This document shows, in pieces, positions 1-64,000 of a DNA stretch of 64,000 nt. The stretch comes from an uncultured bacterium (GTDB lineage Bacteria > Pseudomonadota > Gammaproteobacteria > Pseudomonadales > JADFDG01): the NCBI GenBank assembly GCA_965232985.1, contig CBDDRC010000012.1, forward strand, positions 140,134-204,133, in the 5' to 3' direction. The notes under the pieces are model-generated. The model was not told the DNA's origin. It saw nothing but the letters and a program-made list of their open reading frames with translations, and searched no databases. The position numbers and the translations under genes were made by a program. Every line of letters starts with the position of its first letter. Position 1 is the first letter of the stretch.

Positions 1-2
1 AG

Positions 3-1241
3 GTGGGCAGACGTCGAGTCGTCGTTACCGGTATGGGTATGGTGACCCCGCTGGGCAATACCGTGGCAGCGACCTGGGAGGGGCTGTTGGCCGGGCGCAG
101 CGGCATTGCTGCGATCGCCGACTGGGATGCCACCAATTTCCCGACCCGCTTCGCCGGGCAGGTGAAAAATTTCGATATCGCGGGTTTCCTCAATCCGAAA
201 GAGGCGCGCCGTAGCGATATCTTCATCCAGTATGGTCTGGTTGCCGCACTGCAGGCGTTTCGTCAGTCTGGTCTTGTCGTTACCGAGGAAAATGCGCCGC
301 GGATCGGGGTTTCCATTGGTTCGGGAATCGGCGGCCTGAGCAGCATCGAGAACACTTGCGTGATCCTTGCTGAGGGCGGGCCGCGCAAGGTCTCACCATT
401 TTTTGTGCCAGGCACCATCGTCAACATGATTGCCGGCAACCTGGCGATCCTCTGTGGCTTCAAGGGCCCGAACATCGCGATTACCACCGCCTGTACCACA
501 GGGACGCACTCGATCGGCATTGCCGCGCAGCAGATCCAGCTCGGCACTGCCGATGTGATGATTGCCGGTGGTGCCGAAAAAGCCTCGACACCGCTGGGCA
601 TGGCCGGCTTTTCTGCCGCGCGGGCGTTGTCGACGCGCAATGAGGATCCGCAGCGAGGCAGCCGGCCTTGGGACAAGGATCGCGATGGCTTTGTGCTGGG
701 TGATGGTGCTGGTGCCATCGTGGTTGAAGAGTACGAGCACGCAAAAAGACGCGGCGCAACCATATTCGGCGAGCTCATCGGGTTTGGCATGAGTGACGAC
801 GCATTTCACATGACGGCGCCGCCGGAAGACGGTGCCGGTGCGGCGTTGAGCATGAAAAACGCCCTCGCCGACGCTGGCATCCCGGCGACAGCCGTGCATT
901 ACATCAACGCGCATGGCACCTCGACACCCGCTGGCGATGCCGCTGAGGTCCGGGCTGTGAAAAGCGTGTTCGGCACGCATGCGCGCCACCTGGCGATCAG
1001 TTCGACCAAGTCCATGCATGGCCATCTGCTCGGGGCAGCCGGTGCCATTGAGGCGATCATCACCTTGCTGGCCCTTCGCGATCAGGTGGCACCACCTACC
1101 ATCAATCTCGATAATCCGGACACTGACTGTGATCTTGATTTCGTGCCGCACACTGCCCGCAACATGCCCATCGACGTTGCACTTTCCAACTCGTTTGGAT
1201 TTGGTGGCACCAATAGCTCTTTGATTTTCCGGAGGCTCTGA
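3..1241 (+). CDS. fabF: beta-ketoacyl-ACP synthase II
   Basis: [10 protein letters not shown]-terminus, TACTTG catalytic Cys, [27 protein letters not shown]; lies upstream of pabC. Confidence 0.97.
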
Positions 1242-2067
1242 TGCTGCTGGCGAGCTGGGTCGACGGACAGCCGGCAGCGAGCCTGCCGGTCGACGACCGC
1301 GGGCTTGCCTACGGCGATGGACTGTTCGAAACCATCAGCGTGCGCAATGGGCGGATTGCGCTCATGGACTTCCACCTGCAGCGCCTGCTGCGTGGTGTGG
1401 AAGCCTTGCATTTACTACCGATAGATATCGATGTTTTGTCGCTTGAGTTGCGCCGTTTTGTCAGTACCCAGGCGGACATCGGGCGCATCGATTTTACCCT
1501 CAAGCTGTTGCTGACACGCGGCAGCGCCGGGCGGGGCTATCGTCCGTTGCCGGAGGCTGTCCCGCGTCGTCTTTTGCTCGCCTATACGCCAGCGGTATGG
1601 CCGGCCGCCAACGGTGAGGCAGGCATCGCTTTGTTTGAGTGTGCAACGCGGCTGGGTGTGAATCCGGCGCTCGCTGGTATCAAGCACTTGAATCGCCTCG
1701 AGCAGGTGCTCGCGCGTGCCGAATGGGATGACACTGCCTTTGCCGAAGGGCTGTTGCGTGATGTCGATGGTCGCGTCATCGAAGGCACGATGAGCAATCT
1801 GTTTCTGGTTCATGACGGGCAATTGGTGACACCACGACTGCAACGTTGCGGTATTGCCGGAGTGATGCGCAGCTTTCTTGTTGCGCGGGCCTTGACGCTC
1901 GGGATTGGCGTGGTCGAGCGTGATGTGGTGCGCGAGGAGATCGATACTGCTGATGAGCTGTTTGTGTGCAACAGCAGTTTTGGCATCTGGCCGATACGTG
2001 CGTTGGGTGTGCGGCGCTGGACGCCCGGCCCGCTGACGCGTCGCCTGCAGGCCGAGGTTGCGCTGCT

Positions 2068-2080
<13 letters not shown>
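1241..2080 (+). CDS. pabC: aminodeoxychorismate lyase
   Basis: DRGLAYGDGLFET, GIKHLNRLEQVLAR, EGTMSNLF; conserved fabF-pabC-mltG order. Confidence 0.95.
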
Positions 2081-3818
<1,738 letters not shown>

Positions 3819-3829
3819 TGGCATGGTAG

Positions 3830-4918
3830 TTGCGCGTCATGGCTGAGCAGCCTGGCAGCGGGATCGCCACTGTCTGCCCATGGCATCGCGTGGCCTGGGC
3901 ATCATTGCAGGCGCGGCACGCAGCGCATGCCTTGCCGCATGCATTGCTGCTGACTGGCGAGGCGGGCACGGGTAAACGCCGCTTCGCCGATGCCTGCGCC
4001 GCCTGGCTGCTGTGTTCGGCACCGGTTGCCGGGCTGGCCTGTGGGCGCTGCAAATCCTGCCTGCTGGTGGCGGCCGGCTCACACCCCGATCACCTGCTGG
4101 TGGTACCGGAGGCGATGCGCGCCGATGCCGATCCCGGGCCGGATCCGGAGTCCGGCAGTCGCAAACGCAAGCCCAGCCGCGACATTCGTGTCGATGAAGT
4201 GCGTGAGCTTATCGGCTTTGCCAGCCGTACTGCCCAGTTCGGTGGCCGCCGGGTGATCGTCATTGATCCAGCGCAGGCGATGAACATGAACGCTGCGAAC
4301 GCCTTGCTCAAAACGCTGGAGGAACCCGGCGCGGGCATGCTGCTGTTGTTGGTATCGGACGCGCCGGCGATGTTGGCCGCCACCGTGCGCTCACGCTGCC
4401 AGCAGATCAGGCTGCCCGCGCCGACCCGCGCCGAGGCGCTGGCGTGGCTGGCACCGCTGGTCGGTGGCGAGGCAAAGGCAACAACATTGCTCGGCGCAGC
4501 AGTGACGCCGATGCGGGCGCTGGCCTTGCGCGATGGTGCGGAAGATTGGGTCGCCCAACGTCCCGTATTGGGGAAGTTGTTGGTGGACGTACTGTGTGGC
4601 ACTGCATCCGCAGTGCGGTTCGCCGAAATGGCGGCGAAGGCTCCTGAGGCGCTGCTGATGGACTGGCTGCCGACGCTGCTGGCTGATGCTGTGCGGCTTG
4701 CCGAAGGGGTACCGGCGGCGCGCCTGCGCAATGGCGATCTTGCTGCTGATCTGCGGCGCGTGGTTGATGCGCGGACGACGCAGCCGCTATTCTTGCTCGG
4801 CGACGACCTGTCGCGACTGCGCCAGCAGTTCCATGCAGGGGCGGGCTTGAGCCGGCCCTTGCTGTGGGAAGAAGTCATGCTTCGCTGGTCACCAAGGCCC
4901 AGGAGCGGGCGCCCATAA
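3830..4918 (+). CDS. holB: DNA polymerase III subunit delta'
   Basis: HALLLTGEAGTGK, CGRCKSC Zn motif, AANALLKTLEEP, TVRSRCQ; lies between tmk and pilZ; start may be ATG 3839. Confidence 0.93.
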   Translation: MRVMAEQPGSGIATVCPWHRVAWASLQARHAAHALPHALLLTGEAGTGKRRFADACAAWLLCSAPVAGLACGRCKSCLLVAAGSHPDHLLVVPEAMRADADPGPDPESGSRKRKPSRDIRVDEVRELIGFASRTAQFGGRRVIVIDPAQAMNMNAANALLKTLEEPGAGMLLLLVSDAPAMLAATVRSRCQQIRLPAPTRAEALAWLAPLVGGEAKATTLLGAAVTPMRALALRDGAEDWVAQRPVLGKLLVDVLCGTASAVRFAEMAAKAPEALLMDWLPTLLADAVRLAEGVPAARLRNGDLAADLRRVVDARTTQPLFLLGDDLSRLRQQFHAGAGLSRPLLWEEVMLRWSPRPRSGRP

Positions 4919-4949
4919 CGCGGCACACAGAAGGCGGGCAATAAACCAG

Positions 4950-5312
4950 ATGAATAGTCCGAAACTCCCTGCGGGTCCTGGCAAGAGCGGCATTCTCTCG
5001 CTGACCATCAAGGACAAGGCCGTGCTGTACGCGGCCTATATGCCCTTCATCCGCAATGGCGGCCTGTTTCTTCCTACCAGTAAACCCTACAAGCTCGGCG
5101 ATGAGGTGTTCATTCTGCTGAGCCTGATGGAAGAGAGTGACAAACTGCCGGTGGCCGGCAAGGTCGTCTGGATTACGCCGCGTGGTGCCGGCGGCAATCG
5201 CGCTGCCGGCATCGGCATCCAGTTCAACGATCAGGACGATACTGCGCGCAAGAAAATCGAGACCTATCTGGCCGGCGCCGAAAAATCGGATCGCCCGACA
5301 CACACCATGTGA
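4950..5312 (+). CDS. pilZ: type IV pilus assembly protein PilZ
   Basis: ILSLTIKDKAVLYAAYMPFIRNGGLF...RPTHTM; holB-pilZ-tatD synteny. Confidence 0.95.
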   Translation: MNSPKLPAGPGKSGILSLTIKDKAVLYAAYMPFIRNGGLFLPTSKPYKLGDEVFILLSLMEESDKLPVAGKVVWITPRGAGGNRAAGIGIQFNDQDDTARKKIETYLAGAEKSDRPTHTM

Positions 5313-5335
5313 GCTGTTCCTGACGTGGATTGTGG

Positions 5336-5367
5336 AAGCCATGAATTGATAGGTTCATGGCTTTTTT
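5336..5367 (+). terminator. rho-independent terminator after pilZ
   Basis: stem AAGCCATGAA/TTCATGGCTT followed by a T-run. Confidence 0.7.
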
Positions 5368-5436
5368 GTTGGGGCGGCTTTTTGAAGCGATTGTTTGAGA
5401 CATTTGTTCGCACCGATAATTTTCTGAGCGGCCAGC

Positions 5437-6237
5437 ATGATCGTCGATTCACACTGTCATCTCGACCGGCTTGAGCTCACGCCTTATGGCGGCGAGCTGT
5501 CGGGTGCGCTCGACGCGGCCCGGGCTGCCGGTATCGGCGCGATGCTCAACGTCAATATCGATCTTGAACATGAGGCCGACGTGCGCGCGATTGCCGAAGC
5601 ACATGCGGATGTGTTTTTTTCGGTAGGCGTGCATCCGTCGGAGCAGGGTGGCGAGGAGCCGACCCTGGAGCGCTTGCTGGCGCTGGCCGCACACCCGAAA
5701 TGCGTGGCAATTGGTGAAACCGGCCTCGATTACCACTGGTGCAAGGGCGACACCGAATGGCAGCGCGAACGGTTTCGCGTGCACATCCGGGCGGCGCGGG
5801 CCTGCGGCAAGCCACTGATTGTCCATACCCGTGAAGCGCGTGCCGATACCATCCGCATCCTTGCTGAGGAAAACGCACAACAGGCCGGCGGCATCATGCA
5901 CTGCTTTACCGAGGATATCGCTACCGCCGAAGCGGCGCTCGCACTCGGGATGCACATCTCCTTCTCGGGCATCGTGACCTTTCGCAATGCCGAGGCGTTG
6001 CGTGCCGTGGCGCGCGCCGTGCCGCTGGAGCGGATACTCGTTGAGACCGATTCACCCTACCTGGCGCCCGCGCCGCATCGCGGCAAGCCGAACGAGCCGC
6101 GCTATGTGGCGGACGTGTGTGCATTCATCGCGCAGTTGCGCGGGGTGAGTATCGAAGAGATGGCCCGCATCACAACCGACAATTTTTTCCGGCTTTTTCC
6201 AACAATTCCATTGCCCGGTTCAACTGCACGTCGGTAA
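5437..6237 (+). CDS. TatD family hydrolase (YcfH-like)
   Basis: DSHCHLD, GVHP, IGETGLDY, HCFTE, VETDSPYLAP. Confidence 0.93.
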   Translation: MIVDSHCHLDRLELTPYGGELSGALDAARAAGIGAMLNVNIDLEHEADVRAIAEAHADVFFSVGVHPSEQGGEEPTLERLLALAAHPKCVAIGETGLDYHWCKGDTEWQRERFRVHIRAARACGKPLIVHTREARADTIRILAEENAQQAGGIMHCFTEDIATAEAALALGMHISFSGIVTFRNAEALRAVARAVPLERILVETDSPYLAPAPHRGKPNEPRYVADVCAFIAQLRGVSIEEMARITTDNFFRLFPTIPLPGSTARR

Positions 6238-7315
6238 GCCAGAAATGCGGTGAGAGGCGAATGCCGCCACCACGTTCGGCGCAGATCACCCCATCGTCTT
6301 TGAGGCAGCGGAATATTGCGGCGTGCGCGCCACTGGCATGGCGGGCCGTAATAATGCCGCTGCAGAACTTTTCTTCGCGGCGCGAGATCAGCGACCAGCC
6401 GGGCAGGGCGGCGATGCCGCGTGCCAGATACCCGGTGTTGGCCAGCACCTGCGCTTCGACGCACGCCATGCCGATCTCTTCGAGCAGCGACAGTGACGCC
6501 GACAGGGCGTGAATGCCGAGCATGTTCGGGCTGCCGCACTCGAAGCGGCGCGCGGACTTTGCCGGTGTCCAGTCGGTGCGATTGTAATCGCCGGCGTGTT
6601 CGGCCATGTGCCAGCCGTATTGTGTCAACGTGAGCGCGTCGCGGGCTTTGGGGGTTGCATAGAAGAGGGCAACGCCTTCCGGGCCGAGCAGCCACTTGTG
6701 GCCATCGGCAATGGCGAAGTCGGCGTGGCTTGCCTGCACGTCGAAGCGCAACGCACCAACCTGCTGTATGGCATCCACACAGAACAGCGTGCCGTTGGCG
6801 CGGCATGCCGCACCCAAGCGGGGCAGATCCAGACGCAGCCCGGTGGCAAACTGCACGGCGCTGATGGCGAGCACCCGCGTGCGCGCATCCAGTTGCGCAA
6901 TCAGTGCGGCTTCCGGGTCTTCGTCAGCCAGCGATACGCATCGCGTGACAACGCCCCGCCCCGCGAGCGCTTCCCAGGCCATGCGATTGGAGGGGAATTC
7001 CTGATCGCTGATGACGACGTTGTCGCCGGACTGCCAACTGAGCCCGGCGGCAACCAGGGAGATGCCTTCGGAGGTATTTTTCAGCAGGGCGATATCGTCG
7101 CCCGATGGCGCGTTGATAAGCCCCCGCAACTGCTCGCGCAAGCGTTTTTCAACCTGCATCCACGCCGGGTAGTGAGCAGCGCCATAGCGGAGGTTTTCAG
7201 CAGCGAACTTACGCACTGCCTCTGCGGTTCGAGCCGGCCAGGGCGCAACCCCGGCATGATTGAGATAGATGATGCCGGGGTCGAGAGGAAATTCGGTGGC
7301 GCAGGAGAGGACCAT
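6170..7315 (-). CDS. class V PLP-dependent aminotransferase / C-S lyase family protein
   Basis: YLNHAGVAP, NTSEG, VDAIQ, DGHKWLLGPEG (PLP lysine), IRLSPHF; 68-nt convergent overlap with tatD. Confidence 0.88.
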   Translation of the reverse strand: MVLSCATEFPLDPGIIYLNHAGVAPWPARTAEAVRKFAAENLRYGAAHYPAWMQVEKRLREQLRGLINAPSGDDIALLKNTSEGISLVAAGLSWQSGDNVVISDQEFPSNRMAWEALAGRGVVTRCVSLADEDPEAALIAQLDARTRVLAISAVQFATGLRLDLPRLGAACRANGTLFCVDAIQQVGALRFDVQASHADFAIADGHKWLLGPEGVALFYATPKARDALTLTQYGWHMAEHAGDYNRTDWTPAKSARRFECGSPNMLGIHALSASLSLLEEIGMACVEAQVLANTGYLARGIAALPGWSLISRREEKFCSGIITARHASGAHAAIFRCLKDDGVICAERGGGIRLSPHFWLTDVQLNRAMELLEKAGKNCRL

Positions 7316-7381
7316 AGTGGCGGACAGGTACTTGTTGGCGGCGGCGGGTGATTATAATGCGGGCCGGGTAGCAGGAGCCTG

Positions 7382-8029
7382 ATGGTCATGGCGGATCTCG
7401 AGAAAGCGGGCCAGAAGGCGCGCGAGTTCAAGCAGCGGGAGACGGAAGTCCTGCAGGCGGCGCTCGAGTTGTTTCTGAGCTTGGGTGAGGATCGGGTGAC
7501 GGTCGAGATGATTGCCGAAAAGGTCGGTATCGGCAAAGGTACGATCTACAAGCACTTCGAAACCAAGGACGAAATCTACCTGTTGCTCATGATCTGCTAC
7601 GAGGAGGAGATGGCGCAGATGTTCCAGCGCATCGAAGATACCCCGGAGCGTAAAGAGCAGCTGGCCAAAGAGTTCTTTCTGTTTCGCATCAAGGATCCGA
7701 AGCGCTACATGCTGTTTGATCGCCTCGAACAGAAGCTCGTAGCGGCGCGTGCGGTGCCGGAAATGCTGGAGCGTCTGCATCGCATCCGTGCATCGAACGC
7801 CGAGAAACTCACCCACATCATCAGTGCCCGCATCAAGGAGGGCCTGCTCGAGGATGTGCCGCCGTATTTCCACGTCTGCTCCGCCTGGGCCCTTGCGCAT
7901 GGTGCCGTTGCGCTGATGCAGTCACAGTTCTACAACCAGGTCATTGAAGACAAGGAAGGCTTTCTCGATTTCCTGCTGCAGACTGGCATCCGCATGGGTA
8001 ATCGTGGCCAGTACCACAAGAAAAAGTGA
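7382..8029 (+). CDS. TetR/AcrR family transcriptional regulator
   Basis: VTVEMIAEKVGIGKGTIYKHFETKDEI helix-turn-helix. Confidence 0.92.
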   Translation: MVMADLEKAGQKAREFKQRETEVLQAALELFLSLGEDRVTVEMIAEKVGIGKGTIYKHFETKDEIYLLLMICYEEEMAQMFQRIEDTPERKEQLAKEFFLFRIKDPKRYMLFDRLEQKLVAARAVPEMLERLHRIRASNAEKLTHIISARIKEGLLEDVPPYFHVCSAWALAHGAVALMQSQFYNQVIEDKEGFLDFLLQTGIRMGNRGQYHKKK

Positions 8030-8586
8030 TGGCCGGCAAACTGTTCGCCCAGGTTGAATCACTGCTGCAGAGTGGCGGCAGTAAATTGCCGCCTGTGCAG
8101 TCTTGGCACCCGCCATTTTCCGGTGACATCGATATCCATATTGCCCGCGACGGCAACTGGTACCACGAAGGCGCGCCCATGACGCGTGCGGCCATCGTGC
8201 GCCTGTTCGCCTCCATCCTGCGGCGCGAGGGCGACGAGTATTTTCTGGTTACGCCGGTCGAGAAGTGGCGCATCAGGGTCGAAGATGTGCCGTTCATTGC
8301 CGTGGATGTCGAGGCAATGGGGGAGGGCGTGGACGCCGAGCTCGTGTTCCGTACCAACGTTGGCGATCTGGTGCATGCCAATGCGCTGCATCCGTTGCGG
8401 GTGCAGACCGATCCGGTCAGTGGCGCGCCGTCGCCTTACGTGATGGTCCGTCATGGTCTTGAGGCGCGGATTGCCCGCAGCGTTTTTTATCGATTGGTAG
8501 AGAGTGCGGAAGCGGTTGGCGCTGACGAGGGCACCTTGTATGGAGTTCACAGCGGCGGCCTGTTTCATCCTTTGGGCGCAGGTTGA
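8026..8586 (+). CDS. DUF1285 family protein
   Basis: PPVQSWHPPFSGDIDIHIARDGNWYHEG, LVTPVEKWRIRVEDVPF. Confidence 0.85.
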   Translation: MMAGKLFAQVESLLQSGGSKLPPVQSWHPPFSGDIDIHIARDGNWYHEGAPMTRAAIVRLFASILRREGDEYFLVTPVEKWRIRVEDVPFIAVDVEAMGEGVDAELVFRTNVGDLVHANALHPLRVQTDPVSGAPSPYVMVRHGLEARIARSVFYRLVESAEAVGADEGTLYGVHSGGLFHPLGAG

Positions 8587-9851
8587 GCGCCCGTCAACCA
8601 CCATGTCTGCATCTCGCCCTTGCCCTTGATGTATACCGGGCCGCGGGGTTCGCAGCTGAAATCTTCGCCGAGTCGCGCTTTCGTTTCCGCACCCAACTGA
8701 ATGCGACCGGGCTCGCCGTGCGATTCCATGCGGCTCGCAGTATTCACCGTGTCGCCCCACACGTCGTAGCTGAAGCGCAGCGCGCCGATCACGCCGGCGA
8801 TCACCGGGCCGGTGTGCATGCCCACGCGCAGATTGACATCGATGCTGGTTTCCTTGCGCAGCGTGCGCACGTCGTCGAGCAGTGCGAGCGCCAGCCGGGC
8901 GATCACCTGTGCGTGGTCGGCGCGGGCATTGGGTGCTCCTGAAATAACCATGTATGCATCGCCAATGGTCTTGATCTTCTCGGCGCCAGCGGCAGTGACC
9001 CTGGCGTCGAAGCGTGAAAATATTTTCTCCAGCAGCGACACGACGACTTCCGGTTCCTGCTGTGCGGCCCAGGGCGTGAAGCCGGCGATATCGGCGAACA
9101 ACACTGTCACTTCCGGGTGACGGTTGGCGATCATGCGGTCGCCGGCCCGCAGTTCGTCGGCGATTTTGCGCGGTAACACGGCATACAGCAGGCGATCGGA
9201 CGATTCGCGGGCGCCGATGAGTTCCATTTCGCTGCGCAACACTTCGCGTTCGAAGACGCCGAGGATCAGCAGCACGCTGGCCAGCGCCAGCAACGCGTTG
9301 CCGATGCGGGCGCCGGCCAGCAGCCAGTCCGGCATGCTGGAGAAATCGACGTGGGATGCGCCGGCGAAGCCCAGGCCATAGATCAGCGTCAGTATCGGCA
9401 CGCCGACGAACAGGGCTTGTTGTCGGGGTTCTTCGGCGGTGTATAGCACGCGGGCCAGTGCCGCAGTCACCAGCGTAAATGCGGCAACATTGAGTGCCGA
9501 GCCGGAGAGCCAGAGCAGGGCAGCAATCTGGAATTCCAGTGTAACCATCAATAACAGGCGCGCGGCATGATGCTTGTCCAGCGCTGCCATCCACATGCCG
9601 AGAGTAAAGAAAACGGCACAGCCAGTATTGACGATGATGACCGGCAAGGTGCCCTGTGGATCAAGCGTCAGCGAAATAATGATGTAGGGCAGGGTGAGGA
9701 TGGCCGCCACGCCCAGTGCGTAGCGCGCCAGCCTGGCCCGGCGGACATGCGAGGTTTCGGTAGATCGTGGCGGTGCCCTGAAGAGCTCCAGCCAGAACTC
9801 GCGGTCGGGTCGGCGCAGGTACTGGCGCAGGTCGATGGGTTTGCGGGCCAT
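8565..9851 (-). CDS. membrane-anchored class III adenylate/guanylate cyclase
   Basis: about 6 hydrophobic segments, then VLFADIAGFT, KIKTIGDAYM, YDVWGDTVNTASRMES; start could extend to 9884. Confidence 0.9.
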   Translation of the reverse strand: MARKPIDLRQYLRRPDREFWLELFRAPPRSTETSHVRRARLARYALGVAAILTLPYIIISLTLDPQGTLPVIIVNTGCAVFFTLGMWMAALDKHHAARLLLMVTLEFQIAALLWLSGSALNVAAFTLVTAALARVLYTAEEPRQQALFVGVPILTLIYGLGFAGASHVDFSSMPDWLLAGARIGNALLALASVLLILGVFEREVLRSEMELIGARESSDRLLYAVLPRKIADELRAGDRMIANRHPEVTVLFADIAGFTPWAAQQEPEVVVSLLEKIFSRFDARVTAAGAEKIKTIGDAYMVISGAPNARADHAQVIARLALALLDDVRTLRKETSIDVNLRVGMHTGPVIAGVIGALRFSYDVWGDTVNTASRMESHGEPGRIQLGAETKARLGEDFSCEPRGPVYIKGKGEMQTWWLTGAQPAPKG

Positions 9852-9897
9852 GGTTGTTGCTTTGGGCACGGTAGGGTTGGGCAACCATAGCAGGAAA

Positions 9898-9929
9898 AGA
9901 AAAAGGCGCTGTTGTCAGCGCCTTTTTCT
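9898..9929 (-). terminator. rho-independent (possibly bidirectional) terminator downstream of ETF-QO
   Basis: AGAAAAAGGCGCTG-ttgt-CAGCGCCTTTTTCT perfect inverted repeat. Confidence 0.8.
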
Positions 9930-9964
9930 GTGCGGATGTGCCGGTTTCCGTCCGACCCGGCGGC

Positions 9965-11623
9965 TCACATATTGGGATAATTCGGCCCGCCGCCGCCTTC
10001 GGGCACTACCCAGTTGATGTTTTGGGCCGGATCCTTGATGTCGCAGGTTTTGCAGTGCACGCAGTTCTGCGCGTTGATCTGGAAGCGCTTCGAACCGTCG
10101 GTGTTGTCGACCACTTCGTACACGCCGGCCGGGCAGTAACGTTGCGCCGGCTCGTCGTACAGCGGCAGGTTTTTGGCGATCGGAATGGAAGGATCCTGCA
10201 ACTGCAGGTGGCAGGGCTGGTCTTCCTCATGGTTGGTGTTGGAGAGGAACACCGAGCTCAACTTGTCGAAACTGATGACGCCATCGGGTTTTGGATAAGT
10301 GGGTTTCGTGCATTCGGCCGCGGGCTTGAGAGTGGCGTGGTCGGGAATGGGATCTTGCAGCGTGAAGGGCAGCTTGCCCTTGAAGATTTTCTGGTCGATG
10401 AACGCATAAGCTGAACCGAGGAAAGTTCCGAACTTGTGCATCGCCGGGCCAACGTTGCGGGCGGCGAACAATTCCTCTGCGGCCCAACTGTTGCGAAAGG
10501 CTTCCGGATAGGTATTGAGTTCCTTGCCGCCGGTGTCGCCGTTGCTCACGGCAGCGAAAACCGCTTCCGCCGCCAGCATGCCGGTTTTCATCGCGGTGTG
10601 GCTGCCCTTGATGCGCGGGAAGTTCATGAAGCCGGCATCGTCACCGGCGAGCATACCGCCGGGGAATACCAGTTTCGGAATCGCCTGCCAGCCGCCCTTG
10701 TTGATCGCGCGCGCACCATAGGAAATGCGCTTGCCGCCGGCAAGGTATGCCTTGATGAGCGGATGCGTCTTCCAGCGCTGCATTTCGTCGAATGGCGACA
10801 GATGCGGGTTGGAATAGGACAGATCGGTAATGAGGCCGAGCGTAACCTGACCGTTTTCCAGGTGATAGAGGAAACCACCGCCCGAGGCGCCGGGTGCCGT
10901 CAGCGGCCAGCCCATGGTGTGGATGACCAGACCGGGCTTGTGTTTGGTCGGGTCGATATCCCACAGCTCCTTGATGCCGAGGGCGTAATGCTGCGTACCC
11001 GAATTTTTCTCCAGGCCGAAGTGTTTCAGCAGTTGCTTACCGAGATGACCGCGGCAGCCTTCGGCGAAAATCGTGTACTTCGCGTGCAGTTCCATGCCCG
11101 GCGCGTAGCTGGCCTTTTTCTCGCCGTTGTGGCCGATACCCATATCGCCGGTGGCGATACCCTTCACCGAGCCGTCGTCGTTGAACAGCACTTCGGTGGC
11201 CGCGAAGCCCGGGAACACCTGGATGCCCAGCGCCTCGGCCTGCTGCCCCAGCCAGCGGCAGACGTTGCCCAGGGAAATCACCTGATTGCCGTCGTTGTGC
11301 AGGCTGGGTGGCACGAAGAAATGGGGAACCTCGATGCCTTTCTCCGGCGAGGTCATGAACCAGACCTGATCGCCGCTGACGGGCGCCTTGAACGGGCAGC
11401 CCAGTTCCTGCCAGTTCGGGAAGAGCTCGTGCATCGCCCGCGGGTCCATGACTGCCCCGGAAAGGATATGGGCGCCGACCTCGGAGCCTTTCTCGACGAC
11501 GACGACGTTCAGTTCGGTGCCTTTTGCCTGGGCCAGCTGGCCCAGACGGCAGGCGGCGGCCAGGCCGGATGGACCGGCGCCGACGATGACAACGTCGACT
11601 TCCATTGCTTCGCGATGCGACAT
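9965..11623 (-). CDS. electron transfer flavoprotein-ubiquinone oxidoreductase
   Basis: VGAGPSGL FAD motif, KGSEVGAHILSGA, YCPAGVYE and NCVHCKTCDIKDP 4Fe-4S cysteines; divergent from etfBA. Confidence 0.96.
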   Translation of the reverse strand: MSHREAMEVDVVIVGAGPSGLAAACRLGQLAQAKGTELNVVVVEKGSEVGAHILSGAVMDPRAMHELFPNWQELGCPFKAPVSGDQVWFMTSPEKGIEVPHFFVPPSLHNDGNQVISLGNVCRWLGQQAEALGIQVFPGFAATEVLFNDDGSVKGIATGDMGIGHNGEKKASYAPGMELHAKYTIFAEGCRGHLGKQLLKHFGLEKNSGTQHYALGIKELWDIDPTKHKPGLVIHTMGWPLTAPGASGGGFLYHLENGQVTLGLITDLSYSNPHLSPFDEMQRWKTHPLIKAYLAGGKRISYGARAINKGGWQAIPKLVFPGGMLAGDDAGFMNFPRIKGSHTAMKTGMLAAEAVFAAVSNGDTGGKELNTYPEAFRNSWAAEELFAARNVGPAMHKFGTFLGSAYAFIDQKIFKGKLPFTLQDPIPDHATLKPAAECTKPTYPKPDGVISFDKLSSVFLSNTNHEEDQPCHLQLQDPSIPIAKNLPLYDEPAQRYCPAGVYEVVDNTDGSKRFQINAQNCVHCKTCDIKDPAQNINWVVPEGGGGPNYPNM

Positions 11624-11896
11624 GGGGATTCCTCGACAGGTTTCGCGACGGGACTCCACGCCCGAAACGGGCGGGGGCAAAAAAACCGGCCGCGAGTATA
11701 TCGAAAGGGTCGGGGGGCGCGCTATTGACCTTGGGGGTATCGGTAGTCAACATACGCGCGCCTTGCGGCCACCTGCTATCAAACACCGCGCGACACCGCG
11801 CGCGGGCCCGCTGCACCCGATTTCTCTTCGTGCGCCCCGGCTGCACGGGGCCGCAGGTTCCAAGCAACCTTATTACCCGAGTTACCCGAGGTTTTC

Positions 11897-12646
11897 ATGA
11901 AAGTGCTCGTAGCGATCAAGCGCGTTGTCGATTACAACGTGAAGGTGCGCGTGAAGGCCGACCAGACCGGAGTCGATCTCGCGAACGTAAAGATGGCGAT
12001 GAATCCGTTTTGCGAAATCGCCGTCGAGGAAGCGGTACGTCTGAAGGAAAAAGGCGTCGTGACCGAAATCATCGTCGTCAGCGTCGGCAGGAAGGAAACC
12101 CAGGAGCAATTGCGCACGGCCCTTGCACTCGGTGCGGATCGCGCGATTCTGGTGGAAACGGAAGTTGAAGTTCACCCGCTGGGCATCGCCAAGGCGCTCA
12201 AGGCCATCGTTGACAAGGAAGATGTGAAGCTCGTCATCCTCGGCAAGCAGGCTATCGACGATGACAACAACCAGACCGGCCAGATGCTGGCGGCCCTGAT
12301 GGGTGCTGCGCAGGGTACTTTCGCTTCGAAGATTGAAATTGCGGGCGACAAGATGAAAGTCATCCGCGAAATTGACGGCGGCCTGCAAACCGTCGATCTG
12401 CAGCTCCCGGCGATTGTTACTACCGATCTGCGCCTGAATGAGCCGCGCTATGCGTCGCTGCCGAACATCATGAAAGCCAAGAAGAAGGATCTTCAAACCG
12501 TGACTCCGGCGGAGCTGGGCGTTGATGTTGCGCCACGTACGAAGACGCTCAAAGTTGAGCCACCGGCGGATCGCAAGGCCGGCATCAAGGTGAAGACCGT
12601 CGATGAGCTGGTCGACAAGCTCAAGAATGAAGCCAAAGTCATTTAA
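11897..12646 (+). CDS. etfB: electron transfer flavoprotein beta subunit
   Basis: [45 protein letters not shown]. Confidence 0.97.
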
Positions 12647-12670
12647 TCAGCCATTGGGGAATCGAAGCAC

Positions 12671-13600
12671 ATGGGCATCCTCGTCATTGCCGAACACGAC
12701 AACACATCGATCAAGCCGGCGACGCTGAATACGGTGACGGCCGCTATGAAAATCGGTGGCGACATCCACATTCTCGTTGCCGGTGCCGGTTGTGGCGCGG
12801 CGGCGCAGGCCGCTGCAAAAATCGCCGGTGTTGCCAAGGTGCTGGTTGCCGACGACGCGGCCTACGCCAACCAATTGGCCGAAAATATGGGCAAGCTGAT
12901 CGCCGGTCTGGGTGCCAACTACTCGCATGTGCTCGCGCCGGCCACTGCCAACGGCAAGAATTTTTTGCCGCGCGTTGCTGCACTGCTTGATGTGGAGCAG
13001 ATTTCGGAAATCCAGTCGGTGGAGTCTGCCGATACGTTCAAGCGCCCGATCTACGCCGGTAATGCGATTGCTACCGTGCAGTCTGCCGACAAAATCAAGG
13101 TCATCACCGTACGCCCGACCGGCTTTGACGCCGCGAAAGCCGAAGGCGGTTCGGCCACACTCGAGAACGTCGCCTCGGCCGGCAGCGCCGGTTTGTCCAC
13201 GTTCGTTGGCGAAGAGCTGGCCAAATCGGATCGCCCGGAACTGACGGCGGCGAAGATCGTCGTCTCCGGCGGGCGTGGCATGCAGAACGGCGACAACTTC
13301 AAATTGCTGTATGCGCTGGCCGACAAGCTCGGTGCCGGTGTCGGAGCTTCGCGTGCCGCCGTTGATGCGGGCTTCGTGCCGAATGACATGCAGGTCGGGC
13401 AGACCGGCAAGGTGGTCGCGCCCTCGCTGTACATCGCGGTGGGTATTTCGGGTGCGATCCAGCATCTGGCCGGCATGAAGGACTCGAAAGTCATCGTCGC
13501 CATCAACAAGGACGAAGAAGCGCCGATCTTCCAGGTCGCCGATTACGGCTTGGTGGCAGACCTCTTCCAGGCAGTGCCGGAGCTGACCGGTAAGCTCTGA
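12671..13600 (+). CDS. etfA: electron transfer flavoprotein alpha subunit
   Basis: [45 protein letters not shown]. Confidence 0.97.
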
Positions 13601-13619
13601 GATCTGATTTGCATTGAGT

Positions 13620-13658
13620 GAAAGCAAAAACCCTGGCTTGGCCAGGGTTTTTGCTTTC
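13620..13658 (+). terminator. rho-independent terminator after etfA
   Basis: 18-bp perfect stem GAAAGCAAAAACCCTGGC-ttg-GCCAGGGTTTTTGCTTTC. Confidence 0.85.
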
Positions 13659-13748
13659 GGCTGGTCGGGTTGCTTTCGGGGATCAAGGGGTTGCGCTATA
13701 TTCCGGTACTGCCGTTGGGTCGCGTTGCGACCCCGGTGCGGGGGTGCC

Positions 13749-14393
13749 ATGAATAACAAGAATGCGTTGCCGCCACAGGCGCTTGCCGGGCTCGAGCCGT
13801 TTGGGCGTCGTGGCTTCCTGCGTACCGCCCTGATCGTCGGCACCACGGTGCTGGCCGGTTGCGCCAATCTGCTCGGGGGCTTTGGCGGCAAGAAGGCCGA
13901 GTCCGGGGTGCTGCCTGCCGTTGATACCTCGTCGGCTCCGGAGCGTGCCAACGCCGACCAGTCGTTGAGCCCTGCCGAGCGTGCCGTGTTCGAGAAGCTG
14001 GTGCGGGCGATCATGCCACTTGAAGCGCATGGTTACCTTGACGCGCAGACCATACCGGTGATGGAAAACATCGAGAATATGATTCGCGCGATGCCTCCCC
14101 AGCTTCGTGATCGGCTCAATCTTGCGCTCACCGCCTTTGACGCTGCCGCCATTCTGGTCAGTTTCAAGTTCCGGCGTTTTTCAGTGCTGTCTGATACCGA
14201 AGCGCTTGCCTATATCAATTCCTGGCATGAGGGTACCTTCATCCAGCGTGGGGCCATGACCAGCCTCAAGGTAATCGTGTGTGTGAACTACTGGCGCGAT
14301 CAGCGTGCGGCAGTGAAGATCGATTACGACGGCCCAGTTACCGAAAAGTGGGGTGTGCCGCGATTGGGTAACCAGTTGCTGCCGCGCGCCTAG
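13749..14393 (+). CDS. Tat-exported lipoprotein, probable small partner subunit of the downstream GMC oxidoreductase
   Basis: GRRGFLR twin-arginine motif, hydrophobic stretch, LAGC lipobox; C-terminal YW..IDYDGP resembles gluconate 2-dehydrogenase subunit-3-like proteins. Confidence 0.7.
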   Translation: MNNKNALPPQALAGLEPFGRRGFLRTALIVGTTVLAGCANLLGGFGGKKAESGVLPAVDTSSAPERANADQSLSPAERAVFEKLVRAIMPLEAHGYLDAQTIPVMENIENMIRAMPPQLRDRLNLALTAFDAAAILVSFKFRRFSVLSDTEALAYINSWHEGTFIQRGAMTSLKVIVCVNYWRDQRAAVKIDYDGPVTEKWGVPRLGNQLLPRA

Positions 14394-14415
14394 GTGTTGT
14401 AATACCATTTTTCGC

Positions 14416-14444
14416 AACAAGAATAATAAAGAACAAGAAGAAGA
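14416..14444 (+). promoter_or_regulatory. A-rich (AAN)n tract at the translation start, Hfq/Crc-type binding motif
   Basis: AACAAGAATAATAAAGAACAAGAAGAAGA ending 3 nt before ATG 14448. Confidence 0.45.
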
Positions 14445-14447
14445 CCC

Positions 14448-16070
14448 ATGACCTCGACACGGCTCCTGTTCAAGGAAGTTCCCCGCGACGGCATTCCGGT
14501 CACTACCAGCAAAGACATTGCCGCCGATCCGACCCGTGGTGGTGCGGTGGTGCGGGTGTCTGCTGACGTGGTGGTAGTTGGTTCGGGTTCCGGTGGTGCC
14601 GTGATGGCCTACGAGCTTGCGCGTACCGGCAAGCGTGTCGTGGTCCTGGAAGCAGGCCCTTATGTGCCGAGCTCAATGTTCAACGAGAATTTCTCCGATG
14701 CATTGGGTCGTATGTATGTATCAGAGGGCGCGCAGGCCAACACTTGGGGAGATCTGCTGGTCGAGCAGGGCGGTTGCATTGGTGGGTCCTCCAACATCGG
14801 CGCCACCATTTCCCAGCGTGCACCGGCCTGGAAATTTGCCGAGTGGGCTGATCGTTTCAATATCAAGGAAATCAGCGCAAAGGCGCTGGAACCGCACTAT
14901 GAAAAACTCGAACGACGCCTTTATGTGCATGATAACGAAGCGCACGAAATCAACGAATGTGCCAACAAGATTGTGCAGGGCTGCGAGCGTTTGGGGTACG
15001 AGTGGAAGCCGGCTCGACGCAATGTAAAACAGTGTGCGCTCACCGGTTTTTGCCTGGCAGGTTGCCCTTCCGATCGCAAGATGTCGATGTTGGTAACCTA
15101 TCTGCCATGGGCAATTGCCGAGGGCGCAAAGCTCTATGCCGATACGCGGGTGACGCGGGTGCGCACAGTCAATAGCCGCGCAACGGGTGTTGATGCTGAA
15201 GTAATCGACCGTGAGAGTGGCCGCAAGGTTGCCAATCTGCGGGTCGATGCGCAGATCGTGGTGCTGGCATCAGGTGCACTGCAAACACCGCAGATACTGC
15301 AACGCTCGAACTATCCGGATTATGGCGATCAGGTCGGGCGTAATTTTGCCGGCCATCCGATGGTGCAGGTGGTTGGGAAATTTCCGGAACCTGTGTATGG
15401 CTGGCGTGGTGCGCTCACTGGCGTCGTCATCGAGCAGTTTCTTGAGCCGGCCCAGGGCGGCTACATGTTTTACTCGGGTCTGTCCGGCCCGGAGCAGGTG
15501 TTGACAGCGCATGAACACGGTTCTGGCGAGGAACACATCGCCTTCATGCGCGACTTCAAAATGTACTCGGGTCTCAACGCCTTTGTGCAGGACGACAATC
15601 ATGGCCGTATTCGTTGGGTGGATAAGGGCAATGGCCAGGGCGAGCAGCGTATCCAGTGGCAGCTTTCCCGCGAGGATGTTGAGAATCTCAAGAAGGCGTC
15701 GGCCATTGCTGCACGCATCTACTTTGCGGCCGGTGCGCAAAAGGTCTACCTGCCGACATTCCAGAAGCTCGCCGCCAACAGCGTGTTTGAGCTTGATGAT
15801 CTGATCAAGAAGATCGAGTACGGTGTGCAGGGGATGTTCACGTTCCGCACCATGTCCATACACCCGCAGGGTACGGCGCGCCTAGGCGCTGATCCGCAGT
15901 ACTCCGTGGTCAAGCCAACCGGTGAGACACACGAAATTTCCGGATTGTTCATCGCCGATGCCAGCCTGATTCCGTCGGGCCTGGTGGTCTCGCCGCAGAT
16001 GACCGTGCATGCGCTGGCGAGTTACATCGCCGAGCACATCAACAGCAACGAGCGTAATTACTTCGTCTGA
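14448..16070 (+). CDS. GMC family FAD oxidoreductase
   Basis: VGSGSGGA FAD motif, GGCIGGSS, CALTGFCLAGC, HPQGTARLG, ADASLIP; no signal peptide. Confidence 0.9.
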   Translation: MTSTRLLFKEVPRDGIPVTTSKDIAADPTRGGAVVRVSADVVVVGSGSGGAVMAYELARTGKRVVVLEAGPYVPSSMFNENFSDALGRMYVSEGAQANTWGDLLVEQGGCIGGSSNIGATISQRAPAWKFAEWADRFNIKEISAKALEPHYEKLERRLYVHDNEAHEINECANKIVQGCERLGYEWKPARRNVKQCALTGFCLAGCPSDRKMSMLVTYLPWAIAEGAKLYADTRVTRVRTVNSRATGVDAEVIDRESGRKVANLRVDAQIVVLASGALQTPQILQRSNYPDYGDQVGRNFAGHPMVQVVGKFPEPVYGWRGALTGVVIEQFLEPAQGGYMFYSGLSGPEQVLTAHEHGSGEEHIAFMRDFKMYSGLNAFVQDDNHGRIRWVDKGNGQGEQRIQWQLSREDVENLKKASAIAARIYFAAGAQKVYLPTFQKLAANSVFELDDLIKKIEYGVQGMFTFRTMSIHPQGTARLGADPQYSVVKPTGETHEISGLFIADASLIPSGLVVSPQMTVHALASYIAEHINSNERNYFV

Positions 16071-17920
16071 TTTTGTATCGGCGCACTTGGGCCGGGCTGA
16101 TTCGCAGCCGTTGTTGAGGCGTTTGCCGCCGGAAAGAGCCACTGCAGCAAGTGCTCCAGATCAACAAGACGTGCCGGCTTGGCGAGGAAGCTGCTCATGC
16201 CCGCGGCCTCTGCGGCGGCGCGGTGTTCCGGCAGGACATTGGCGCTGAGCGCGACGATTTTTGCTTTGCCACCGGCCTTGCGGATTTCCTGGGCTGCTTC
16301 AATGCCGCTCATCTGCGGCATCTGCAAATCCATCAGCACCAGATCGTAATGATCGCCGCGCGCGCGGGCGACGCCCTCGCGACCATCGGTGGCGATATCA
16401 ACCCGGTGGCCGAGCGATTCCAGCATGCGCCGCGTCACCATCTGGTTCACCGGGTTGTCCTCGACGACCAGAATGTGCAGGTTCTGGCGCGACCGATCCG
16501 TTACGGCGTTGGGGATCATGGCTGTCGTGCTTGCGGGGTCGGGAAGTTTTAGCGGCAGATGCAGCATGAACTCGGTGCCTTGGCCGGGCACGCTGCGTAC
16601 AGTGATATCGCCTTGCATCAATTCGACGAGTCGGCGGGTGATGGCCAGCCCGAGGCCGGCACCGCCATAGGCACGCATGATTGAACTGTCTACCTGCGAG
16701 AACGGCTGATAGATCGCATCGATTTTTTCCGGTGCGATGCCGATGCCGGTGTCGCGCACGCGGATGACGATTTCGCTGCGGTCGGTGATATCGATATCGA
16801 GCGTGACCTCACCTTCATGAGTGAACTTGATTGCATTCTTCAAGAGATTGGCAAGAATCTGCGAGTAGCGCGTGCGGTCGCCGAGGATACGCAATGGCAG
16901 ATCGTCACCGAAATAGACATCAATCGTCACGCCTGCATGAATATCCGTGCGCAGCATGGTAATCATCTGTGTGGCAAGTTCGCGCAGATCAAACGCAGAT
17001 TCGGTGAGCGGAATGGATTCGGCTTCGATATTGGAAAAATCGAGCACATCGTCAATGATACGCAGCAGATTGTTGCCATTATCGCGGATCAGATTGACGT
17101 ACTCGCGCTGGGTATCGTCGAGGCGGGAGCTGCCGAGAAGGTCGGCGACGCCGATGACGCCGTTCAAGGGCGTGCGCAGTTCGTGGCTCATCACGGCGAG
17201 GAAATCGCTTTTGGCGCGTGTTGCGCGTTCGGCGGTATCGCGTGCCTGGCGTAGATCCTCGACGGTGCGACGCTGGTTTGCATAAAGCCAGATCAGGCTG
17301 CCGTACAGCGTCAGCAGCAACAGCAACGTTGCCCTTACTGCCCATTCGTAGCGCTGCTGTTGCACGGCAAGACGGGTGTAGACATCGAACACGGTGCGCT
17401 CATGGCGGGCCTGCAGTTCGCGGAAAGTGATGTAGAGCACATCGAGACGATCCGGTATCAATGTCATGCTCGGCAGCGGCTTTTGCGCTGCCAGTGAGGC
17501 GGCAGCGGCATTGATGGCGACATCAAGCATTTCAATGGTGTTGATCTGCTCGGCAACATTGAGTGGCTCGAGCAGCTGCGCCCGGGTACCGGGCGCCAGC
17601 CACATGCCTTCGCGCAACAAGCCGAGGCTGGCATTGAGCACATCGCTGGCGTGATGCATCAAGTCGACGTCGTGTTTCTGTATCGCGATCTCGACGGCTC
17701 GACGTGCCTGAACCATCGACAGCGCAGATTTTTGCAGTACCGAATTTGACTGGTAAAAGTTGAATTGAGTCTGAATCAGCATGTTGCTGGTGCTGGAGAG
17801 CCCCAGATGCAGAATGAACAGCACGACGATCAACGGAATGCCGAGCATCACCTGAATGCGGGCGATGCGCCGCAGCAGGCGACGCCAGAGGGAATCGTTA
17901 ATGCGCATTGAACTCGACAT
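16058..17920 (-). CDS. hybrid sensor histidine kinase / response regulator
   Basis: two TM helices flanking a periplasmic region, MSHELRTPLNG H-box, NLLKNAIKFT, DTGIGI, GAGLGLAI, receiver LMDLQMP; start may be 17908. Confidence 0.93.
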   Translation of the reverse strand: MSSSMRINDSLWRRLLRRIARIQVMLGIPLIVVLFILHLGLSSTSNMLIQTQFNFYQSNSVLQKSALSMVQARRAVEIAIQKHDVDLMHHASDVLNASLGLLREGMWLAPGTRAQLLEPLNVAEQINTIEMLDVAINAAAASLAAQKPLPSMTLIPDRLDVLYITFRELQARHERTVFDVYTRLAVQQQRYEWAVRATLLLLLTLYGSLIWLYANQRRTVEDLRQARDTAERATRAKSDFLAVMSHELRTPLNGVIGVADLLGSSRLDDTQREYVNLIRDNGNNLLRIIDDVLDFSNIEAESIPLTESAFDLRELATQMITMLRTDIHAGVTIDVYFGDDLPLRILGDRTRYSQILANLLKNAIKFTHEGEVTLDIDITDRSEIVIRVRDTGIGIAPEKIDAIYQPFSQVDSSIMRAYGGAGLGLAITRRLVELMQGDITVRSVPGQGTEFMLHLPLKLPDPASTTAMIPNAVTDRSRQNLHILVVEDNPVNQMVTRRMLESLGHRVDIATDGREGVARARGDHYDLVLMDLQMPQMSGIEAAQEIRKAGGKAKIVALSANVLPEHRAAAEAAGMSSFLAKPARLVDLEHLLQWLFPAANASTTAANQPGPSAPIQNQTK

Positions 17921-18443
17921 CGATCACCTGCCAAATCCACTTTGGTGCATGCACCTGCATCCGCAGTTCATTTTCCCTGGTTTGTCGATAGATGATGCGT
18001 GCCGGCCCCTTATTGGCAACGCTCATGCGCGCGCCTTCGTTGCGGGTGGCCAGCAGAATTGGCAGCTTCTCCCACTCGCCGCGCTCGAACACCACGATGT
18101 AGTCGTTGATGGCGCGCATCCGTACCCGCTGGGCGTTCGGTGCCAGGGCGTTGACCAGATCCCGCAGCGCAATGCCCTGGTAATGGGTTTCGCTGCCACT
18201 GTAGGGATCGTCGATCACCCACTCGGTTGCGGGGGCGAGCGCATCGAGTTCATCGATCGACAGTGCCTGTTCCTTGCCGCTGAGTGCGCTGCCGTGCAGA
18301 TGGATACGCGGCAGGCGGGCAGGCTGGGCCGTGGCCGCAATGGCTGGTGGTGCGGCCACTGTGCGCGCAGTAGCCGGCCCGGAGCCGGCGGCAATGGCCG
18401 GCAGGCTGGCGAGGGCAAGCAGGAAAATAAGGTCAGGTCGCAT
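17898..18443 (-). CDS. secreted sulfite-oxidase/molybdopterin-domain-like protein, PruR-like
   Basis: signal peptide, then G..LRDL, AINDY, KGPARIIY, WIWQV; no Cys; overlaps the kinase start. Confidence 0.7.
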   Translation of the reverse strand: MRPDLIFLLALASLPAIAAGSGPATARTVAAPPAIAATAQPARLPRIHLHGSALSGKEQALSIDELDALAPATEWVIDDPYSGSETHYQGIALRDLVNALAPNAQRVRMRAINDYIVVFERGEWEKLPILLATRNEGARMSVANKGPARIIYRQTRENELRMQVHAPKWIWQVIDVEFNAH

Positions 18444-18607
18444 GCGTGTTGTTCTTGTTTTGCATCTCGCTGGTCTGGCATGAAGATACCAGAAGGTACT
18501 CGCCTGTGGCGCGTTGCCTTGTGGCAGGGCTCGCAGAGGCGGCTGCCTGCTGCCGGCAGACCACGGTAGAGTACGGGGACTTGTCACGGGACTGCCAGGA
18601 GCGACAT

Positions 18608-19360
18608 ATGAAGGTAATTGGGTTTCTCAGCAATATGGCCGCGAGCAGCGTTAGTCTGGGGCGCGGCGTCGCCTGCAACCCGGCAGCACGCAAGCCGGCA
18701 TTGGCATTGCTGCTGTACGACATGGAGGGCTGCCCGTTTTGCCGCATCGTGCGTGAAGCACTCACGGCGCTTGACCTCGACGCGATGATCCAGCCGTGCC
18801 CGCGCGGTGGCCGACGTTTTCGGCCGCAGGTACGTGAGATGGGCGGCAAGGAACAGTTCCCCTATCTGGTTGATCCGAATACCGGCGTGTCGCTGTATGA
18901 GAGTACGGACATCATCGATTATCTCTACACGACATATGGCGGCCGTGCCGTGCTGTCGCCGCTGCAACTGAAACTGGTCAACTTGCCGACATCGTTTGCT
19001 GCTTCCGTGCTGCGTGCCGGCAGCGGCTTGCGGAAACGCCCGGCGAGCGTGCCGGACGAGCCGCTGGAATTATGGAGCTTCGAAGGCAGCCCGTTTGCGC
19101 GGCCGGTGCGTGAGCGGTTATGCGAAATGGAAATTCCGTATCTGCTGCACAATGTCGGCCGCACGGTCTGGCAGGACTGGGTGCCACCGCCGGTGCGCAC
19201 ACGACTGATTCCCGATTACCAGCCGACCGAACACAACCGTGTCGAATTGCTCGCCCATGCCGGCCATGTTCAGGTGCCATACCTTTACGATCCGAACACC
19301 GATTACGGGTTGTTCGAATCTGCAGATATCCTCGCGTATCTGGACGAAGTGTACGGCTGA
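18608..19360 (+). CDS. tandem glutaredoxin/GST-N-domain protein
   Basis: domain 1: EGCPFCR...QFPYLVDPNT..LYESTDI; domain 2: EGSPFAR...QVPYLYDPNT..LFESADI. Confidence 0.85.
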   Translation: MKVIGFLSNMAASSVSLGRGVACNPAARKPALALLLYDMEGCPFCRIVREALTALDLDAMIQPCPRGGRRFRPQVREMGGKEQFPYLVDPNTGVSLYESTDIIDYLYTTYGGRAVLSPLQLKLVNLPTSFAASVLRAGSGLRKRPASVPDEPLELWSFEGSPFARPVRERLCEMEIPYLLHNVGRTVWQDWVPPPVRTRLIPDYQPTEHNRVELLAHAGHVQVPYLYDPNTDYGLFESADILAYLDEVYG

Positions 19361-19443
19361 GTTGTTGCGTATTGCGGCGGGTATTTTCCGTGTATGTGTG
19401 GGAGCCTGTCTCGTCTGGATGATTTCCGGTGCAGGCGGCAGGC

Positions 19444-21444
19444 TCATTCGGCAAGATCGGGAATTCCCCGGAAATATGTCAGCGACTGCGGATTGGCCAG
19501 CGCATCGGTATTTTTCACCGGTTCGTTGTGGATGACATTGCGTACTGCCAGCTCCACGAGCTTGCCACTGAGTGTGCGGGGTATTTCCGGTACCTGCACG
19601 ATCTTCGCCGGCACGTGGCGCGGCGTGGTATTGGCTCTGATGGTGTTGCGGATTTTTTCCCGCAGGTTGTCGTCCAGCATGATGCCTGGCCGCATGACCA
19701 CGAACAGGACAACCCGCTCGTCGCCCTGCCACTGCTGGCTGCAGGCGATCGCTTCGACTACTTCCTCGACCTTCTCGACTTGCCGATAAATTTCGGCGGT
19801 GCCGATCCGCACGCCACCGGGATTGAGTACGGCATCGGAGCGGCCATGGATGATCACGCCGTCGTGGGTTGCGTGCGCACACAATTCACCGTAGTCGCCC
19901 TGTGCCCAGATGCCCTGTGGAAAGCGTTTGCTATCGAAGCGGGAAAAATAGGCCCTGGTGTAATTGGCGCCGTCCGGATCATTCCAGAAAAATACCGGCA
20001 TCGAGGGAAACGCAGCGCGGCAGACCAACTCGCCCTTGCCGGTGGCGAGGTGGGCGCCGTCGTCGTCGACGATGTCGACGTCCATGCCCAGGCCGATGCA
20101 CTGCAGTTCGCCGCGCCGGACCGGCAGGGTCGGATTGCCGGCCACAAAGCAACTGACGATGTCGGTGCCGCCAGAAATTGATGACAGGCAGACGTCCGTT
20201 TTGATGTCGCGGTAAACGTAGTCGAAATTTTCGTGCAGCAGCGGTGAGCCTGTGGAGAGGATGGTGCGCAGCTTTCCAAGCGCATGTGTTGCCCGCGGTT
20301 TGGTGCCGGATTTTTCCAGCGCAGCGATATACTTTGCGCTGGTGCCGAAGATCGTGATGCCTTCGGCTTCTGCCATATCCCACAGCACCGACGACGTGGG
20401 CGCGAATGGCGAGCCGTCGTAGAGCACGACAGTGGCGCCGGTCATAAGCCCGGACACCAGCCAGTTCCACATCATCCAGCCACAGGTCGTGTAGTAGAAG
20501 AATACGTCGTACTCGTGCAGATCTGTATGTAGAAATAATTCCTTGGCATGCTGCAACAATGTGCCGCCGGCGCCATGCACGATGCATTTCGGCACGCCAG
20601 TGGTGCCGGACGAATACAGGATATAAAGGGGATGCCCGAAAGCCAGTTGCGTGAAGGCAAGTGGTGTAGCGGGCGCGTCAGCGAGGTATTCGTGGTAATG
20701 CACAGCGCTGACACCGCGTTGGGCGTCGGCGAGGCCATCAAGCACCGGCATGGCATCGCGATATGCCACCACGACGATTTTTTCGAGCGATGGCAGTTGC
20801 GCGCAAATTTCCCGCAGCCGTTGCAGGGTATCGATTTCCTTACCGTTGTACAGGTAACCGTCGGCACAGAAGAGCATGCGTGGTGCAATCTGACCGAAGC
20901 GGTCGAGCACGCCGTTGCTGCCAAAATCCGGTGAGCAGGATGACCAGATGGCACCGAGGCTGGTAGTTGCCAGCATGGCAACCACGGCTTCGGCGATGTT
21001 CGGCATGAAGCCGGCAATGCGATCGCCTGGCTGGATACCGTGCGTGCGCAACTGCGCGGCGAGCCGGCGTACCGCCTCGCGCAACTGGTCGTGCGTGAGC
21101 GTGCAGTGGCGGCCCTGTTCGTGACGGCTGATCAGGGCGAGCCTGTCACCGCCATGCCGCAACAGGTTCTCGGCGAAATTCAGGCGCGCGCCTGGGAACC
21201 ACTGTTGCTCGCGCAGTTTGCTGCTTTTGTTGCAGATAGCTGTGGGTGGCATACCGGCGATGATGCCGGCATCGGCCCATATTGCCTGCCAAAACGCATC
21301 AGGATGGTCGCAGCTCCAGCGATGGAAAGCGCGATAGTCGGGAAAGCGTACCCCTGCGGTTGCTTCGATCTGGCGCTGTAACTGCGTGATGCGGCTGGCG
21401 GCGATGCGGGTGGCCGCAGGTTGCCAAAGGACGGGATTATTCAT
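19444..21444 (-). CDS. acetoacetate--CoA ligase
   Basis: WFPGARLNFAENLL, YSSGTTGVPKCIVH, CGWMMWNWL, SISGGTD, GRSDAVLNPGGVRIGTAEIY. Confidence 0.94.
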   Translation of the reverse strand: MNNPVLWQPAATRIAASRITQLQRQIEATAGVRFPDYRAFHRWSCDHPDAFWQAIWADAGIIAGMPPTAICNKSSKLREQQWFPGARLNFAENLLRHGGDRLALISRHEQGRHCTLTHDQLREAVRRLAAQLRTHGIQPGDRIAGFMPNIAEAVVAMLATTSLGAIWSSCSPDFGSNGVLDRFGQIAPRMLFCADGYLYNGKEIDTLQRLREICAQLPSLEKIVVVAYRDAMPVLDGLADAQRGVSAVHYHEYLADAPATPLAFTQLAFGHPLYILYSSGTTGVPKCIVHGAGGTLLQHAKELFLHTDLHEYDVFFYYTTCGWMMWNWLVSGLMTGATVVLYDGSPFAPTSSVLWDMAEAEGITIFGTSAKYIAALEKSGTKPRATHALGKLRTILSTGSPLLHENFDYVYRDIKTDVCLSSISGGTDIVSCFVAGNPTLPVRRGELQCIGLGMDVDIVDDDGAHLATGKGELVCRAAFPSMPVFFWNDPDGANYTRAYFSRFDSKRFPQGIWAQGDYGELCAHATHDGVIIHGRSDAVLNPGGVRIGTAEIYRQVEKVEEVVEAIACSQQWQGDERVVLFVVMRPGIMLDDNLREKIRNTIRANTTPRHVPAKIVQVPEIPRTLSGKLVELAVRNVIHNEPVKNTDALANPQSLTYFRGIPDLAE

Positions 21445-21465
21445 CGGTCGATCGTCAAGGATCTC

Positions 21466-23457
21466 TCAAGAGGCGAGTTCAAAGACCAGCAACACAACGC
21501 CCTCATCGACGAGCGCGCCTTCGGCGCAGAGAAATTCGCGTACCGTGCCGTCGGCTGGTGCGCAGATCGGATGTTCCATTTTCATCGCCTCCATGATCAC
21601 CAGCGGTTGATTGCGTTTTACCCGCGCGCCGGCGGCGACCAGCAGGGCAACGATGCGGCCGTGCATGGGTGCCTTGCAGTCGCCGCCTTGGCCGGCATCA
21701 GTGGCCTCACCGGCAACCGGTGGAATGACCAGCGCGTAATGCTCGCCGCGCAGCCACACATGTACAACGTTGCCCAGGCGCTGCGTCCAGGTTTGATCGT
21801 GCCGTTCGCCGAGTTCGACCTGATAGTGGCCATCGTCACGCGCGCTGAGACGTATCGACAGTGTTTGCTTGCCGAGGGTGACGAGCGATCTGCCATCTGT
21901 TGTCGGTACGACCGACTGCCGCAGACTCTCCCCGCGATACGTGAGCACGACCGGCTGGCGGCGTGCGCCGGTGGGCTCCCAGGAATCCAGCGCCTCCCAC
22001 GGTGACCAGGGATCGCTGGCATGCTGGCGCGGCGTTGCCGCCGTCGGCGAGGTGGCAATCTGTACGGCGGCGATGGCGGCGGCCACGTGCAGGCCGGCAG
22101 GATCGGCAGTGAGGATGTCGGCGTGCCGTTCAAGAAAACGCGTGTCGAGATCGGCGTCGAGGAACGGCGCGCTGGACACGATGCGGTGCAGGTAAGGCAC
22201 GTTGACCGTGATGCCGGCGATGCGGGTGTCACGCAGTGCCTGCGCGAGACGGGCGGCGGCCTCGCGGCGATTGGCGCCGTGGCAGATCAGCTTGGCCACC
22301 ATCGGGTCGTAGAACGGGCTGATGGTATCGCCCTCGATGACGCCGGTATCGAGGCGAACATCGCCGGCAACAGCCGGTGTACGCATCACCGTGACGGTGC
22401 CGGTCGATGGCAGGAAGTTGTGGTCGGTATCCTCGGCACAGATACGCACTTCGATGGCGTGCCCATTGATCTGTAACTGATCCTGGGTGCGCGGCAGTTT
22501 TTCGCCACCGGCAACACGGATTTGCCATTCGACCAGATCCTGGCCGGTAATCAGTTCGGTTACGGGATGCTCCACCTGCAGACGGGTGTTCATCTCCATG
22601 AAGTAAAAATCACCGGTCACATCGAGCAGGAACTCGACGGTGCCGGCGCCCTCGTAGCCGATGGCCTGCGCAGCTTTCACAGCGGCATCGCCCATTTTTT
22701 TGCGCAGTACCGGTGTCATGCCCGGCGCTGGCGCTTCTTCGACGATCTTTTGATGGCGGCGCTGGATCGAGCAGTCACGTTCGAACAGGTAGACGCCGTT
22801 GCCGTGCGTATCGCAAAACACCTGCACTTCGACATGGCGTGGGCGTTGCAGGTATTTTTCGGCGAGCATGGTGTCGTCGCCAAAAGAATTCATCGCTTCG
22901 CGGCGCGCAGCGGCGAGGGCATCGGCAAATTCCGCTTCTGAGAGCACCGCGCGCATGCCCTTGCCGCCGCCGCCGGCAGCGGCCTTGAGCAGCACCGGAA
23001 AGCCGATGCGTTTTGCCTCGACGAGCAGGCGGGCGTCGTCCTGCTGCTCGCCGTGATAACCAGGCACCAGTGGGACGCCGGCATGTGCCATCAGCCGTTT
23101 GGCGGCAGATTTCGAGCCCATGGCCTCGATGGCGGCCGGCGGCGGGCCGATGAAATCGATGCCGGCATTGCGACAGGCTTGCGCAAATTTTGCATTTTCG
23201 GACAAAAATCCGTAGCCGGGATGAATCGCGTCAGCGCCGACACTTTTTGCCGCGGCGATTATTTTTTCGATGATGAGATAGGTTTCGCGCGGCAGGTTGC
23301 CGGGCAGATGCACCGATTCGTCCGCCTGCAGCCGGTGCTGGGCGTTGCAATCGGCATCGGAATACAGGGCGACCGTGGCAATGCCGAGCCGGCGGCAGGT
23401 GCGAATGACACGGCAGGCAATTTCGCCGCGATTGGCAATGAGAATTTTCTTGAACAT
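21466..23457 (-). CDS. liuD: 3-methylcrotonyl-CoA carboxylase alpha (biotin carboxylase + BCCP)
   Basis: KILIANRGEIA, HPGYGFLSEN, EMNTRLQVEHPVTE, EAMKM biotin site; downstream of the beta subunit and isovaleryl-CoA dehydrogenase. Confidence 0.88.
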   Translation of the reverse strand: MFKKILIANRGEIACRVIRTCRRLGIATVALYSDADCNAQHRLQADESVHLPGNLPRETYLIIEKIIAAAKSVGADAIHPGYGFLSENAKFAQACRNAGIDFIGPPPAAIEAMGSKSAAKRLMAHAGVPLVPGYHGEQQDDARLLVEAKRIGFPVLLKAAAGGGGKGMRAVLSEAEFADALAAARREAMNSFGDDTMLAEKYLQRPRHVEVQVFCDTHGNGVYLFERDCSIQRRHQKIVEEAPAPGMTPVLRKKMGDAAVKAAQAIGYEGAGTVEFLLDVTGDFYFMEMNTRLQVEHPVTELITGQDLVEWQIRVAGGEKLPRTQDQLQINGHAIEVRICAEDTDHNFLPSTGTVTVMRTPAVAGDVRLDTGVIEGDTISPFYDPMVAKLICHGANRREAAARLAQALRDTRIAGITVNVPYLHRIVSSAPFLDADLDTRFLERHADILTADPAGLHVAAAIAAVQIATSPTAATPRQHASDPWSPWEALDSWEPTGARRQPVVLTYRGESLRQSVVPTTDGRSLVTLGKQTLSIRLSARDDGHYQVELGERHDQTWTQRLGNVVHVWLRGEHYALVIPPVAGEATDAGQGGDCKAPMHGRIVALLVAAGARVKRNQPLVIMEAMKMEHPICAPADGTVREFLCAEGALVDEGVVLLVFELAS

Positions 23458-23468
23458 GAGTGCTGGCC

Positions 23469-25075
<1,607 letters not shown>

Positions 25076-25076
<1 letters not shown>

Positions 25077-26245
25077 CAGGTGGATTCCTTGAACAGCTCG
25101 CGCCCGATCAGCATGCGGCGAATTTCGCTGGTGCCGGCACCGATTTCGTACAGTTTGGCATCGCGCAGCAGGCGGCCGGTCGGGTAATCGTTGATGTAGC
25201 CGTTGCCACCCAGACATTGAATCGCGTCGAGTGCCATTTGCGTGGCGTTTTCGGCGGTGTAGAGAATCACGCCGGCGGCATCCTTGCGGCTGGTTTCCTT
25301 GCGGTCGCAGGCTTTCGCCACCGCATAAAGGTAGGCGCGCGAGGCGTTCAGCGTTACGTACATGTCGGCGAGTTTGCCCTGCATCAACTGAAATTCGCCG
25401 ATGGCCTGACCGAATTGCTTGCGTTCATGCACATAGGGCAGTACTACGTCCATGCAGGCCTGCATGATGCCGATGCAGGCGCCGGAGAGCACTGTGCGCT
25501 CGTAATCGAGGCCGCTCATCAGCACGCGCACGCCATCGCCGACCTTGCCGAGTACGTTTTCCTCAGGCACCTCACAATCCACGAAGACCAGTTCGCAGGT
25601 ATTCGACCCGCGCATCCCCAGCTTGTCGAGTTTTGGCGAACGCGAAAACCCTTGCCAGTCACGCTCGACGATGAAAGCGGTGATGCCGCGCGGGCCGGCG
25701 TTGATGTCGGTCTTGGCATAGATCACATAGGTGTGGGCATCCGGGCCATTGGTGATCCACATCTTGTTGCCGTTGAGCACGAAGCGGTCGCCTTTGCGGT
25801 CGGCGCGCAGTTTCATGCTGACGACATCGGAGCCGGCGCCCGGCTCGCTCATCGCGAGTGCGCCAATCTGTTCGCCGCTGATGAGTTTCGGCAAGTATTT
25901 TGTGCGCTGCGCCGGATTCCCGTTGAGGAAAATCTGATTCACGCACAGGTTCGAATGGGCGCCATAGGAGAGGCAGACGGAGGCCGACGCGCGCGAGAGT
26001 TCTTCCATGACGATGGCGTGCGCGAGGTAGCCCATCGCCACGCCGCCGTACTCCTCGGAGACGGTCATGCCGAGCAGGCCCAGATCGCCCATCTTGCGCC
26101 ACAGATCCATCGGGAACTGGTTGCTGCGGTCGATCTCGGCCGCGCGTGGCGCGACTTCCTTCTGGGCGAACTGATACACGGTGTCGCGCAGTGCGTCGAT
26201 GGTATCGCCGAGGTCGAAGCGGAGCATGGGGTAGCTGGCGTTCAT
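25076..26245 (-). CDS. liuA: isovaleryl-CoA dehydrogenase
   Basis: [44 protein letters not shown]; GGAG RBS upstream. Confidence 0.93.
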
Positions 26246-26511
26246 CGCGGGTCTCCAGTGGCGGGGGACGGTTCGGGTGGCAGGGATGTGCGGGTGCGGC
26301 GCCGTGCTGCGGCAACCGCTCAGAGCCAGCACGTCTGCAATGCGGTAGCGGATGCCGAGGAGGCCGGATTATGGGTATCGTTTACCGCAGCGTAAAGTAC
26401 GGCCGGGCGGTCTGTGGCGGGCTTATTTGGCACGGCACGCGCGGCAGACCGACAGACCCCATCATCGTGCCAGGCCAGCCGCAGAACCCGGCACAGACAC
26501 AGGAGAACGCC

Positions 26512-27195
26512 ATGACGCGCGCAAACCCCCGGCCTTGCCACGCCCTGCTGTTCGGCGCCAGCGGCCTGGTCGGCACGCACTTGTTGCAGCAACTGCTGGC
26601 CAGTCCGGATATTGCCCGAGTCACGGCGGCCACGCGCAAGCCGTTGTTGGTGCGCGATCCCAAACTCAACAACCTGGTGAGCGATTTTTCCCGCTTCGAG
26701 CAGCGCGAGTGGCCCGCTGCGGTCGACGTCGCCTTCTCCTGCCTTGGTACGACGCTCAAGCAGGCCGGCAGCCGCGCCGCCTTCCACGCCGTCGATCACG
26801 ATCTCGTGCTGCGTTGCGCCGGCTGGGCGCAACAACTCGGCGCACAGCATTTTCTCGCGGTGTCAGCCATCGGCATCAGCAAGCATTCGCTGGTGTATTA
26901 CAACCGGGTAAAGGCCGAGACCGAACAGGATCTTGCGGCGCTTGGATTTTTGCGGCTCACGCTGATGCAGCCATCCTTGCTGCTCGGTGAGCGTGGCGGC
27001 AGGTACCGTCCCGGCGAGGCACTGGCCACTCGGCTGGCGCCAGTACTCGGCCCGTTGCTGGCCGGGCCGCTGTCGGCTTATGCGCCGGTGCAGGCTGCCG
27101 ACGTCGCGCAAGCCATGCTGGCGCGCGCGCTGGCGCCGGCAGATGCAGGCATTGAGCGCCTGCGTTACCGCGATATCATGCGCCTGGCGCGCTGA
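26512..27195 (+). CDS. NAD(P)-binding Rossmann-fold oxidoreductase (YraR/TIP30-like)
   Basis: [30 protein letters not shown]; AGGAG RBS. Confidence 0.85.
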
Positions 27196-27239
27196 TTTGC
27201 TTGGCTGCCCATCCCCTTTCTGCTCAGGAGACTGCTTTC

Positions 27240-27719
27240 GTGAATTTCGTGACCTGTGATCTCTGCGACGAGAACCCGGAAGATGTGCATGTGTGCGAGC
27301 CGATGTTCAACCAGTTCGGCGGTCGCGAGTGTTTCGGCGGCGAGATCGTCACCGCCAAGTGTTTTGAGGACAACTCGCGGGTGAAGGAAATGCTCGGCAC
27401 GCCTGGCACAGGGAAGGTGCTGGTGGTCGATGGCGGCGGCTCGCTGCGCTGCGCATTGCTCGGCGACATGATCGGCGAGGATGCCGTGAAGAATGGTTGG
27501 GAAGGGGTGATCGTCCATGGCTGTGTACGCGACGTCGATGCGCTGGGTACGCTGGACCTCGGCGTGCAGGCCATTGCTTCGATCCCGCTCAAGAGCAACC
27601 GGCGCGGCGAAGGCCAGCTGAATATCGCGGTGACTTTCGGCGGCGTTACGTTCCGCCCGGGGGAATATGTTTACGCGGACAACAACGGCGTGATTGTCTC
27701 GGCAAAAAAACTGCTCTGA
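27240..27719 (+). CDS. rraA: RraA family protein (regulator of RNase activity / HMG aldolase-like)
   Basis: [37 protein letters not shown]; AGGAG RBS before GTG 27240. Confidence 0.92.
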
Positions 27720-27739
27720 TGCGTTTCGGGTAAATCCGG

Positions 27740-28291
27740 TCAGATGAGGTACGGTTTCAGGCGCTCTTCGATCGTTTTCTGGATGCTGCGTTTTTCCAGA
27801 TCCGACTGCTTGGTCAGTATGGGCAGCACGACGCGGTGCAGGTGCAGGGCCGGTTGTGATTTTTTGAACTCGCGCAGGTCGCCCTTGGTGACCACGGGCA
27901 GGAACGGGTCGTCCGGGCGCTGGCGTTTGCGGATGGCATTGAGAGCAACTTTCAGCGGCACTTCCTTGCTGCTGCCATCCTTGAGCGGGATATGCAGCAA
28001 CAGCGCGCCGCTGTCGTTCGGCAGGATCAGGAAGCCGGTTTGCTTGACCGCATTTTCCGGAATGTGGTTGAAGGTATCGTGGAAGGCGTAGGGGTTCGGC
28101 AGGATCAACAACTTGCGGGCGTTGTCTTCCGGCACAATGATTTCATAGTTGCTGTACAACTGCTGCACCGGCCCCGAGTAGACGCACAGCGTTTTCTGGA
28201 ACTGCATTACAAAGCGGGTGGCGCGCTGATGGTCGGAAACCTTCTCAAGGCTCCAGACTAGATGTTCATTCTGGCCCGACGCGCTCGTCAT
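27740..28291 (-). CDS. hypothetical protein (183 aa)
   Basis: protein-like composition, fills the gap between rraA and the mdh terminator; no recognised motif. Confidence 0.75.
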   Translation of the reverse strand: MTSASGQNEHLVWSLEKVSDHQRATRFVMQFQKTLCVYSGPVQQLYSNYEIIVPEDNARKLLILPNPYAFHDTFNHIPENAVKQTGFLILPNDSGALLLHIPLKDGSSKEVPLKVALNAIRKRQRPDDPFLPVVTKGDLREFKKSQPALHLHRVVLPILTKQSDLEKRSIQKTIEERLKPYLI

Positions 28292-28433
28292 CTCGTAACC
28301 CCGGGTGTCTCATGCAAGGTGGCCCCGATTGTGGGGGACAGGCGCATGCAAGGGAAGGCGCTATGTCATGCAAATGGCCCGTACATCGCAGCAGCCTGCT
28401 GCCTGAATACGCGGGCGCTGTTGCCCGGCAATG

Positions 28434-28461
28434 AAAAGGCCCGCAGTGCGCGGGCCTTTTT
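28434..28461. terminator. rho-independent terminator downstream of mdh
   Basis: AAAAGGCCCGC-agtgc-GCGGGCCTTTTT. Confidence 0.75.
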
Positions 28462-28475
28462 GGTTACTGCGTGCT

Positions 28476-29456
28476 TCAGGGCAGCAGGTGCTGCACGGCG
28501 TCGCGCTCTTCCTGCAGTTCCTTCTCGGTGGCCTTCATCCTGGCACGCGAAAACTCGCTGATTTGCAGGCCCTGGACAATCGCCCAGTCGCCACCCTTGC
28601 AGGTGACCGGGAAGGAGTAGATCAGGCCCTTGTCGATGCCGTAGGAGCCGTCGGAGTAGACGCCCATCGATACCCAGTCGCCCTCGGCGGTGCCCAGCGC
28701 CCAGGTACGCATATGGTCAATGGCGGCATTGGCGGCAGACGCAGCCGAAGACGCGCCGCGCGCCTTGATCACGGCGGCGCCGCGCTGCTGCACGGTCGGG
28801 ATGAACTCCTGTTCGTACCAGGCGTTGTCGACCAGGCTGCTGGCGGCCTTGCCGTTGACGGTGGTGTTGGCGATGTCCGGGTATTGCGTGGAGCTGTGGT
28901 TACCCCAGATGGTCATCTTTTTGATGTGATTGATGGAGGTGCCGGTTTTCGCGCCGAGTTGCGACAGCGCCCGGTTGTGATCCAGACGGGTCATGGCAGT
29001 GAAATTGCGCGGATCAAGACCCGGTGCGTTGCGCTGGGCAATCAGCGAGTTGGTATTGGCCGGGTTGCCGACCACCAGCACCTTGACATTGCGCGAGGCA
29101 ACTTCGTTCAGTGCCTTACCCTGCACGGAGAAAATCGCGGCGTTGGCTTCCAGCAGATCCTTGCGCTCCATGCCCGGGCCGCGCGGGCGGGCGCCGACGA
29201 GCAGGGCGTAGTCGATATCCTTGAAGGCCACTTTCGGGTCGTCGGTGAGTACCATGCCGGCCAGCAGCGGGAAGGCGCAGTCGTCCAGTTCCATTGCCAC
29301 GCCCTGCAACGCACCGAGCGCCGGGGTGATTTCCAGCATCTGCAGAATCACCGGCTGGTCCGGGCCGAGCATCGAGCCGGAAGCAATGCGGAACAGCAGG
29401 GAATAACTGATCTGGCCGGCGGCGCCGGTCACGGCCACGCGTACGGGCTTCTTCAT
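28476..29456 (-). CDS. mdh: malate dehydrogenase (MDH type 2)
   Basis: [47 protein letters not shown]. Confidence 0.97.
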
Positions 29457-29588
29457 CGGAGGGTCTCCACGGGAGGGTTTGGTGGTCGCGGCGACGGTGT
29501 CTTGTAGACGTCCGGTCGCGAACGGGCGGCGCGGATTATAGGGGCTGGGAGGGCGTGGGGTAACTGCGAATTGCGGCGGGTTCATCCA

Positions 29589-29679
29589 CCTCCGCGCGCC
29601 GGCTGGCCCGGGTGGGTGTCCGGGCTCCGCTCGCTTTCGCTCGGGACCCGGATCACGCCACCCGGCCGCGCCGGGGAGG
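29589..29679. repeat. ~90-nt imperfect GC-rich inverted repeat (REP/MITE-like hairpin)
   Basis: arms CCTCC..CCGGC..CCGGGTGG.GTG.TCCGGG and CCCGGA.CAC.CCACCCGG..GCCGG.GGAGG around a GCTCGCTTTCGCTC loop. Confidence 0.55.
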
Positions 29680-29828
29680 GCAGGTGCGTGATCGCGTTCT
29701 TGCGGCGCCCTGTGGCGGTGCGTTGGGTTTGGGGCGTGCCCGGTGGTGTGCACGGTGGCGGGTATTTGTGCGTCAATTTACTTTAACAATCATTAATAAC
29801 TAATTGAATAATAACAGTTCACAGGGTT

Positions 29829-29844
29829 TGGCAAGCCTCTTGCT
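29829..29844 (+). promoter_or_regulatory. sigma-54 (-24/-12) promoter for the solute-binding protein gene
   Basis: TGGCAAGCCTCTTGCT versus consensus TGGCAC-N5-TTGCW; preceded by an AT-rich tract (about 29775-29820) that could bind IHF. Confidence 0.75.
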
Positions 29845-29909
29845 CTGATTGTTGTGTGCGCTTGCCGTCCGTCGTGGCCTCGCGGCCCGGGGACTTACAG
29901 CATTCGCAA

Positions 29910-30011
29910 GGCGTCTAGGGTTCCGGCCGGTTCGAGATGAAGCGGTGCTGGTCCGAGAGTCGCCGGCCTGCCGGGATGGCGGGTTGCACGGAGGGATAAA
30001 AGCCCGGGAGA
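29910..30011 (+). ncRNA. guanidine-I (ykkC-yxkD) riboswitch #1
   Basis: GGCGTCTAGGGTTCCG...GCTGGTCCGAGAGTCGCC...CACGGAGGGATAAAAGCCCGGGAGA has all ykkC conserved blocks; upstream of the SBP gene. Confidence 0.93.
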
Positions 30012-30076
30012 TCCGCGAACGTGTCGACAGGCGTCTACAGCCCCGCTCCCCACGGAGCCCACTTGAGGATCGACCC

Positions 30077-31171
30077 ATGACCGCGAATGCCCGCACAGCG
30101 TCCCTCCCGCTGCCGCGCCTGTTTCTTGCTGCCCTTGCTGTCTGCCTGCTGGTTGCCTTTAGCGTCGGCCAGGCGCAGGCAGCGCCGAAGACTCACTTCA
30201 AACTCGCCTGGAGCGTCTACGCCGGCTGGATGCCCTGGCCATACGCGGCCGAGAGCGGAATCATCAAGAAGTGGGCCGACAAGTACGGCATCACCATCGA
30301 CGTGAAGCAGGTCGATTACATTGAGTCGATCAACCAGTACACGGCCGGCCAGTTCGATGCCTGCCTGATGACCAACATGGACGCGCTGACGATTCCTGCT
30401 GCCGGCGGTGTCGATACCACCGCGCTGATCGTCGGCGACTACTCCAACGGCAACGACGGCCTCGTTCTCAAGGGCAAGAAGTCACTCAAGGACATCAAGG
30501 GCCAGAAGGTCAACCTGCTGGAGCTGTCGGTGTCGCACTACTTCCTGGCGCGCGCGCTGGAATCGGTCGGTATGAGCGAGCGTGACGTGAAGGTGGTGAA
30601 CACTTCCGACGCCGACATCGTTGCCGCCTGGAGCACCGCGCAGGTCACCGCGTCCGCTGCCTGGAACCCGCAGCTGGCGACCATGATGAAACAGCCGAAC
30701 ACCTACCTCGTTTACGACTCTTCGAAGATTCCTGGTGAAATTCTCGACATGGCGATGGTCAACACGCAGGTGCTCAAGGAAAACCCGGCTTTCGGCAAGG
30801 CACTGGTCGGCGCCTGGTTCGAGACGCTGGCGGTGATGGCCAAAGCCGATGCGAAGGCGAAGGCGGCGAAAGAGTCGATGGCGAAGGCCTCCGGCACCGA
30901 TCTGGCCGGCTATGAGGCACAGCTGAAGGCAACCATGCTGTTCTACACGCCGAAGGATGCCTATGCGTTCACCACCGCGCCGACGCTGGTGACCGGCATG
31001 GATAAGGTGCGCAAATTCTCGTTCGCCAAGGGCCTGCTGGGCAGTGGGGCGAAGGACGTGGATGCCATCGGTATTGTCTTCCCGGGCGGCAAGGTGCTGG
31101 GTAATCCGAAGAACATCAAGCTTCGCTACGACGAGACGTACGTGAAGATGGCGATGGACGGCAAGCTGTAG
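30077..31171 (+). CDS. ABC transporter substrate-binding protein, urea-carboxylase-associated family (probable guanidine-binding)
   Basis: signal peptide, AWSVYAGWMPW, DYIESINQYTAG, MTNMDAL, DYSNGNDG, ELSVSHY; GAGGA RBS. Confidence 0.92.
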   Translation: MTANARTASLPLPRLFLAALAVCLLVAFSVGQAQAAPKTHFKLAWSVYAGWMPWPYAAESGIIKKWADKYGITIDVKQVDYIESINQYTAGQFDACLMTNMDALTIPAAGGVDTTALIVGDYSNGNDGLVLKGKKSLKDIKGQKVNLLELSVSHYFLARALESVGMSERDVKVVNTSDADIVAAWSTAQVTASAAWNPQLATMMKQPNTYLVYDSSKIPGEILDMAMVNTQVLKENPAFGKALVGAWFETLAVMAKADAKAKAAKESMAKASGTDLAGYEAQLKATMLFYTPKDAYAFTTAPTLVTGMDKVRKFSFAKGLLGSGAKDVDAIGIVFPGGKVLGNPKNIKLRYDETYVKMAMDGKL

Positions 31172-31194
31172 GCGTTACTTGCAGGCAAGCACGA

Positions 31195-31440
31195 TGAGCG
31201 GCGGATTTTCCGCCGGCAAACACGTCATGAAAGGTTCACGGAGGCAGTGCAGAGTCAGGCGGTTGAGCGGTTAAGGAAATCGACGTTGCATTCCGGTCAA
31301 CGCACGCAGGGAAGCGTGGCGATGACGAGTGCCGGCTCACGGGCCTTTGCGCCCCAGGGGATGCAGCGACGCGGTTCACCTGGAACCGGACAGGGACGAG
31401 CAAGCAGCGAAGGGGCGCCCATGAAGGGCGCCCTTTTTTT
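31195..31440 (+). ncRNA. candidate GGA-rich small RNA or structured 3' UTR (Csr/Rsm sponge-like)
   Basis: 8 GGA motifs in about 200 nt, including the hairpin CACGC-AGGGAA-GCGTG; ends in a strong terminator; 5' end uncertain. Confidence 0.35.
31410..31440 (+). terminator. rho-independent terminator
   Basis: AAGGGGCGCCC-atgaa-GGGCGCCCTTTTTTT. Confidence 0.88.
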
Positions 31441-31448
31441 GCTTTACG

Positions 31449-32345
31449 TTACAGCTGCCTGTCCGGCCGCCACGCCTCCAGCACCGCCGCCGACAAGATC
31501 AGCGCGCCACCAAACCACTCCATCGGTGCCATCGTTTCCCCGGCCCACCAGGCGGCAGTAATCACCGCTGTCAGCAATTCCATGATGATCAGGATCGACG
31601 CGCGGCCGGCTTCCAGGTGCGTCACGCCCCATTGGGTGCCGGCGGTAGCGACGAGCAGCAACAAGCCGAGCGCGACGGTGTACGCCCAGGTGATCGGCGG
31701 TATGCCGTGCGGCATCGATTGCACGCCGGCGCCAATCAGCAGCGCCGCAATCACCGCGCAGCCGACAAACATCATCGCGACCTTGCTGGGCACCGGCGCG
31801 ATCGATGCGGCGCGGAAGCAGAGGTTGTTCATCGCAAACCCGAAGCCGGAAACGATGGCGAGCACGTCGATCCAGGAGGGCGGCGCCGCCAGCACGGCGG
31901 GGCCGCCGAGAATGAGGAACGCGCCACTCAGGGCAAGCACGACGGCAAGCGCGCGCTGCGCGTCGATTTTCTCGCCGAGAAAAATCTTGCCGCCGAGCAC
32001 GCCCCAGACCGGCAACAGGTAGAACAGCACCATCACCCGCACGACTTCGCCGTTCATCAGGCTGTAGGCAAAGGCGATGTTGGCAATGCCGCCCAGGAAA
32101 AAAATCAGCAGCATGAAGCGCGCTTCCGGTCGCCAGCGCGCGAACTGCATGATCAGTACCGGCGCGAGCAGCAGCGCGAGCGTGCCGTAGGCAACGAGAA
32201 TCTGCGGCAGCCCGGTAACGCCGGCAGTGGCGAGCGCCTTCATCGGCCACCAGGTCGTGCCCCAGAGCACGGAGGCGGCGAGCAAGGCAAGAATGGGCAG
32301 GCGGGCGCTGTGCGCTGTGGAGCCGCTCTTTGGCGATATCTGCAT
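31449..32345 (-). CDS. DMT/EamA family transporter
   Basis: about 10 hydrophobic segments, LWGTTWWPMK, LFYLLPVW..LGGKIFLGEK, ASILIIMELL; last gene of the four-gene operon. Confidence 0.9.
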   Translation of the reverse strand: MQISPKSGSTAHSARLPILALLAASVLWGTTWWPMKALATAGVTGLPQILVAYGTLALLLAPVLIMQFARWRPEARFMLLIFFLGGIANIAFAYSLMNGEVVRVMVLFYLLPVWGVLGGKIFLGEKIDAQRALAVVLALSGAFLILGGPAVLAAPPSWIDVLAIVSGFGFAMNNLCFRAASIAPVPSKVAMMFVGCAVIAALLIGAGVQSMPHGIPPITWAYTVALGLLLLVATAGTQWGVTHLEAGRASILIIMELLTAVITAAWWAGETMAPMEWFGGALILSAAVLEAWRPDRQL

Positions 32346-32371
32346 GACGGGAAGCGGCAGCCTTCAGGTTT

Positions 32372-33232
32372 TCAGGCGGACCGGCGACTCTGTGCCTCGG
32401 TCCAACGCGAAAAGTGTACCCGCTCGGTGCCTGCCATCCAGCGATTGATTTCCCACAGGTCAGCCACCGGGATGCGCGTGAACGGCAGTTCCTGCAGGTA
32501 GCCGTCGGGGCCGAATTCCGGCGTCATGGTGATCACCTGCCTGTCCTGTTGCGCCATTGCCGCCCACAGGATTTCCCACCAGTGCTGGTGGGCGTGCAGC
32601 GCCGCTGCATATTCCGGCGCGGCCGGGTGGGGAACCTGTGGGCCCTGGTCGTAACCGACGCGGGCATGGATGTGGTGTGCCTGCGGTGCCAGTTGCACGA
32701 TGGTGTCGATCTCGGTGTCGAGCAATCGTTCGCAGACCACACACCAGTGGCTGAAGTCAAAGGTGAAGCGCAGTTGCGGGATTGCCCGCGCGAAATCGGC
32801 GGTGATCCAGGGGTTGTACAGCGAGCGCGAGCGGTGCGTCTCGAAGCTGATGACGAGTGATTCGTGCTCGGCCAGTGCTATCGCTGCGCGGAAAAAACGC
32901 AGCGACGCAGTAAACGGCCAGGCGTCGCAGCCGCCGATGCAGGTGATGAACTGCGGGTTCAGTTCGCGCGCCCAGGCGAGCCGCTGCGCGAGCGAGAGCA
33001 GGTGGTCGTCGACACTGGCGCGCCGGTTCGGTACGTAGCTGCCGGCGGTGGTGATCTCGGCGATGTAGAGCAGGCCGTAGCGATCGAGTGCGGCAGCCAG
33101 TGCGGCGCGCTCTTCGGCGGTTTCCGGTATCTGGCCTTCAAGGCCCTGGAAACCGTTGGCCACGGCTTCGGCGGCAATCGTGTCGATATCGCCGCTGGCG
33201 CCCCACAGCGTCCGGAACATCCGCAATTCCAT
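32372..33232 (-). CDS. sugar-phosphate isomerase/epimerase-like TIM-barrel protein (xylose isomerase-like / AP endonuclease 2 fold)
   Basis: FRTLWG, FETHRSR, DFSHWCVVCERLL, HIHARVG, TPEFGPDGY putative metal ligands; starts 2 nt after the upstream stop. Confidence 0.85.
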   Translation of the reverse strand: MELRMFRTLWGASGDIDTIAAEAVANGFQGLEGQIPETAEERAALAAALDRYGLLYIAEITTAGSYVPNRRASVDDHLLSLAQRLAWARELNPQFITCIGGCDAWPFTASLRFFRAAIALAEHESLVISFETHRSRSLYNPWITADFARAIPQLRFTFDFSHWCVVCERLLDTEIDTIVQLAPQAHHIHARVGYDQGPQVPHPAAPEYAAALHAHQHWWEILWAAMAQQDRQVITMTPEFGPDGYLQELPFTRIPVADLWEINRWMAGTERVHFSRWTEAQSRRSA

Positions 33233-33234
33233 GG

Positions 33235-34032
33235 TCACTCCCGCGGCACAGGAAATCGGTCTCGGGCCCGGAAAAATTCCATGTCGTGATTGGGCCACAG
33301 GTCGGCGCCTTCATGGACTGCCAGTGTTTTCAGTTTGCGAATGCTGGTGAGTGCAAGGTCGGTGCGGTCCTGCCAGCACAGGCCCGGTGCGACTTCGTCG
33401 CGCAGGTTCTCGATCAAGTCGGCAGCATCGCCGCAGAGCAGGATCGGTGATCCCTTTGGTAATTCGATCAGCAACGACAGGTGTCCGGCAGTGTGACCAG
33501 GTGTCTCGATCGCGTGCACGCCGTCGCAGAGCGTGTATTCGGCGCATTGCACGCACCAGAGCACCGGATGGCTGCCATGGTCTTCGCGGAAGTCGTGGGC
33601 GAAGTAGGCGCTGTCGGCCGGTTCACGGGCGGCGTCGAGTTCTTTCTCATGGACATGCACATCGGCGTGGGCGAATTCGTGCAGGCCGCCGGCGTGGTCG
33701 AAATGCAGGTGGCTGCAGATGATGCAGTCGACATCCTTTGCATCGAGCCCGAGCTGTGCGAGCCGCGCCGGCAGGCGTTGTTCGTCGGTCACGGTCGGCG
33801 GGCCGAAGGCGAAGTCCGGCGTTGCGTAGAAGCGGGCGCGCAGTGCCGGGTCGTTTACCTTGCGGTAGTCGCAGCCGACGTCGTACAGGATGCGGCCGTT
33901 GTTCGTCTCGATGAGGTACGCGAGGATCGGCGCCTCGATGATTGAACCCGCATCGCGATCACGCGTCGACAACGATTTGTCGTAGCGGTGGGTGCCGACC
34001 AGCAGTGGCCAGAATTTCATTACGGAGGTCAC
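33235..34032 (-). CDS. metallo-beta-lactamase-fold hydrolase, N-acyl-homoserine lactonase family
   Basis: ILYDVG, SHLHFDHAGG (HxHxDH), TPGHTAGH, CGDAA, PNHD; start GTG 34032 or ATG 34020. Confidence 0.9.
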   Translation of the reverse strand: MTSVMKFWPLLVGTHRYDKSLSTRDRDAGSIIEAPILAYLIETNNGRILYDVGCDYRKVNDPALRARFYATPDFAFGPPTVTDEQRLPARLAQLGLDAKDVDCIICSHLHFDHAGGLHEFAHADVHVHEKELDAAREPADSAYFAHDFREDHGSHPVLWCVQCAEYTLCDGVHAIETPGHTAGHLSLLIELPKGSPILLCGDAADLIENLRDEVAPGLCWQDRTDLALTSIRKLKTLAVHEGADLWPNHDMEFFRARDRFPVPRE

Positions 34033-34065
34033 GTTGGGCTGGTCCGCTGCATCAGTGCGTGATCT

Positions 34066-35076
34066 TTAGTGCGTGGTCAGAAAGGAAACGCCGTCGACGC
34101 CGATGAATTCGCGGCCGCGCTCGGGGTAGGGGATTTTTTCGAGGCCCATGTCGGCGGGATCGGCATTCAGCAGGCGCCGGGTGCGAAAACGGTGATAGGC
34201 GCGCAACTGATTGGCGAAGGGGATCGACTGGCCGGTATCGTCGCCGTAGATTTCGCGCTGCAGCGCCGGCAGCCGGTGCCACGGCTGGTTGGGTTTGTCG
34301 TGATGGACGTTGTGGTAGCCGAAATTCAGCGTGAACAGGTTCAGCCACGGATGGCGCACGGAATGCAGGTTGGTGAAGGTATTGCGGTGTTCCCAGGCGG
34401 CATCGTAAGCGGGTTTTGCCGGGCGTTCGGCGTCGAGACGTTCGTCCACGGCGTAGGTGTGCTGAAACGCGTCCATGAAGCGCAGTACATGCAGCATCAG
34501 GAAATACGCCAGCGGGTAGAGTAGCAGCACACGCGGCGCGTACAGGGTGAGCAGGCCGAACAGTGTGGCGCGTATGGCGAGCGTAACGGCAACATGCAGG
34601 CGGCGATGCCGGCGCGGTGCGTACGTGAATGGCAGCACAATCACCAGCAGGTGCATGGCGAGGTCGAAAGCCGGGATGTATAGCCATTCGAGTGCGTGCA
34701 GGATTTTCACAAGGTGCGGCTGGCGGGCCAGCGCGGGCCGATAGTCGAAGGCGACCACATCAGCACGATCCACATGGTGGCGAAAATGTTTGTGGCGCAC
34801 GTCTGCGTACGTGGCATAACAGCCGCCGCACAACCACAGCAGCACCTTGCCAACGCGGGCATTGCCCGCGTTGGTGTCGAACAGCGTGTTGTGCGCGCAC
34901 TCATGCACAAGATAGGCGGCAATGATCATGGCGTGGCCGAGCAGCAGCACACCGGCGAGGTTTGCGGCCAGCGCGTCGCGGGTGATCAGCAGGAGGCCGA
35001 GTGCGTAGCCCCCGAAGGCATAGCCGAAGGCGAGCAGGTTGGGTTGTCGGCTGTCGGGATATTTGCAGTGCAGCAT
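34066..35076 (-). CDS. membrane fatty-acid-desaturase-superfamily di-iron enzyme
   Basis: His boxes HECAH, HFRHH and HNVHH plus TM segments; ATG 35076 lies 11 nt after the riboswitch P2 hairpin. Confidence 0.9.
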   Translation of the reverse strand: MLHCKYPDSRQPNLLAFGYAFGGYALGLLLITRDALAANLAGVLLLGHAMIIAAYLVHECAHNTLFDTNAGNARVGKVLLWLCGGCYATYADVRHKHFRHHVDRADVVAFDYRPALARQPHLVKILHALEWLYIPAFDLAMHLLVIVLPFTYAPRRHRRLHVAVTLAIRATLFGLLTLYAPRVLLLYPLAYFLMLHVLRFMDAFQHTYAVDERLDAERPAKPAYDAAWEHRNTFTNLHSVRHPWLNLFTLNFGYHNVHHDKPNQPWHRLPALQREIYGDDTGQSIPFANQLRAYHRFRTRRLLNADPADMGLEKIPYPERGREFIGVDGVSFLTTH

Positions 35077-35087
35077 GGCAAGTCCGG

Positions 35088-35139
35088 GCAGGTCGTCCCG
35101 CAACAAGGCAAACCTGACGCGGGTCGTCCCGCGTCAGGT
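35088..35139 (-). ncRNA. guanidine-II (mini-ykkC) riboswitch #1, leader of the desaturase operon
   Basis: minus strand: ACCTGACGCGGG-ACGA-CCCGCGTCAGGT, linker TTGCCTTGTT, GCGGG-ACGA-CCTGC; two GC-rich hairpins with ACGR loops just before the RBS and ATG. Confidence 0.9.
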
Positions 35140-35160
35140 GTTGGGTATCGGCGGAGCCGC

Positions 35161-35176
35161 AGCAAGAAGTCTGCCA
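35161..35176 (-). promoter_or_regulatory. sigma-54 promoter for the desaturase operon
   Basis: minus strand TGGCAGACTTCTTGCT; predicted +1 near 35150, about 11 nt before riboswitch P1. Confidence 0.78.
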
Positions 35177-35239
35177 AGGCCCGTGCGGGAGCTGCATGCC
35201 AGGTTCGAGCGGGTCAGTTCAGGTAAAAGCACAAGTCTG

Positions 35240-35319
35240 CGCACTGCTATGGTGCGCTGCGGTGATCGTCTGCGCCGGGGGTGCGCACTGCGCTGGCGCG
35301 GCCGGCACCAGCATCGCGC
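35240..35319. promoter_or_regulatory. NtrC-like enhancer boxes shared by the divergent sigma-54 promoters
   Basis: cGCAC-TGCTATG-GTGCg at 35240-35256 (GCAC-N7-GTGC); near-matches GCAC-N7-GCGC at 35285-35299 and 35305-35319. Confidence 0.6.
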
Positions 35320-35350
35320 GGAAATCCGTTACTTCACGGCTGCCAGGCGT

Positions 35351-35366
35351 TGGCACGCATCCTGCT
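35351..35366 (+). promoter_or_regulatory. sigma-54 promoter for the permease-ATPase-cgdAB-carboxylase-atzF operon
   Basis: TGGCACGCATCCTGCT. Confidence 0.75.
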
Positions 35367-35430
35367 GTTGCAAGATCTGCAGGCGATGGGGTTACGGCAG
35401 CGAGCGCGTCGTGATCACGGCGCAAAAACA

Positions 35431-35528
35431 GGCGACTAGGGTTCCGGCTCGCGTTTCGCGAGCGACTGGTCCGAGAGTTGCCGGCCTCCGGAACAGGAGG
35501 TGACACGGAGGGATAAAAGCCCGGGAGA
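35431..35528 (+). ncRNA. guanidine-I (ykkC-yxkD) riboswitch #2
   Basis: GGCGACTAGGGTTCCG...ACTGGTCCGAGAGTTGCC...CACGGAGGGATAAAAGCCCGGGAGA; the last 25 nt are identical to riboswitch #1. Confidence 0.93.
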
Positions 35529-35598
35529 CAGGATGCGCAGGAGTGCGTCCGCGCGTCTTCCGTCGCCCAGGTTCCGTCAGTCACCCGGAGGAGTGCAT

Positions 35599-36432
35599 GT
35601 GAAGCGTCTGATCAACCAGCGGCCGTCGCGTCTGGGTGCGTTGCTGCTCGCAGTCATTCCTTTTCTCGTCATCGTCGCGATTTACCTGTTCGCCTCCGCG
35701 CAACGGCATGCGGAAAACCCCGAGGATCGTCTGCTGCCGGGGATCAGCCAGCTGGCCAGCGGTGTCTCGCAGCTGGCGTTCGTGGCAGATCCGCGTACCG
35801 GTGATGTCCTGCTGTGGGTGGACTCCGCTGCGAGCCTGAAGCGCCTTGCCTGGGGCGTTGGCTTGTCTGCCTTGCTTGGCCTGTTGTTCGGTATGCTCAC
35901 CGGCATGTTGCCGCTGGCGCGATCGCCGCTGGCGCCGTTCATTGCGGTGCTGTCGCTGGTGCCGCCGATGGCAATCCTGCCGATTCTGTTCATCGCGCTG
36001 GGCCTCGACGAACTGTCCAAGGTGGTGCTGATCGTGCTCGGTGTCGCGCCGTTCATCATGCGCGACATCCAGCAGCGCGTGCTGGAAATTCCCGCCGAGC
36101 AACTGGTGAAGGCGCAATCGTTGGGGATGAACAGTTGGCAAATCGCATTGCGGGTAATTCTGCCGCAGGTAACGCCGCGGTTAATTGATTCGGTACGGCT
36201 GTCGCTCGGTGCGGCGTGGATTTTTCTGATTTCCGCAGAAGCAATCGCTGCTGAACAGGGCCTCGGTTACCGCATTTTCCTGGTACGTCGTTACATGGCG
36301 ATGGATACCATCCTGCCGTACGTGGTGTGGATCACGCTGCTGGCCTTCCTGATGGATCGCCTGCTGGCAGCGCTCAACCGCCGCGCCTTCCCCTGGCTTT
36401 ATACGGGCCGCACGGCCGGGGAGAGCGCATGA
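35599..36432 (+). CDS. ABC transporter permease (NitT/TauT type, urea-carboxylase-associated)
   Basis: about 6 TM helices, VPPMAILPILFI, EQLVKAQSLG (EAA-like loop), EAIAAEQGLGYRIFLVRRY; GGAGGA RBS before GTG. Confidence 0.92.
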   Translation: MKRLINQRPSRLGALLLAVIPFLVIVAIYLFASAQRHAENPEDRLLPGISQLASGVSQLAFVADPRTGDVLLWVDSAASLKRLAWGVGLSALLGLLFGMLTGMLPLARSPLAPFIAVLSLVPPMAILPILFIALGLDELSKVVLIVLGVAPFIMRDIQQRVLEIPAEQLVKAQSLGMNSWQIALRVILPQVTPRLIDSVRLSLGAAWIFLISAEAIAAEQGLGYRIFLVRRYMAMDTILPYVVWITLLAFLMDRLLAALNRRAFPWLYTGRTAGESA

Positions 36433-37193
36433 GCGTCATTGCCGTTGTACCCGGAGCGCGTACGAAGACGCCGCCGCAAATTCGCATTCGCAAGTTGTGG
36501 AAGTCGTACGGCGATCGCGTTGTGCTTGAAAACCTGTCACTCGATGTGCACGCAGGCGAGTTCGTTTCCATCGTCGGTGCCTCCGGTTGCGGCAAGACCA
36601 CCTTCTTTCGCATGTTGCTCGGCGAGGAACAACCCAGCCGTGGCGACATGCTGCTCGATGGCCAGCCCTGGCCGCAGGAGCCGGATGCCGATCGTGGTGT
36701 GGTATTCCAGAAATATTCGGTATTTCCGCATCTGACGGCTCTGGCCAACGTGCGGTTGACGCTGGAGGTGCCGAAAGCGCGTGTGCTGGGCCGATTGTTT
36801 GGCGCGGCACGACGTGATGCCGACGAAAAAGCCCATGCGATGCTCGCCAGTGTCGGCCTTGCCGACAGTACGAACAAATATCCGCACGAGCTTTCCGGCG
36901 GCATGCAGCAGCGCCTTGCGCTTGCCCAGTCGCTGGTTGCAAAACCGAAAATCCTGTTGCTCGACGAGCCGTTCGGCGCGCTTGATCCGGGCATGCGCGC
37001 CGATATGCACGGCCTGATGAAATCACTGTGGCGGCAGCATCGTTTCACCGTGTTTATGGTGACGCATGATATCGAGGAAGGCTTCAGCCTGGGCTCGCGG
37101 ATGCTGGTGTTCGATCGCGTTCGCGTCGATCCGCAGGCGCCGCAGCGCTATGGTGCGCAGATTACCTATGACCTGCCATTGAGGACGGAATGA
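36429..37193 (+). CDS. ABC transporter ATP-binding protein
   Basis: GASGCGKT, LSGGMQQR, LLLDEPFGALD, VTHD. Confidence 0.95.
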   Translation: MSVIAVVPGARTKTPPQIRIRKLWKSYGDRVVLENLSLDVHAGEFVSIVGASGCGKTTFFRMLLGEEQPSRGDMLLDGQPWPQEPDADRGVVFQKYSVFPHLTALANVRLTLEVPKARVLGRLFGAARRDADEKAHAMLASVGLADSTNKYPHELSGGMQQRLALAQSLVAKPKILLLDEPFGALDPGMRADMHGLMKSLWRQHRFTVFMVTHDIEEGFSLGSRMLVFDRVRVDPQAPQRYGAQITYDLPLRTE

Positions 37194-37933
37194 TGCAAGC
37201 CGGAATTCTTTATGCAGACACGCTTGGCGCCGGTTGCCACTGGTCGCAGCTCATGCCGAAAGGTCATGTGCTACGCCTCACCGACATCCACGGCGGCGCC
37301 AATATCGGCATGCTGATGTACAACCCGCTGGCAACGCTGGAGCGCTTGAATATTCCCGATACGCTCAAGTGTCAGCACACGTTCCGGCTGACCAGGGGGC
37401 ATTGCCTCTACTCGGACATGGGGCGCATTTTTTGCAGCATTGCGCGCGATGATTTTGGCTGGCACGACAGCGTCTGCGGCACCTGTGATCGCACCCTGGT
37501 CGAATCACGCTGGGGCAGGTTGACCTACCAGCAGGCGCGTAACGGGATGCACCGCAATGGCCGCGACGGGTTCCTCATCGAACTTGCCAAGCATGGCATG
37601 GGCAAAAAAGATCTCGCTGCCAACCTGAATCTGTTCAGCAAGGTTGTTGCCGATGCCGAAGGCAATTTGGTGCTCGCGGCAAAAGCGCCGGCCGGCGCCG
37701 TAGTTGAGCTGCGTTTCGAGATGGATACGCTGGTGGTGCTGCACAGCTGTCCGCATCCGCTGGATTTTTCTGCCGAATGGCCGGCACAGCCGGTGCGTTA
37801 CGAAATTTTCTCAAGCGAGACGGCGGCGGCTGTCGATCCGGCCGTGCTCGCGCGTGCGGAAAACGGGCGCGGTCTGCTGAACAATCGGCTTTATCAGCTC
37901 GGTTGCGCCTCGAGCGCCTGCGGAGGTCACTGA
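37190..37933 (+). CDS. cgdA: carboxyguanidine deiminase subunit A (urea amidolyase-associated protein UAAP1, DUF1989)
   Basis: [42 protein letters not shown]. Confidence 0.88.
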
Positions 37934-37934
37934 G

Positions 37935-38573
37935 ATGCTGCGCGAGAGTGCGTTGAAAAGTGAGGACGCGTCGTACCGAGCAACCATTGGTGCCGGCGAC
38001 TACTGGATGCAGGTGGTGAAGGCCGGCCAGACGCTGCGCCTTGTCGATGTCGAGGGTAACCAGGCTGCCGACACGCTGTTCTACAACGCTGCCAGCCCGA
38101 CCGAGCGCTACAGTGCCGTCGACACCATCCAGCGGCAGGCGAATCTCTATCTGGGTGTCGGCACCCAATTGATCTCGACCGAAGGCCGGGCGCTGCTGGA
38201 AATTGTCGCCGATACCTGTGGTCGTCACGACACGCTCGGCGGCGCCTGCGCCACCGAAAGCAACACCGTGCGTTATGCGCTCGAAAAAAAGTGCATGCAT
38301 GCCTGCCGCGACAGTTACCTGTTGGCCGTCACCGAGAACGACCAGTACGGCCTGAGCAAGCGTGACATCACCCACAACATCAATTTCTTCATGAATGTGC
38401 CGGTGACGCCTGAGGGTGGCCTGATGTTCGCCGATGGCGTTTCCGGGCCGGGTAAATACGTGGAGTTGAAGGCGCTGATGGATGTGATCGTGCTGCTGTC
38501 GAATTGCCCGCAGTTGAACAATCCGTGCAATGACTACAACCCGACACCAATCGAGGTGCTGGTGTGGGATTGA
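37935..38573 (+). CDS. cgdB: carboxyguanidine deiminase subunit B (UAAP2, DUF1989)
   Basis: [48 protein letters not shown]. Confidence 0.9.
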
Positions 38574-38639
38574 GGGGCGATGTGCGGTCCGTCGCAGCGT
38601 GCTGCCGGTACGGGTGAAAAATCAATGTAGTTGAATAAA

Positions 38640-38684
38640 CCTGTCGGGACGGCCCGCAGGGTTAAAAAAGGCAGGACGACCTGC
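38640..38684 (+). ncRNA. guanidine-II (mini-ykkC) riboswitch #2, internal to the operon, leader of the carboxylase
   Basis: CCTGTCGGG-ACGG-CCCGCAGG, linker GTTAAAAAAG, GCAGG-ACGA-CCTGC, then GCGGGA and ATGATGATG. Confidence 0.88.
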
Positions 38685-38696
38685 GCGGGAATGATG

Positions 38697-41600
38697 ATGT
38701 TCAAGAAGGTCCTGATTGCCAACCGCGGTGCCATTGCGGTGCGCATCATTCGCACGTTGCGCCGGCTCGGCATTGCACCGGTGGTGGTTTACACGAAGGC
38801 AGATGCCGATTCGCTGCATGTGCGTCTTGCCGATCACGCCGAGTGCATCGGCGAGGGTCCGGCGGCAGATTCCTACCTGCGCGGCGATCGCATCCTCGAA
38901 GTCGCGGCGCGTTATGGCGTGGAGGCGATCCATCCGGGTTACGGGTTTCTCTCGGAGAACACTGATTTTGCTGCGGCCTGTGAAGCGCGCGGGATTGCGT
39001 TCGTCGGTCCGCGACCGGAGCACGTGCAGGCATTCGGGTTGAAGCACAGGGCGCGTGAGCTTGCCCAGGCCAACGGCATTCCGCTGTCGCCCGGTACCGG
39101 CCTGCTCGATACGGCGGATGACGCGGTGAGCGCCGCCGCGTGCATCGGTTACCCGGTGATGCTGAAAAGCACGGCCGGCGGTGGCGGCATCGGCATGCAG
39201 GTTTGCCGGGATGCGAACGAACTCGCTGCGGCTTTTGCGTCTGTGCAGCGGCTGTCGAAAAACAATTTCGGCAATGCCGGGCTGTTCCTTGAGAAATACA
39301 TCGAGCGGGCGCGGCACGTCGAGGTGCAGGTGTTCGGCGACGGCAAGGGCGGGGTGATTGCCCTCGGCGAGCGCGACTGCTCGCTGCAGCGCCGCAACCA
39401 GAAGGTGATCGAGGAGACGCCGGCGCCGGGCCTGCCGGAGGCGGTGCGCAAGGCGCTGCACGAAACGGCGGTGCGACTGTGCGCGGCGGTCAACTACGCC
39501 AACGCCGGCACCGTCGAGTTCATTTACGATGCGCTCACTCAGGAGTTCTACTTCCTGGAGGTCAACACCCGTCTGCAGGTCGAGCACGGTGTTACCGAGA
39601 TGGTGACCGGCATCGACATCGTCGAGCTGATGCTGCTGCAGGCGGCCGGTGAATTGCCGCCACTGGCGACGATTCGTGTCGAGCCGAAGGGCTGTGCCGT
39701 GCAGGCGCGCCTCTACGCCGAAGATCCCGGCAAGGATTTCCAGCCGCAGTCCGGCCTGCTCACGTATGTGTCGTTTCCTGAGGCGGACAACCTTAACCTG
39801 CGCATCGACCGCTGGATTGAGGCGGGTGTTAACGTGCCACCGTTCTATGATCCGCTGCTGGCGAAAGTCATTGCATATGCGCCGACCCGCGCTGCGGCGC
39901 TGGCCGCGCTGGATCATGCACTCGACACCACGATCGTCGCCGGCATCGAAACCAATCGCGATTACCTGCGGCAGCTGTGCCGCGATCCGGTGCTGGCGCG
40001 CGCTGAGATGACCACGCGCTATCTGTCGCGCTTCGAGTACCGGCCGCTCACCGTCGACGTGCTCGATGGCGGTACGCACACCACGGTGCAGGATCATCCG
40101 GGGCGTCTGGGTTACTGGGATGTCGGCGTGCCGCCGTCTGGCCCGTTCGACGATCTTGCGTTCCGGCTCGGTAATCGTTTGCTGGGCAACGGTGCAAAGG
40201 CGGCCGGACTTGAAATCACGCTCAATGGCCCGACGCTGCGTTTTCGCACAGCAACGACGATCGTGCTGACGGGCGCGGAATTGCCGGCAACGCTGGACGA
40301 TATGCCGGTTCCCTACGGGCAAACGGTTGCTGTTACTGCCGGCGCGGTGCTGCGCATCGGGCGGGCAGGTGCTGCTGGCGCGCGTGCATTTCTGTGTGTC
40401 AAAGGCGGCATCGACGTGCCGGACTATCTGGGCAGCAAGTCGACGTTCACGCTCGGCCAGTTCGGCGGCCACGGTGGCCGCACGTTGCGCGTGGGCGACG
40501 TGCTGCATTTGTCCGCTAGCGCTGCGGAACCCGCGCACGGCGTCCTGCCGGAGCGCCTGCGCCCGGCAATCAGCAACAACTGGCAACTACGCTGCCTGTA
40601 CGGCCCGCATGGTGCGCCGGATTTTTTCACCGCTGGCGATATCGACACCTTCTTCGCTACCGAATGGGACGTCCACTACAACTCCTCGCGCACCGGCGTG
40701 CGGCTGATTGGCCCGAAGCCGGAATGGGCACGCACCGATGGCGGCGAAGCCGGGCTGCATCCGTCAAATATCCACGACAACGCCTATGCCATCGGTGCGG
40801 TGGATTTTACCGGCGACATGCCGGTGATTCTTGGCCCCGACGGCCCCAGCCTCGGCGGTTTTGTGTGCCCGGTGACAGTGATTGCTGCCGATTTGTGGAA
40901 GCTTGGCCAATTGCGGCCCGGTGACAAGATAGTTTTCGTTCCCGTGACGCCGGCAGCGGCGACGGCGATCGAACAGGCGCAGGATGAAGCAATCCGCACG
41001 CTGCAAGCTGCAGCGCCGGTGCGTATCGAGACAGTACGTGCGCCGGCGATCATCAAGTCGCTGGGCATTCGTGATCACGTTACCGGCGTTACCTACCGTG
41101 CCGCCGGCGACAAGTACCTGCTGGTCGAATACGGCCCGCTGATGCTCGACATCAACCTGCGTTTTCGCGTGCATGCGTTGTGGCAATGGCTGCGCGCGGC
41201 AAAATTGCCCGGCATTATCGATCTCACGCCGGGTATTCGCTCGCTGCAGGTGCACTATGACAGTAAGCGTCTTGCGCGCGCGAAACTGCTAGATATTCTT
41301 GCGCATGCAGAAGCCGAACTTGTCGGTATTGACGACATGAGCGTGCCGTCGCGTATCGTCTGTCTGCCGTTGAGCTGGGACGATACAGCGACAAAAATCG
41401 CCATCGAAAAATACATGCAGTCAGTGCGCAAAGATGCACCTTGGTGCCCGTCAAACATCGAGTTCATCCGGCGCATCAACGGCCTGACCGATGAGGCAGT
41501 GGTAAAACGCATCGTGTTCGACGCCGAATACCTGGTCATGGGGCTGGGTGATGTATACCTCGGCGCGCCGGTGGCGACGCCGCTGGACCCGCGCCATCGT

Positions 41601-42296
41601 CTGGTCACCACCAAATACAACCCGGCGCGCACCTGGACACCTGAAAATGCGGTGGGCATCGGCGGCTCCTATCTGTGCGTCTATGGCATGGAGGGCCCCG
41701 GTGGCTATCAGTTTGTCGGCCGCACGGTGCAAATGTGGAACCGCTGGCGCAAGACACCGGAATTCACCGAGCCCTGGCTGCTGCGCTTTTTCGACAAAAT
41801 CCGTTTCTTCCCGGTCAGTGGCGAGGAATTGCTGGAGATGCGCGAGGCATTTCCGCGCGGTGGCTATGCACTGCGCATCGAGGAGTCGACATTCAGTCTG
41901 CGGCAGTACAACAATTTTCTTGCCGAAAACGACGCCAGCATCCGGGCTTTCAAGGCGACGCAGCAGGCGGCGTTCGATGCCGAGCGTGAACGCTGGCAGC
42001 ATGCCGGCCATGGGGATCTTGCCCTGCCGCTGGAAGCAGAAATCGGGTCAGACAGGGAGGTAGTGCTGGCCGATAACGAAGTGCTGTTGCAATCGCATGT
42101 GCCGGGCAGCGTCTGGCAGCTGGCAGCACAAATCGGTGACGTGCTCGAAGCCGGGATGCCGGTGGTCATTGTGGAGTCGATGAAGATGGAAATTCCGGTA
42201 GCAACGCCGCGCCGCCTGCGACTGAAGAAAATACTGGTGGCAGCCGGTGCCCAGGTGCAGCCTGGCACGCCCTTGGCCATCGGCGAATATCTGTGA
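38697..42296 (+). CDS. uca: urea-carboxylase-family enzyme, predicted guanidine carboxylase
   Basis: biotin carboxylase (KVLIANRG, EVNTRLQVEH), CT domain with SNIHDNAYAIGAVDFTGD, KYNPART, BCCP ESMKM; alternative starts 38691 and 38694. Confidence 0.95.
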   Translation: MFKKVLIANRGAIAVRIIRTLRRLGIAPVVVYTKADADSLHVRLADHAECIGEGPAADSYLRGDRILEVAARYGVEAIHPGYGFLSENTDFAAACEARGIAFVGPRPEHVQAFGLKHRARELAQANGIPLSPGTGLLDTADDAVSAAACIGYPVMLKSTAGGGGIGMQVCRDANELAAAFASVQRLSKNNFGNAGLFLEKYIERARHVEVQVFGDGKGGVIALGERDCSLQRRNQKVIEETPAPGLPEAVRKALHETAVRLCAAVNYANAGTVEFIYDALTQEFYFLEVNTRLQVEHGVTEMVTGIDIVELMLLQAAGELPPLATIRVEPKGCAVQARLYAEDPGKDFQPQSGLLTYVSFPEADNLNLRIDRWIEAGVNVPPFYDPLLAKVIAYAPTRAAALAALDHALDTTIVAGIETNRDYLRQLCRDPVLARAEMTTRYLSRFEYRPLTVDVLDGGTHTTVQDHPGRLGYWDVGVPPSGPFDDLAFRLGNRLLGNGAKAAGLEITLNGPTLRFRTATTIVLTGAELPATLDDMPVPYGQTVAVTAGAVLRIGRAGAAGARAFLCVKGGIDVPDYLGSKSTFTLGQFGGHGGRTLRVGDVLHLSASAAEPAHGVLPERLRPAISNNWQLRCLYGPHGAPDFFTAGDIDTFFATEWDVHYNSSRTGVRLIGPKPEWARTDGGEAGLHPSNIHDNAYAIGAVDFTGDMPVILGPDGPSLGGFVCPVTVIAADLWKLGQLRPGDKIVFVPVTPAAATAIEQAQDEAIRTLQAAAPVRIETVRAPAIIKSLGIRDHVTGVTYRAAGDKYLLVEYGPLMLDINLRFRVHALWQWLRAAKLPGIIDLTPGIRSLQVHYDSKRLARAKLLDILAHAEAELVGIDDMSVPSRIVCLPLSWDDTATKIAIEKYMQSVRKDAPWCPSNIEFIRRINGLTDEAVVKRIVFDAEYLVMGLGDVYLGAPVATPLDPRHRLVTTKYNPARTWTPENAVGIGGSYLCVYGMEGPGGYQFVGRTVQMWNRWRKTPEFTEPWLLRFFDKIRFFPVSGEELLEMREAFPRGGYALRIEESTFSLRQYNNFLAENDASIRAFKATQQAAFDAERERWQHAGHGDLALPLEAEIGSDREVVLADNEVLLQSHVPGSVWQLAAQIGDVLEAGMPVVIVESMKMEIPVATPRRLRLKKILVAAGAQVQPGTPLAIGEYL

Positions 42297-42320
42297 ACGA
42301 ATCTCGGTGAGAGGATACAG

Positions 42321-44093
42321 ATGAATATCGATACAAAGACCATGCCGTTTACCATCGCTTCACTTCGCGCGGGTTATCTTGGCGGCGTACTTGAACTGGC
42401 TGCCGTTTTTGCCGTCGTGCGCAACCGGATCGCCGCGCACAACAACAATCCGATCTGGCTTTACCTCGCCGATGATCTCGCGTTGGCACGCGAATTCGAT
42501 CGCGTACGTGCGCTCGATATGAACACCCATCCGCTGTGGGGCATCCCGTTTGCCGTCAAGGACAACATCGATGTGGGTGGCATGCCGACAACCGCCGGAT
42601 GCCCGGCATTTGCCCGCATGGCGCATGCCGATGCGCCGGTTGTTGCTGCTTTGCGTGCAGCCGGTGCGATTGTCGTCGGCAAGACCAACCTCGACCAGTT
42701 TGCGACCGGTCTGGTGGGCACGCGCTCACCCTATGGTGAAGTGCACAATGCCATTGTTCCGGCAATGATCAGCGGCGGTTCGAGTTCCGGCTCGGCAGTG
42801 GCGCTCGCACTTGCGCAGGTAGCGTTCGCGCTCGGCACCGACACGGCCGGTTCCGGCCGCGTACCGGCGGCGCTGAACGGGCTGGTCGGCATAAAGCCGT
42901 CGCGCGGCTTGCTGAGCACGCGTGGTGTCGTGCCGGCCTGCCGGACACTGGATTGCGTCAGCCTGTTTACGCGTGATATCGCCGATTCTGCGGTTCTATT
43001 GCCGCTGGTTCGTACCTGCGATCCGCTTGATGCATACAGTCGGCAATCAACACTGGATGCATCACTTGCTGAAAAAATCGTCATTGGCGTGCCGCGTGCC
43101 GACCAGCTTGCTTTTTTCGGCAATCACGAGGCGTCGGCGTTGTTTACGTCGGCCCTCAATCAGGTGCGCGCCAGCGGGGCGGACATTGTCGAGATCGACT
43201 TCCTGCCATTCATCGAAGCCGGGCAGTTGCTCTACGAAGGCCCTTGGGTTGCCGAGCGGTTTCTGGTGGCGAAAAAGCTGCTCGCTGCGCAGCCGGATGC
43301 GTTGCTGCCGGTTACCCGCGCGATCATCGGTGGCGGTGAACATCTCAAGGCCGACGACGCCTTTGCGGCCTTGTACCGGTTGCAGTCGTTGCGCCGCGCC
43401 ATTGAACCTGTGCTGGCGACAGTGACTGCCATCCTCACACCGACCATCGGCACGCATTTCACCCGCGCGCAGGTGGCAGCAGATCCGGTGCGTTTGAACA
43501 CTGAGCTGGGTTACTACACCAATTTCATGAATTTGCTCGATCTTGCTGCTATTGCCGTACCGCACGGGCGGTTCGCCAGCGGTCTGCCGGCGGGCGTAAC
43601 GCTGTTTGCTGATCATGGCAGCGACTTCAAGCTGCTGAGCTTGGCGGCGAAATTGTTTCCGGACGCGTCCGGTGCTTACGTGCCCCCGGCGGATGACATG
43701 CCACGCCTCGACATACTCGTTTGCGGCGCCCACATGCTGGGCCTGCCGCTAAACGCGCAGTTGACCGGGCGCGGGGCTATTTTTCGTGAGGCGGTGAAAA
43801 CCGCGTTGTGCTACCGCCTTTACGCATTGCCCGGCGGCCCGCCGTTCCGTCCGGCGCTGCTGCGTGTGGCGCCAGGTGAGGCAGGTGGCAGTATTAATGC
43901 GGAAATCTGGTCGTTGCCGGCGTCACGCTGGGGTGATTTCGTGCAATTGATTCCGGCGCCGCTGGGTATTGGCACCGTCGAACTCATGGACGGCCGCCAA
44001 GTGAAGGGTTTTATCGGTGAGGGTTACGCGGCCAGTGGGGCACGGGATATCACTGCGCTTGGCGGCTGGCGGGCGTTTCTGGCCACGGGTTGA
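42321..44093 (+). CDS. atzF: allophanate hydrolase
   Basis: amidase signature VKDNID, GGSSSGS, GTDTAGSGRVPA; LGYYTNFMNLLD; C-domain VCGAHM..LPLN, PLGIGTVEL. Confidence 0.95.
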   Translation: MNIDTKTMPFTIASLRAGYLGGVLELAAVFAVVRNRIAAHNNNPIWLYLADDLALAREFDRVRALDMNTHPLWGIPFAVKDNIDVGGMPTTAGCPAFARMAHADAPVVAALRAAGAIVVGKTNLDQFATGLVGTRSPYGEVHNAIVPAMISGGSSSGSAVALALAQVAFALGTDTAGSGRVPAALNGLVGIKPSRGLLSTRGVVPACRTLDCVSLFTRDIADSAVLLPLVRTCDPLDAYSRQSTLDASLAEKIVIGVPRADQLAFFGNHEASALFTSALNQVRASGADIVEIDFLPFIEAGQLLYEGPWVAERFLVAKKLLAAQPDALLPVTRAIIGGGEHLKADDAFAALYRLQSLRRAIEPVLATVTAILTPTIGTHFTRAQVAADPVRLNTELGYYTNFMNLLDLAAIAVPHGRFASGLPAGVTLFADHGSDFKLLSLAAKLFPDASGAYVPPADDMPRLDILVCGAHMLGLPLNAQLTGRGAIFREAVKTALCYRLYALPGGPPFRPALLRVAPGEAGGSINAEIWSLPASRWGDFVQLIPAPLGIGTVELMDGRQVKGFIGEGYAASGARDITALGGWRAFLATG

Positions 44094-44149
44094 CGTCCGG
44101 GTGCGCGTTGCGCGACCGGATACTCAGCGTCTGGCTGTTTGGGGTTCGA

Positions 44150-44602
44150 TCAAGCTGACTTGCGTGGAATGGCCAGCGTCAGTGTTGCCGGCACACAAAG
44201 GCCCGCATCGGTGGCAACGGCAATACTGATATCCACCAACGATTGCCCTTGCTCATCGGTATAGCGTTTTTCCACACGCCCTTCACCGCACAGAACGTCG
44301 CCTGCATAGATGGAAGCGCGCATTTGGATGCTGCGTTTTTTGATAAAGGCATGTGGCCCGCACCACCCGGTGGCGATGCGGTCGATAAAGCCCTCAATGG
44401 CCATGGTATTGAGGTAGATCTGCCGCTGGCCCTGATTTTTCGCATACTCGGGATTATGGTGGCCGGGGAAATAATCATTGGTGGCGGCGGCATCGAGAAT
44501 GACTTTTTCATAGGGGACGGCCATGGTCACCTTGGCTATCGCATCACCCGTTTGAATATCATCCCAATATTTGCAGGTACGGTTAATCGCCATAATATCC
44601 AA
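44150..44602 (-). CDS. MaoC-like hot-dog-fold acyl-CoA (de)hydratase
   Basis: WDDIQTGD, DYFPGHHNPEYA (D-x4-H hydratase-2 motif). Confidence 0.82.
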   Translation of the reverse strand: MDIMAINRTCKYWDDIQTGDAIAKVTMAVPYEKVILDAAATNDYFPGHHNPEYAKNQGQRQIYLNTMAIEGFIDRIATGWCGPHAFIKKRSIQMRASIYAGDVLCGEGRVEKRYTDEQGQSLVDISIAVATDAGLCVPATLTLAIPRKSA

Positions 44603-44629
44603 CCCTTTCAGCTTGCATTATGCGTTTAT

Positions 44630-45163
44630 TCAATGGCTGTCATAGCGGAACAGATTATTGGTTTGCACGGCCACCAACTCACCTTTTTGGTTGAAGAATT
44701 CCGCTTCCGTGGTAATAAAATGGCCGACGCCAAGGCGGGTATCCTTCTTCGCTGATAGCGCCGTTAATTTATCTTGCGCTGTTACGATGTCACCGACAAA
44801 CAAGTGGCGATGGAATGCTGCACTCGTGGCCACATTGATCAGGGTTTTGCCGGGCAGCGGTACTTTTACCGCCATCATGAAGTGCCGGGGAATTTTTTCA
44901 GGGTGCCACTGCAACGGCATGCACCAGGTCAGCAGCATGCCCGGTGGTGCAACTATGCCACCCCATTGTTTCTGCGCGTACGCGCTGTCCCAGTGGCTGG
45001 CATTGCCGTCTTCGACCAGTGAGCAGTAAAGTTTGATCATTTCCCAGGTAACTGAAAATTCCGCAACGATCTTCTCGCCGGGCTTGTTCAGTAGCGCCAA
45101 GGCGTCTTCATAACTGCCGTAACTCAGTGGAAACGGCTCCTTGTGTTCTGATGCGGTTGTCAT
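44630..45163 (-). CDS. MaoC/FAS1-like dehydratase N-terminal-type hot-dog protein
   Basis: IKLYCSLVEDGNASHWD..YA...WGGIVAPP, FFNQKGELV. Confidence 0.78.
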   Translation of the reverse strand: MTTASEHKEPFPLSYGSYEDALALLNKPGEKIVAEFSVTWEMIKLYCSLVEDGNASHWDSAYAQKQWGGIVAPPGMLLTWCMPLQWHPEKIPRHFMMAVKVPLPGKTLINVATSAAFHRHLFVGDIVTAQDKLTALSAKKDTRLGVGHFITTEAEFFNQKGELVAVQTNNLFRYDSH

Positions 45164-45216
45164 TTTCCCATGCTCCCTGTGCGCTGCCGGCGGGTTTCAA
45201 AAAAGCCTGCATGCCT

Positions 45217-45657
45217 TCAGTGACGCGGTTGAAACTGCGGAATTTTCATATCGCCGCGCTCTTCAAATATGACGCCAACGGGCATGTCGATGGCTACGCT
45301 CTGCGGGTCACAATTCAGCACGTTGGCCATCATACGCGGGCCTTCTTCCAGCTCGATAATGGCCAACACGTAAGGCACGGCGTTTTTATAGGCTGGGAAA
45401 GGAGCCTGATGAATAATGGAAAAACTGTACACTTTTCCGTTGCCGCTTGCGTTGTGCCAGCCAAGGTTTTGACTGAAGCAGAACGGGCACCACATGCGAG
45501 GATAAAAAAACACCGAATCACAGTCTTTGCACTGGGGTATGACGAATTTTTCCTTCGTTGCGCAATCCCAGTAATGCTGTGCGCCAGGTGTTATTTTTGG
45601 TTTCGGCTTTTCTGGGATGGCTGCGGGCTCGTCTGGCAGGATATTTTTCTGGCTCAT
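45217..45657 (-). CDS. DUF35 Zn-ribbon/OB-fold protein
   Basis: CKDC...YPR..CPFC, G.VYSFS, PYVLAIIELEEGPRM. Confidence 0.9.
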   Translation of the reverse strand: MSQKNILPDEPAAIPEKPKPKITPGAQHYWDCATKEKFVIPQCKDCDSVFFYPRMWCPFCFSQNLGWHNASGNGKVYSFSIIHQAPFPAYKNAVPYVLAIIELEEGPRMMANVLNCDPQSVAIDMPVGVIFEERGDMKIPQFQPRH

Positions 45658-45738
45658 AATGATTTCTCTTCGTAACAGGAGCGTTCGTTTATCGGGGCCG
45701 GTTGAGTATCGTGTTGTGCCGCACTTATCATGCTGCAA

Positions 45739-46911
45739 TCAGCTTTGTTTACCCAATATCAGCGTGCTGTGCTCGCTCATCATGCCGCCGTAAGAGTGCA
45801 CCAGGGCGATGTTGTTCCGTATCAATTGCCGCTCTCCGGCGATGCCCATGATTTGTTGGGCTGCCGAAACGATCATCGACATGCCGGAAGTGTCTCCGGT
45901 GTGGCCGAACGACAGCAGGCCGCCATAGGTGTTTACCGGGAAGCTGCCGCCAGGACGAGTGGCGCCGGACTGAAAAAATTTACCGGCTTTCCCGCGCGGG
46001 CATAAATCAAGCTCTTCCATGAATGCCAGGGGATTAACGGTAAACGCATCGTAGATTTCCGCGAATTGAATGTCGGAAGGGGTTAGCCCGGCACGTCGAT
46101 AGGCTTGCTCGCCGGATTTTTTGCAACCCACGTTCATTAAATCCGGTGCCTGGGAAATATTGCGATGGTTGTGATATTCACCACTACCCAACACGTAAGC
46201 AGGTTGCGGATTGATTCTCTTCGCCAGCGACTGATTGGTAACCAGTATTGCTGCGCCTCCTTCCAGTGGTATTGAGCAATCAAACAGGTGAAATGGCGAG
46301 GCAATGGGGCGCGAGCCTCGTACCTTCGCGACGGTCAAGGCTTCAGTGCCGTAGGTGGCTGCCTTAGGATTTTTCAATGCCCATTCGCGGCACGAAACAG
46401 CCACTTCGGCAAAGTGTTCGGCCGTGGCGCCATACTCATGCATGTACCGCGTGGCCACCTGGGCATACATGGCGGGAATGAATGAACCGTACGGAAACTC
46501 AAACGCCGGATGAGTCACCATCCGTGCCATCGACTCGGCGCCGCCGGCCCCGACTTTGGGGAACTTGCCTGCGCCCAGGCACAGCACGCTGTCCACGATT
46601 CCCCGCTGGATGGCCAATGCCGCACGTTGGATCATCACACCATAAGTGGAGCCACCCGTATTCATGGTGTCGCTAAACAGTGGGCGTATACCCATCTCTT
46701 CGTAGAGCTGTTCATGAATAAAAATATCGGCACCCTCGCCGCTGGCCATTCCGGAAGGGCAGGCCAGAAGCCCCTGAATGTCGTTTGGCTTCACATTCCA
46801 TTCCGATAAAAACTGACGAATGACATCAATGTACAGGGCGTAGCCGTCTTTTTCCGGATAACGCCCCGGCTTCATTTCCGATACGGCCGCAATGGCTACA
46901 GCTTCCGACAT
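45739..46911 (-). CDS. SCP2-type thiolase-fold protein lacking the nucleophilic Cys (possible aldolase)
   Basis: NTGGST at the usual C-x-S position, DCS..EGGAA, EIYDAF, VNTYGGLLSFGH. Confidence 0.82.
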   Translation of the reverse strand: MSEAVAIAAVSEMKPGRYPEKDGYALYIDVIRQFLSEWNVKPNDIQGLLACPSGMASGEGADIFIHEQLYEEMGIRPLFSDTMNTGGSTYGVMIQRAALAIQRGIVDSVLCLGAGKFPKVGAGGAESMARMVTHPAFEFPYGSFIPAMYAQVATRYMHEYGATAEHFAEVAVSCREWALKNPKAATYGTEALTVAKVRGSRPIASPFHLFDCSIPLEGGAAILVTNQSLAKRINPQPAYVLGSGEYHNHRNISQAPDLMNVGCKKSGEQAYRRAGLTPSDIQFAEIYDAFTVNPLAFMEELDLCPRGKAGKFFQSGATRPGGSFPVNTYGGLLSFGHTGDTSGMSMIVSAAQQIMGIAGERQLIRNNIALVHSYGGMMSEHSTLILGKQS

Positions 46912-47006
46912 ACAAAAATTCCTCTTGTGTTTTGCCGCTGCGGGTGAGAACACCAAAAAATTCCAGCAACGAGAAAAGGGTATTTTTCCTGATATTGTTT
47001 TTCGAA

Positions 47007-48167
47007 TTAATAGGAGCGTGGCATACCAAGCACTTTTTCGCCGATATAACTCAGGATAACCTCCCTGTTTAACGGGGCGGTGCGCAGCAGTCGCGCCAGC
47101 GGATACAAGTCGAATATGCCGTACTCTTTTGTAAAGCCATTGCCACCGAAGCATTGCACTGATGCATCGCAGGCATGAATGGCAGCTTCTGCGGCGGCAT
47201 ATTTCGCCATGTTGGAAAATTCACCGGCAGACATTTTATTGTCAAATGCCCAAGCGGCCTTGTAGGTCATCAGACGCGCCAGCTCGACTTCTGTTTTTGC
47301 CGCCGCAAGGGGATGTTGCAGGCCCTGGTAGGCCCCGATGGGCCCATTGAAGACCACGCGTTCGCTGGCATATTTTGCTGCCAGCCTGATGGCATAATTG
47401 CCTATGCCGGTACACAGAGCGGCCAGAATGATCCGTTCCGGATTCAACGTATCAAACAAAATATCAAAGCCACGATCCACTTTCCCAACAACGTTTTCTT
47501 CAGTGAGTTCCAGCTCATCGAAAAAAACCTGGCACTGGTTTTCCGGCATACAAATGCTCACTGGAATGTTGTGCTTGGTGATTTTTGGGTCGTGCATGTC
47601 GACGACAAACAAGGTAAAACCATCGGTCTTGCGCTTGCCGTCTTTCAGGGCGGTAGTGCGCGCCACCACCAGGCCGAAGTCTGCGGTGTCGGCATCGGTG
47701 ATATATGTCTTGGCGCCACTCAAATAAAATTTGCCATTTTTCTGTTTGGCAAACGTAGAAATATTCATTGAGTTACTGCCGGCATCCGGCTCGGTAATGG
47801 CAAAGCAAAAGCGTTTTTTTCCGGAACACACATCGGGAAGGTAACGGACTTTTTGTTCTTCCGTGCCATGCATGGCGATCAGCGGCAGCGACATGGTTGA
47901 GCTGATCACCAGGCTCAAAAGCGGAATGCCGTGATTCGACAGGCCTTCCATGAACAGCGCCATTTCGGTCATGCCAAGGCCGGTGCCACCGTATTGCTCG
48001 GGCACCATAATGCCGAGAAAGCCGTCACGGGCAACCTGTTGATACATTTCCGAGGGGAATGCACGGGCCTCGGCCTTCGCCATCCAGTACTTTCGGTCGT
48101 ACTGCTTGCTGAGCTGCCCGCCATATTCATAAATGGCTTTTTGCTCCGGGCTGAAATCAAAATTCAT
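47007..48167 (-). CDS. acyl-CoA dehydrogenase
   Basis: MNFDFSPEQ, VPEQYGGTG, FAITEPDAGS, LNPER, IGAYQGLQHPLA, FGGNGFTKEY; GGGAG RBS. Confidence 0.92.
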   Translation of the reverse strand: MNFDFSPEQKAIYEYGGQLSKQYDRKYWMAKAEARAFPSEMYQQVARDGFLGIMVPEQYGGTGLGMTEMALFMEGLSNHGIPLLSLVISSTMSLPLIAMHGTEEQKVRYLPDVCSGKKRFCFAITEPDAGSNSMNISTFAKQKNGKFYLSGAKTYITDADTADFGLVVARTTALKDGKRKTDGFTLFVVDMHDPKITKHNIPVSICMPENQCQVFFDELELTEENVVGKVDRGFDILFDTLNPERIILAALCTGIGNYAIRLAAKYASERVVFNGPIGAYQGLQHPLAAAKTEVELARLMTYKAAWAFDNKMSAGEFSNMAKYAAAEAAIHACDASVQCFGGNGFTKEYGIFDLYPLARLLRTAPLNREVILSYIGEKVLGMPRSY

Positions 48168-48349
48168 CTTGAACACTCCCTGGTGCATTTCCCTTGATGT
48201 TTTGAACCCCGGCGTGATGCTGCCGATCAGGTTTTTGCCTGGCGAGCACAGGCTGCTGGATTTTGCCAAACGACACAAGCCGGCAGCTGCGCATACACAG
48301 GCCGGCTTATCGGAATTTTCCGTAACAGGCGGGATGACGCCCGGATCGT

Positions 48350-49825
48350 TCAGGGCAAACGAGTGAGCGTCGCGTTTTGTAGTACGTCCGCGAGCGGTTC
48401 TGGCCAGATGCCGATGCAGAACACGGCAAGCAGTGCCGCCGCGACGGCGATTCCGCCCATCCGTTCGACGCATATTTTGCCGAGACCCGGCTCGGCAGGC
48501 TGGTAGATCGCGGCGATGACGCGCAGGTAGTAATAAAGCCCCATGGCACTGCCAATCACCACCATCAGCAGCAGCCCCCACAAGCCGGCCGACGCACCGG
48601 CAGTGATGACATAAAACTTGCCGAGGAAACCGGCAGTGAGCGGAATGCCGGCCAGTGACAACAGCATCACGGTGAGTACGACAGCGAGGAAGGGCGAGCG
48701 CGCAGCAAGCCCGCGCACCGCGCCCAGGGTGTCAGCATCGCGATCCTCGTTATTGTTGTTGCCATGACGCGACAACAGGCTCAGCACACCGAAGGCGCCA
48801 ATCGTGGTGGCGACATAAGCCGTGAGGTACATGCCCGCTGCTTCGCGTGCCAACTGGCCGCCGACCACGATGGCGATCAGCAGATAGCCGAAGTGAGCGA
48901 TCGACGACGCGGCGAGCAGCCGCTTGAGATTGTCCTGGCGCAGTGCGAGCAGGTTGCCCACCAGGATCGATACAACGGCAACGGTGGCGAGCACGGTTAG
49001 CAGGCTATCGGCTGCATCGCTTGGATACATGCGCAAGACACCGCTTTCTTCCAGCAGTCGCAACAGCACGGCCACCACGGCGACCTTGCTGACCGTCGCC
49101 AGGAATGCGCCTACCGGCGCGGGCGCGCCTTCATAGACATCCAGCGTCCACTGATGAAAAGGTGCGAGCGAGAGTTTGAAGGCGATGCCGACCAGCATCA
49201 GCGTCAACCCGGCTTGTGCGAGCCAGGCGTCGGCTGTGTAGCCTGAGGTGAACTGCGTGGCAATGCCGGCGAAATCGAGTCGGCCGGACTGGGCATACAA
49301 GAAGGCCATCCCGAACAACAGGAACGCAGTCGCAGTGGCTGACAACACGAGATATTTGGTCGCGCTTTCCAGCGGCCGACGCTGCATGAACAGATAGCCG
49401 GCCATGCCGTAAAGTGGCACGGTCATCAGTTCCAGACCGACAAAGAAACTGGCCATGTGGCGACTGACCACCAGCATCAGCGCACCGTTTACTGACAGCG
49501 TCAGCAGCAGATACATCTCTTCGCGGTTGCCGGCAAAATTTTTCAGGTAGCCCCACAGCAGCAGCGTTGTAGCGATCGCAGCAGCGAGGATCAGCCCGGT
49601 ATAGAAGAGGGCCTGGCCGTCGACGATGAATAGTGCCGTTACCGCTTGCGGACCGACGCTGGCAGCATAGGGAATCGAAACCAGCGTCGCCGCAAGACCG
49701 AGCACCGTGGTGGCGGCAATCGTTGCGTGACAGCGGCGAATGGCAGTGAGGCCCATCACTACCAGAATGAGAATGCTGCTGAGCAGTTGTGGCAGCAGGG
49801 CGATGAACTGGTCTTGGTTGATCAT
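48350..49825 (-). CDS. nuoN: NADH-quinone oxidoreductase subunit N
   Basis: ESATKYL, FKLSLAPFHQW..DVYEGAP, LSLAGIP..GF.GK. Confidence 0.95.
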   Translation of the reverse strand: MINQDQFIALLPQLLSSILILVVMGLTAIRRCHATIAATTVLGLAATLVSIPYAASVGPQAVTALFIVDGQALFYTGLILAAAIATTLLLWGYLKNFAGNREEMYLLLTLSVNGALMLVVSRHMASFFVGLELMTVPLYGMAGYLFMQRRPLESATKYLVLSATATAFLLFGMAFLYAQSGRLDFAGIATQFTSGYTADAWLAQAGLTLMLVGIAFKLSLAPFHQWTLDVYEGAPAPVGAFLATVSKVAVVAVLLRLLEESGVLRMYPSDAADSLLTVLATVAVVSILVGNLLALRQDNLKRLLAASSIAHFGYLLIAIVVGGQLAREAAGMYLTAYVATTIGAFGVLSLLSRHGNNNNEDRDADTLGAVRGLAARSPFLAVVLTVMLLSLAGIPLTAGFLGKFYVITAGASAGLWGLLLMVVIGSAMGLYYYLRVIAAIYQPAEPGLGKICVERMGGIAVAAALLAVFCIGIWPEPLADVLQNATLTRLP

Positions 49826-51306
49826 TGCGCAATGCTCAGGGCGGCGACTGACGCGGTAAGGTCGAGGGTCGGTTGCGGATAAAGACCGAGCCCGAGCAGC
49901 AACGCCGCCAGACAGAACAGGATCACGGCTTCACGTCGGGTTGGCTCGGCAAGTTGCGCAGCTGTTTTCGCCGGGCCCAGGAACACCCGATGTATCAGCG
50001 CCAGCGCATAGACGGCGGCCAACACCATGCCGATGGTTGCGGCTGCGGTGAGATAAGCATGGGTCTGCCAGGCGCCGAACAACACCAGGAACTCGCCGAC
50101 AAAGTTGCCAAGCCCCGGCAGGCCCAGTGTTGCCGCGCCGAAGAACAGGGCGAAGGCCGGAATCAGCGCCAGGCGCGACCACAAGCCACCCAGCAGTGCC
50201 GTCTCGAAAGTGCCGGTGCGTTCATGCACCTGACCGGCAATCACGAACAGGGCGGCGGTAGAGAGTGCGCCGGCGAGCATCAGGATGATGACTCCCTGCA
50301 CGGCGATGATGTTGAACGCATAGATGCCGATCAGCACGAAGCCCATGTGCGAAATGCTGGTATAGGCAATCAGGCGCTTGGTGTGCGTTTGCGCAAAGGC
50401 AAGCACGCCACCGTAGATGATGCTGATTACGCCGAGTGTCATCGCGATGAGGGCGAAATCCTGCGACGCTTCCGGGAACAGCGGCAGAGTGAAGCGCAAC
50501 AGGCCGAAGGCTGCCGTTTTCAGCAGCAGGCCGGTGATGTCGACCGAGCCGGCCGTTGGCGAGGCGGCGTGCGCATCGGCCAGCCAGCCATGCAGAGGCA
50601 CCACCGGCAGTTTCACCGCGAAGGCGACGAAGAAGCCGAGCATCAGCATGAACTGCACAGTGGAGTCCATGGTGGTGCCGCGCAGGGCATCGAGATCGAA
50701 AGTCCAGTTGCCGGTTGCAGCGCGGTGCGCAAGCACCAGGCCAATGATCGACAAGAGCATCAACAGGCCGCCGCCTTGCGTGTAGATGAAAAACTTGGTC
50801 GCTGCCTGCGCGCGGGTCGGGCCTGCCGGCATGTCGCGGCCCCAGACGATGATGAGAAAGTACATCGGCACCAGCATCACTTCCCAAAACACGAAGAACA
50901 GGAAGAGATCGATGGCAAGGAACACGCCCACGACGCCGGCAAGAATCCACAACAGATTGAGGTGAAACAGCCCGGTGCGCTGAGTGACTTCCTTCCAGCT
51001 CGCCAGCACAGCGACCGCGCCGAGGATGCCGGTGAGCAAAATCATCACCAGACCAAGGCCGTCGAGCGCGAGGTGGAAAGAAATACCGAAGCGCGCAATC
51101 CAGGGGGCACGGAATTCCGCAAACCAGTGCGGCTCACCCGCGTTGTAGGTAAAGCTGCCGTTCAGCCACAGGCCGACACTGACGGCAACGAGCAGCAACG
51201 AACTGGCCAGGGCAATATGCCGTGGCGCGTCCTTGCCGGCGCGTTCCATCTGCCAGGCGAGCAGCCCGCCCAGGAAGGGGATGAGAAGAAGCCAGATGAG
51301 CGTCAT
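49822..51306 (-). CDS. nuoM: NADH-quinone oxidoreductase subunit M
   Basis: FFVFWEVMLVPMYFLI, VKLPVVPLHGWL, AYTSISHMGF, LPGLGNFVGE. Confidence 0.96.
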   Translation of the reverse strand: MTLIWLLLIPFLGGLLAWQMERAGKDAPRHIALASSLLLVAVSVGLWLNGSFTYNAGEPHWFAEFRAPWIARFGISFHLALDGLGLVMILLTGILGAVAVLASWKEVTQRTGLFHLNLLWILAGVVGVFLAIDLFLFFVFWEVMLVPMYFLIIVWGRDMPAGPTRAQAATKFFIYTQGGGLLMLLSIIGLVLAHRAATGNWTFDLDALRGTTMDSTVQFMLMLGFFVAFAVKLPVVPLHGWLADAHAASPTAGSVDITGLLLKTAAFGLLRFTLPLFPEASQDFALIAMTLGVISIIYGGVLAFAQTHTKRLIAYTSISHMGFVLIGIYAFNIIAVQGVIILMLAGALSTAALFVIAGQVHERTGTFETALLGGLWSRLALIPAFALFFGAATLGLPGLGNFVGEFLVLFGAWQTHAYLTAAATIGMVLAAVYALALIHRVFLGPAKTAAQLAEPTRREAVILFCLAALLLGLGLYPQPTLDLTASVAALSIAQ

Positions 51307-51318
51307 GAAATTTCCCGG

Positions 51319-53199
51319 TTACGCGAGGGCCAGCATGCAGAGCAACAGCGCCGCGCCGATGCCGATAAAGGCGGCGTACCAGCGAATCTGGCCGTTCTGC
51401 ATGGCGACAAATATGGTGTTGGCACGCAGCGCCAACACGCCAATCAGGTTGGCTGCATCGTTGATGCCATCCTGGCGGCCCGGCCGGGCAATGGCGCGGA
51501 AGGGGCGCACAAAGAGGAAGTCGTAGAGCCAGTCGAAGCCCCAGGCCGCACGCCACCAGGCTGAGAAAAAGCGGCCGATTGCCGAGTTGGCAAGTTCGGT
51601 GACCCGTTTGCGATCGCCCAGAAACAGCCAGGCGGCGAGGAGAATGCCGATAAGCGCGACGGCGCCGGAGAGTATCGCGACCTGGTGTTGCGGTTCGCTG
51701 CCTTGTGTAGCGGCATCAGGTGCGAGATCACCGGGGCTGACGGGCAATACGCCTGCCAGCGGCGGATGGATCAGCGCGCCGATGCTGGTGGAGAGCACCA
51801 GCAACACGCCAAGCGGCAGGTAGTGGGCAATGCCGTGACCGGCGTGCGCATCGGTTTTCGTCTCGCCGTGGAAAACGATGAAGATCAGGCGGAATGTGTA
51901 CAGCGAGGTCAGGAGCGCGCCGATAAGGCCGGCCCACAGCAGCGGTTCGTTGCCGCTGGCGAAAGCTTCCCAGAGAATTTCGTCCTTTGAGTAAAAGCCG
52001 GCAGTCACCAATGGCAGCGCTGCCAGTGCCGCACCGCCGACAAGAAAGCAGGCATAAATGAAGGGCAGTTTTTTGCGCAGGCCGCCCATGCGGAAAATAT
52101 CCTGCTCGTGGTGCGTGGCAATGATCACCGCGCCAGCGGCAAGGAACAGCAGGGCTTTGAAGAAAGCATGCGTCATCAGATGGAAAATGGCTGCGCTCCA
52201 GGCGCCAACGCCCAGCGCCAGAAACATGTAACCGATCTGGCTCATGGTCGAATAGGCGAGAATGCGCTTGATGTCGGTTTGCGCCAGCGCGGCGAAACCG
52301 GCGAGCAGCAGCGTGAGCGCGCCGACGATGCCGACCAGGTGCAGCACGTTCGGCGCCAACTCGAAAATGCCGTGGGTACGCGCAATGAGGTAAACGCCGG
52401 CGGTCACCATCGTCGCCGCGTGGATCAGCGCCGACACCGGCGTTGGGCCGGCCATCGCATCGGCCAGCCAGGTTTGCAGCGGCAACTGCGCACTCTTGCC
52501 AACAGCGCCGCCAAGCAGCATCAGTGCCGCCAGTTGCGCCAGCGGATCACCGGCTTGCCAGGCAAGCGGTGCTTTTACCAGCAGTTCGGCAATGTTCAGC
52601 GTGCCGAAAGTTGCGAACAGAATGAACAGGCCGATGGCCATGAATACATCGCCGATGCGCGTGATGATGAAAGCTTTCACGGCAGCGTTGCCGTTGGCGG
52701 TTTCGCGATAGTAGAAGCCGATCAGCAGATAGGAACACAGGCCGACGCCTTCCCAGCCGAAGTACAGGAACAGCAGGTTATCGGCGAGTACCAGTATCAC
52801 CATGCTGGCGATGAACAGGTTCATGTAAGCGAAGAAGCGGCTGTAGCCTTCTTCGCCGCGCATGTACCAGGAGGCGAACAGGTGGATGAGGAAGCCAACG
52901 CCGGTGATGACGCCGAGCATGGTCAGCGACAGGCCATCGAGATGCAGGCCGATGGTCGGCGCAAGGCCACCGACCGAGAACCAGGTCCACAACGTCTGCG
53001 TGAAGATGCTGCCAGGCGGCTGCGTTGCGAGAAACTCAAGGCCGGCATACATCACGGTCAGCGCGGACAGGCCAATGGCACCGACGCCGATAACGGCGGC
53101 AATGTTTTCGGCCATCTGCCTGCGCGTTAATGCCGGGTACAGCGCCAGCAGCAACCAGCCGGCCAGCGGGAAAACAAAACTCAGATAAAGTTGGTTCAT
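51319..53199 (-). CDS. nuoL: NADH-quinone oxidoreductase subunit L
   Basis: [58 protein letters not shown]. Confidence 0.97.
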
Positions 53200-53504
53200 C
53201 CGCGCATCTCGCTTGCAGCGTCGATATCCAGGGTATGGAAGCGACGATACAACTGGAAAACGATGGCCAGACCAATCGCGGCCTCGGAAGCCGCAAGCGC
53301 CAGGATCAGGATGAACATGACCTGGCCATCGGGTTGCCCCCAGCGTGCACCGGCGACAACGAAGGCAAGTGCGGCAGCATTCATCATGATTTCAAGGCAC
53401 ATCAGCACATAAAGAATGTTGCGCCGCACGAGCAGGCCGGCGAAGCCGGTTGCGAACAGGATGGTCGCAAGCGCAAGGCCATGTTCCATCGGTATTCCGT
53501 TCAT
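53196..53504 (-). CDS. nuoK: NADH-quinone oxidoreductase subunit K
   Basis: RRN...[21 protein letters not shown]. Confidence 0.96.
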
Positions 53505-53508
53505 GGCA

Positions 53509-54003
53509 TCACTCCTTCGGATCGTGCCGGCCGAGGTGCCAGGCCGCGACCATCGCGGCGAGCAACAGCATCGACACCAGTTCGACGATCAGGATGTACG
53601 GGCCGTAGAGTGCGACGCCGACCTGCTTTGCTGCCACGACCACATTGCCCGCAGGTACCGGCGACACGGGGATAACCATGCTCAACTGGAACAGCAATAC
53701 GGCCGACAGCAGCGCCGGCAGACGCCAGATACCCGGTGCAAGCCACTGCTGTTCCTGGCGAACGGTGTGTTCACCGAGATTGAGCATCATCACCACGAAC
53801 ACAAACAGCACCATGATGGCGCCGGCGTAGACGATCATTTCGAGAATGGCGGCGAACGGTGCACCGAGGGTGAAAAACACCATCGCAACCGCGAGCAGCG
53901 AGACCACGAGACACAGCAAGGCATGCACCGGGTTCTTGCCGGCGACGACACCGAATGTCGCAATCATGGCGACGACGGCAGCAGTATAAAAGGCAATTTC
54001 CAC
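53509..54003 (-). CDS. nuoJ: NADH-quinone oxidoreductase subunit J
   Basis: [25 protein letters not shown]. Confidence 0.96.
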
Positions 54004-54026
54004 GTCGGTTGTCCTCGGGGGCGCGC

Positions 54027-54572
54027 TCAGGGCAACAGGCTTCTGACATTGATCGGTTCAGCTTCGTTGTTCGCCGCACCTTTCGGTTTACCGGCAATCG
54101 CAAGGCCCGCGACGCGGTAGAAATTGTAATCGGGATATTTGCCCGGGCCGCTGATCAGCAGGTCTTCCTTCTCATAGACGAGATCCTGACGCTTGTACTC
54201 GGCCATCTCGAAATCCGGCGTCAACTGGATGGCGGTGGTCGGGCAGGCTTCCTCGCACATGCCGCAAAAAATGCAGCGCGAAAAATTGATGCGGAAGAAT
54301 TCCGGATACCAGCGGCCGTCTTCGCCTTCGGCTTTCTGCAGCGAAATGCAGCCAACCGGGCAGGCGACTGCACACAGGTTGCAGGCAACGCAGCGCTCTT
54401 CGCCATCCGGGTCGCGCGTCAGCACGATGCGGCCACGGTAGCGTGGCGGCACATAGGTTTTCACTTCCGGGTACAGCAGCGTGTCGCGTTTGCGAAACCC
54501 GCGCATGAACACCATGTACATGCTGCGCAGCTGGCTGAAGGCGCCGATGAAGAAGTTGAGGATTGCTTTCAT
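54027..54572 (-). CDS. nuoI: NADH-quinone oxidoreductase subunit I
   Basis: [12 protein letters not shown] and [12 protein letters not shown] 2x[4Fe-4S] motifs. Confidence 0.97.
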
Positions 54573-54600
54573 GTGCGTACGTTTTCCGAAAGTGGCAGCC

Positions 54601-55629
54601 TCAGGGTGCCGGCGTGCTGGTGTACAGCACCCAGGCGCCGGTCGCGAGCAGGTTCAGTACGGTCAGTGGCAGGCAGAACTTCCAGCCCAGCGCCATCAGC
54701 TGGTCGTAACGCGGCCGTGGCAGCGCCGCGCGCAGCAGGATGAACAGCATCACAAAAAATACGACCTTGCCGACGAACCAGAACACCGGCGGAATGAAAT
54801 CAAGGTAGGGGATGGCGAGCCAGCCGCCGAAAAACAGCGTGACGATCATCGCCGAAACAACGACAACGCCCACATACTCGCCAACGAAGAACATGCCCCA
54901 CTTCAGGCCGGAATATTCGGTGTGGTAGCCGGCCGCCAGTTCCTGCTCGGCTTCCGGCAGATCGAACGGGCTGCGGTGAGCGACGGCAACGCCGGCGAGC
55001 GAGAAGGTCAGGAAGCCGAGGAACTGCGGAATCACAAACCAACAGTTTTGTTGTGCCGCCACGATCTCACGCAGATTGAACGAGCCGGCCAGCACCACCA
55101 CACCCATGGCCGAGATGCCCATGAATACTTCATAGGTCAGGGTTTGTGCGGCCGAGCGCAGGGCGCCGAGCAGTGCGTATTTGTTGTTGCTCGACCAGCC
55201 GGCGAGCATCACCGCGTATACGCCGAGGCCGGCCATGGCGAGGAAAAACAGAATGCCGATATTCAGATCGGCAACGCCCCAGGTCGGCGTGATCGGTACC
55301 ACCAGCATGGCGATGAGCAGCGCACTCATCGCGATCATCGGCGCGATCCAGAACGTCAGCTTGTCGACAAAGGGCGGCGTCCAGTCTTCCTTCATGAACA
55401 TTTTGATCATGTCGGCGGCGAGCTGAAGAATACCGAAGGGGCCGACGCGATTCGGGCCGTGGCGGTCCTGCCACAGCGCGAGCACGCGGCGCTCGACGAA
55501 GCTGAGGAATGCGGCAGCAAATACCACTGCCAGCAGAATCACCACCGTTTTGATGAGCGCAATCAATACGGCAATGACCGTCGGCGTGAACCAGGCCAGC
55601 AGGGCGTCGTACAGTGCGGCAATATTCAT
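54601..55629 (-). CDS. nuoH: NADH-quinone oxidoreductase subunit H
   Basis: ERR...[28 protein letters not shown]. Confidence 0.97.
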
Positions 55630-58355
55630 GCGGCCACCGCCTTCGCCAGCGTCACACTCGTCGTGTCGGCGATCGGCGGCATGCCGGGCAGCCCGACTGG
55701 CAGCCCGGCAAGACCGATTGCCAGGGTCGCACTGATGCGTACCGGCAGATGGCAGATGGCGCCATTGATGCTGACGCGAACGGCTTCACCGTCGGCGATT
55801 GCGAGCCGCGTCGCGTCGGTGCTCGACAGCGTGATGCAGGCATCCGCTACTTGCGTGGCGATGGCATCGGAGCGTGTGGAAAGTTCCTCGCTGCCGTAGA
55901 TATGGTGCAGCGGCGCCACCCGCAGGGCCTCGTGACGTGGCACAAACGCGGCAGGAATATTTGCAGCATAGCTGCCTGCCGTTGCCGCCGGCTCGATCAG
56001 GCGCACACCGGCATCGCCGCCCTTGAGATGGCCGCCCACTTCATCCTGGAATTTGTTCCAGGATTGCGGCGAATTCCAGCCCGGGCTCCAGGCAAACGGC
56101 GTGATCGGCCCGGGTTCCAGCGGGCCCACATAGCCTTCCATGGAGAACGCCAGCGGGCTGTCGTTATCCTGTGATGCCCGTGGTTCGTGCACGGAGATAT
56201 TGGCGCGCATTGCCGTGCGGCCGCTGTAGCGACGCGGTTCACGGGCGATTTTCAGGCCGTTGATACGGAACGTTGCCGCCGGTGCGGCATCGACAATAGC
56301 GGCCAGCGCCGGAATCTGTGCGGCGCATTCGTGCGTGGCGTCGTCCAGTGTCGACCAGTCGACGGCGACATCGCGGCGTGCGCAATCGATGGCGTGCAGC
56401 CAGCGCCAGCTTTCGTGGAGACGGATTGCCGGGTCGTAGTAGGAGGGATCAAAGACACGGTAGAAACGCTGCGCTCGCCCTTCGTTGCTCAGCAGTGTGC
56501 CGTCGCCTTCGGCGAATGATGCGGCAGACAGCACGACGCTGGCCTTGTCGGTGACGGCAGTGTGCTGGTGATCGACAACAATGACACTGCGGGCGGCGTT
56601 GAGTGCACCATCAACCGTGGCGGCATCGAGCCGGCGATAGAGGTCATTCTCCAGCACGATCACTGCGTCAGCCTCGTGGCGCGTGATTGCTGCGAGCGCA
56701 TCTTCAAGCGGCAGGCCATCAATCAGCGCCACGCCGAGGCTGTTCACTTCCGGTAGCGCCAGGGTGATGCCGGCGTCATTTTTCCCGCCGGCAAGCAGGG
56801 CGCGGGCCACATTGCCGGCGGCGGCAATCACCGCTTCGTTGCCGGCGCCGGTGCCGGAAACGATCAAGGGTTTCTTTGCAGCGAGCAGGGCAGCGGCGAT
56901 GCGTTGCGCAAGGGCTGCGGTGCCGGCGGCAAGACCGGTAACGGCAGGTGCTTGCGGATCAATCGCGTGCGCTACGGCAAAGCCGAGGCGGGCGATGTCT
57001 TCCGGCGCCGCGCGGAGCGTTTCGGCGGCGATGTCATCCAGGCGCGTGACCTCGACGGCAGCGATAAACACCGGGCTCAAGTTGCGCTGACCAATATCCT
57101 GAATGGCATAAGCCTGCCATTCGGCAACCTTGCGGGCAGCAGCGTCGGTTTTTGCCTTTTGCTTTGCCGATTGGCGCAGTGCCAGGGCAATGCGCGGTGC
57201 CGTCTGCGTTACGTCTTCGCCCAGCACCAGCACGGCATCGAACTGTTCGATTTCACGCAGGCTCGGGGTGCGCACGCCGCTGTGCCGCAGCGTATCGCGA
57301 GCGCAGCGCAGCAGGGCGAGATCGGCGGCGCTGACCCCGACGCTGAAGTTGTCGGCGCCGACCAGTGCGCGCAACGCGGCATTTGCTTCCAGGGTGGCCC
57401 GCGGCGAGCCAATGCCGACAATCCGGCGCGCCAGTTTCAGTTCGGCGGCGGCAACAGCCACGGTTTCATCGACCGTCGCGGCAACCAGTTGGCCGTCGCG
57501 GCGCAGCAAGGGTTGACGCGGCCGATCCTTGCGGTTGACGAAGCCATAACCGAAGCGGCCGCGATCACAAAGAAAATAATGGTTCACCGCGCCGTTGTAG
57601 CGGTTTTCGATGCGGCGCAGTTCGCCGTAGCGCTCGCCCGGCGAAATGTTGCAACCGACCGAGCAGCCCTGGCAGACGCTGGGCGCGAACTGCATGTCCC
57701 ATTTGCGGTTGTAGCGCGAGGCGTGGGTTTTGTCAGTGAACACACCGGTCGGGCAAACTTCGGTGAGGTTGCCGGAAAATTCGCTTTCCAGTTTGCCATC
57801 GGCAGTACGGCCGAAATAAACATTGTCGTGGGCGCCGAACACGCCCAGATCGGTGCCGCCGGCGTAATCCTTGTAATAGCGCACGCAGCGATAGCAGGCG
57901 ATGCAGCGGTTCATCTCATGGTTGATAAACGGGCCAAGATCCTGATTTTGGTGCGTGCGCTTGGTGAAGCGGTATTCGCGCGAAGCATGGCCGGTCAGCA
58001 CCGTCATGTCTTGCAGATGGCAGTGGCCGCCTTCCTCGCACACCGGGCAATCGTGCGGGTGGTTGGTCATCAGCCACTCGATCACCGAGGCGCGGAAATC
58101 TTTCGCTTCGGTATCGGTCACCGCGATGATGGTGCCGTTGGTGGCCGGCGTCATGCAGGACATGACGAGGCGGCCGCGCTTGTCGTCGGCGTTGGCGTAC
58201 TGCTTCACCGCGCACTGGCGGCAGGCGCCAACCGAGCCCAGCGCCGGGTGCCAGCAAAAGTAGGGGATGTCGATGCCGAGCGACAGGCAGGCCTGCAGCA
58301 GGTTGTCGCTGCCGTCGACTTCGTATTGCTTGCCGTCTACGTGGATGGTTGCCAT
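55626..58355 (-). CDS. nuoG: NADH-quinone oxidoreductase subunit G
   Basis: [49 protein letters not shown] (N7 cluster). Confidence 0.97.
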
Positions 58356-58372
58356 GGCCAATGTTTTCCGGA

Positions 58373-59692
58373 TTAGCTCACCGCAGTCGTCGGGATCTGC
58401 GCAGGGATGCCGCGCTGGAATTCGTCGCGGAAAAATTTCAATGCGCTCTGCAGCGGTTCCATCGCGCCCGGCGCGTGTGCGCAAAAGGTTTTGCCGGGGC
58501 CCAGATCGCGGGTCATTTTCTGCAAAAATTCGATATCGCCCGGCTTGCCCTGATTTTTCTCGATGGCGCGCAGAACCTTCACCGTCCACGGCAGGCCGTC
58601 GCGGCAAGGTGTGCACCAGCCACAGGATTCACGCGCGAAAAACTCTTCCAGATTGCGCACCACCGACACCATGTTCTGCCGGTCGTCGATGGCCATCATC
58701 AGGCCGGTGCCCATGCGGCTGCCGTTCTTCATGATGGTGTCGAAATCCATGGCCAGATCAAGCTGTTCGGGCATCAGGAAATCCGTGGAGGCACCGCCTG
58801 GCAGCCAGCATTTCAGCTGCAGGCCATCGGCCATGCCGCCGGCATGTACTTCGAGGATCTCGCGGGCACTGGTGCCGATCGGCAATTCCCACACGCCGGT
58901 GCGTTTGGTGCGGCCGGACATGCCGTACAGCTTGGTGCCGCCGTCCGGTGACTTGCCCTGCGAAAGCCCGCGGAACCATTCGCCACCGTGCAACAGGATG
59001 TGCGGCACGTTGCACAGCGTTTCGACGTTGTTGACGATGGTCGGCTTGCCCCAGGCGCCGGCGATCTGCGGAAAAGGTGGTTTGGCGCGCGGGGTGGCGC
59101 GCCGGCCTTCCAGTGAGTTGATCAGCGCTGTTTCTTCGCCGCAGATGTAACGGCCGGCGCCGGTGTGCACATACAACTCGAAATCCCAGCCGGTGCCGAG
59201 CACGTTCCTGCCGATGTAACCGGCGGCTTTCGCTTCGGCGATGGCCTTGTTCAGGCGCTCGGCGGCGACGATGTATTCGCCGCGCAGAAAAATATAGCCA
59301 CGGTATGCCTGAATCGCATAGGCCGAGAGGATCATCGCCTCGATCAGCTGGTGCGGCAGTTGCTCCATCAGCAGGCGATCCTTGAAGGTGCCCGGTTCCA
59401 TTTCATCGGCATTGCAGACGAGGTACTTCTTGCCTGCGTCCGGCCCCATCGGGATCAGCGACCACTTCACGCCGGTGGGAAAGCCCGCGCCGCCACGGCC
59501 GCGCAGGTTGGAATCCTTGACCGCTTTCTGGATCTCGGCCGGCGGCAGTTCCTTGAGTGCCCGGCGCAGCGCGGCATAGCCTGCCTGCGCTTCATACGCT
59601 TGCAGATCGTGCGGCGAACGGTCGTCGCGCAGGCGCCAGGTAAGCGGGTGGGTTTCGGCTGATTTCGCCGCCGACAGTTGCACGGCAATCAT
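58373..59692 (-). CDS. nuoF: NADH-quinone oxidoreductase subunit F
   Basis: [41 protein letters not shown]. Confidence 0.97.
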
Positions 59693-60246
59693 TTGTACTG
59701 CTCCAGCAAGCCGGCGACATCGGCCGGCGCCACCGGGCCGTGGGTATCGTCGTCGATCATCAGGGTCGGGCCTTTGTCGCAGTTGCCCAGACAACAGATC
59801 GGCAGCAGCGTGTAGCGACCGTCGGGGGTTGTCTGGCCGTACTCAATGCCGAGCTGCTTGTGCATTTCGTCTTTCACTGCGTCATAGCCGGTGAGGAAGC
59901 AACCGATGCTGTCGCATACCGAGATGACGTGCCGGCCAACCGGCTGGCGATAGATGCGGTTATAAAAAGTGGCGACACCGTCGACATCCGCCGCCGGAAT
60001 GCCGAGTACGGCGGCGATGGCGTCTATCGCCGCATCACTGACCCAGCCGCGCGTGTTCTGCACGGTTTTCAGCGCATCGATGGTTGCGGCACGGGCATCT
60101 TCGTAATGCGCCATGGCGTGCCCGATTGCGTGGCGCTCAGCGTCAGACAAGACAAAATTGTCGCGCGGCATGGCGCCTTGTTCAGGCTGGTTTTTCCCAT
60201 TGCAGGTTTTCGGGCCACCTGCACAGCCACTCTTAGCGGTCGACAT
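59689..60246 (-). CDS. nuoE: NADH-quinone oxidoreductase subunit E
   Basis: [21 protein letters not shown]; exact start uncertain. Confidence 0.94.
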
Positions 60247-62023
60247 CGGCCATCACGAAATCAATACTGGCGAGATAGGCGATCAAATCCGGGATCAAGG
60301 CGCCGCGGATCACGGACGGGATCTGTTGCAGGTGCGCGAAGCTCGGCGTCCGGATGCGCGTGCGATAACTCATGGTCGATGCATCCGACGTCAGGTAGTA
60401 ACTGTTGATGCCCTTGGTTGCCTCGACCATCACACAGGCTTCACCTGCGGGCATAACCGGCCCCCAGGAAACACCAAGGAAGTGCGTGATCAGTGTCTCG
60501 ATATCCTTGAGCGTGCGTTCTTTCGGTGGCGGGCAGGTGAGCGGGTGGTCGGCCTTGTACGGGCCGGCCGGCATGTTCTTCAGGCATTGCTCGATGATGC
60601 GCAGGCTCTGGCGAATTTCCTCGACGCGCACCAGGCAGCGGTCGTAGGCATCGCCGTTGTGCGCCAGTGGCACCTCGAATTCGAAATTTTCGTAGCCGCA
60701 GTACGGGCGCGCCTTGCGCAAATCGAAATCGACGCCGGTGGCGCGCAGGCTGGGCCCGGTGACGCCCCAGGCCAGCGCTTCGTCCTTGTTGTACTGGGCG
60801 ACGTCGATGCAACGCGCTTTCAGGATGCTGTTTTTCAGCGCCGCACCTTCGTATTCCTTCAGGCGTTTTGGCAGCCACTTGATGAGATCGCCAACGAGCC
60901 TTTCCCAGCCGTTCGGTAAATCGTGCGCGACACCGCCAATGCGGAACCAGGCCGGGTGCATGCGGAAGCCGGTAATGGCTTCAATGATGTCGTAGACCTT
61001 CTGGCGATCGGTAAAGATCACGAAGATCGGCGTCATCGCGCCGATGTCCTGGATGTAGGTGCCAAGAAACAACAGATGGCTGTTGATGCGGAACAGTTCG
61101 GTGAGCATCACGCGGATGGTGTTCACGCGATCAGGCACGGTAATGCCGGCAAGCTTTTCCACTGCCATCACATATGGCAGGTTATTCATCACGCCGCCGA
61201 GATAATCGACGCGATCGGTGTACGGGATGTACGAGTGCCAAGTCTGGCGCTCGCCCATTTTTTCCGCGCCGCGATGGTGGTAGCCGATATCCGGAACGCA
61301 GTCGATGATCTCCTCGCCATCCAGTTGCAACACGATGCGGAAGGCGCCATGTGCGGACGGGTGGTTCGGGCCGAGGTTGAGGAACATGTAGTCCTCGTCG
61401 CCGGTGCCGCGTTTCATGCCCCATTCTTCCGGGTTGAAGCGCAGTGCTTCCTGCGCGGCATCCTGTTTGGCCGCATCCAGCATGAACGGATCGAACTCGG
61501 TGGCGCGCGCCGGATAATCCTTGCGCAGCGGATGACCTTGCCAGTTGCGCGGCAACAGGATGCGGAAGAGGTGCGGGTGGCCTGCGAAATGAATGCCGAA
61601 GAGATCGTAGACCTCGCGCTCGTACCAGTCGGCATTCGGCCAGATATCGCGCGCGGTCGGGATGTTCAGGTCGGCGGCGCCGAGCGCGACTTTGATCCGC
61701 ACATCGCCGGCCCCTTTGCCGAGCGCGCGATCAATCGACAGCAGGTGATAGAACACCGTGAAATCGCCCAGCGGCAGGCCGTCGCGTTTGGTGCGCAGCC
61801 GCTCGTCAACGGCAGACAGGTCGTAGAGCATCACGTAGGGTTGCGGCAGCGTGCGCAGGTAGCGCAGCACGTCGTTCACCTGCGCGCGCGGCACCCAGAG
61901 TGTCGGAATGTTGTCGAGGGTTTGCTGAAAGACGAAAGCTTCGGCGCCGAAACGCGCCGCGAGTTCGCGGACAACCTCGTGTTCGGCGCCGGCGAGCGGG
62001 ACGGCAACCGCAGCTTCGCTCAT
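60233..62023 (-). CDS. nuoC: NADH-quinone oxidoreductase fused subunit C/D
   Basis: [50 protein letters not shown] in one ORF. Confidence 0.97.
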
Positions 62024-62051
62024 GGGTTCACGCTCGTTTGCATGCTTTTTC

Positions 62052-62720
62052 TCACACCTGGTCCGGTGTACGCAGGTTGGTGACGGCGATGCACTCGGCT
62101 CGCTTGCGTTCGCGTTCCGCCGGCATCTCGGCGCGATACACGCCCTGGTCGCCGACCACCCACGACAGCGGGCGACGCTCCTTGCCGATCGAATCCTGCA
62201 GCAACATCAGGCCCTGCAGGAAAGCTTCCGGGCGTGGCGGGCAGCCGGGAATGTAGACATCGACGGGCAGAAATTTGTCGACACCCTGCACCACGGAATA
62301 GATGTCATACATGCCGCCGGAGTTGGCGCAGGCGCCCATCGAGATCACCCACTTCGGTTCGAGCATCTGTTCATACAAGCGCTGAATGACAGGCGCCATC
62401 TTGATGAAGCAGGTGCCGGCGATGACCATCAGATCCGCCTGGCGTGGCGAGGCACGAATGACTTCTGCACCGAAGCGGGCGATATCGTGCGGCGTGGTGA
62501 AGGCCGTGGCCATTTCCACATAGCAACAGGACAGCCCGAAGTTGTACGGCCACAGTGAATTCTTGCGGCCCCAGTTCACGGCGTCGTGCGCCATGTCTTC
62601 GAGCTTGCCCATATAGATGCTGCGATGGACATGGTCGGCGGCGGGATCGTCGACCTGCTGCTGGGCTTGGGGATAACGACCGGCCGCGTTGGGGTCGATC
62701 CGGGTGAGTGTGTATTTCAT
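62052..62720 (-). CDS. nuoB: NADH-quinone oxidoreductase subunit B
   Basis: [38 protein letters not shown]. Confidence 0.97.
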
Positions 62721-62736
62721 GGCGAAGACACCCCGC

Positions 62737-63174
62737 TCAGGGCGATGGCGTGATGGATGGGGAGGCGGCGGCTTCCTGCCGGGCCTTGCGCTGGCGCTTT
62801 GCCGGCGCCCAGTCCAGCGCGCCGATCCGCCACAGGTAAACAAGGCCGAGCAGCAGCTCGGCGGCGAAAATGGATACGACGACGAACCCGGCCCAGCCCG
62901 CCTCGCGGACCGACACCGCCCAGGCATAGAGGAACAGGGCCTCAACATCGAAGATCACGAAGAACATCGCGATCAGGTAGAACTTGGCGGAGAGCCGCAG
63001 GCGGGCACCGCCGACCGACACCACGCCCGACTCGAAGGGCTCATCCTTGGCGCGGCCCCAGGTGCGGCCGCCGAGCCATACCGGCAGGCCCACCATGAAC
63101 GCGCAGATGAAGGCGACGAGGAACAGGTAGACACCGAGGGACCAGTACTGCGCAAGGGTTTCAGTCGGCGACAC
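62737..63174 (-). CDS. nuoA: NADH-quinone oxidoreductase subunit A
   Basis: [25 protein letters not shown]; GTG start with GGGAG RBS. Confidence 0.94.
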
Positions 63175-63372
63175 GTCAGCGACTCCCGTCTCGGCGTTGA
63201 GCGGTGATACACGATGCGGTTGCCTGAATATCAGGGTCGTAAGGGTACCGGGCGGCGCGGATGATACGCGGCCCGTGCAGGGCTGTAAATTTGTGATGAC
63301 CGGGGGGTGGGCTTTTCCGGCGCCGGCAGCCGGGCCGGTCACGCGCGCGCAGCAAGCGGCTGCGCGCCCAGC

Positions 63373-63999
63373 TCATGTGTACCGCGCTGCCGGCAGTTCG
63401 TGCAGCATGCTGTCGATATGATCGGCGAGGCCGCGGCGCTGGCGCGCCGACAGATACGGAATGCTCCGGTGGGTCATCCCGCGCATGGCGCTGCGGGCTA
63501 CCGCGATGCCGCCGTCAGCGGCCTTGCGGATCACGAAACCGAACTGCATCAGATCCCGGGGCGCTTCCAGCAGCGAGTGCAGAACCGCATCGGTGAGTGC
63601 GTCCAGTGCCTGCACCGTGCGGGCGGCGTCGTACGGGGCGTTGGCATCGCGCAGGTGCGCGCAGACGGCGCGCAACTCGGCCGCGAAGGAATCGTCGACC
63701 GGAAAACCGATCCAGGGTTGCGGCTGGCCATGGGCGTCGTCGATGTCCATCAGCACGGTGCGGAAATAGCGCATCGCCCGCATCAGCTTGTCGTTGCTCA
63801 ACATGCCGCTGAGTAACCGGCAGAAGCCGCCGATATAGTCGTCGAGATAGCGGAGCGTCTTGTGGATCTCGGCGCTTGGCCGGTCCGGACGCTGCAGGCG
63901 CTGCACCAGATCGACGACCATCACCTGCAGCACTTCGCGGGCAGCAGTTTCCAGCACGCGGGCAGCGAGTGATTTCTGCGCTTCGCGCGTGCCGGATTC
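63373..63999 (-). CDS. hypothetical protein, 5' end beyond the window
   Basis: frame stays open from the window edge to the stop at 63373; helical protein-like composition; no recognised motif. Confidence 0.65.
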   Translation of the reverse strand, partial: ESGTREAQKSLAARVLETAAREVLQVMVVDLVQRLQRPDRPSAEIHKTLRYLDDYIGGFCRLLSGMLSNDKLMRAMRYFRTVLMDIDDAHGQPQPWIGFPVDDSFAAELRAVCAHLRDANAPYDAARTVQALDALTDAVLHSLLEAPRDLMQFGFVIRKAADGGIAVARSAMRGMTHRSIPYLSARQRRGLADHIDSMLHELPAARYT

Positions 64000-64000
64000 G

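Follow-up and report, generated by a model that had tools for sequence, protein, structure and literature searches.

The Guanidine-II riboswitch of sugE/gdx (e.g., in E. coli) is a translational ON switch in which two ACGR hairpins are followed by a Shine-Dalgarno (SD) sequence. Closer to the locus described here is the guanidine carboxylase operon of Vreelandella boliviensis (Sinn et al. 2025, PMC12508155), in which a class I guanidine riboswitch stands at the start, before the ABC importer genes and cgdAB. A class II riboswitch lies inside that operon, between cgdB and the carboxylase gene, and class II-controlled accessory enzymes, i.e., the soluble 2-oxoglutarate dioxygenase MgdH and the lyase MgdL, feed the pathway. 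A second account describes a two-switch design in which class I precedes importer and carboxyguanidine deaminase genes, and class II, immediately downstream, precedes the genes for carboxylase and allophanate hydrolase (PMC12186494). Class I at the operon start combined with an internal class II riboswitch before the carboxylase gene is hence a published arrangement (PMC12186494, PMC12508155).

The locus analysed here, part of a 64-kb stretch of DNA (the window), shares this arrangement with both systems and, with the V. boliviensis operon, accessory genes behind a class II riboswitch, for which a feeding role is proposed below. It differs from the V. boliviensis operon in the following features: (i) the gene for the substrate-binding protein (SBP) stands as a separate unit, preceded by a promoter and a class I switch of its own; (ii) the accessory genes stand apart in a divergent operon that has a class II switch of its own; (iii) the accessory proteins are unrelated to MgdH and MgdL, being a membrane di-iron oxygenase, a metallo-beta-lactamase-fold (MBL) hydrolase, a TIM-barrel protein and an EamA transporter; and (iv) sigma-54-type motifs precede its leaders, control by sigma-54 or NtrC finding no mention in the excerpts of the V. 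boliviensis account (PMC12508155). Unlike the two-switch design, it has four switches, and no desaturase-family operon is mentioned in the excerpts of that description (PMC12186494). Unlike those of sugE/gdx, its class II elements are predicted to control a catabolic enzyme and an oxygenase operon, not an SMR exporter.

Judging from the sequence, we consider it likely (probability about 0.75) that the locus is a regulon for scavenging nitrogen from guanidine, in which control is exerted in two layers. In the first layer, three sigma-54-type promoters, probably activated by NtrC, would tie transcription to nitrogen shortage; in the second, four guanidine ON-riboswitches would tie expression to the ligand. 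More specifically, the first class I switch would govern the split-off monocistronic binding-protein gene, and the second the permease, the ATPase and the two carboxyguanidine deiminase subunits; the nested class II switch (no. 2) would govern translation of guanidine carboxylase and allophanate hydrolase, and class II switch no. 1 the divergent operon of oxygenase, MBL hydrolase, TIM-barrel protein and EamA transporter.

Four guanidine riboswitches at a catabolic locus

Riboswitches were called with Rfam covariance models, using the curated gathering scores of 63 bits (RF00442) and 32 bits (RF01068). Three of the four guanidine elements in the window reached these scores (Table 1), and the four are the only guanidine riboswitches in the 2.6-Mb genome. 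The initial annotation had listed four such riboswitches of two classes, which we confirm, its coordinates agreeing with the Rfam matches to within a few bases. All four switches also occur in locus L044 and in both same-genus relatives (L032 with L121; L045 with L120). From their model scores and the genes downstream (SBP; importer and cgdAB), the class I elements are predicted to be guanidine-binding ON switches. Class II element no. 1, read from 35135 to 35088, consists of two hairpins with ACGA loops and G-C closing pairs, separated by a short linker, with an SD-like GGA after hairpin 2 and the AUG 11 nt past the match; in both class II elements, SD and AUG lie within 7 to 13 nt downstream. 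Across 17 distinct desaturase leaders, the loops of this element are invariant and its stems covary, with 3 to 4 standard pair types at each of positions 3 to 6 of hairpin 1.

Profile matches also uphold the earlier assignment of the SBP gene, the permease and desaturase operons and the carboxylase gene, with TIGR03427, TIGR03425, TIGR03424, TIGR02712 and TIGR02713 all above their cut-offs. Guanidine carboxylase is distinguished from urea carboxylase by Asp at the position of Kluyveromyces lactis residue 1330, a criterion cited in the methods of PMC11410670. In an alignment to 3va7/5i8i, an Asp of the window's protein (AVDFTGD) aligns with K. lactis Asn1330 (AINFTGD), where index 737 of 3va7_A equals 1330 of the 1,829-residue chain 5i8i_A and the chain index is assumed to be the residue number. 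The protein thus combines the TIGR02712-type architecture with the Asp expected of guanidine carboxylases. Likewise, adjacent DUF1989 paralogs of the UAAP1 and UAAP2 types lie beside the carboxylase gene, as expected of CgdAB.

Table 1. Positions of genes and predicted regulatory elements at the locus (window coordinates)
Feature	Position	Strand	Basis or remark
Sigma-54-type promoter TGGCAAGCCTCTTGCT, SBP unit	29829..29844	+	One mismatch; 59 nt 5' of riboswitch
Guanidine-I riboswitch aptamer no. 1, SBP leader	29904..30012	+	RF00442, 83.5 bits (cut-off 63); full model 1-107
Periplasmic SBP, guanidine ABC importer, monocistronic	30077..31171	+	TIGR03427, 548 bits (cut-off 334)
Strong hairpin terminator between convergent SBP and EamA genes	31409..31437	.	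12-pair stem, 8 G-C pairs, T-run
EamA/DMT-family transporter, last gene of desaturase operon	31449..32345	-	PF00892, E = 2.1e-18
TIM-barrel protein, PF01261-type, 286 aa	32372..33232	-	Homologs carry PF01261; ATG at 33232, 2 nt past MBL stop
MBL hydrolase, AiiA/4-pyridoxolactonase-like	33235..34032	-	PF00753; AiiA lactonases, E about 1e-27
Membrane di-iron oxygenase, fatty-acid-desaturase family	34066..35076	-	PF00487, 112.6 bits; first gene after class II switch
Guanidine-II riboswitch no. 1, desaturase operon leader	35088..35135	-	RF01068, 40.9 bits (cut-off 32)
Sigma-54-type promoter TGGCAGACTTCTTGCT, desaturase operon	35161..35176	-	At most one mismatch to consensus
NtrC-like site GCACTGCTATGGTGC, between divergent promoters	35241-35255		Motif match
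NtrC-like site GCACTGCGCTGGCGC, between divergent promoters	35285-35299		Motif match
Sigma-54-type promoter TGGCACGCATCCTGCT, permease operon	35351..35366	+	At most one mismatch to consensus
Guanidine-I riboswitch aptamer no. 2, permease operon leader	35425..35529	+	RF00442, 97.7 bits (cut-off 63); model 1-107
ABC importer permease	35599..36432	+	PF00528; GTG start, SD GGAGGAG
ABC importer ATPase	36429..37193	+	PF00005; ATG overlaps permease stop
Carboxyguanidine deiminase subunit, DUF1989, UAAP1 type	37190..37933	+	TIGR03425, 297 bits (cut-off 206)
Carboxyguanidine deiminase subunit, DUF1989, UAAP2 type	37935..38573	+	TIGR03424, 326 bits (cut-off 285); cgdB position beside carboxylase
Guanidine-II riboswitch no. 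2, operon-internal, before carboxylase	38641..38684	+	RF01068, 23.7 bits (under cut-off 32)
Guanidine carboxylase (annotated family urea carboxylase)	38697..42296	+	TIGR02712, 1839.7 bits; start fixed by homologs
Allophanate hydrolase	42321..44093	+	TIGR02713, 718.5 bits (cut-off 511)

The element at the cgdB-carboxylase junction

The element below the gathering score, matched at E = 0.0088 when 401 bases were searched, lies in the gap between cgdB and the carboxylase gene. It has two hairpins with ACGG and ACGA loops and G-C closing pairs, and the SD GGGAA lies directly 3' of it. Its low score and a bulged U in hairpin 1 would fit a chance hairpin pair, which would leave only three real riboswitches, but we consider this very improbable in view of the following evidence. 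A Guanidine-II match is present just 3' of cgdB in 10 of the relatives' 13 cgdB loci (6 at or above the cut-off and 4 below it) and absent in L008, L009 and L017; the same junction carries the class II motif in L032, L033, L037, L042, L044, L045, L062 and L068. Moreover, an alignment of 18 sequences, with 15 distinct junction elements, shows no variation in the loops but covariation in the stems, positions 3 to 6 of the hairpin 1 stem having 3 to 4 standard pair types each. Finally, the V. boliviensis class II riboswitch at the same position has been validated experimentally (PMC12508155). Because of its conserved position and stem covariation, we accept the junction element despite its score, and on these comparisons all four elements are real.

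Predicted sigma-54-type promoters in the leaders

The initial annotation had placed a sigma-54 promoter on each of the three transcription units and proposed gating by nitrogen status. Scanning the 64-kb window for the consensus TGGCACN5TTGCW, in which GG occupies -24 and GC -12, with at most one mismatch returned four matches versus 4.19 expected. Three of the four are leader sites, one per leader and each on the correct strand, 25 to 59 bases 5' of the riboswitches and with one mismatch. As the number in the window is that expected by chance, the argument for promoters rests on placement and on conservation among related, non-independent genomes. Across the relatives, the motif is directed toward the desaturase gene in 8 of 9 leaders (25 to 108 nt 5' of the class II switch), toward the permease gene in 6 of 9 (10 to 53 nt 5' of the class I switch), and precedes the SBP riboswitch in 3 of 3 (50 to 60 nt upstream), relative to a background rate of 0.169 per kb of strand. 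The SBP-unit motif is itself preceded by an AT-rich stretch.

A sigma-54-dependent promoter is also expected to go with rpoN in the genome and with an enhancer-binding-protein site 5' of it. Both rpoN and ntrC (752 bits; cut-off, 558.6) were found in the genome. The whole window has three NtrC-like matches, against 2.27 expected, and two of them fall in the region separating the divergent promoters, at one of the three transcription units only; these two recur in 2 of 9 relatives, both of the same genus, and were rejected as a general feature. The placement of a sigma-54-type motif on each unit thus stands, and the leader motifs, their recurrence, the NtrC-like sites, rpoN and ntrC together support nitrogen gating at the level of sequence; the predicted promoters are probably NtrC-activated. 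Our literature search found no paper in which sigma-54 or NtrC is linked to guanidine riboswitches or to guanidine carboxylase.

A conserved operon headed by a desaturase-family oxygenase

The translated product of the first gene of the divergent operon shows three histidine boxes (HECAH, HFRHH and HNVHH); its comparison with solved-structure sequences gave no match at E values up to 1, and an electron donor gene is absent from the operon. The MBL hydrolase scores under every equivalog cut-off. Homologs of the TIM-barrel protein, one of which (P0001) is 99% identical to it, are annotated "sugar phosphate isomerase/epimerase"; the window copy itself has no Pfam match, and its sole match to a solved structure (E = 0.49) is meaningless.

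Of 77 loci with upstream DNA, 17 carry a tandem ACGR hairpin pair at most 150 nt 5' of the oxygenase gene, and only 9 such pairs were counted elsewhere in 1.7 Mb of strand sequence by the same structure-aware count. This count removes matches in L054 and L063, which are false positives inside the oxygenase coding region, and leaves out L039, L040 and L060, where the stem of hairpin 1 is imperfect or short. Of the 29 loci in which the oxygenase homolog reaches 50% identity or more and 2 kb or more of downstream DNA is available, 26 have MBL or TIM-barrel genes (7 have both), 25 have EamA genes and 14 have cgdB. For homologs below 50% identity, MBL genes are present in 5 of 42 loci, TIM-barrel genes and cgdB in none, and the upstream class II motif only in L088 and L098. 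In three Campylobacterota loci, all four operon genes lie within one guanidine operon, with the oxygenase gene between cgdB and the carboxylase gene; in L095, it lies within an NMT1-type ABC importer operon, beside an isochorismatase-family hydrolase gene and facing an allophanate hydrolase gene. As guanidine switches go with the operon in Gammaproteobacteria, Burkholderiales and Campylobacterota alike, we infer that it belongs to guanidine metabolism.

It would most likely turn a substituted guanidine into free guanidine, a function like that of MgdH/MgdL carried out by unrelated proteins. The resemblance lies in the proposed function only, as the operon comprises PF00487, PF00753, PF00892 and PF01261-type proteins and encodes no 2-oxoglutarate dioxygenase. 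Alternatively, the operon could be a stress or detoxification unit, in which membrane-lipid modification and an EamA exporter are induced by guanidine in place of a missing Gdx. Gdx is the usual target of class II guanidine riboswitches, EamA and SMR proteins both belong to the DMT superfamily, the genome (99.94% complete) has no SMR/Gdx gene, and the first gene encodes a fatty-acid-desaturase-family protein, all of which would suit such a unit. We nevertheless regard it as unlikely, given the embedding of the oxygenase gene in the Campylobacterota guanidine operons and in the L095 importer operon, and given that its constant partners are hydrolase-type and TIM-barrel enzymes rather than lipid genes. 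No paper on this operon was found in our literature search, and in the excerpts of the guanidine-riboswitch literature, desaturases are mentioned only for NapI, a soluble and unrelated arginine desaturase.

Thresholds, ligand range and mode of switching

The initial annotation had interpreted the two classes as two thresholds, with single-site class I switching on uptake and deiminase at low guanidine, and cooperative class II switching on the carboxylase and the other operon at higher levels. Published work agrees that class II is cooperative, binding two ligands with a Hill coefficient of 1.4 (Huang et al., PMC5486947), and the KD values for guanidine in the V. boliviensis operon are 44 µM for class I and 93 µM for the internal class II riboswitch (PMC12508155); moreover, the carboxylase switch is nested behind class I, so that the two responses could multiply. 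Huang et al., however, call the class II affinity (about 50 µM) "similar to" that of class I, and a difference of two-fold is small. Further, the desaturase operon is not nested but lies behind a predicted promoter of its own, and the deiminase acts after the carboxylase, so that such an order meets no obvious metabolic need. Dose tiers based on class thus receive little support from the published KDs and seem to us improbable. The two-fold shift may leave room for some ordering of responses, and nesting class II behind class I could alone steepen and right-shift the carboxylase response.

The difference documented in published ligand data is one of range: class II also accepts methylguanidine, whereas class I does not (PMC12186494, PMC12508155, PMC5486947). 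The two classes appear, by inference, to differ mainly in ligand range and serial position rather than in affinity. We tentatively suggest, as a possible though less than even prospect, a division of labour in which the strict class I switches would sense free guanidine and open import and deiminase expression, and the promiscuous class II switches would also sense small substituted guanidines, e.g., methylguanidine. The latter would switch on the carboxylase and a second, non-homologous conversion route releasing free guanidine, made up of the membrane di-iron oxygenase and the MBL and/or TIM-barrel enzyme, with the EamA transporter, and the whole locus would be AND-gated by NtrC and sigma-54. 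The oxygenase gene directly follows a class I switch in L070, and in L061, L062 and L068 it precedes the class II switch; as it is not always behind class II, a role of class II as its substrate sensor is weakened.

As the window terminator scan found no intrinsic terminator after either class I aptamer, a terminator mechanism was rejected for these two leaders, and translation initiation would be the main target of all four switches, Rho-dependent polarity being a possible addition. Among 24 class I leaders (window and relatives), excluding three further ones with too little downstream DNA, only two have a terminator-like site. Minimum-energy predictions pair the SD with aptamer segments in the leaders, two of the four short leader folds being no better than shuffles (z = -1.23 and -0.01). 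A predicted 7-pair helix of 38631-38637 with the carboxylase start codon is given no weight, its fold being no better than shuffles (z = -1.23).

Implications for guanidine use

The core design of this locus, with class I at the start and class II before the carboxylase gene, is already known, and the locus is another example of it. More unusual is the placement of a class II switch on the oxygenase/MBL/TIM-barrel/EamA operon. In addition, the position of every riboswitch-led unit behind a sigma-54-type promoter would make guanidine use a two-key system requiring both nitrogen hunger and ligand. Reviews of 2025 still describe the natural sources of guanidine as an open question. The operon is present in cultured strains, such as Thioalkalivibrio sulfidiphilus ALJ17 (locus L060), and is therefore accessible to experiment. 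Conserved as it is, this set of oxygenase, hydrolase, TIM-barrel protein and transporter is a concrete candidate for missing enzymes of guanidino-compound metabolism.

Four guanidine riboswitches of two classes at one catabolic locus

The initial annotation had placed four guanidine riboswitches of two classes at this locus, and our scans bore this out. More specifically, scanning the entire window with the Rfam models yielded three guanidine matches at gathering score, and no further guanidine class reached its cut-off there; the fourth element, which lies between cgdB and the carboxylase gene, scored 23.7 bits and is supported by its position and by covariation. Searched as a whole, the genome containing the window (2.62 Mb, 99.94% complete) yielded these four guanidine riboswitches only. 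The features of the locus are listed in the table.

Features of the guanidine locus (window positions)
Feature	Position	Strand	Remarks
Guanidine-I	29904-30012	+	83.5 bits, Rfam scan at gathering score
Binding protein (SBP)	30077-31171	+	TIGR03427
Strong shared terminator, end of binding-protein unit	31409-31437		Hairpin scan
EamA transporter	32345-31449	-	
TIM-barrel protein	33232-32372	-	PF01261-type
MBL hydrolase	34032-33235	-	AiiA-like
Desaturase-family membrane protein	35076-34066	-	Three histidine boxes
Guanidine-II	35135-35088	-	40.9 bits, Rfam scan at gathering score
Guanidine-I	35425-35529	+	97.7 bits, Rfam scan at gathering score
Permease	35599-36432	+	
ATPase	36429-37193	+	Own ATG overlaps permease stop
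Carboxyguanidine deiminase subunit	37190-37933	+	DUF1989
Carboxyguanidine deiminase subunit	37935-38573	+	DUF1989
Guanidine-II, internal	38641-38684	+	Permissive scan only; cut-off 32 bits
Carboxylase	38697-42296	+	
Allophanate hydrolase	42321-44093	+	

The internal element consists of paired hairpins with loops ACGG and ACGA, each closed by G-C pairs. The annotation had also called for Rfam scans of related genomes, and for these we fetched the cgdB loci of relatives, the gene being present in 13 of the 60 searched. A Guanidine-II match was found 20-235 bases 3' of cgdB on the coding strand in 10 of these 13 loci (6 at or above the cut-off, 4 below), and Rfam returned none after cgdB in L008, L009, and L017. 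The same junction motif occurs in additional loci reached via the desaturase gene. Across 18 aligned junction elements the GGACGRCC cores are invariant, and among the 15 distinct sequences, with pairs numbered outward from each loop, each of positions 3 to 6 in hairpin 1 is filled by three or four standard pair types; in hairpin 2 the variable positions are 3 and 5. In most alignment rows, the element is followed by a Shine-Dalgarno (SD)-like purine run and then an ATGTTC start, thereby fixing the start of the window's carboxylase gene. The identical intergenic position in Vreelandella boliviensis is reported as experimentally validated (PMC12508155). On this comparative evidence, we take the element to be a genuine Guanidine-II riboswitch. 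A predicted fold contains a 7-pair helix (38631-38637 with 38698-38704) joining the 5' flank of the element to the carboxylase start codon, which docking of the hairpin loops might open; the fold holding this helix did not exceed shuffled sequences (z = -1.23).

The minus-strand genes, from desaturase to EamA, are close-packed. The window's carboxylase carries an Asp aligned to Asn1330 of Kluyveromyces lactis urea carboxylase, a substitution quoted as a criterion for guanidine carboxylases in the methods of PMC11410670. Separately, the listed start of the malate dehydrogenase open reading frame (28476-29753, minus strand) is probably too far upstream, because family models begin at residue 100 of 425, about 100 codons in.

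The four-switch layout in relatives

All four switches were recovered at gathering score in L044, a Moraxellaceae assembly. Two same-genus relatives carry three switches in the initial locus; extending the locus added their fourth, a class I switch ahead of a stand-alone binding-protein gene. Given its presence in L044 and in both same-genus relatives, the four-switch design belongs to a lineage and not to this genome alone. L033, L037, and L042 each carry three switches within the fetched locus DNA. The two same-genus relatives contain 2.9-5.3 kb of extra DNA between the SBP and EamA genes (L120:3390-8725 and L121:3131-6002), unlike the window, where the shared terminator alone separates them.

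Sigma-54-type promoters

We searched for the motif TGGCACN5TTGCW, allowing at most one mismatch. The window contains four such sites versus 4.19 expected, so that their number alone is no evidence; three of the four, on the correct strand, fall in the three leaders, 25-59 bases 5' of the riboswitches. Nine related loci share the divergent arrangement; they come from kindred genomes and hence are not independent trials. In eight of them the motif lies 25-108 bases 5' of the class II switch, and in six it lies 10-53 bases 5' of the class I switch, against a background of 0.169 per kb of strand; its spacers differ in sequence from locus to locus. One of the nine, L035, carries the motif on neither side. 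Where the binding-protein gene has a switch of its own (three relatives), the motif lies 50-60 bases 5' of that switch in every case. An NtrC-like pattern has three matches in the window, two of them in the 175-base interval that separates the divergent promoters, and it recurs in the two same-genus relatives only. The genome encodes rpoN, and ntrC scores above its cut-off. At the sequence level, these data support the earlier proposal of gating by nitrogen status.

The oxygenase operon

We collected 80 loci with homologs of the desaturase operon's membrane di-iron oxygenase, 77 of them with upstream DNA. A tandem pair of ACGR hairpins lies at most 150 bases 5' of the oxygenase gene in 17 of the 77, and just nine further pairs were counted at other places in 1.7 Mb of strand sequence; a looser ACGR pattern brings in L039, L040, and L060. 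Cultured strains are among the carriers of the operon, for instance Thioalkalivibrio sulfidiphilus ALJ17 (L060) and Acidocella aromatica DSM 27026 (L064). Partner genes were counted at 50% identity or more in the 29 loci that offer 2 kb or more of downstream DNA (nine loci whose downstream DNA was short were excluded): MBL was found in 20, TIM-barrel in 13, either in 26, both in 7, EamA in 25, and cgdB in 14.

Three Campylobacterota loci (L061, L062, and L068, from Sulfurovum, Helicobacteraceae, and Sulfurimonadaceae assemblies) each form one long operon in the order class I switch, SBP, permease, ATPase, cgdA, cgdB, oxygenase, MBL, class II switch, carboxylase, TIM barrel, EamA; allophanate hydrolase was not detected in their fetched locus DNA. 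In L070, a class I switch lies immediately 5' of the oxygenase gene. In view of such exceptions, pairing of the oxygenase with class II is not obligatory. A 43%-identical homolog resides within an NMT1-type importer operon (L095:4971-12928), flanked by an NMT1-type binding protein and an isochorismatase-family hydrolase with permease and ATPase next; on the opposite strand is a unit of MBL, SDR, and allophanate hydrolase with a diverging Guanidine-I switch. A third arrangement of the shared parts is seen in L088 and L098 (Oxalobacteraceae, Herbaspirillum), where the class II motif and oxygenase gene lie directly 3' of carboxylase and allophanate hydrolase on the same strand.

Gene context strongly associates the oxygenase operon with guanidine and nitrogen-rich small molecules. 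By analogy with MgdH/MgdL, the published dioxygenase-lyase module for methylguanidine, the operon would oxidatively free guanidine from a substituted guanidine, and the MBL and TIM-barrel proteins would process the oxidised intermediate; the likeness is one of proposed function only, as the proteins are unrelated. We keep alive the alternative that the operon is a detoxification unit, which is favoured by the absence of a Gdx exporter gene from the window's genome in a genome search, although the lack of association with lipid genes among the loci compared counts against it.

Expression control and the published design

A terminator scan of the window found no intrinsic terminator after either class I aptamer, and among 24 class I leaders from the window and relatives (three leaders with too little downstream DNA being omitted) a terminator-like site was present in two. 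In predicted folds, the SD of the binding-protein gene pairs with the aptamer's 3' tail, and in the permease leader the SD is paired to the 5' strand of the second aptamer helix; the long permease-leader fold exceeded shuffles (z = -2.44), and short folds mostly did not. From the missing terminators and the predicted SD pairing, we infer translational ON control for all four switches, possibly with Rho polarity. At the clearer terminator-like site (leader of L033:5481-5582, minus strand), the 3' CGGGAGA segment of the aptamer takes part in a hairpin with a T-run behind it, and the expression platform may thus vary among relatives.

The annotation had further proposed that class I opens uptake and CgdAB at lower guanidine and class II the carboxylase and desaturase operon at higher levels. 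Sinn et al. 2025 report a KD of 44 µM for a class I element, which did not bind methylguanidine, and KDs of 93 µM (guanidine) and 83 µM (methylguanidine) for an internal class II element, with the accessory genes mgdH and mgdL under class II dependence (PMC12508155). Huang et al. put class II at about 50 µM (Hill coefficient 1.4), a value similar to that of class I, and present its pocket with methylguanidine, aminoguanidine, and agmatine (PMC5486947). With a published affinity gap of about two-fold where measured, a tier based on class is not borne out. Rho polarity may couple the nested class II switch to class I, such that the carboxylase response would be the product of both; multiplied responses would yield some ordering even at equal affinities.

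The mixed-class core is already published: a 2025 review describes class I before importer and deaminase genes and class II before carboxylase and allophanate hydrolase in Raoultella, Erwinia, and Klebsiella (PMC12186494), and the operon of Sinn et al. is a further case. What goes past this known core is a layout with four switches, with consistent sigma-54-type promoters and an oxygenase operon under putative class II control.

Follow-up and report, generated by a model that had tools for sequence, protein, structure and literature searches.

What does an operon made up of a desaturase-family oxygenase, a lactonase-type hydrolase, a TIM-barrel protein and an EamA transporter do in the middle of a guanidine carboxylase cluster? 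The question was raised by a sequence-only reading of 64,000 nt of DNA from an uncultured bacterium (this whole stretch is called the window, and the genome G000), in which the four genes were placed under a guanidine-II riboswitch and a sigma-54 promoter. The operon very probably takes part in the use of guanidine nitrogen, under the control of guanidine. As an explanation of the whole, an accessory guanidine-carboxylase module turning a substituted guanidine into free guanidine is put forward tentatively. The module was undescribed as far as literature searches found. The features were as follows.

29904-30012: guanidine-I riboswitch, preceding an NMT1-type binding protein gene.
31409..31437, no strand assigned: GC-rich hairpin in the gap where the EamA and binding-protein genes converge, with a T-run after it (plus strand) and an A-run before it (minus strand).
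31449..32345, minus strand: EamA, drug/metabolite-transporter superfamily, 10 TM, 298 aa (PF00892, E 2e-18).
32372..33232, minus strand: TIM, divergent xylose-isomerase-like (AP_endonuc_2) TIM barrel, 286 aa (from relatives with PF01261 and from the fold).
33235..34032, minus strand: MBL, lactonase-type metallo-beta-lactamase-fold hydrolase, 265 aa (PF00753, E 2e-19).
34066..35076, minus strand: DES, FA_desaturase-family membrane di-iron oxygenase, 336 aa (PF00487, E 3e-32).
35088..35135, minus strand: guanidine-II (mini-ykkC) riboswitch, ACGA-loop hairpin 1, 14-nt linker, ACGA-loop hairpin 2 (Rfam RF01068).
35161..35176, minus strand: sigma-54 type -24/-12 motif TGGCAG-N5-TTGCT, by pattern search, 25 nt upstream of the riboswitch.
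35241..35255, no strand assigned: GCAC-N7-GTGC palindrome between two divergent sigma-54 promoters, by pattern search, in single copy there.
35425-35529: guanidine-I riboswitch, then permease, ATPase, two DUF1989 genes, guanidine/urea carboxylase and allophanate hydrolase.
38641-38684: guanidine-II-like element directly 5' of the carboxylase gene.

The positions first given for the promoter, hairpins, ATG and four genes were all confirmed, as were the spacings, with gaps from the ORF coordinates of 33, 2 and 26 nt in the order DES, MBL, TIM, EamA. The DES ATG at 35076 agrees with the conserved N-terminus of 11 homologues; a TTG at 35106 was rejected as the start, lying inside the aptamer and disagreeing with the same N-terminus. 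The operon stands between two guanidine-I-led units holding the ABC transporter, CgdAB, guanidine carboxylase (GC) and allophanate hydrolase (AH). The hairpin at 31409..31437 was scored as a plus-strand terminator in a terminator scan, and it is likely the end of the operon, presumably being used by the minus-strand transcript as well.

The Rfam mini-ykkC model (RF01068) scored 40.9 bits on the leader at 35135-35088(-), against a gathering score of 32 and with an E-value of 1e-4 over the whole window; model positions 1-48 of 48 were covered, and both hairpins have ACGA loops. A covariance model of our own (R1) gave the same element 48.6 bits. In 41 orthologous elements 86.9% of the hairpin cells pair vs 71.8% in shuffles, both-side changes were found in 10 of 14 base pairs, and the covariation score was reached by 0 of 500 shuffles; the alignment was picked by a loop regex, so that its loop columns are invariant by construction. 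The reading of the paired hairpins as a guanidine-II riboswitch is thus confirmed by Rfam score, loops, covariation and leader position, with guanidine binding and switching as predicted properties. Hairpin 2 stops 11 nt short of the DES ATG, and in the MFE fold of the leader its 5' half pairs alternatively with CCCGG just upstream of the ATG, a predicted helix such as a translational ON switch would have. In PMC12508155 a guanidine-II aptamer is shown to take guanidine and methylguanidine equally well, while guanidine-I rejects methylguanidine.

The promoter sequence, TGGCAGACTTCTTGCT at 35176-35161(-), fits GG at -24, GC at -12 and the TGGCAC-N5-TTGC spacing. It is among 20 matches to TGGC-N8-TGCW in the window (10.0 +/- 3.1 expected), two others of which, at 29829(+) and 35351(+), lie upstream of the two guanidine-I aptamers. 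A strict -24/-12 motif was found within 160 nt upstream of the orthologous guanidine-II element at 12 of 20 loci (17 of 20 when as many as 2 mismatches are allowed), roughly 0.5 strict matches being expected at the 20 leaders from the motif density of the window. As rpoN was also found in G000 (PF04552, 230 bits), motif, conservation and sigma factor together support a sigma-54 promoter driving the operon. The palindrome at 35241..35255 is suggested by its position alone as a candidate activator site; GCAC-N7-GTGC occurs 4 times in the window against 3.6 expected, and is not enriched. The further proposal of expression under nitrogen limitation draws solely on the promoter type.

A survey of homologues, called for by the earlier reading, was made around the TIM gene. 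More than 3400 proteins matched TIM. Relatives were placed at 326 species-level loci, and gene content was counted in 80 kept loci, all of which hold TIM by construction of the search. Cgd, GC, AH or NMT1-type ABC genes were found in 67 of the 80, DES in 47, EamA in 45, MBL in 30 and all four operon genes in 24. In two Campylobacterota loci (L015, L027) the genes are interleaved on a single strand in the order CgdA-CgdB-DES-MBL-GC-TIM-EamA-AH, and of 8 genomes from the genus the same 3 have Cgd, TIM and DES. Model R1 found 49 guanidine-II matches outside the window (E<=1.2e-4), 17 directly 5' of DES and 2 in front of a 2OG dioxygenase gene lying upstream of TIM; the latter two (L028, L075) score under the Rfam gathering threshold. 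Of 42 DES genes with an intact 5' end, 26 had no known riboswitch of their own (9 of the 26 lie within riboswitch-led operons), and an Rfam search on the DES side of 8 loci returned no riboswitch. Synteny across phyla strongly supports the claim that the operon belongs to guanidine metabolism.

DES scored 112.7 bits against PF00487 (gathering 29.7), and 12 sequences share without variation the boxes HECAH, HKHFRHH and HNxHH and a C-terminal His. It reached no NCBIfam equivalog and no PDB match by sequence. The model (pLDDT 72) gave weak fold matches including AlkB (8sbb/8f6t, TM 0.39-0.41); no other solved enzyme of the desaturase family is named among them. No electron donor for DES, neither rubredoxin nor ferredoxin, is encoded among the operon genes.

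MBL is an MBL-fold, lactonase-like hydrolase by its sequence, with an HLHFDH motif in the translation and a PDB match to AiiA (E 1e-27). Its best NCBIfam rows fall below cut-off (4-pyridoxolactonase, 144.6 bits vs 325; AiiA, 130.7 bits vs 375), and both equivalog assignments were rejected on those scores. EamA has two PF00892 repeats (67.4 bits, gathering 28.2) and scored 41.9 bits against TIGR00950, under the cut-off of 230.

The TIM protein of the window matched no Pfam family at E<=0.01 in hmmscan, PF01261 included; many of its relatives carry a precomputed PF01261 match. Foldseek of the model (pLDDT 81.5, pTM 0.85) returned D-tagatose 3-epimerase, C-glycoside deglycosidase and UlaE at the top (E 1e-9 to 1e-8, TM 0.55-0.68). 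At least 500 PDB chains matched at E<=0.001, those listed all belonging to the xylose-isomerase-like superfamily (TM 0.52-0.68). From the PF01261 matches of relatives and the predicted fold, TIM is assigned as a xylose-isomerase-like eight-stranded alpha/beta barrel. In an alignment of 81 sequences 77 positions were conserved at >=95%, including many Trp, Asp and Glu and the set E131/D159/H187-H189/E239, which we take to be the metal-site pattern of this fold. Atlas clusters of TIM are named sugar phosphate isomerase/epimerase.

The oxygenase beside TIM changes from locus to locus. It is DES in the 47 loci above, a Rieske oxygenase with an FGE-like protein in 6 (Verrucomicrobiota, Verrucomicrobiia, Phragmitibacter; and Bifidobacteriaceae, probably mis-binned) and a 2OG/Fe(II) dioxygenase in three (L028, L075, L088). 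A soluble Rieske or 2OG enzyme could not replace a lipid desaturase, so the job they share would be small-molecule oxygenation; this genomic context argues against DES acting on lipid acyl chains. A single genome (G019), which has no Cgd genes, carries the formaldehyde-detoxification genes frmA and frmB immediately 5' of TIM-DES and in the same orientation, with scores of 694 bits for S-(hydroxymethyl)glutathione dehydrogenase (cut-off 544) and 411 bits for S-formylglutathione hydrolase (cut-off 282). Neither frmA nor frmB was found in G000, and a formaldehyde by-product would therefore need another sink there.

The exchange of oxygenase partners of TIM, the frmAB neighbourhood in that one genome and a published precedent favour the release of guanidine from a substituted guanidine, as had been supposed, though the reaction itself, its substrate and step order, and what MBL and EamA contribute are inferred. 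In the precedent, described in PMC12508155, a guanidine-carboxylase operon is extended by a hydroxylase, MgdH, and a lyase, MgdL, and methylguanidine is demethylated via a stable hemiaminal. The operon would accordingly serve the nitrogen-assimilation cluster around guanidine carboxylase as an accessory module. It would be transcribed from the sigma-54 promoter, and guanidine or a small mono-substituted guanidine would bind the guanidine-II aptamer and open translation of the first gene. DES with O2 would hydroxylate a carbon adjoining a guanidino nitrogen, and TIM, as a putative metal-dependent enzyme, would split the hydroxylated intermediate into guanidine and an aldehyde, formaldehyde in the case of a methyl group. 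The freed guanidine would pass to the neighbouring guanidine carboxylase, CgdAB and allophanate hydrolase, and MBL and EamA may provide an auxiliary step, e.g. ring opening, deacylation, uptake or export. Oxidative dealkylation to free guanidine is advanced, likewise tentatively, as the chemistry. If the scheme is true, modified guanidines are probably stripped of side groups by enzymes never yet tied to guanidine.

The operon may instead modify or export guanidine, an alternative allowed from the beginning. In one rival explanation the enzymes work directly on guanidine, or on something that the carboxylase pathway forms as an intermediate or side product, with TIM as the core and the oxygenase optional; examples are O2-dependent N-hydroxylation of guanidine and salvage of guanidine-aldehyde adducts such as N-(hydroxymethyl)guanidine. 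By a reading of gene orders 27 of the 80 loci have TIM but no oxygenase gene, and many of the 27 are short contigs. L043, L044, L059 and L060, however, place TIM beside ABC and Cgd/GC genes and have several kb of flank on both sides. L055 keeps MBL, TIM and EamA with DES absent; TIM may thus act without DES. TIM also directly adjoins the binding-protein gene in about 35 of the 80 loci, and N-(hydroxymethyl)guanidine is given as unusually stable (half-life >1 h) in PMC12508155. However, the same paper presents the carboxylase pathway as chemically complete without more enzymes, which would make a second guanidine-consuming route redundant. Where an oxygenase seems to be missing, it could sit at another place in the genome, and the recruitment of three unrelated types beside TIM suggests that the oxygenation step matters. 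This explanation was judged unlikely.

A guanidine stress response was considered less likely again. EamA would export guanidinium or a derivative, DES would remodel membrane lipids against a chaotropic cation, and MBL and TIM would be unrelated housekeeping enzymes. Exporters are commonly under guanidine-II control (PMC7266159). DES belongs to the fatty-acid desaturase family by Pfam and is so named throughout the sources. EamA shares its transporter superfamily lineage with the SMR exporters. Yet the module sits among assimilation genes and not exporters, behind a sigma-54 promoter, and soluble Rieske or 2OG oxygenases replace DES beside the same TIM protein in other taxa. EamA is absent from 35 of the 80 loci and MBL from 50, TIM being constant by construction of the search. 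Guanidine at 44-93 uM is far below chaotropic levels, which also counts against a stress response. That range is the one quoted for riboswitch affinities in PMC12508155.

The chance insertion of an unrelated sugar or lactone catabolic operon below a fortuitous riboswitch match, for which the source annotations (sugar phosphate isomerase/epimerase, lactonase-like hydrolase) could speak, is scarcely credible and already largely refuted by synteny, given an Rfam score above gathering, a covarying element before DES in 17 loci of different lineages, guanidine-pathway or ABC genes at 67 of 80 TIM loci, and no recurrent sugar kinase, dehydrogenase or sugar transporter in those loci.

The leader and the operon were compared with known systems. 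The leader element shares with RF01068 the paired ACGR-loop hairpins, the short linker, the place just 5' of a start codon and a score above gathering. It differs in the gene downstream, a desaturase-family oxygenase, whereas the targets named in PMC7266159, PMC12186494 and PMC12508155 are exporters and carboxylase-pathway genes. With the alkane hydroxylase AlkB and with MocD of rhizopine catabolism DES shares PF00487 and the histidine boxes; it differs in falling below every NCBIfam equivalog, in having no PDB sequence match and a weak fold match, and in lacking a rubredoxin or ferredoxin partner in the operon. AlkB and MocD hydroxylate non-lipid substrates.

TIM has the fold of the PF01261 barrels (ketose 3-epimerases, UlaE, C-glycoside deglycosidases, AsbF), some of which are lyases or dehydratases, and its Glu/Asp/His/Glu set resembles their metal site. 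It differs from them in its 11-17% identity to the listed solved structures, in the absence of a Pfam match for the window protein, and in gene neighbours that are guanidine genes and oxygenases, not sugar genes.

MgdH/MgdL is a close parallel in arrangement. MgdH is a 2OG/Fe(II) dioxygenase, whereas the window oxygenase is a membrane di-iron PF00487 protein, and 2OG dioxygenases accompany TIM in other genomes only. The second enzyme of the window is a 286-aa TIM barrel; no D-x-R motif corresponding to the catalytic Asp49 and Arg51 reported for MgdL (D49/R51) was found on reading the TIM sequence and alignment, and 216 homologues are reported for MgdL vs the more than 3400 proteins matching TIM. 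MBL and EamA come in addition in the window operon, which is also served by a promoter and a guanidine-II element of its own. On the best reading the window enzymes would be non-homologous to MgdH and MgdL. In both systems, however, an oxygenase and a second enzyme are embedded as extra genes in a riboswitch-controlled guanidine-carboxylase cluster, with guanidine-I at the transporter and operon start and guanidine-II inside, and the guanidine-II-like element before the carboxylase gene of the window stands as described for cgdB-GdII-gca.

The sequence-only reading had described a sigma-54 promoter, a guanidine-II riboswitch and a tightly packed four-gene operon on the minus strand. Its coordinates for the promoter, the riboswitch, the start codon and the four genes were exact, the observation was confirmed, and the Rfam check that it had proposed gave a guanidine-II match above the gathering threshold. 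The features of the operon and its flanks are as follows, R1 being a guanidine-II covariance model made in this analysis.

35176-35161, minus strand: sigma-54-type -24/-12 motif TGGCAGACTTCTTGCT (pattern search)
35135-35088, minus strand: guanidine-II riboswitch with two ACGA tetraloops (Rfam, 40.9 bits against a gathering threshold of 32)
35076, minus strand: start codon ATG of DES (alignment with 11 homologues)
34066-35076, minus strand: DES, an FA_desaturase-family membrane di-iron oxygenase (PF00487, E 3e-32; His boxes invariant)
33235-34032, minus strand: MBL, a lactonase-type hydrolase (PF00753; nearest to 4-pyridoxolactonase and AiiA, far under their equivalog cut-offs)
32372-33232, minus strand: TIM, a xylose-isomerase-like TIM barrel (PF01261 in relatives; AlphaFold model, pLDDT 81.5)
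31449-32345, minus strand: EamA, a DMT-type transporter (PF00892, two repeats)
31409-31437: GC-rich hairpin between EamA and a convergent binding-protein gene
29904-30012: guanidine-I riboswitch of the first flanking unit, followed by an NMT1-type binding protein
35425-35529: guanidine-I riboswitch of the second flanking unit, followed by permease, ATPase, CgdA, CgdB, guanidine/urea carboxylase (GC) and allophanate hydrolase (AH)
29829-29844 and 35351-35366, plus strand: sigma-54-type -24/-12 motifs ahead of both guanidine-I aptamers
38641-38684, plus strand: second guanidine-II-like element (Rfam 23.7 bits, below the gathering threshold of 32; R1 45.3 bits)

By ORF coordinates the intergenic gaps between DES, MBL, TIM and EamA were 33, 2 and 26 nt. 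The N-terminus conserved in 11 homologues of DES fitted the ATG at 35076; a TTG at 35106 was rejected as the start, being located inside the aptamer and mismatched to this N-terminus. The TIM of the window matched zero Pfam families by hmmscan, and its AlphaFold model resembled ketose 3-epimerases, UlaE and C-glycoside deglycosidases. Sequence searches of the PDB returned no match for TIM or DES, and the DES model (pLDDT 72) gave no Foldseek match at E<=0.001, its resemblance to AlkB being weak. Metagenome contigs with DNA near-identical to 31449-35176 came from 20 runs in 10 studies, whose labels were groundwater, soil or mine tailings; no RNA run contained it.

Guanidine-II-like elements were gathered from related loci using a loop regular expression, and 41 were aligned; the loop columns of this alignment are invariant through that selection while the stems were free of it. 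Pairing was observed in 86.9% of cells, compared with 71.8% in shuffles and 31–53% with slid partners, and compensatory changes were present in 10 of the 14 stem pairs. The guanidine-II element in the DES leader exceeds chance. The riboswitch of the window is an ordinary member of RF01068, and the promoter is of ordinary sigma-54 type.

R1 was built from the 41-element alignment and run on the window and 85 related loci, giving 51 matches at E<=1.2e-4, 49 of them outside the window. The gene downstream of these 49 was DES (17, directly), CgdA (3), a 2OG dioxygenase (2) or the carboxylase gene (27). The 27 carboxylase-leader elements were assigned by script (14) or by hand (13), the latter via a conserved MF(K/N)K start in 11 cases and via the CgdB-GC position in two (L082, L053). 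The second element of the window shares this placement, lying between cgdB and the carboxylase gene directly before the carboxylase ATG (38691/38697). Among 42 DES genes complete at the 5' end, 16 had a guanidine-II leader of their own; of the other 26, eight were within guanidine-II-led operons and one (L068) followed a guanidine-I element. Rfam, applied to 8 of the loci, detected no riboswitch on their DES side.

The minimum-free-energy structure of the leader in the window has CCCGG, directly ahead of the ATG, paired with the 5' half of hairpin 2. This predicted competition would be of the kind expected of a translational ON switch. A TGGC-N8-TGCW motif preceded all three riboswitch leaders in the cluster, the window as a whole containing 20 matches compared with 10 expected. 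Since -24/-12 motifs lie ahead of the guanidine-I aptamers too, all three riboswitch-led units seem to join sigma-54 transcription with riboswitch control. A strict -24/-12 motif was found within 160 nt upstream of the guanidine-II element in 12 of 20 leaders, and rpoN is encoded in the genome of the window.

Conservation was assessed by a TIM-alignment scan using one genome per species; 326 loci were found, including those of sulfur oxidisers, clam symbionts, Campylobacterota and Verrucomicrobiota, and 80 were kept; cultured carriers include Thioalkalivibrio sulfidiphilus and Sinimarinibacterium. The ORFs of these 80 were clustered, and clusters were labelled using the window's proteins and Pfam. 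The proposed role of the operon in guanidine metabolism was strongly supported, Cgd/GC/AH or NMT1-type ABC genes being present in 67/80 TIM loci. The 13 loci lacking pathway genes were mostly short contigs or else carried a guanidine riboswitch (L068, guanidine-I by Rfam; L056, by regular expression only; L062, L028 and L075, guanidine-II by R1). DES was present in 47/80 loci, EamA in 45/80 and MBL in 30/80, all three together in 24/80. The window's gene order, DES-MBL-TIM-EamA, was one of several; others were DES-TIM(-EamA) and a lone TIM that diverges from the transporter and converges on a DES-MBL-EamA unit. A single co-linear CgdA-CgdB-DES-MBL-GC-TIM-EamA-AH array was found in Campylobacterota (L015, L027).

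Of 41 genomes related to that of the window, 12 had Cgd, 6 TIM and 5 DES; within the genus, each of the three was found in one identical set of 3 genomes out of 8. The module was present in 5 of 12 Cgd-positive genomes (one with a TIM fragment containing a stop codon), and is therefore regarded as an optional extension of the pathway. At L006 (G014:C24, 1501-1716) TIM is reduced to a C-terminal remnant (residues 211-282, one internal TAA), which looks like a decaying copy; on one side of it is cgdA, on the other a DES that has kept its guanidine-II leader. Creatininase-family (20/80), glutamine-synthetase-like (20/80) and NikR-like (18/80) genes recurred between the ABC transporter and cgdA, for example at L031:3028-3819(-), L010:11773-13155(+) and L034:502-990(-), respectively. 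The window carries none of the three, and the ABC transporter of the loci that do is approximately 30% identical to its own; a guanidine role for these genes was not characterised in the literature searched.

The most telling pattern was a change of type in the oxygenase adjoining TIM. It was DES in 47 loci; in six (L065, L071, L079, L081, L083, L085) a Rieske oxygenase and an FGE-sulfatase-like protein stood beside TIM, often with a polysaccharide-deacetylase-type hydrolase and sometimes with a short-chain dehydrogenase/reductase (SDR), the carboxylase genes adjoining. The order of this variant (e.g. L083:4756-7831) was hydrolase, Rieske, sometimes SDR, FGE-sulfatase-like, TIM. In their titles these loci are assigned to Verrucomicrobiota, Verrucomicrobiia, Phragmitibacter and, in what is probably a binning error, Bifidobacteriaceae; no riboswitch reached Rfam's gathering score in L065, L083 or L085. 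L028 and L075 carry a DIOX_N/2OG-Fe(II) dioxygenase that is preceded by a guanidine-II element (R1 only) and followed by TIM. Used as query to look for orthology with MgdH, the dioxygenase of L028 led to a broad family of isopenicillin-N-synthase-like proteins; Vreelandella was absent from the best 120 matches. At L088 (G027:C1, 6325-9400) TIM, an NMT1-type binding protein and a 2OG/Fe(II) dioxygenase form one unit, preceded by a perfect TGGCAC-N5-TTGCT motif; the Cgd genes of this genome are elsewhere on the chromosome. TIM stood without any oxygenase gene at four generously flanked loci (L043, L044, L059, L060), and L055 retained MBL-TIM-EamA in the absence of DES. Because Rieske and 2OG enzymes are soluble and unable to replace a lipid desaturase, what the oxygenases have in common is taken to be small-molecule oxygenation, TIM being the partner that stays the same.

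A clue to the product came from L087 (G019:C7, 3681-10095). There a more distant TIM-DES pair (43% and 34% identity) has, immediately upstream on the same strand, two genes of formaldehyde detoxification: frmA, for S-(hydroxymethyl)glutathione dehydrogenase, and frmB, for S-formylglutathione hydrolase. Both products exceeded their NCBIfam equivalog cut-offs. A GbcA-like Rieske N-demethylase, below its cut-off, lies opposite; no Cgd genes were found in this genome, and R1 detected no guanidine-II element in L087 or L088. The arrangement, in a single genome, suggests formaldehyde and hence demethylation. Neither frmA nor frmB was found across the window's own genome (99.9% complete), so that another sink would be needed if the operon releases formaldehyde. 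A strong FrmB match was present in 8 of 16 genomes with an MBL-free DES-TIM locus (one of the 8 split over two contigs and below the cut-off) and in 3 of 20 with MBL; this suggestive trend was set aside as evidence because the genomes are related, their completeness is unknown and MBL may sit elsewhere.

At slightly less than even odds we infer a mechanism in which DES would hydroxylate the substrate, TIM would resolve the hydroxylated intermediate, and the released guanidine would enter the neighbouring carboxylase pathway. Against this mechanism stand the lack of an electron-donor gene for DES in the operon, of frmA and frmB in the genome of the window, and of any oxygenase gene at the four well-flanked TIM loci, as well as the DES-free MBL-TIM-EamA arrangement of L055. 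Methylguanidine is one possible substrate, and a larger or cyclic guanidine another, given that the module often includes a lactonase-type hydrolase and that genes of the creatininase family are among the recurrent neighbours. A bolder reading, tentative and on balance doubtful, is that oxygenase and TIM constitute a widespread, unrecognised N-dealkylation pair harvesting nitrogen from substituted guanidines. DES would then be a guanidinium oxygenase and TIM a new class of hemiaminal (hydroxyalkyl-guanidine) lyase, with MBL, at a guess, opening or deacylating a cyclic or acylated precursor. The users, for the most part chemolithoautotrophs and groundwater bacteria, would thereby draw nitrogen from guanidines with methyl or carboxymethyl groups, for example methylguanidine, guanidinoacetate and creatine/creatinine breakdown products.

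We know of no guanidine chemistry in the operon's enzyme families. The full-text literature searched contained no desaturase, xylose-isomerase-like/sugar-phosphate-isomerase, MBL or EamA tied to guanidine riboswitches or the carboxylase pathway; older gene-association tables may list them. In PMC12186494, PMC11410670 and PMC12623156 'desaturase' refers to NapI, and in PMC2211319 to a B12 riboswitch target. Natural guanidine sources and microbially usable guanidino compounds are an open question according to the reviews PMC12186494 and PMC12623156. The module's substrate, once identified, would extend the nitrogen cycle by a step and give a function to a large cluster mis-annotated as 'sugar phosphate isomerase' and 'fatty acid desaturase'. 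If the N-dealkylation reading is true, DES would be the first known desaturase-family membrane oxygenase acting on a guanidinium compound.

A close precedent is offered by MgdH (2OG dioxygenase, UniProt A0A265DXP8) and MgdL (lyase, A0A265DXW6), included in V. boliviensis' guanidine-carboxylase operon. According to PMC12508155, this pair, published in 2025 and limited to a few halophiles, demethylates methylguanidine by way of N-(hydroxymethyl)guanidine, an intermediate of unexpected stability. In the same paper the guanidine-II aptamer ahead of gca did not distinguish methylguanidine from guanidine in binding, whereas guanidine-I rejected methylguanidine. The element at 38641-38684 of the window reproduces the cgdB-GdII-gca layout published there. 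By sequence, the window repeats that division of labour, with guanidine-I at the transporter units and guanidine-II at the oxygenase operon and, as the second guanidine-II-like element, before the carboxylase gene; once its substrate is identified, the module would be a second, independent case of guanidine-I and guanidine-II specificities splitting labour in one cluster. Given the swapping of oxygenases, the formaldehyde clue and this precedent, the operon is therefore read as a putatively non-homologous counterpart of MgdH/MgdL. It would resemble that pair in kind, as an accessory funnel into the carboxylase pathway, but by the published description its parts are wholly different and it is far more widespread.
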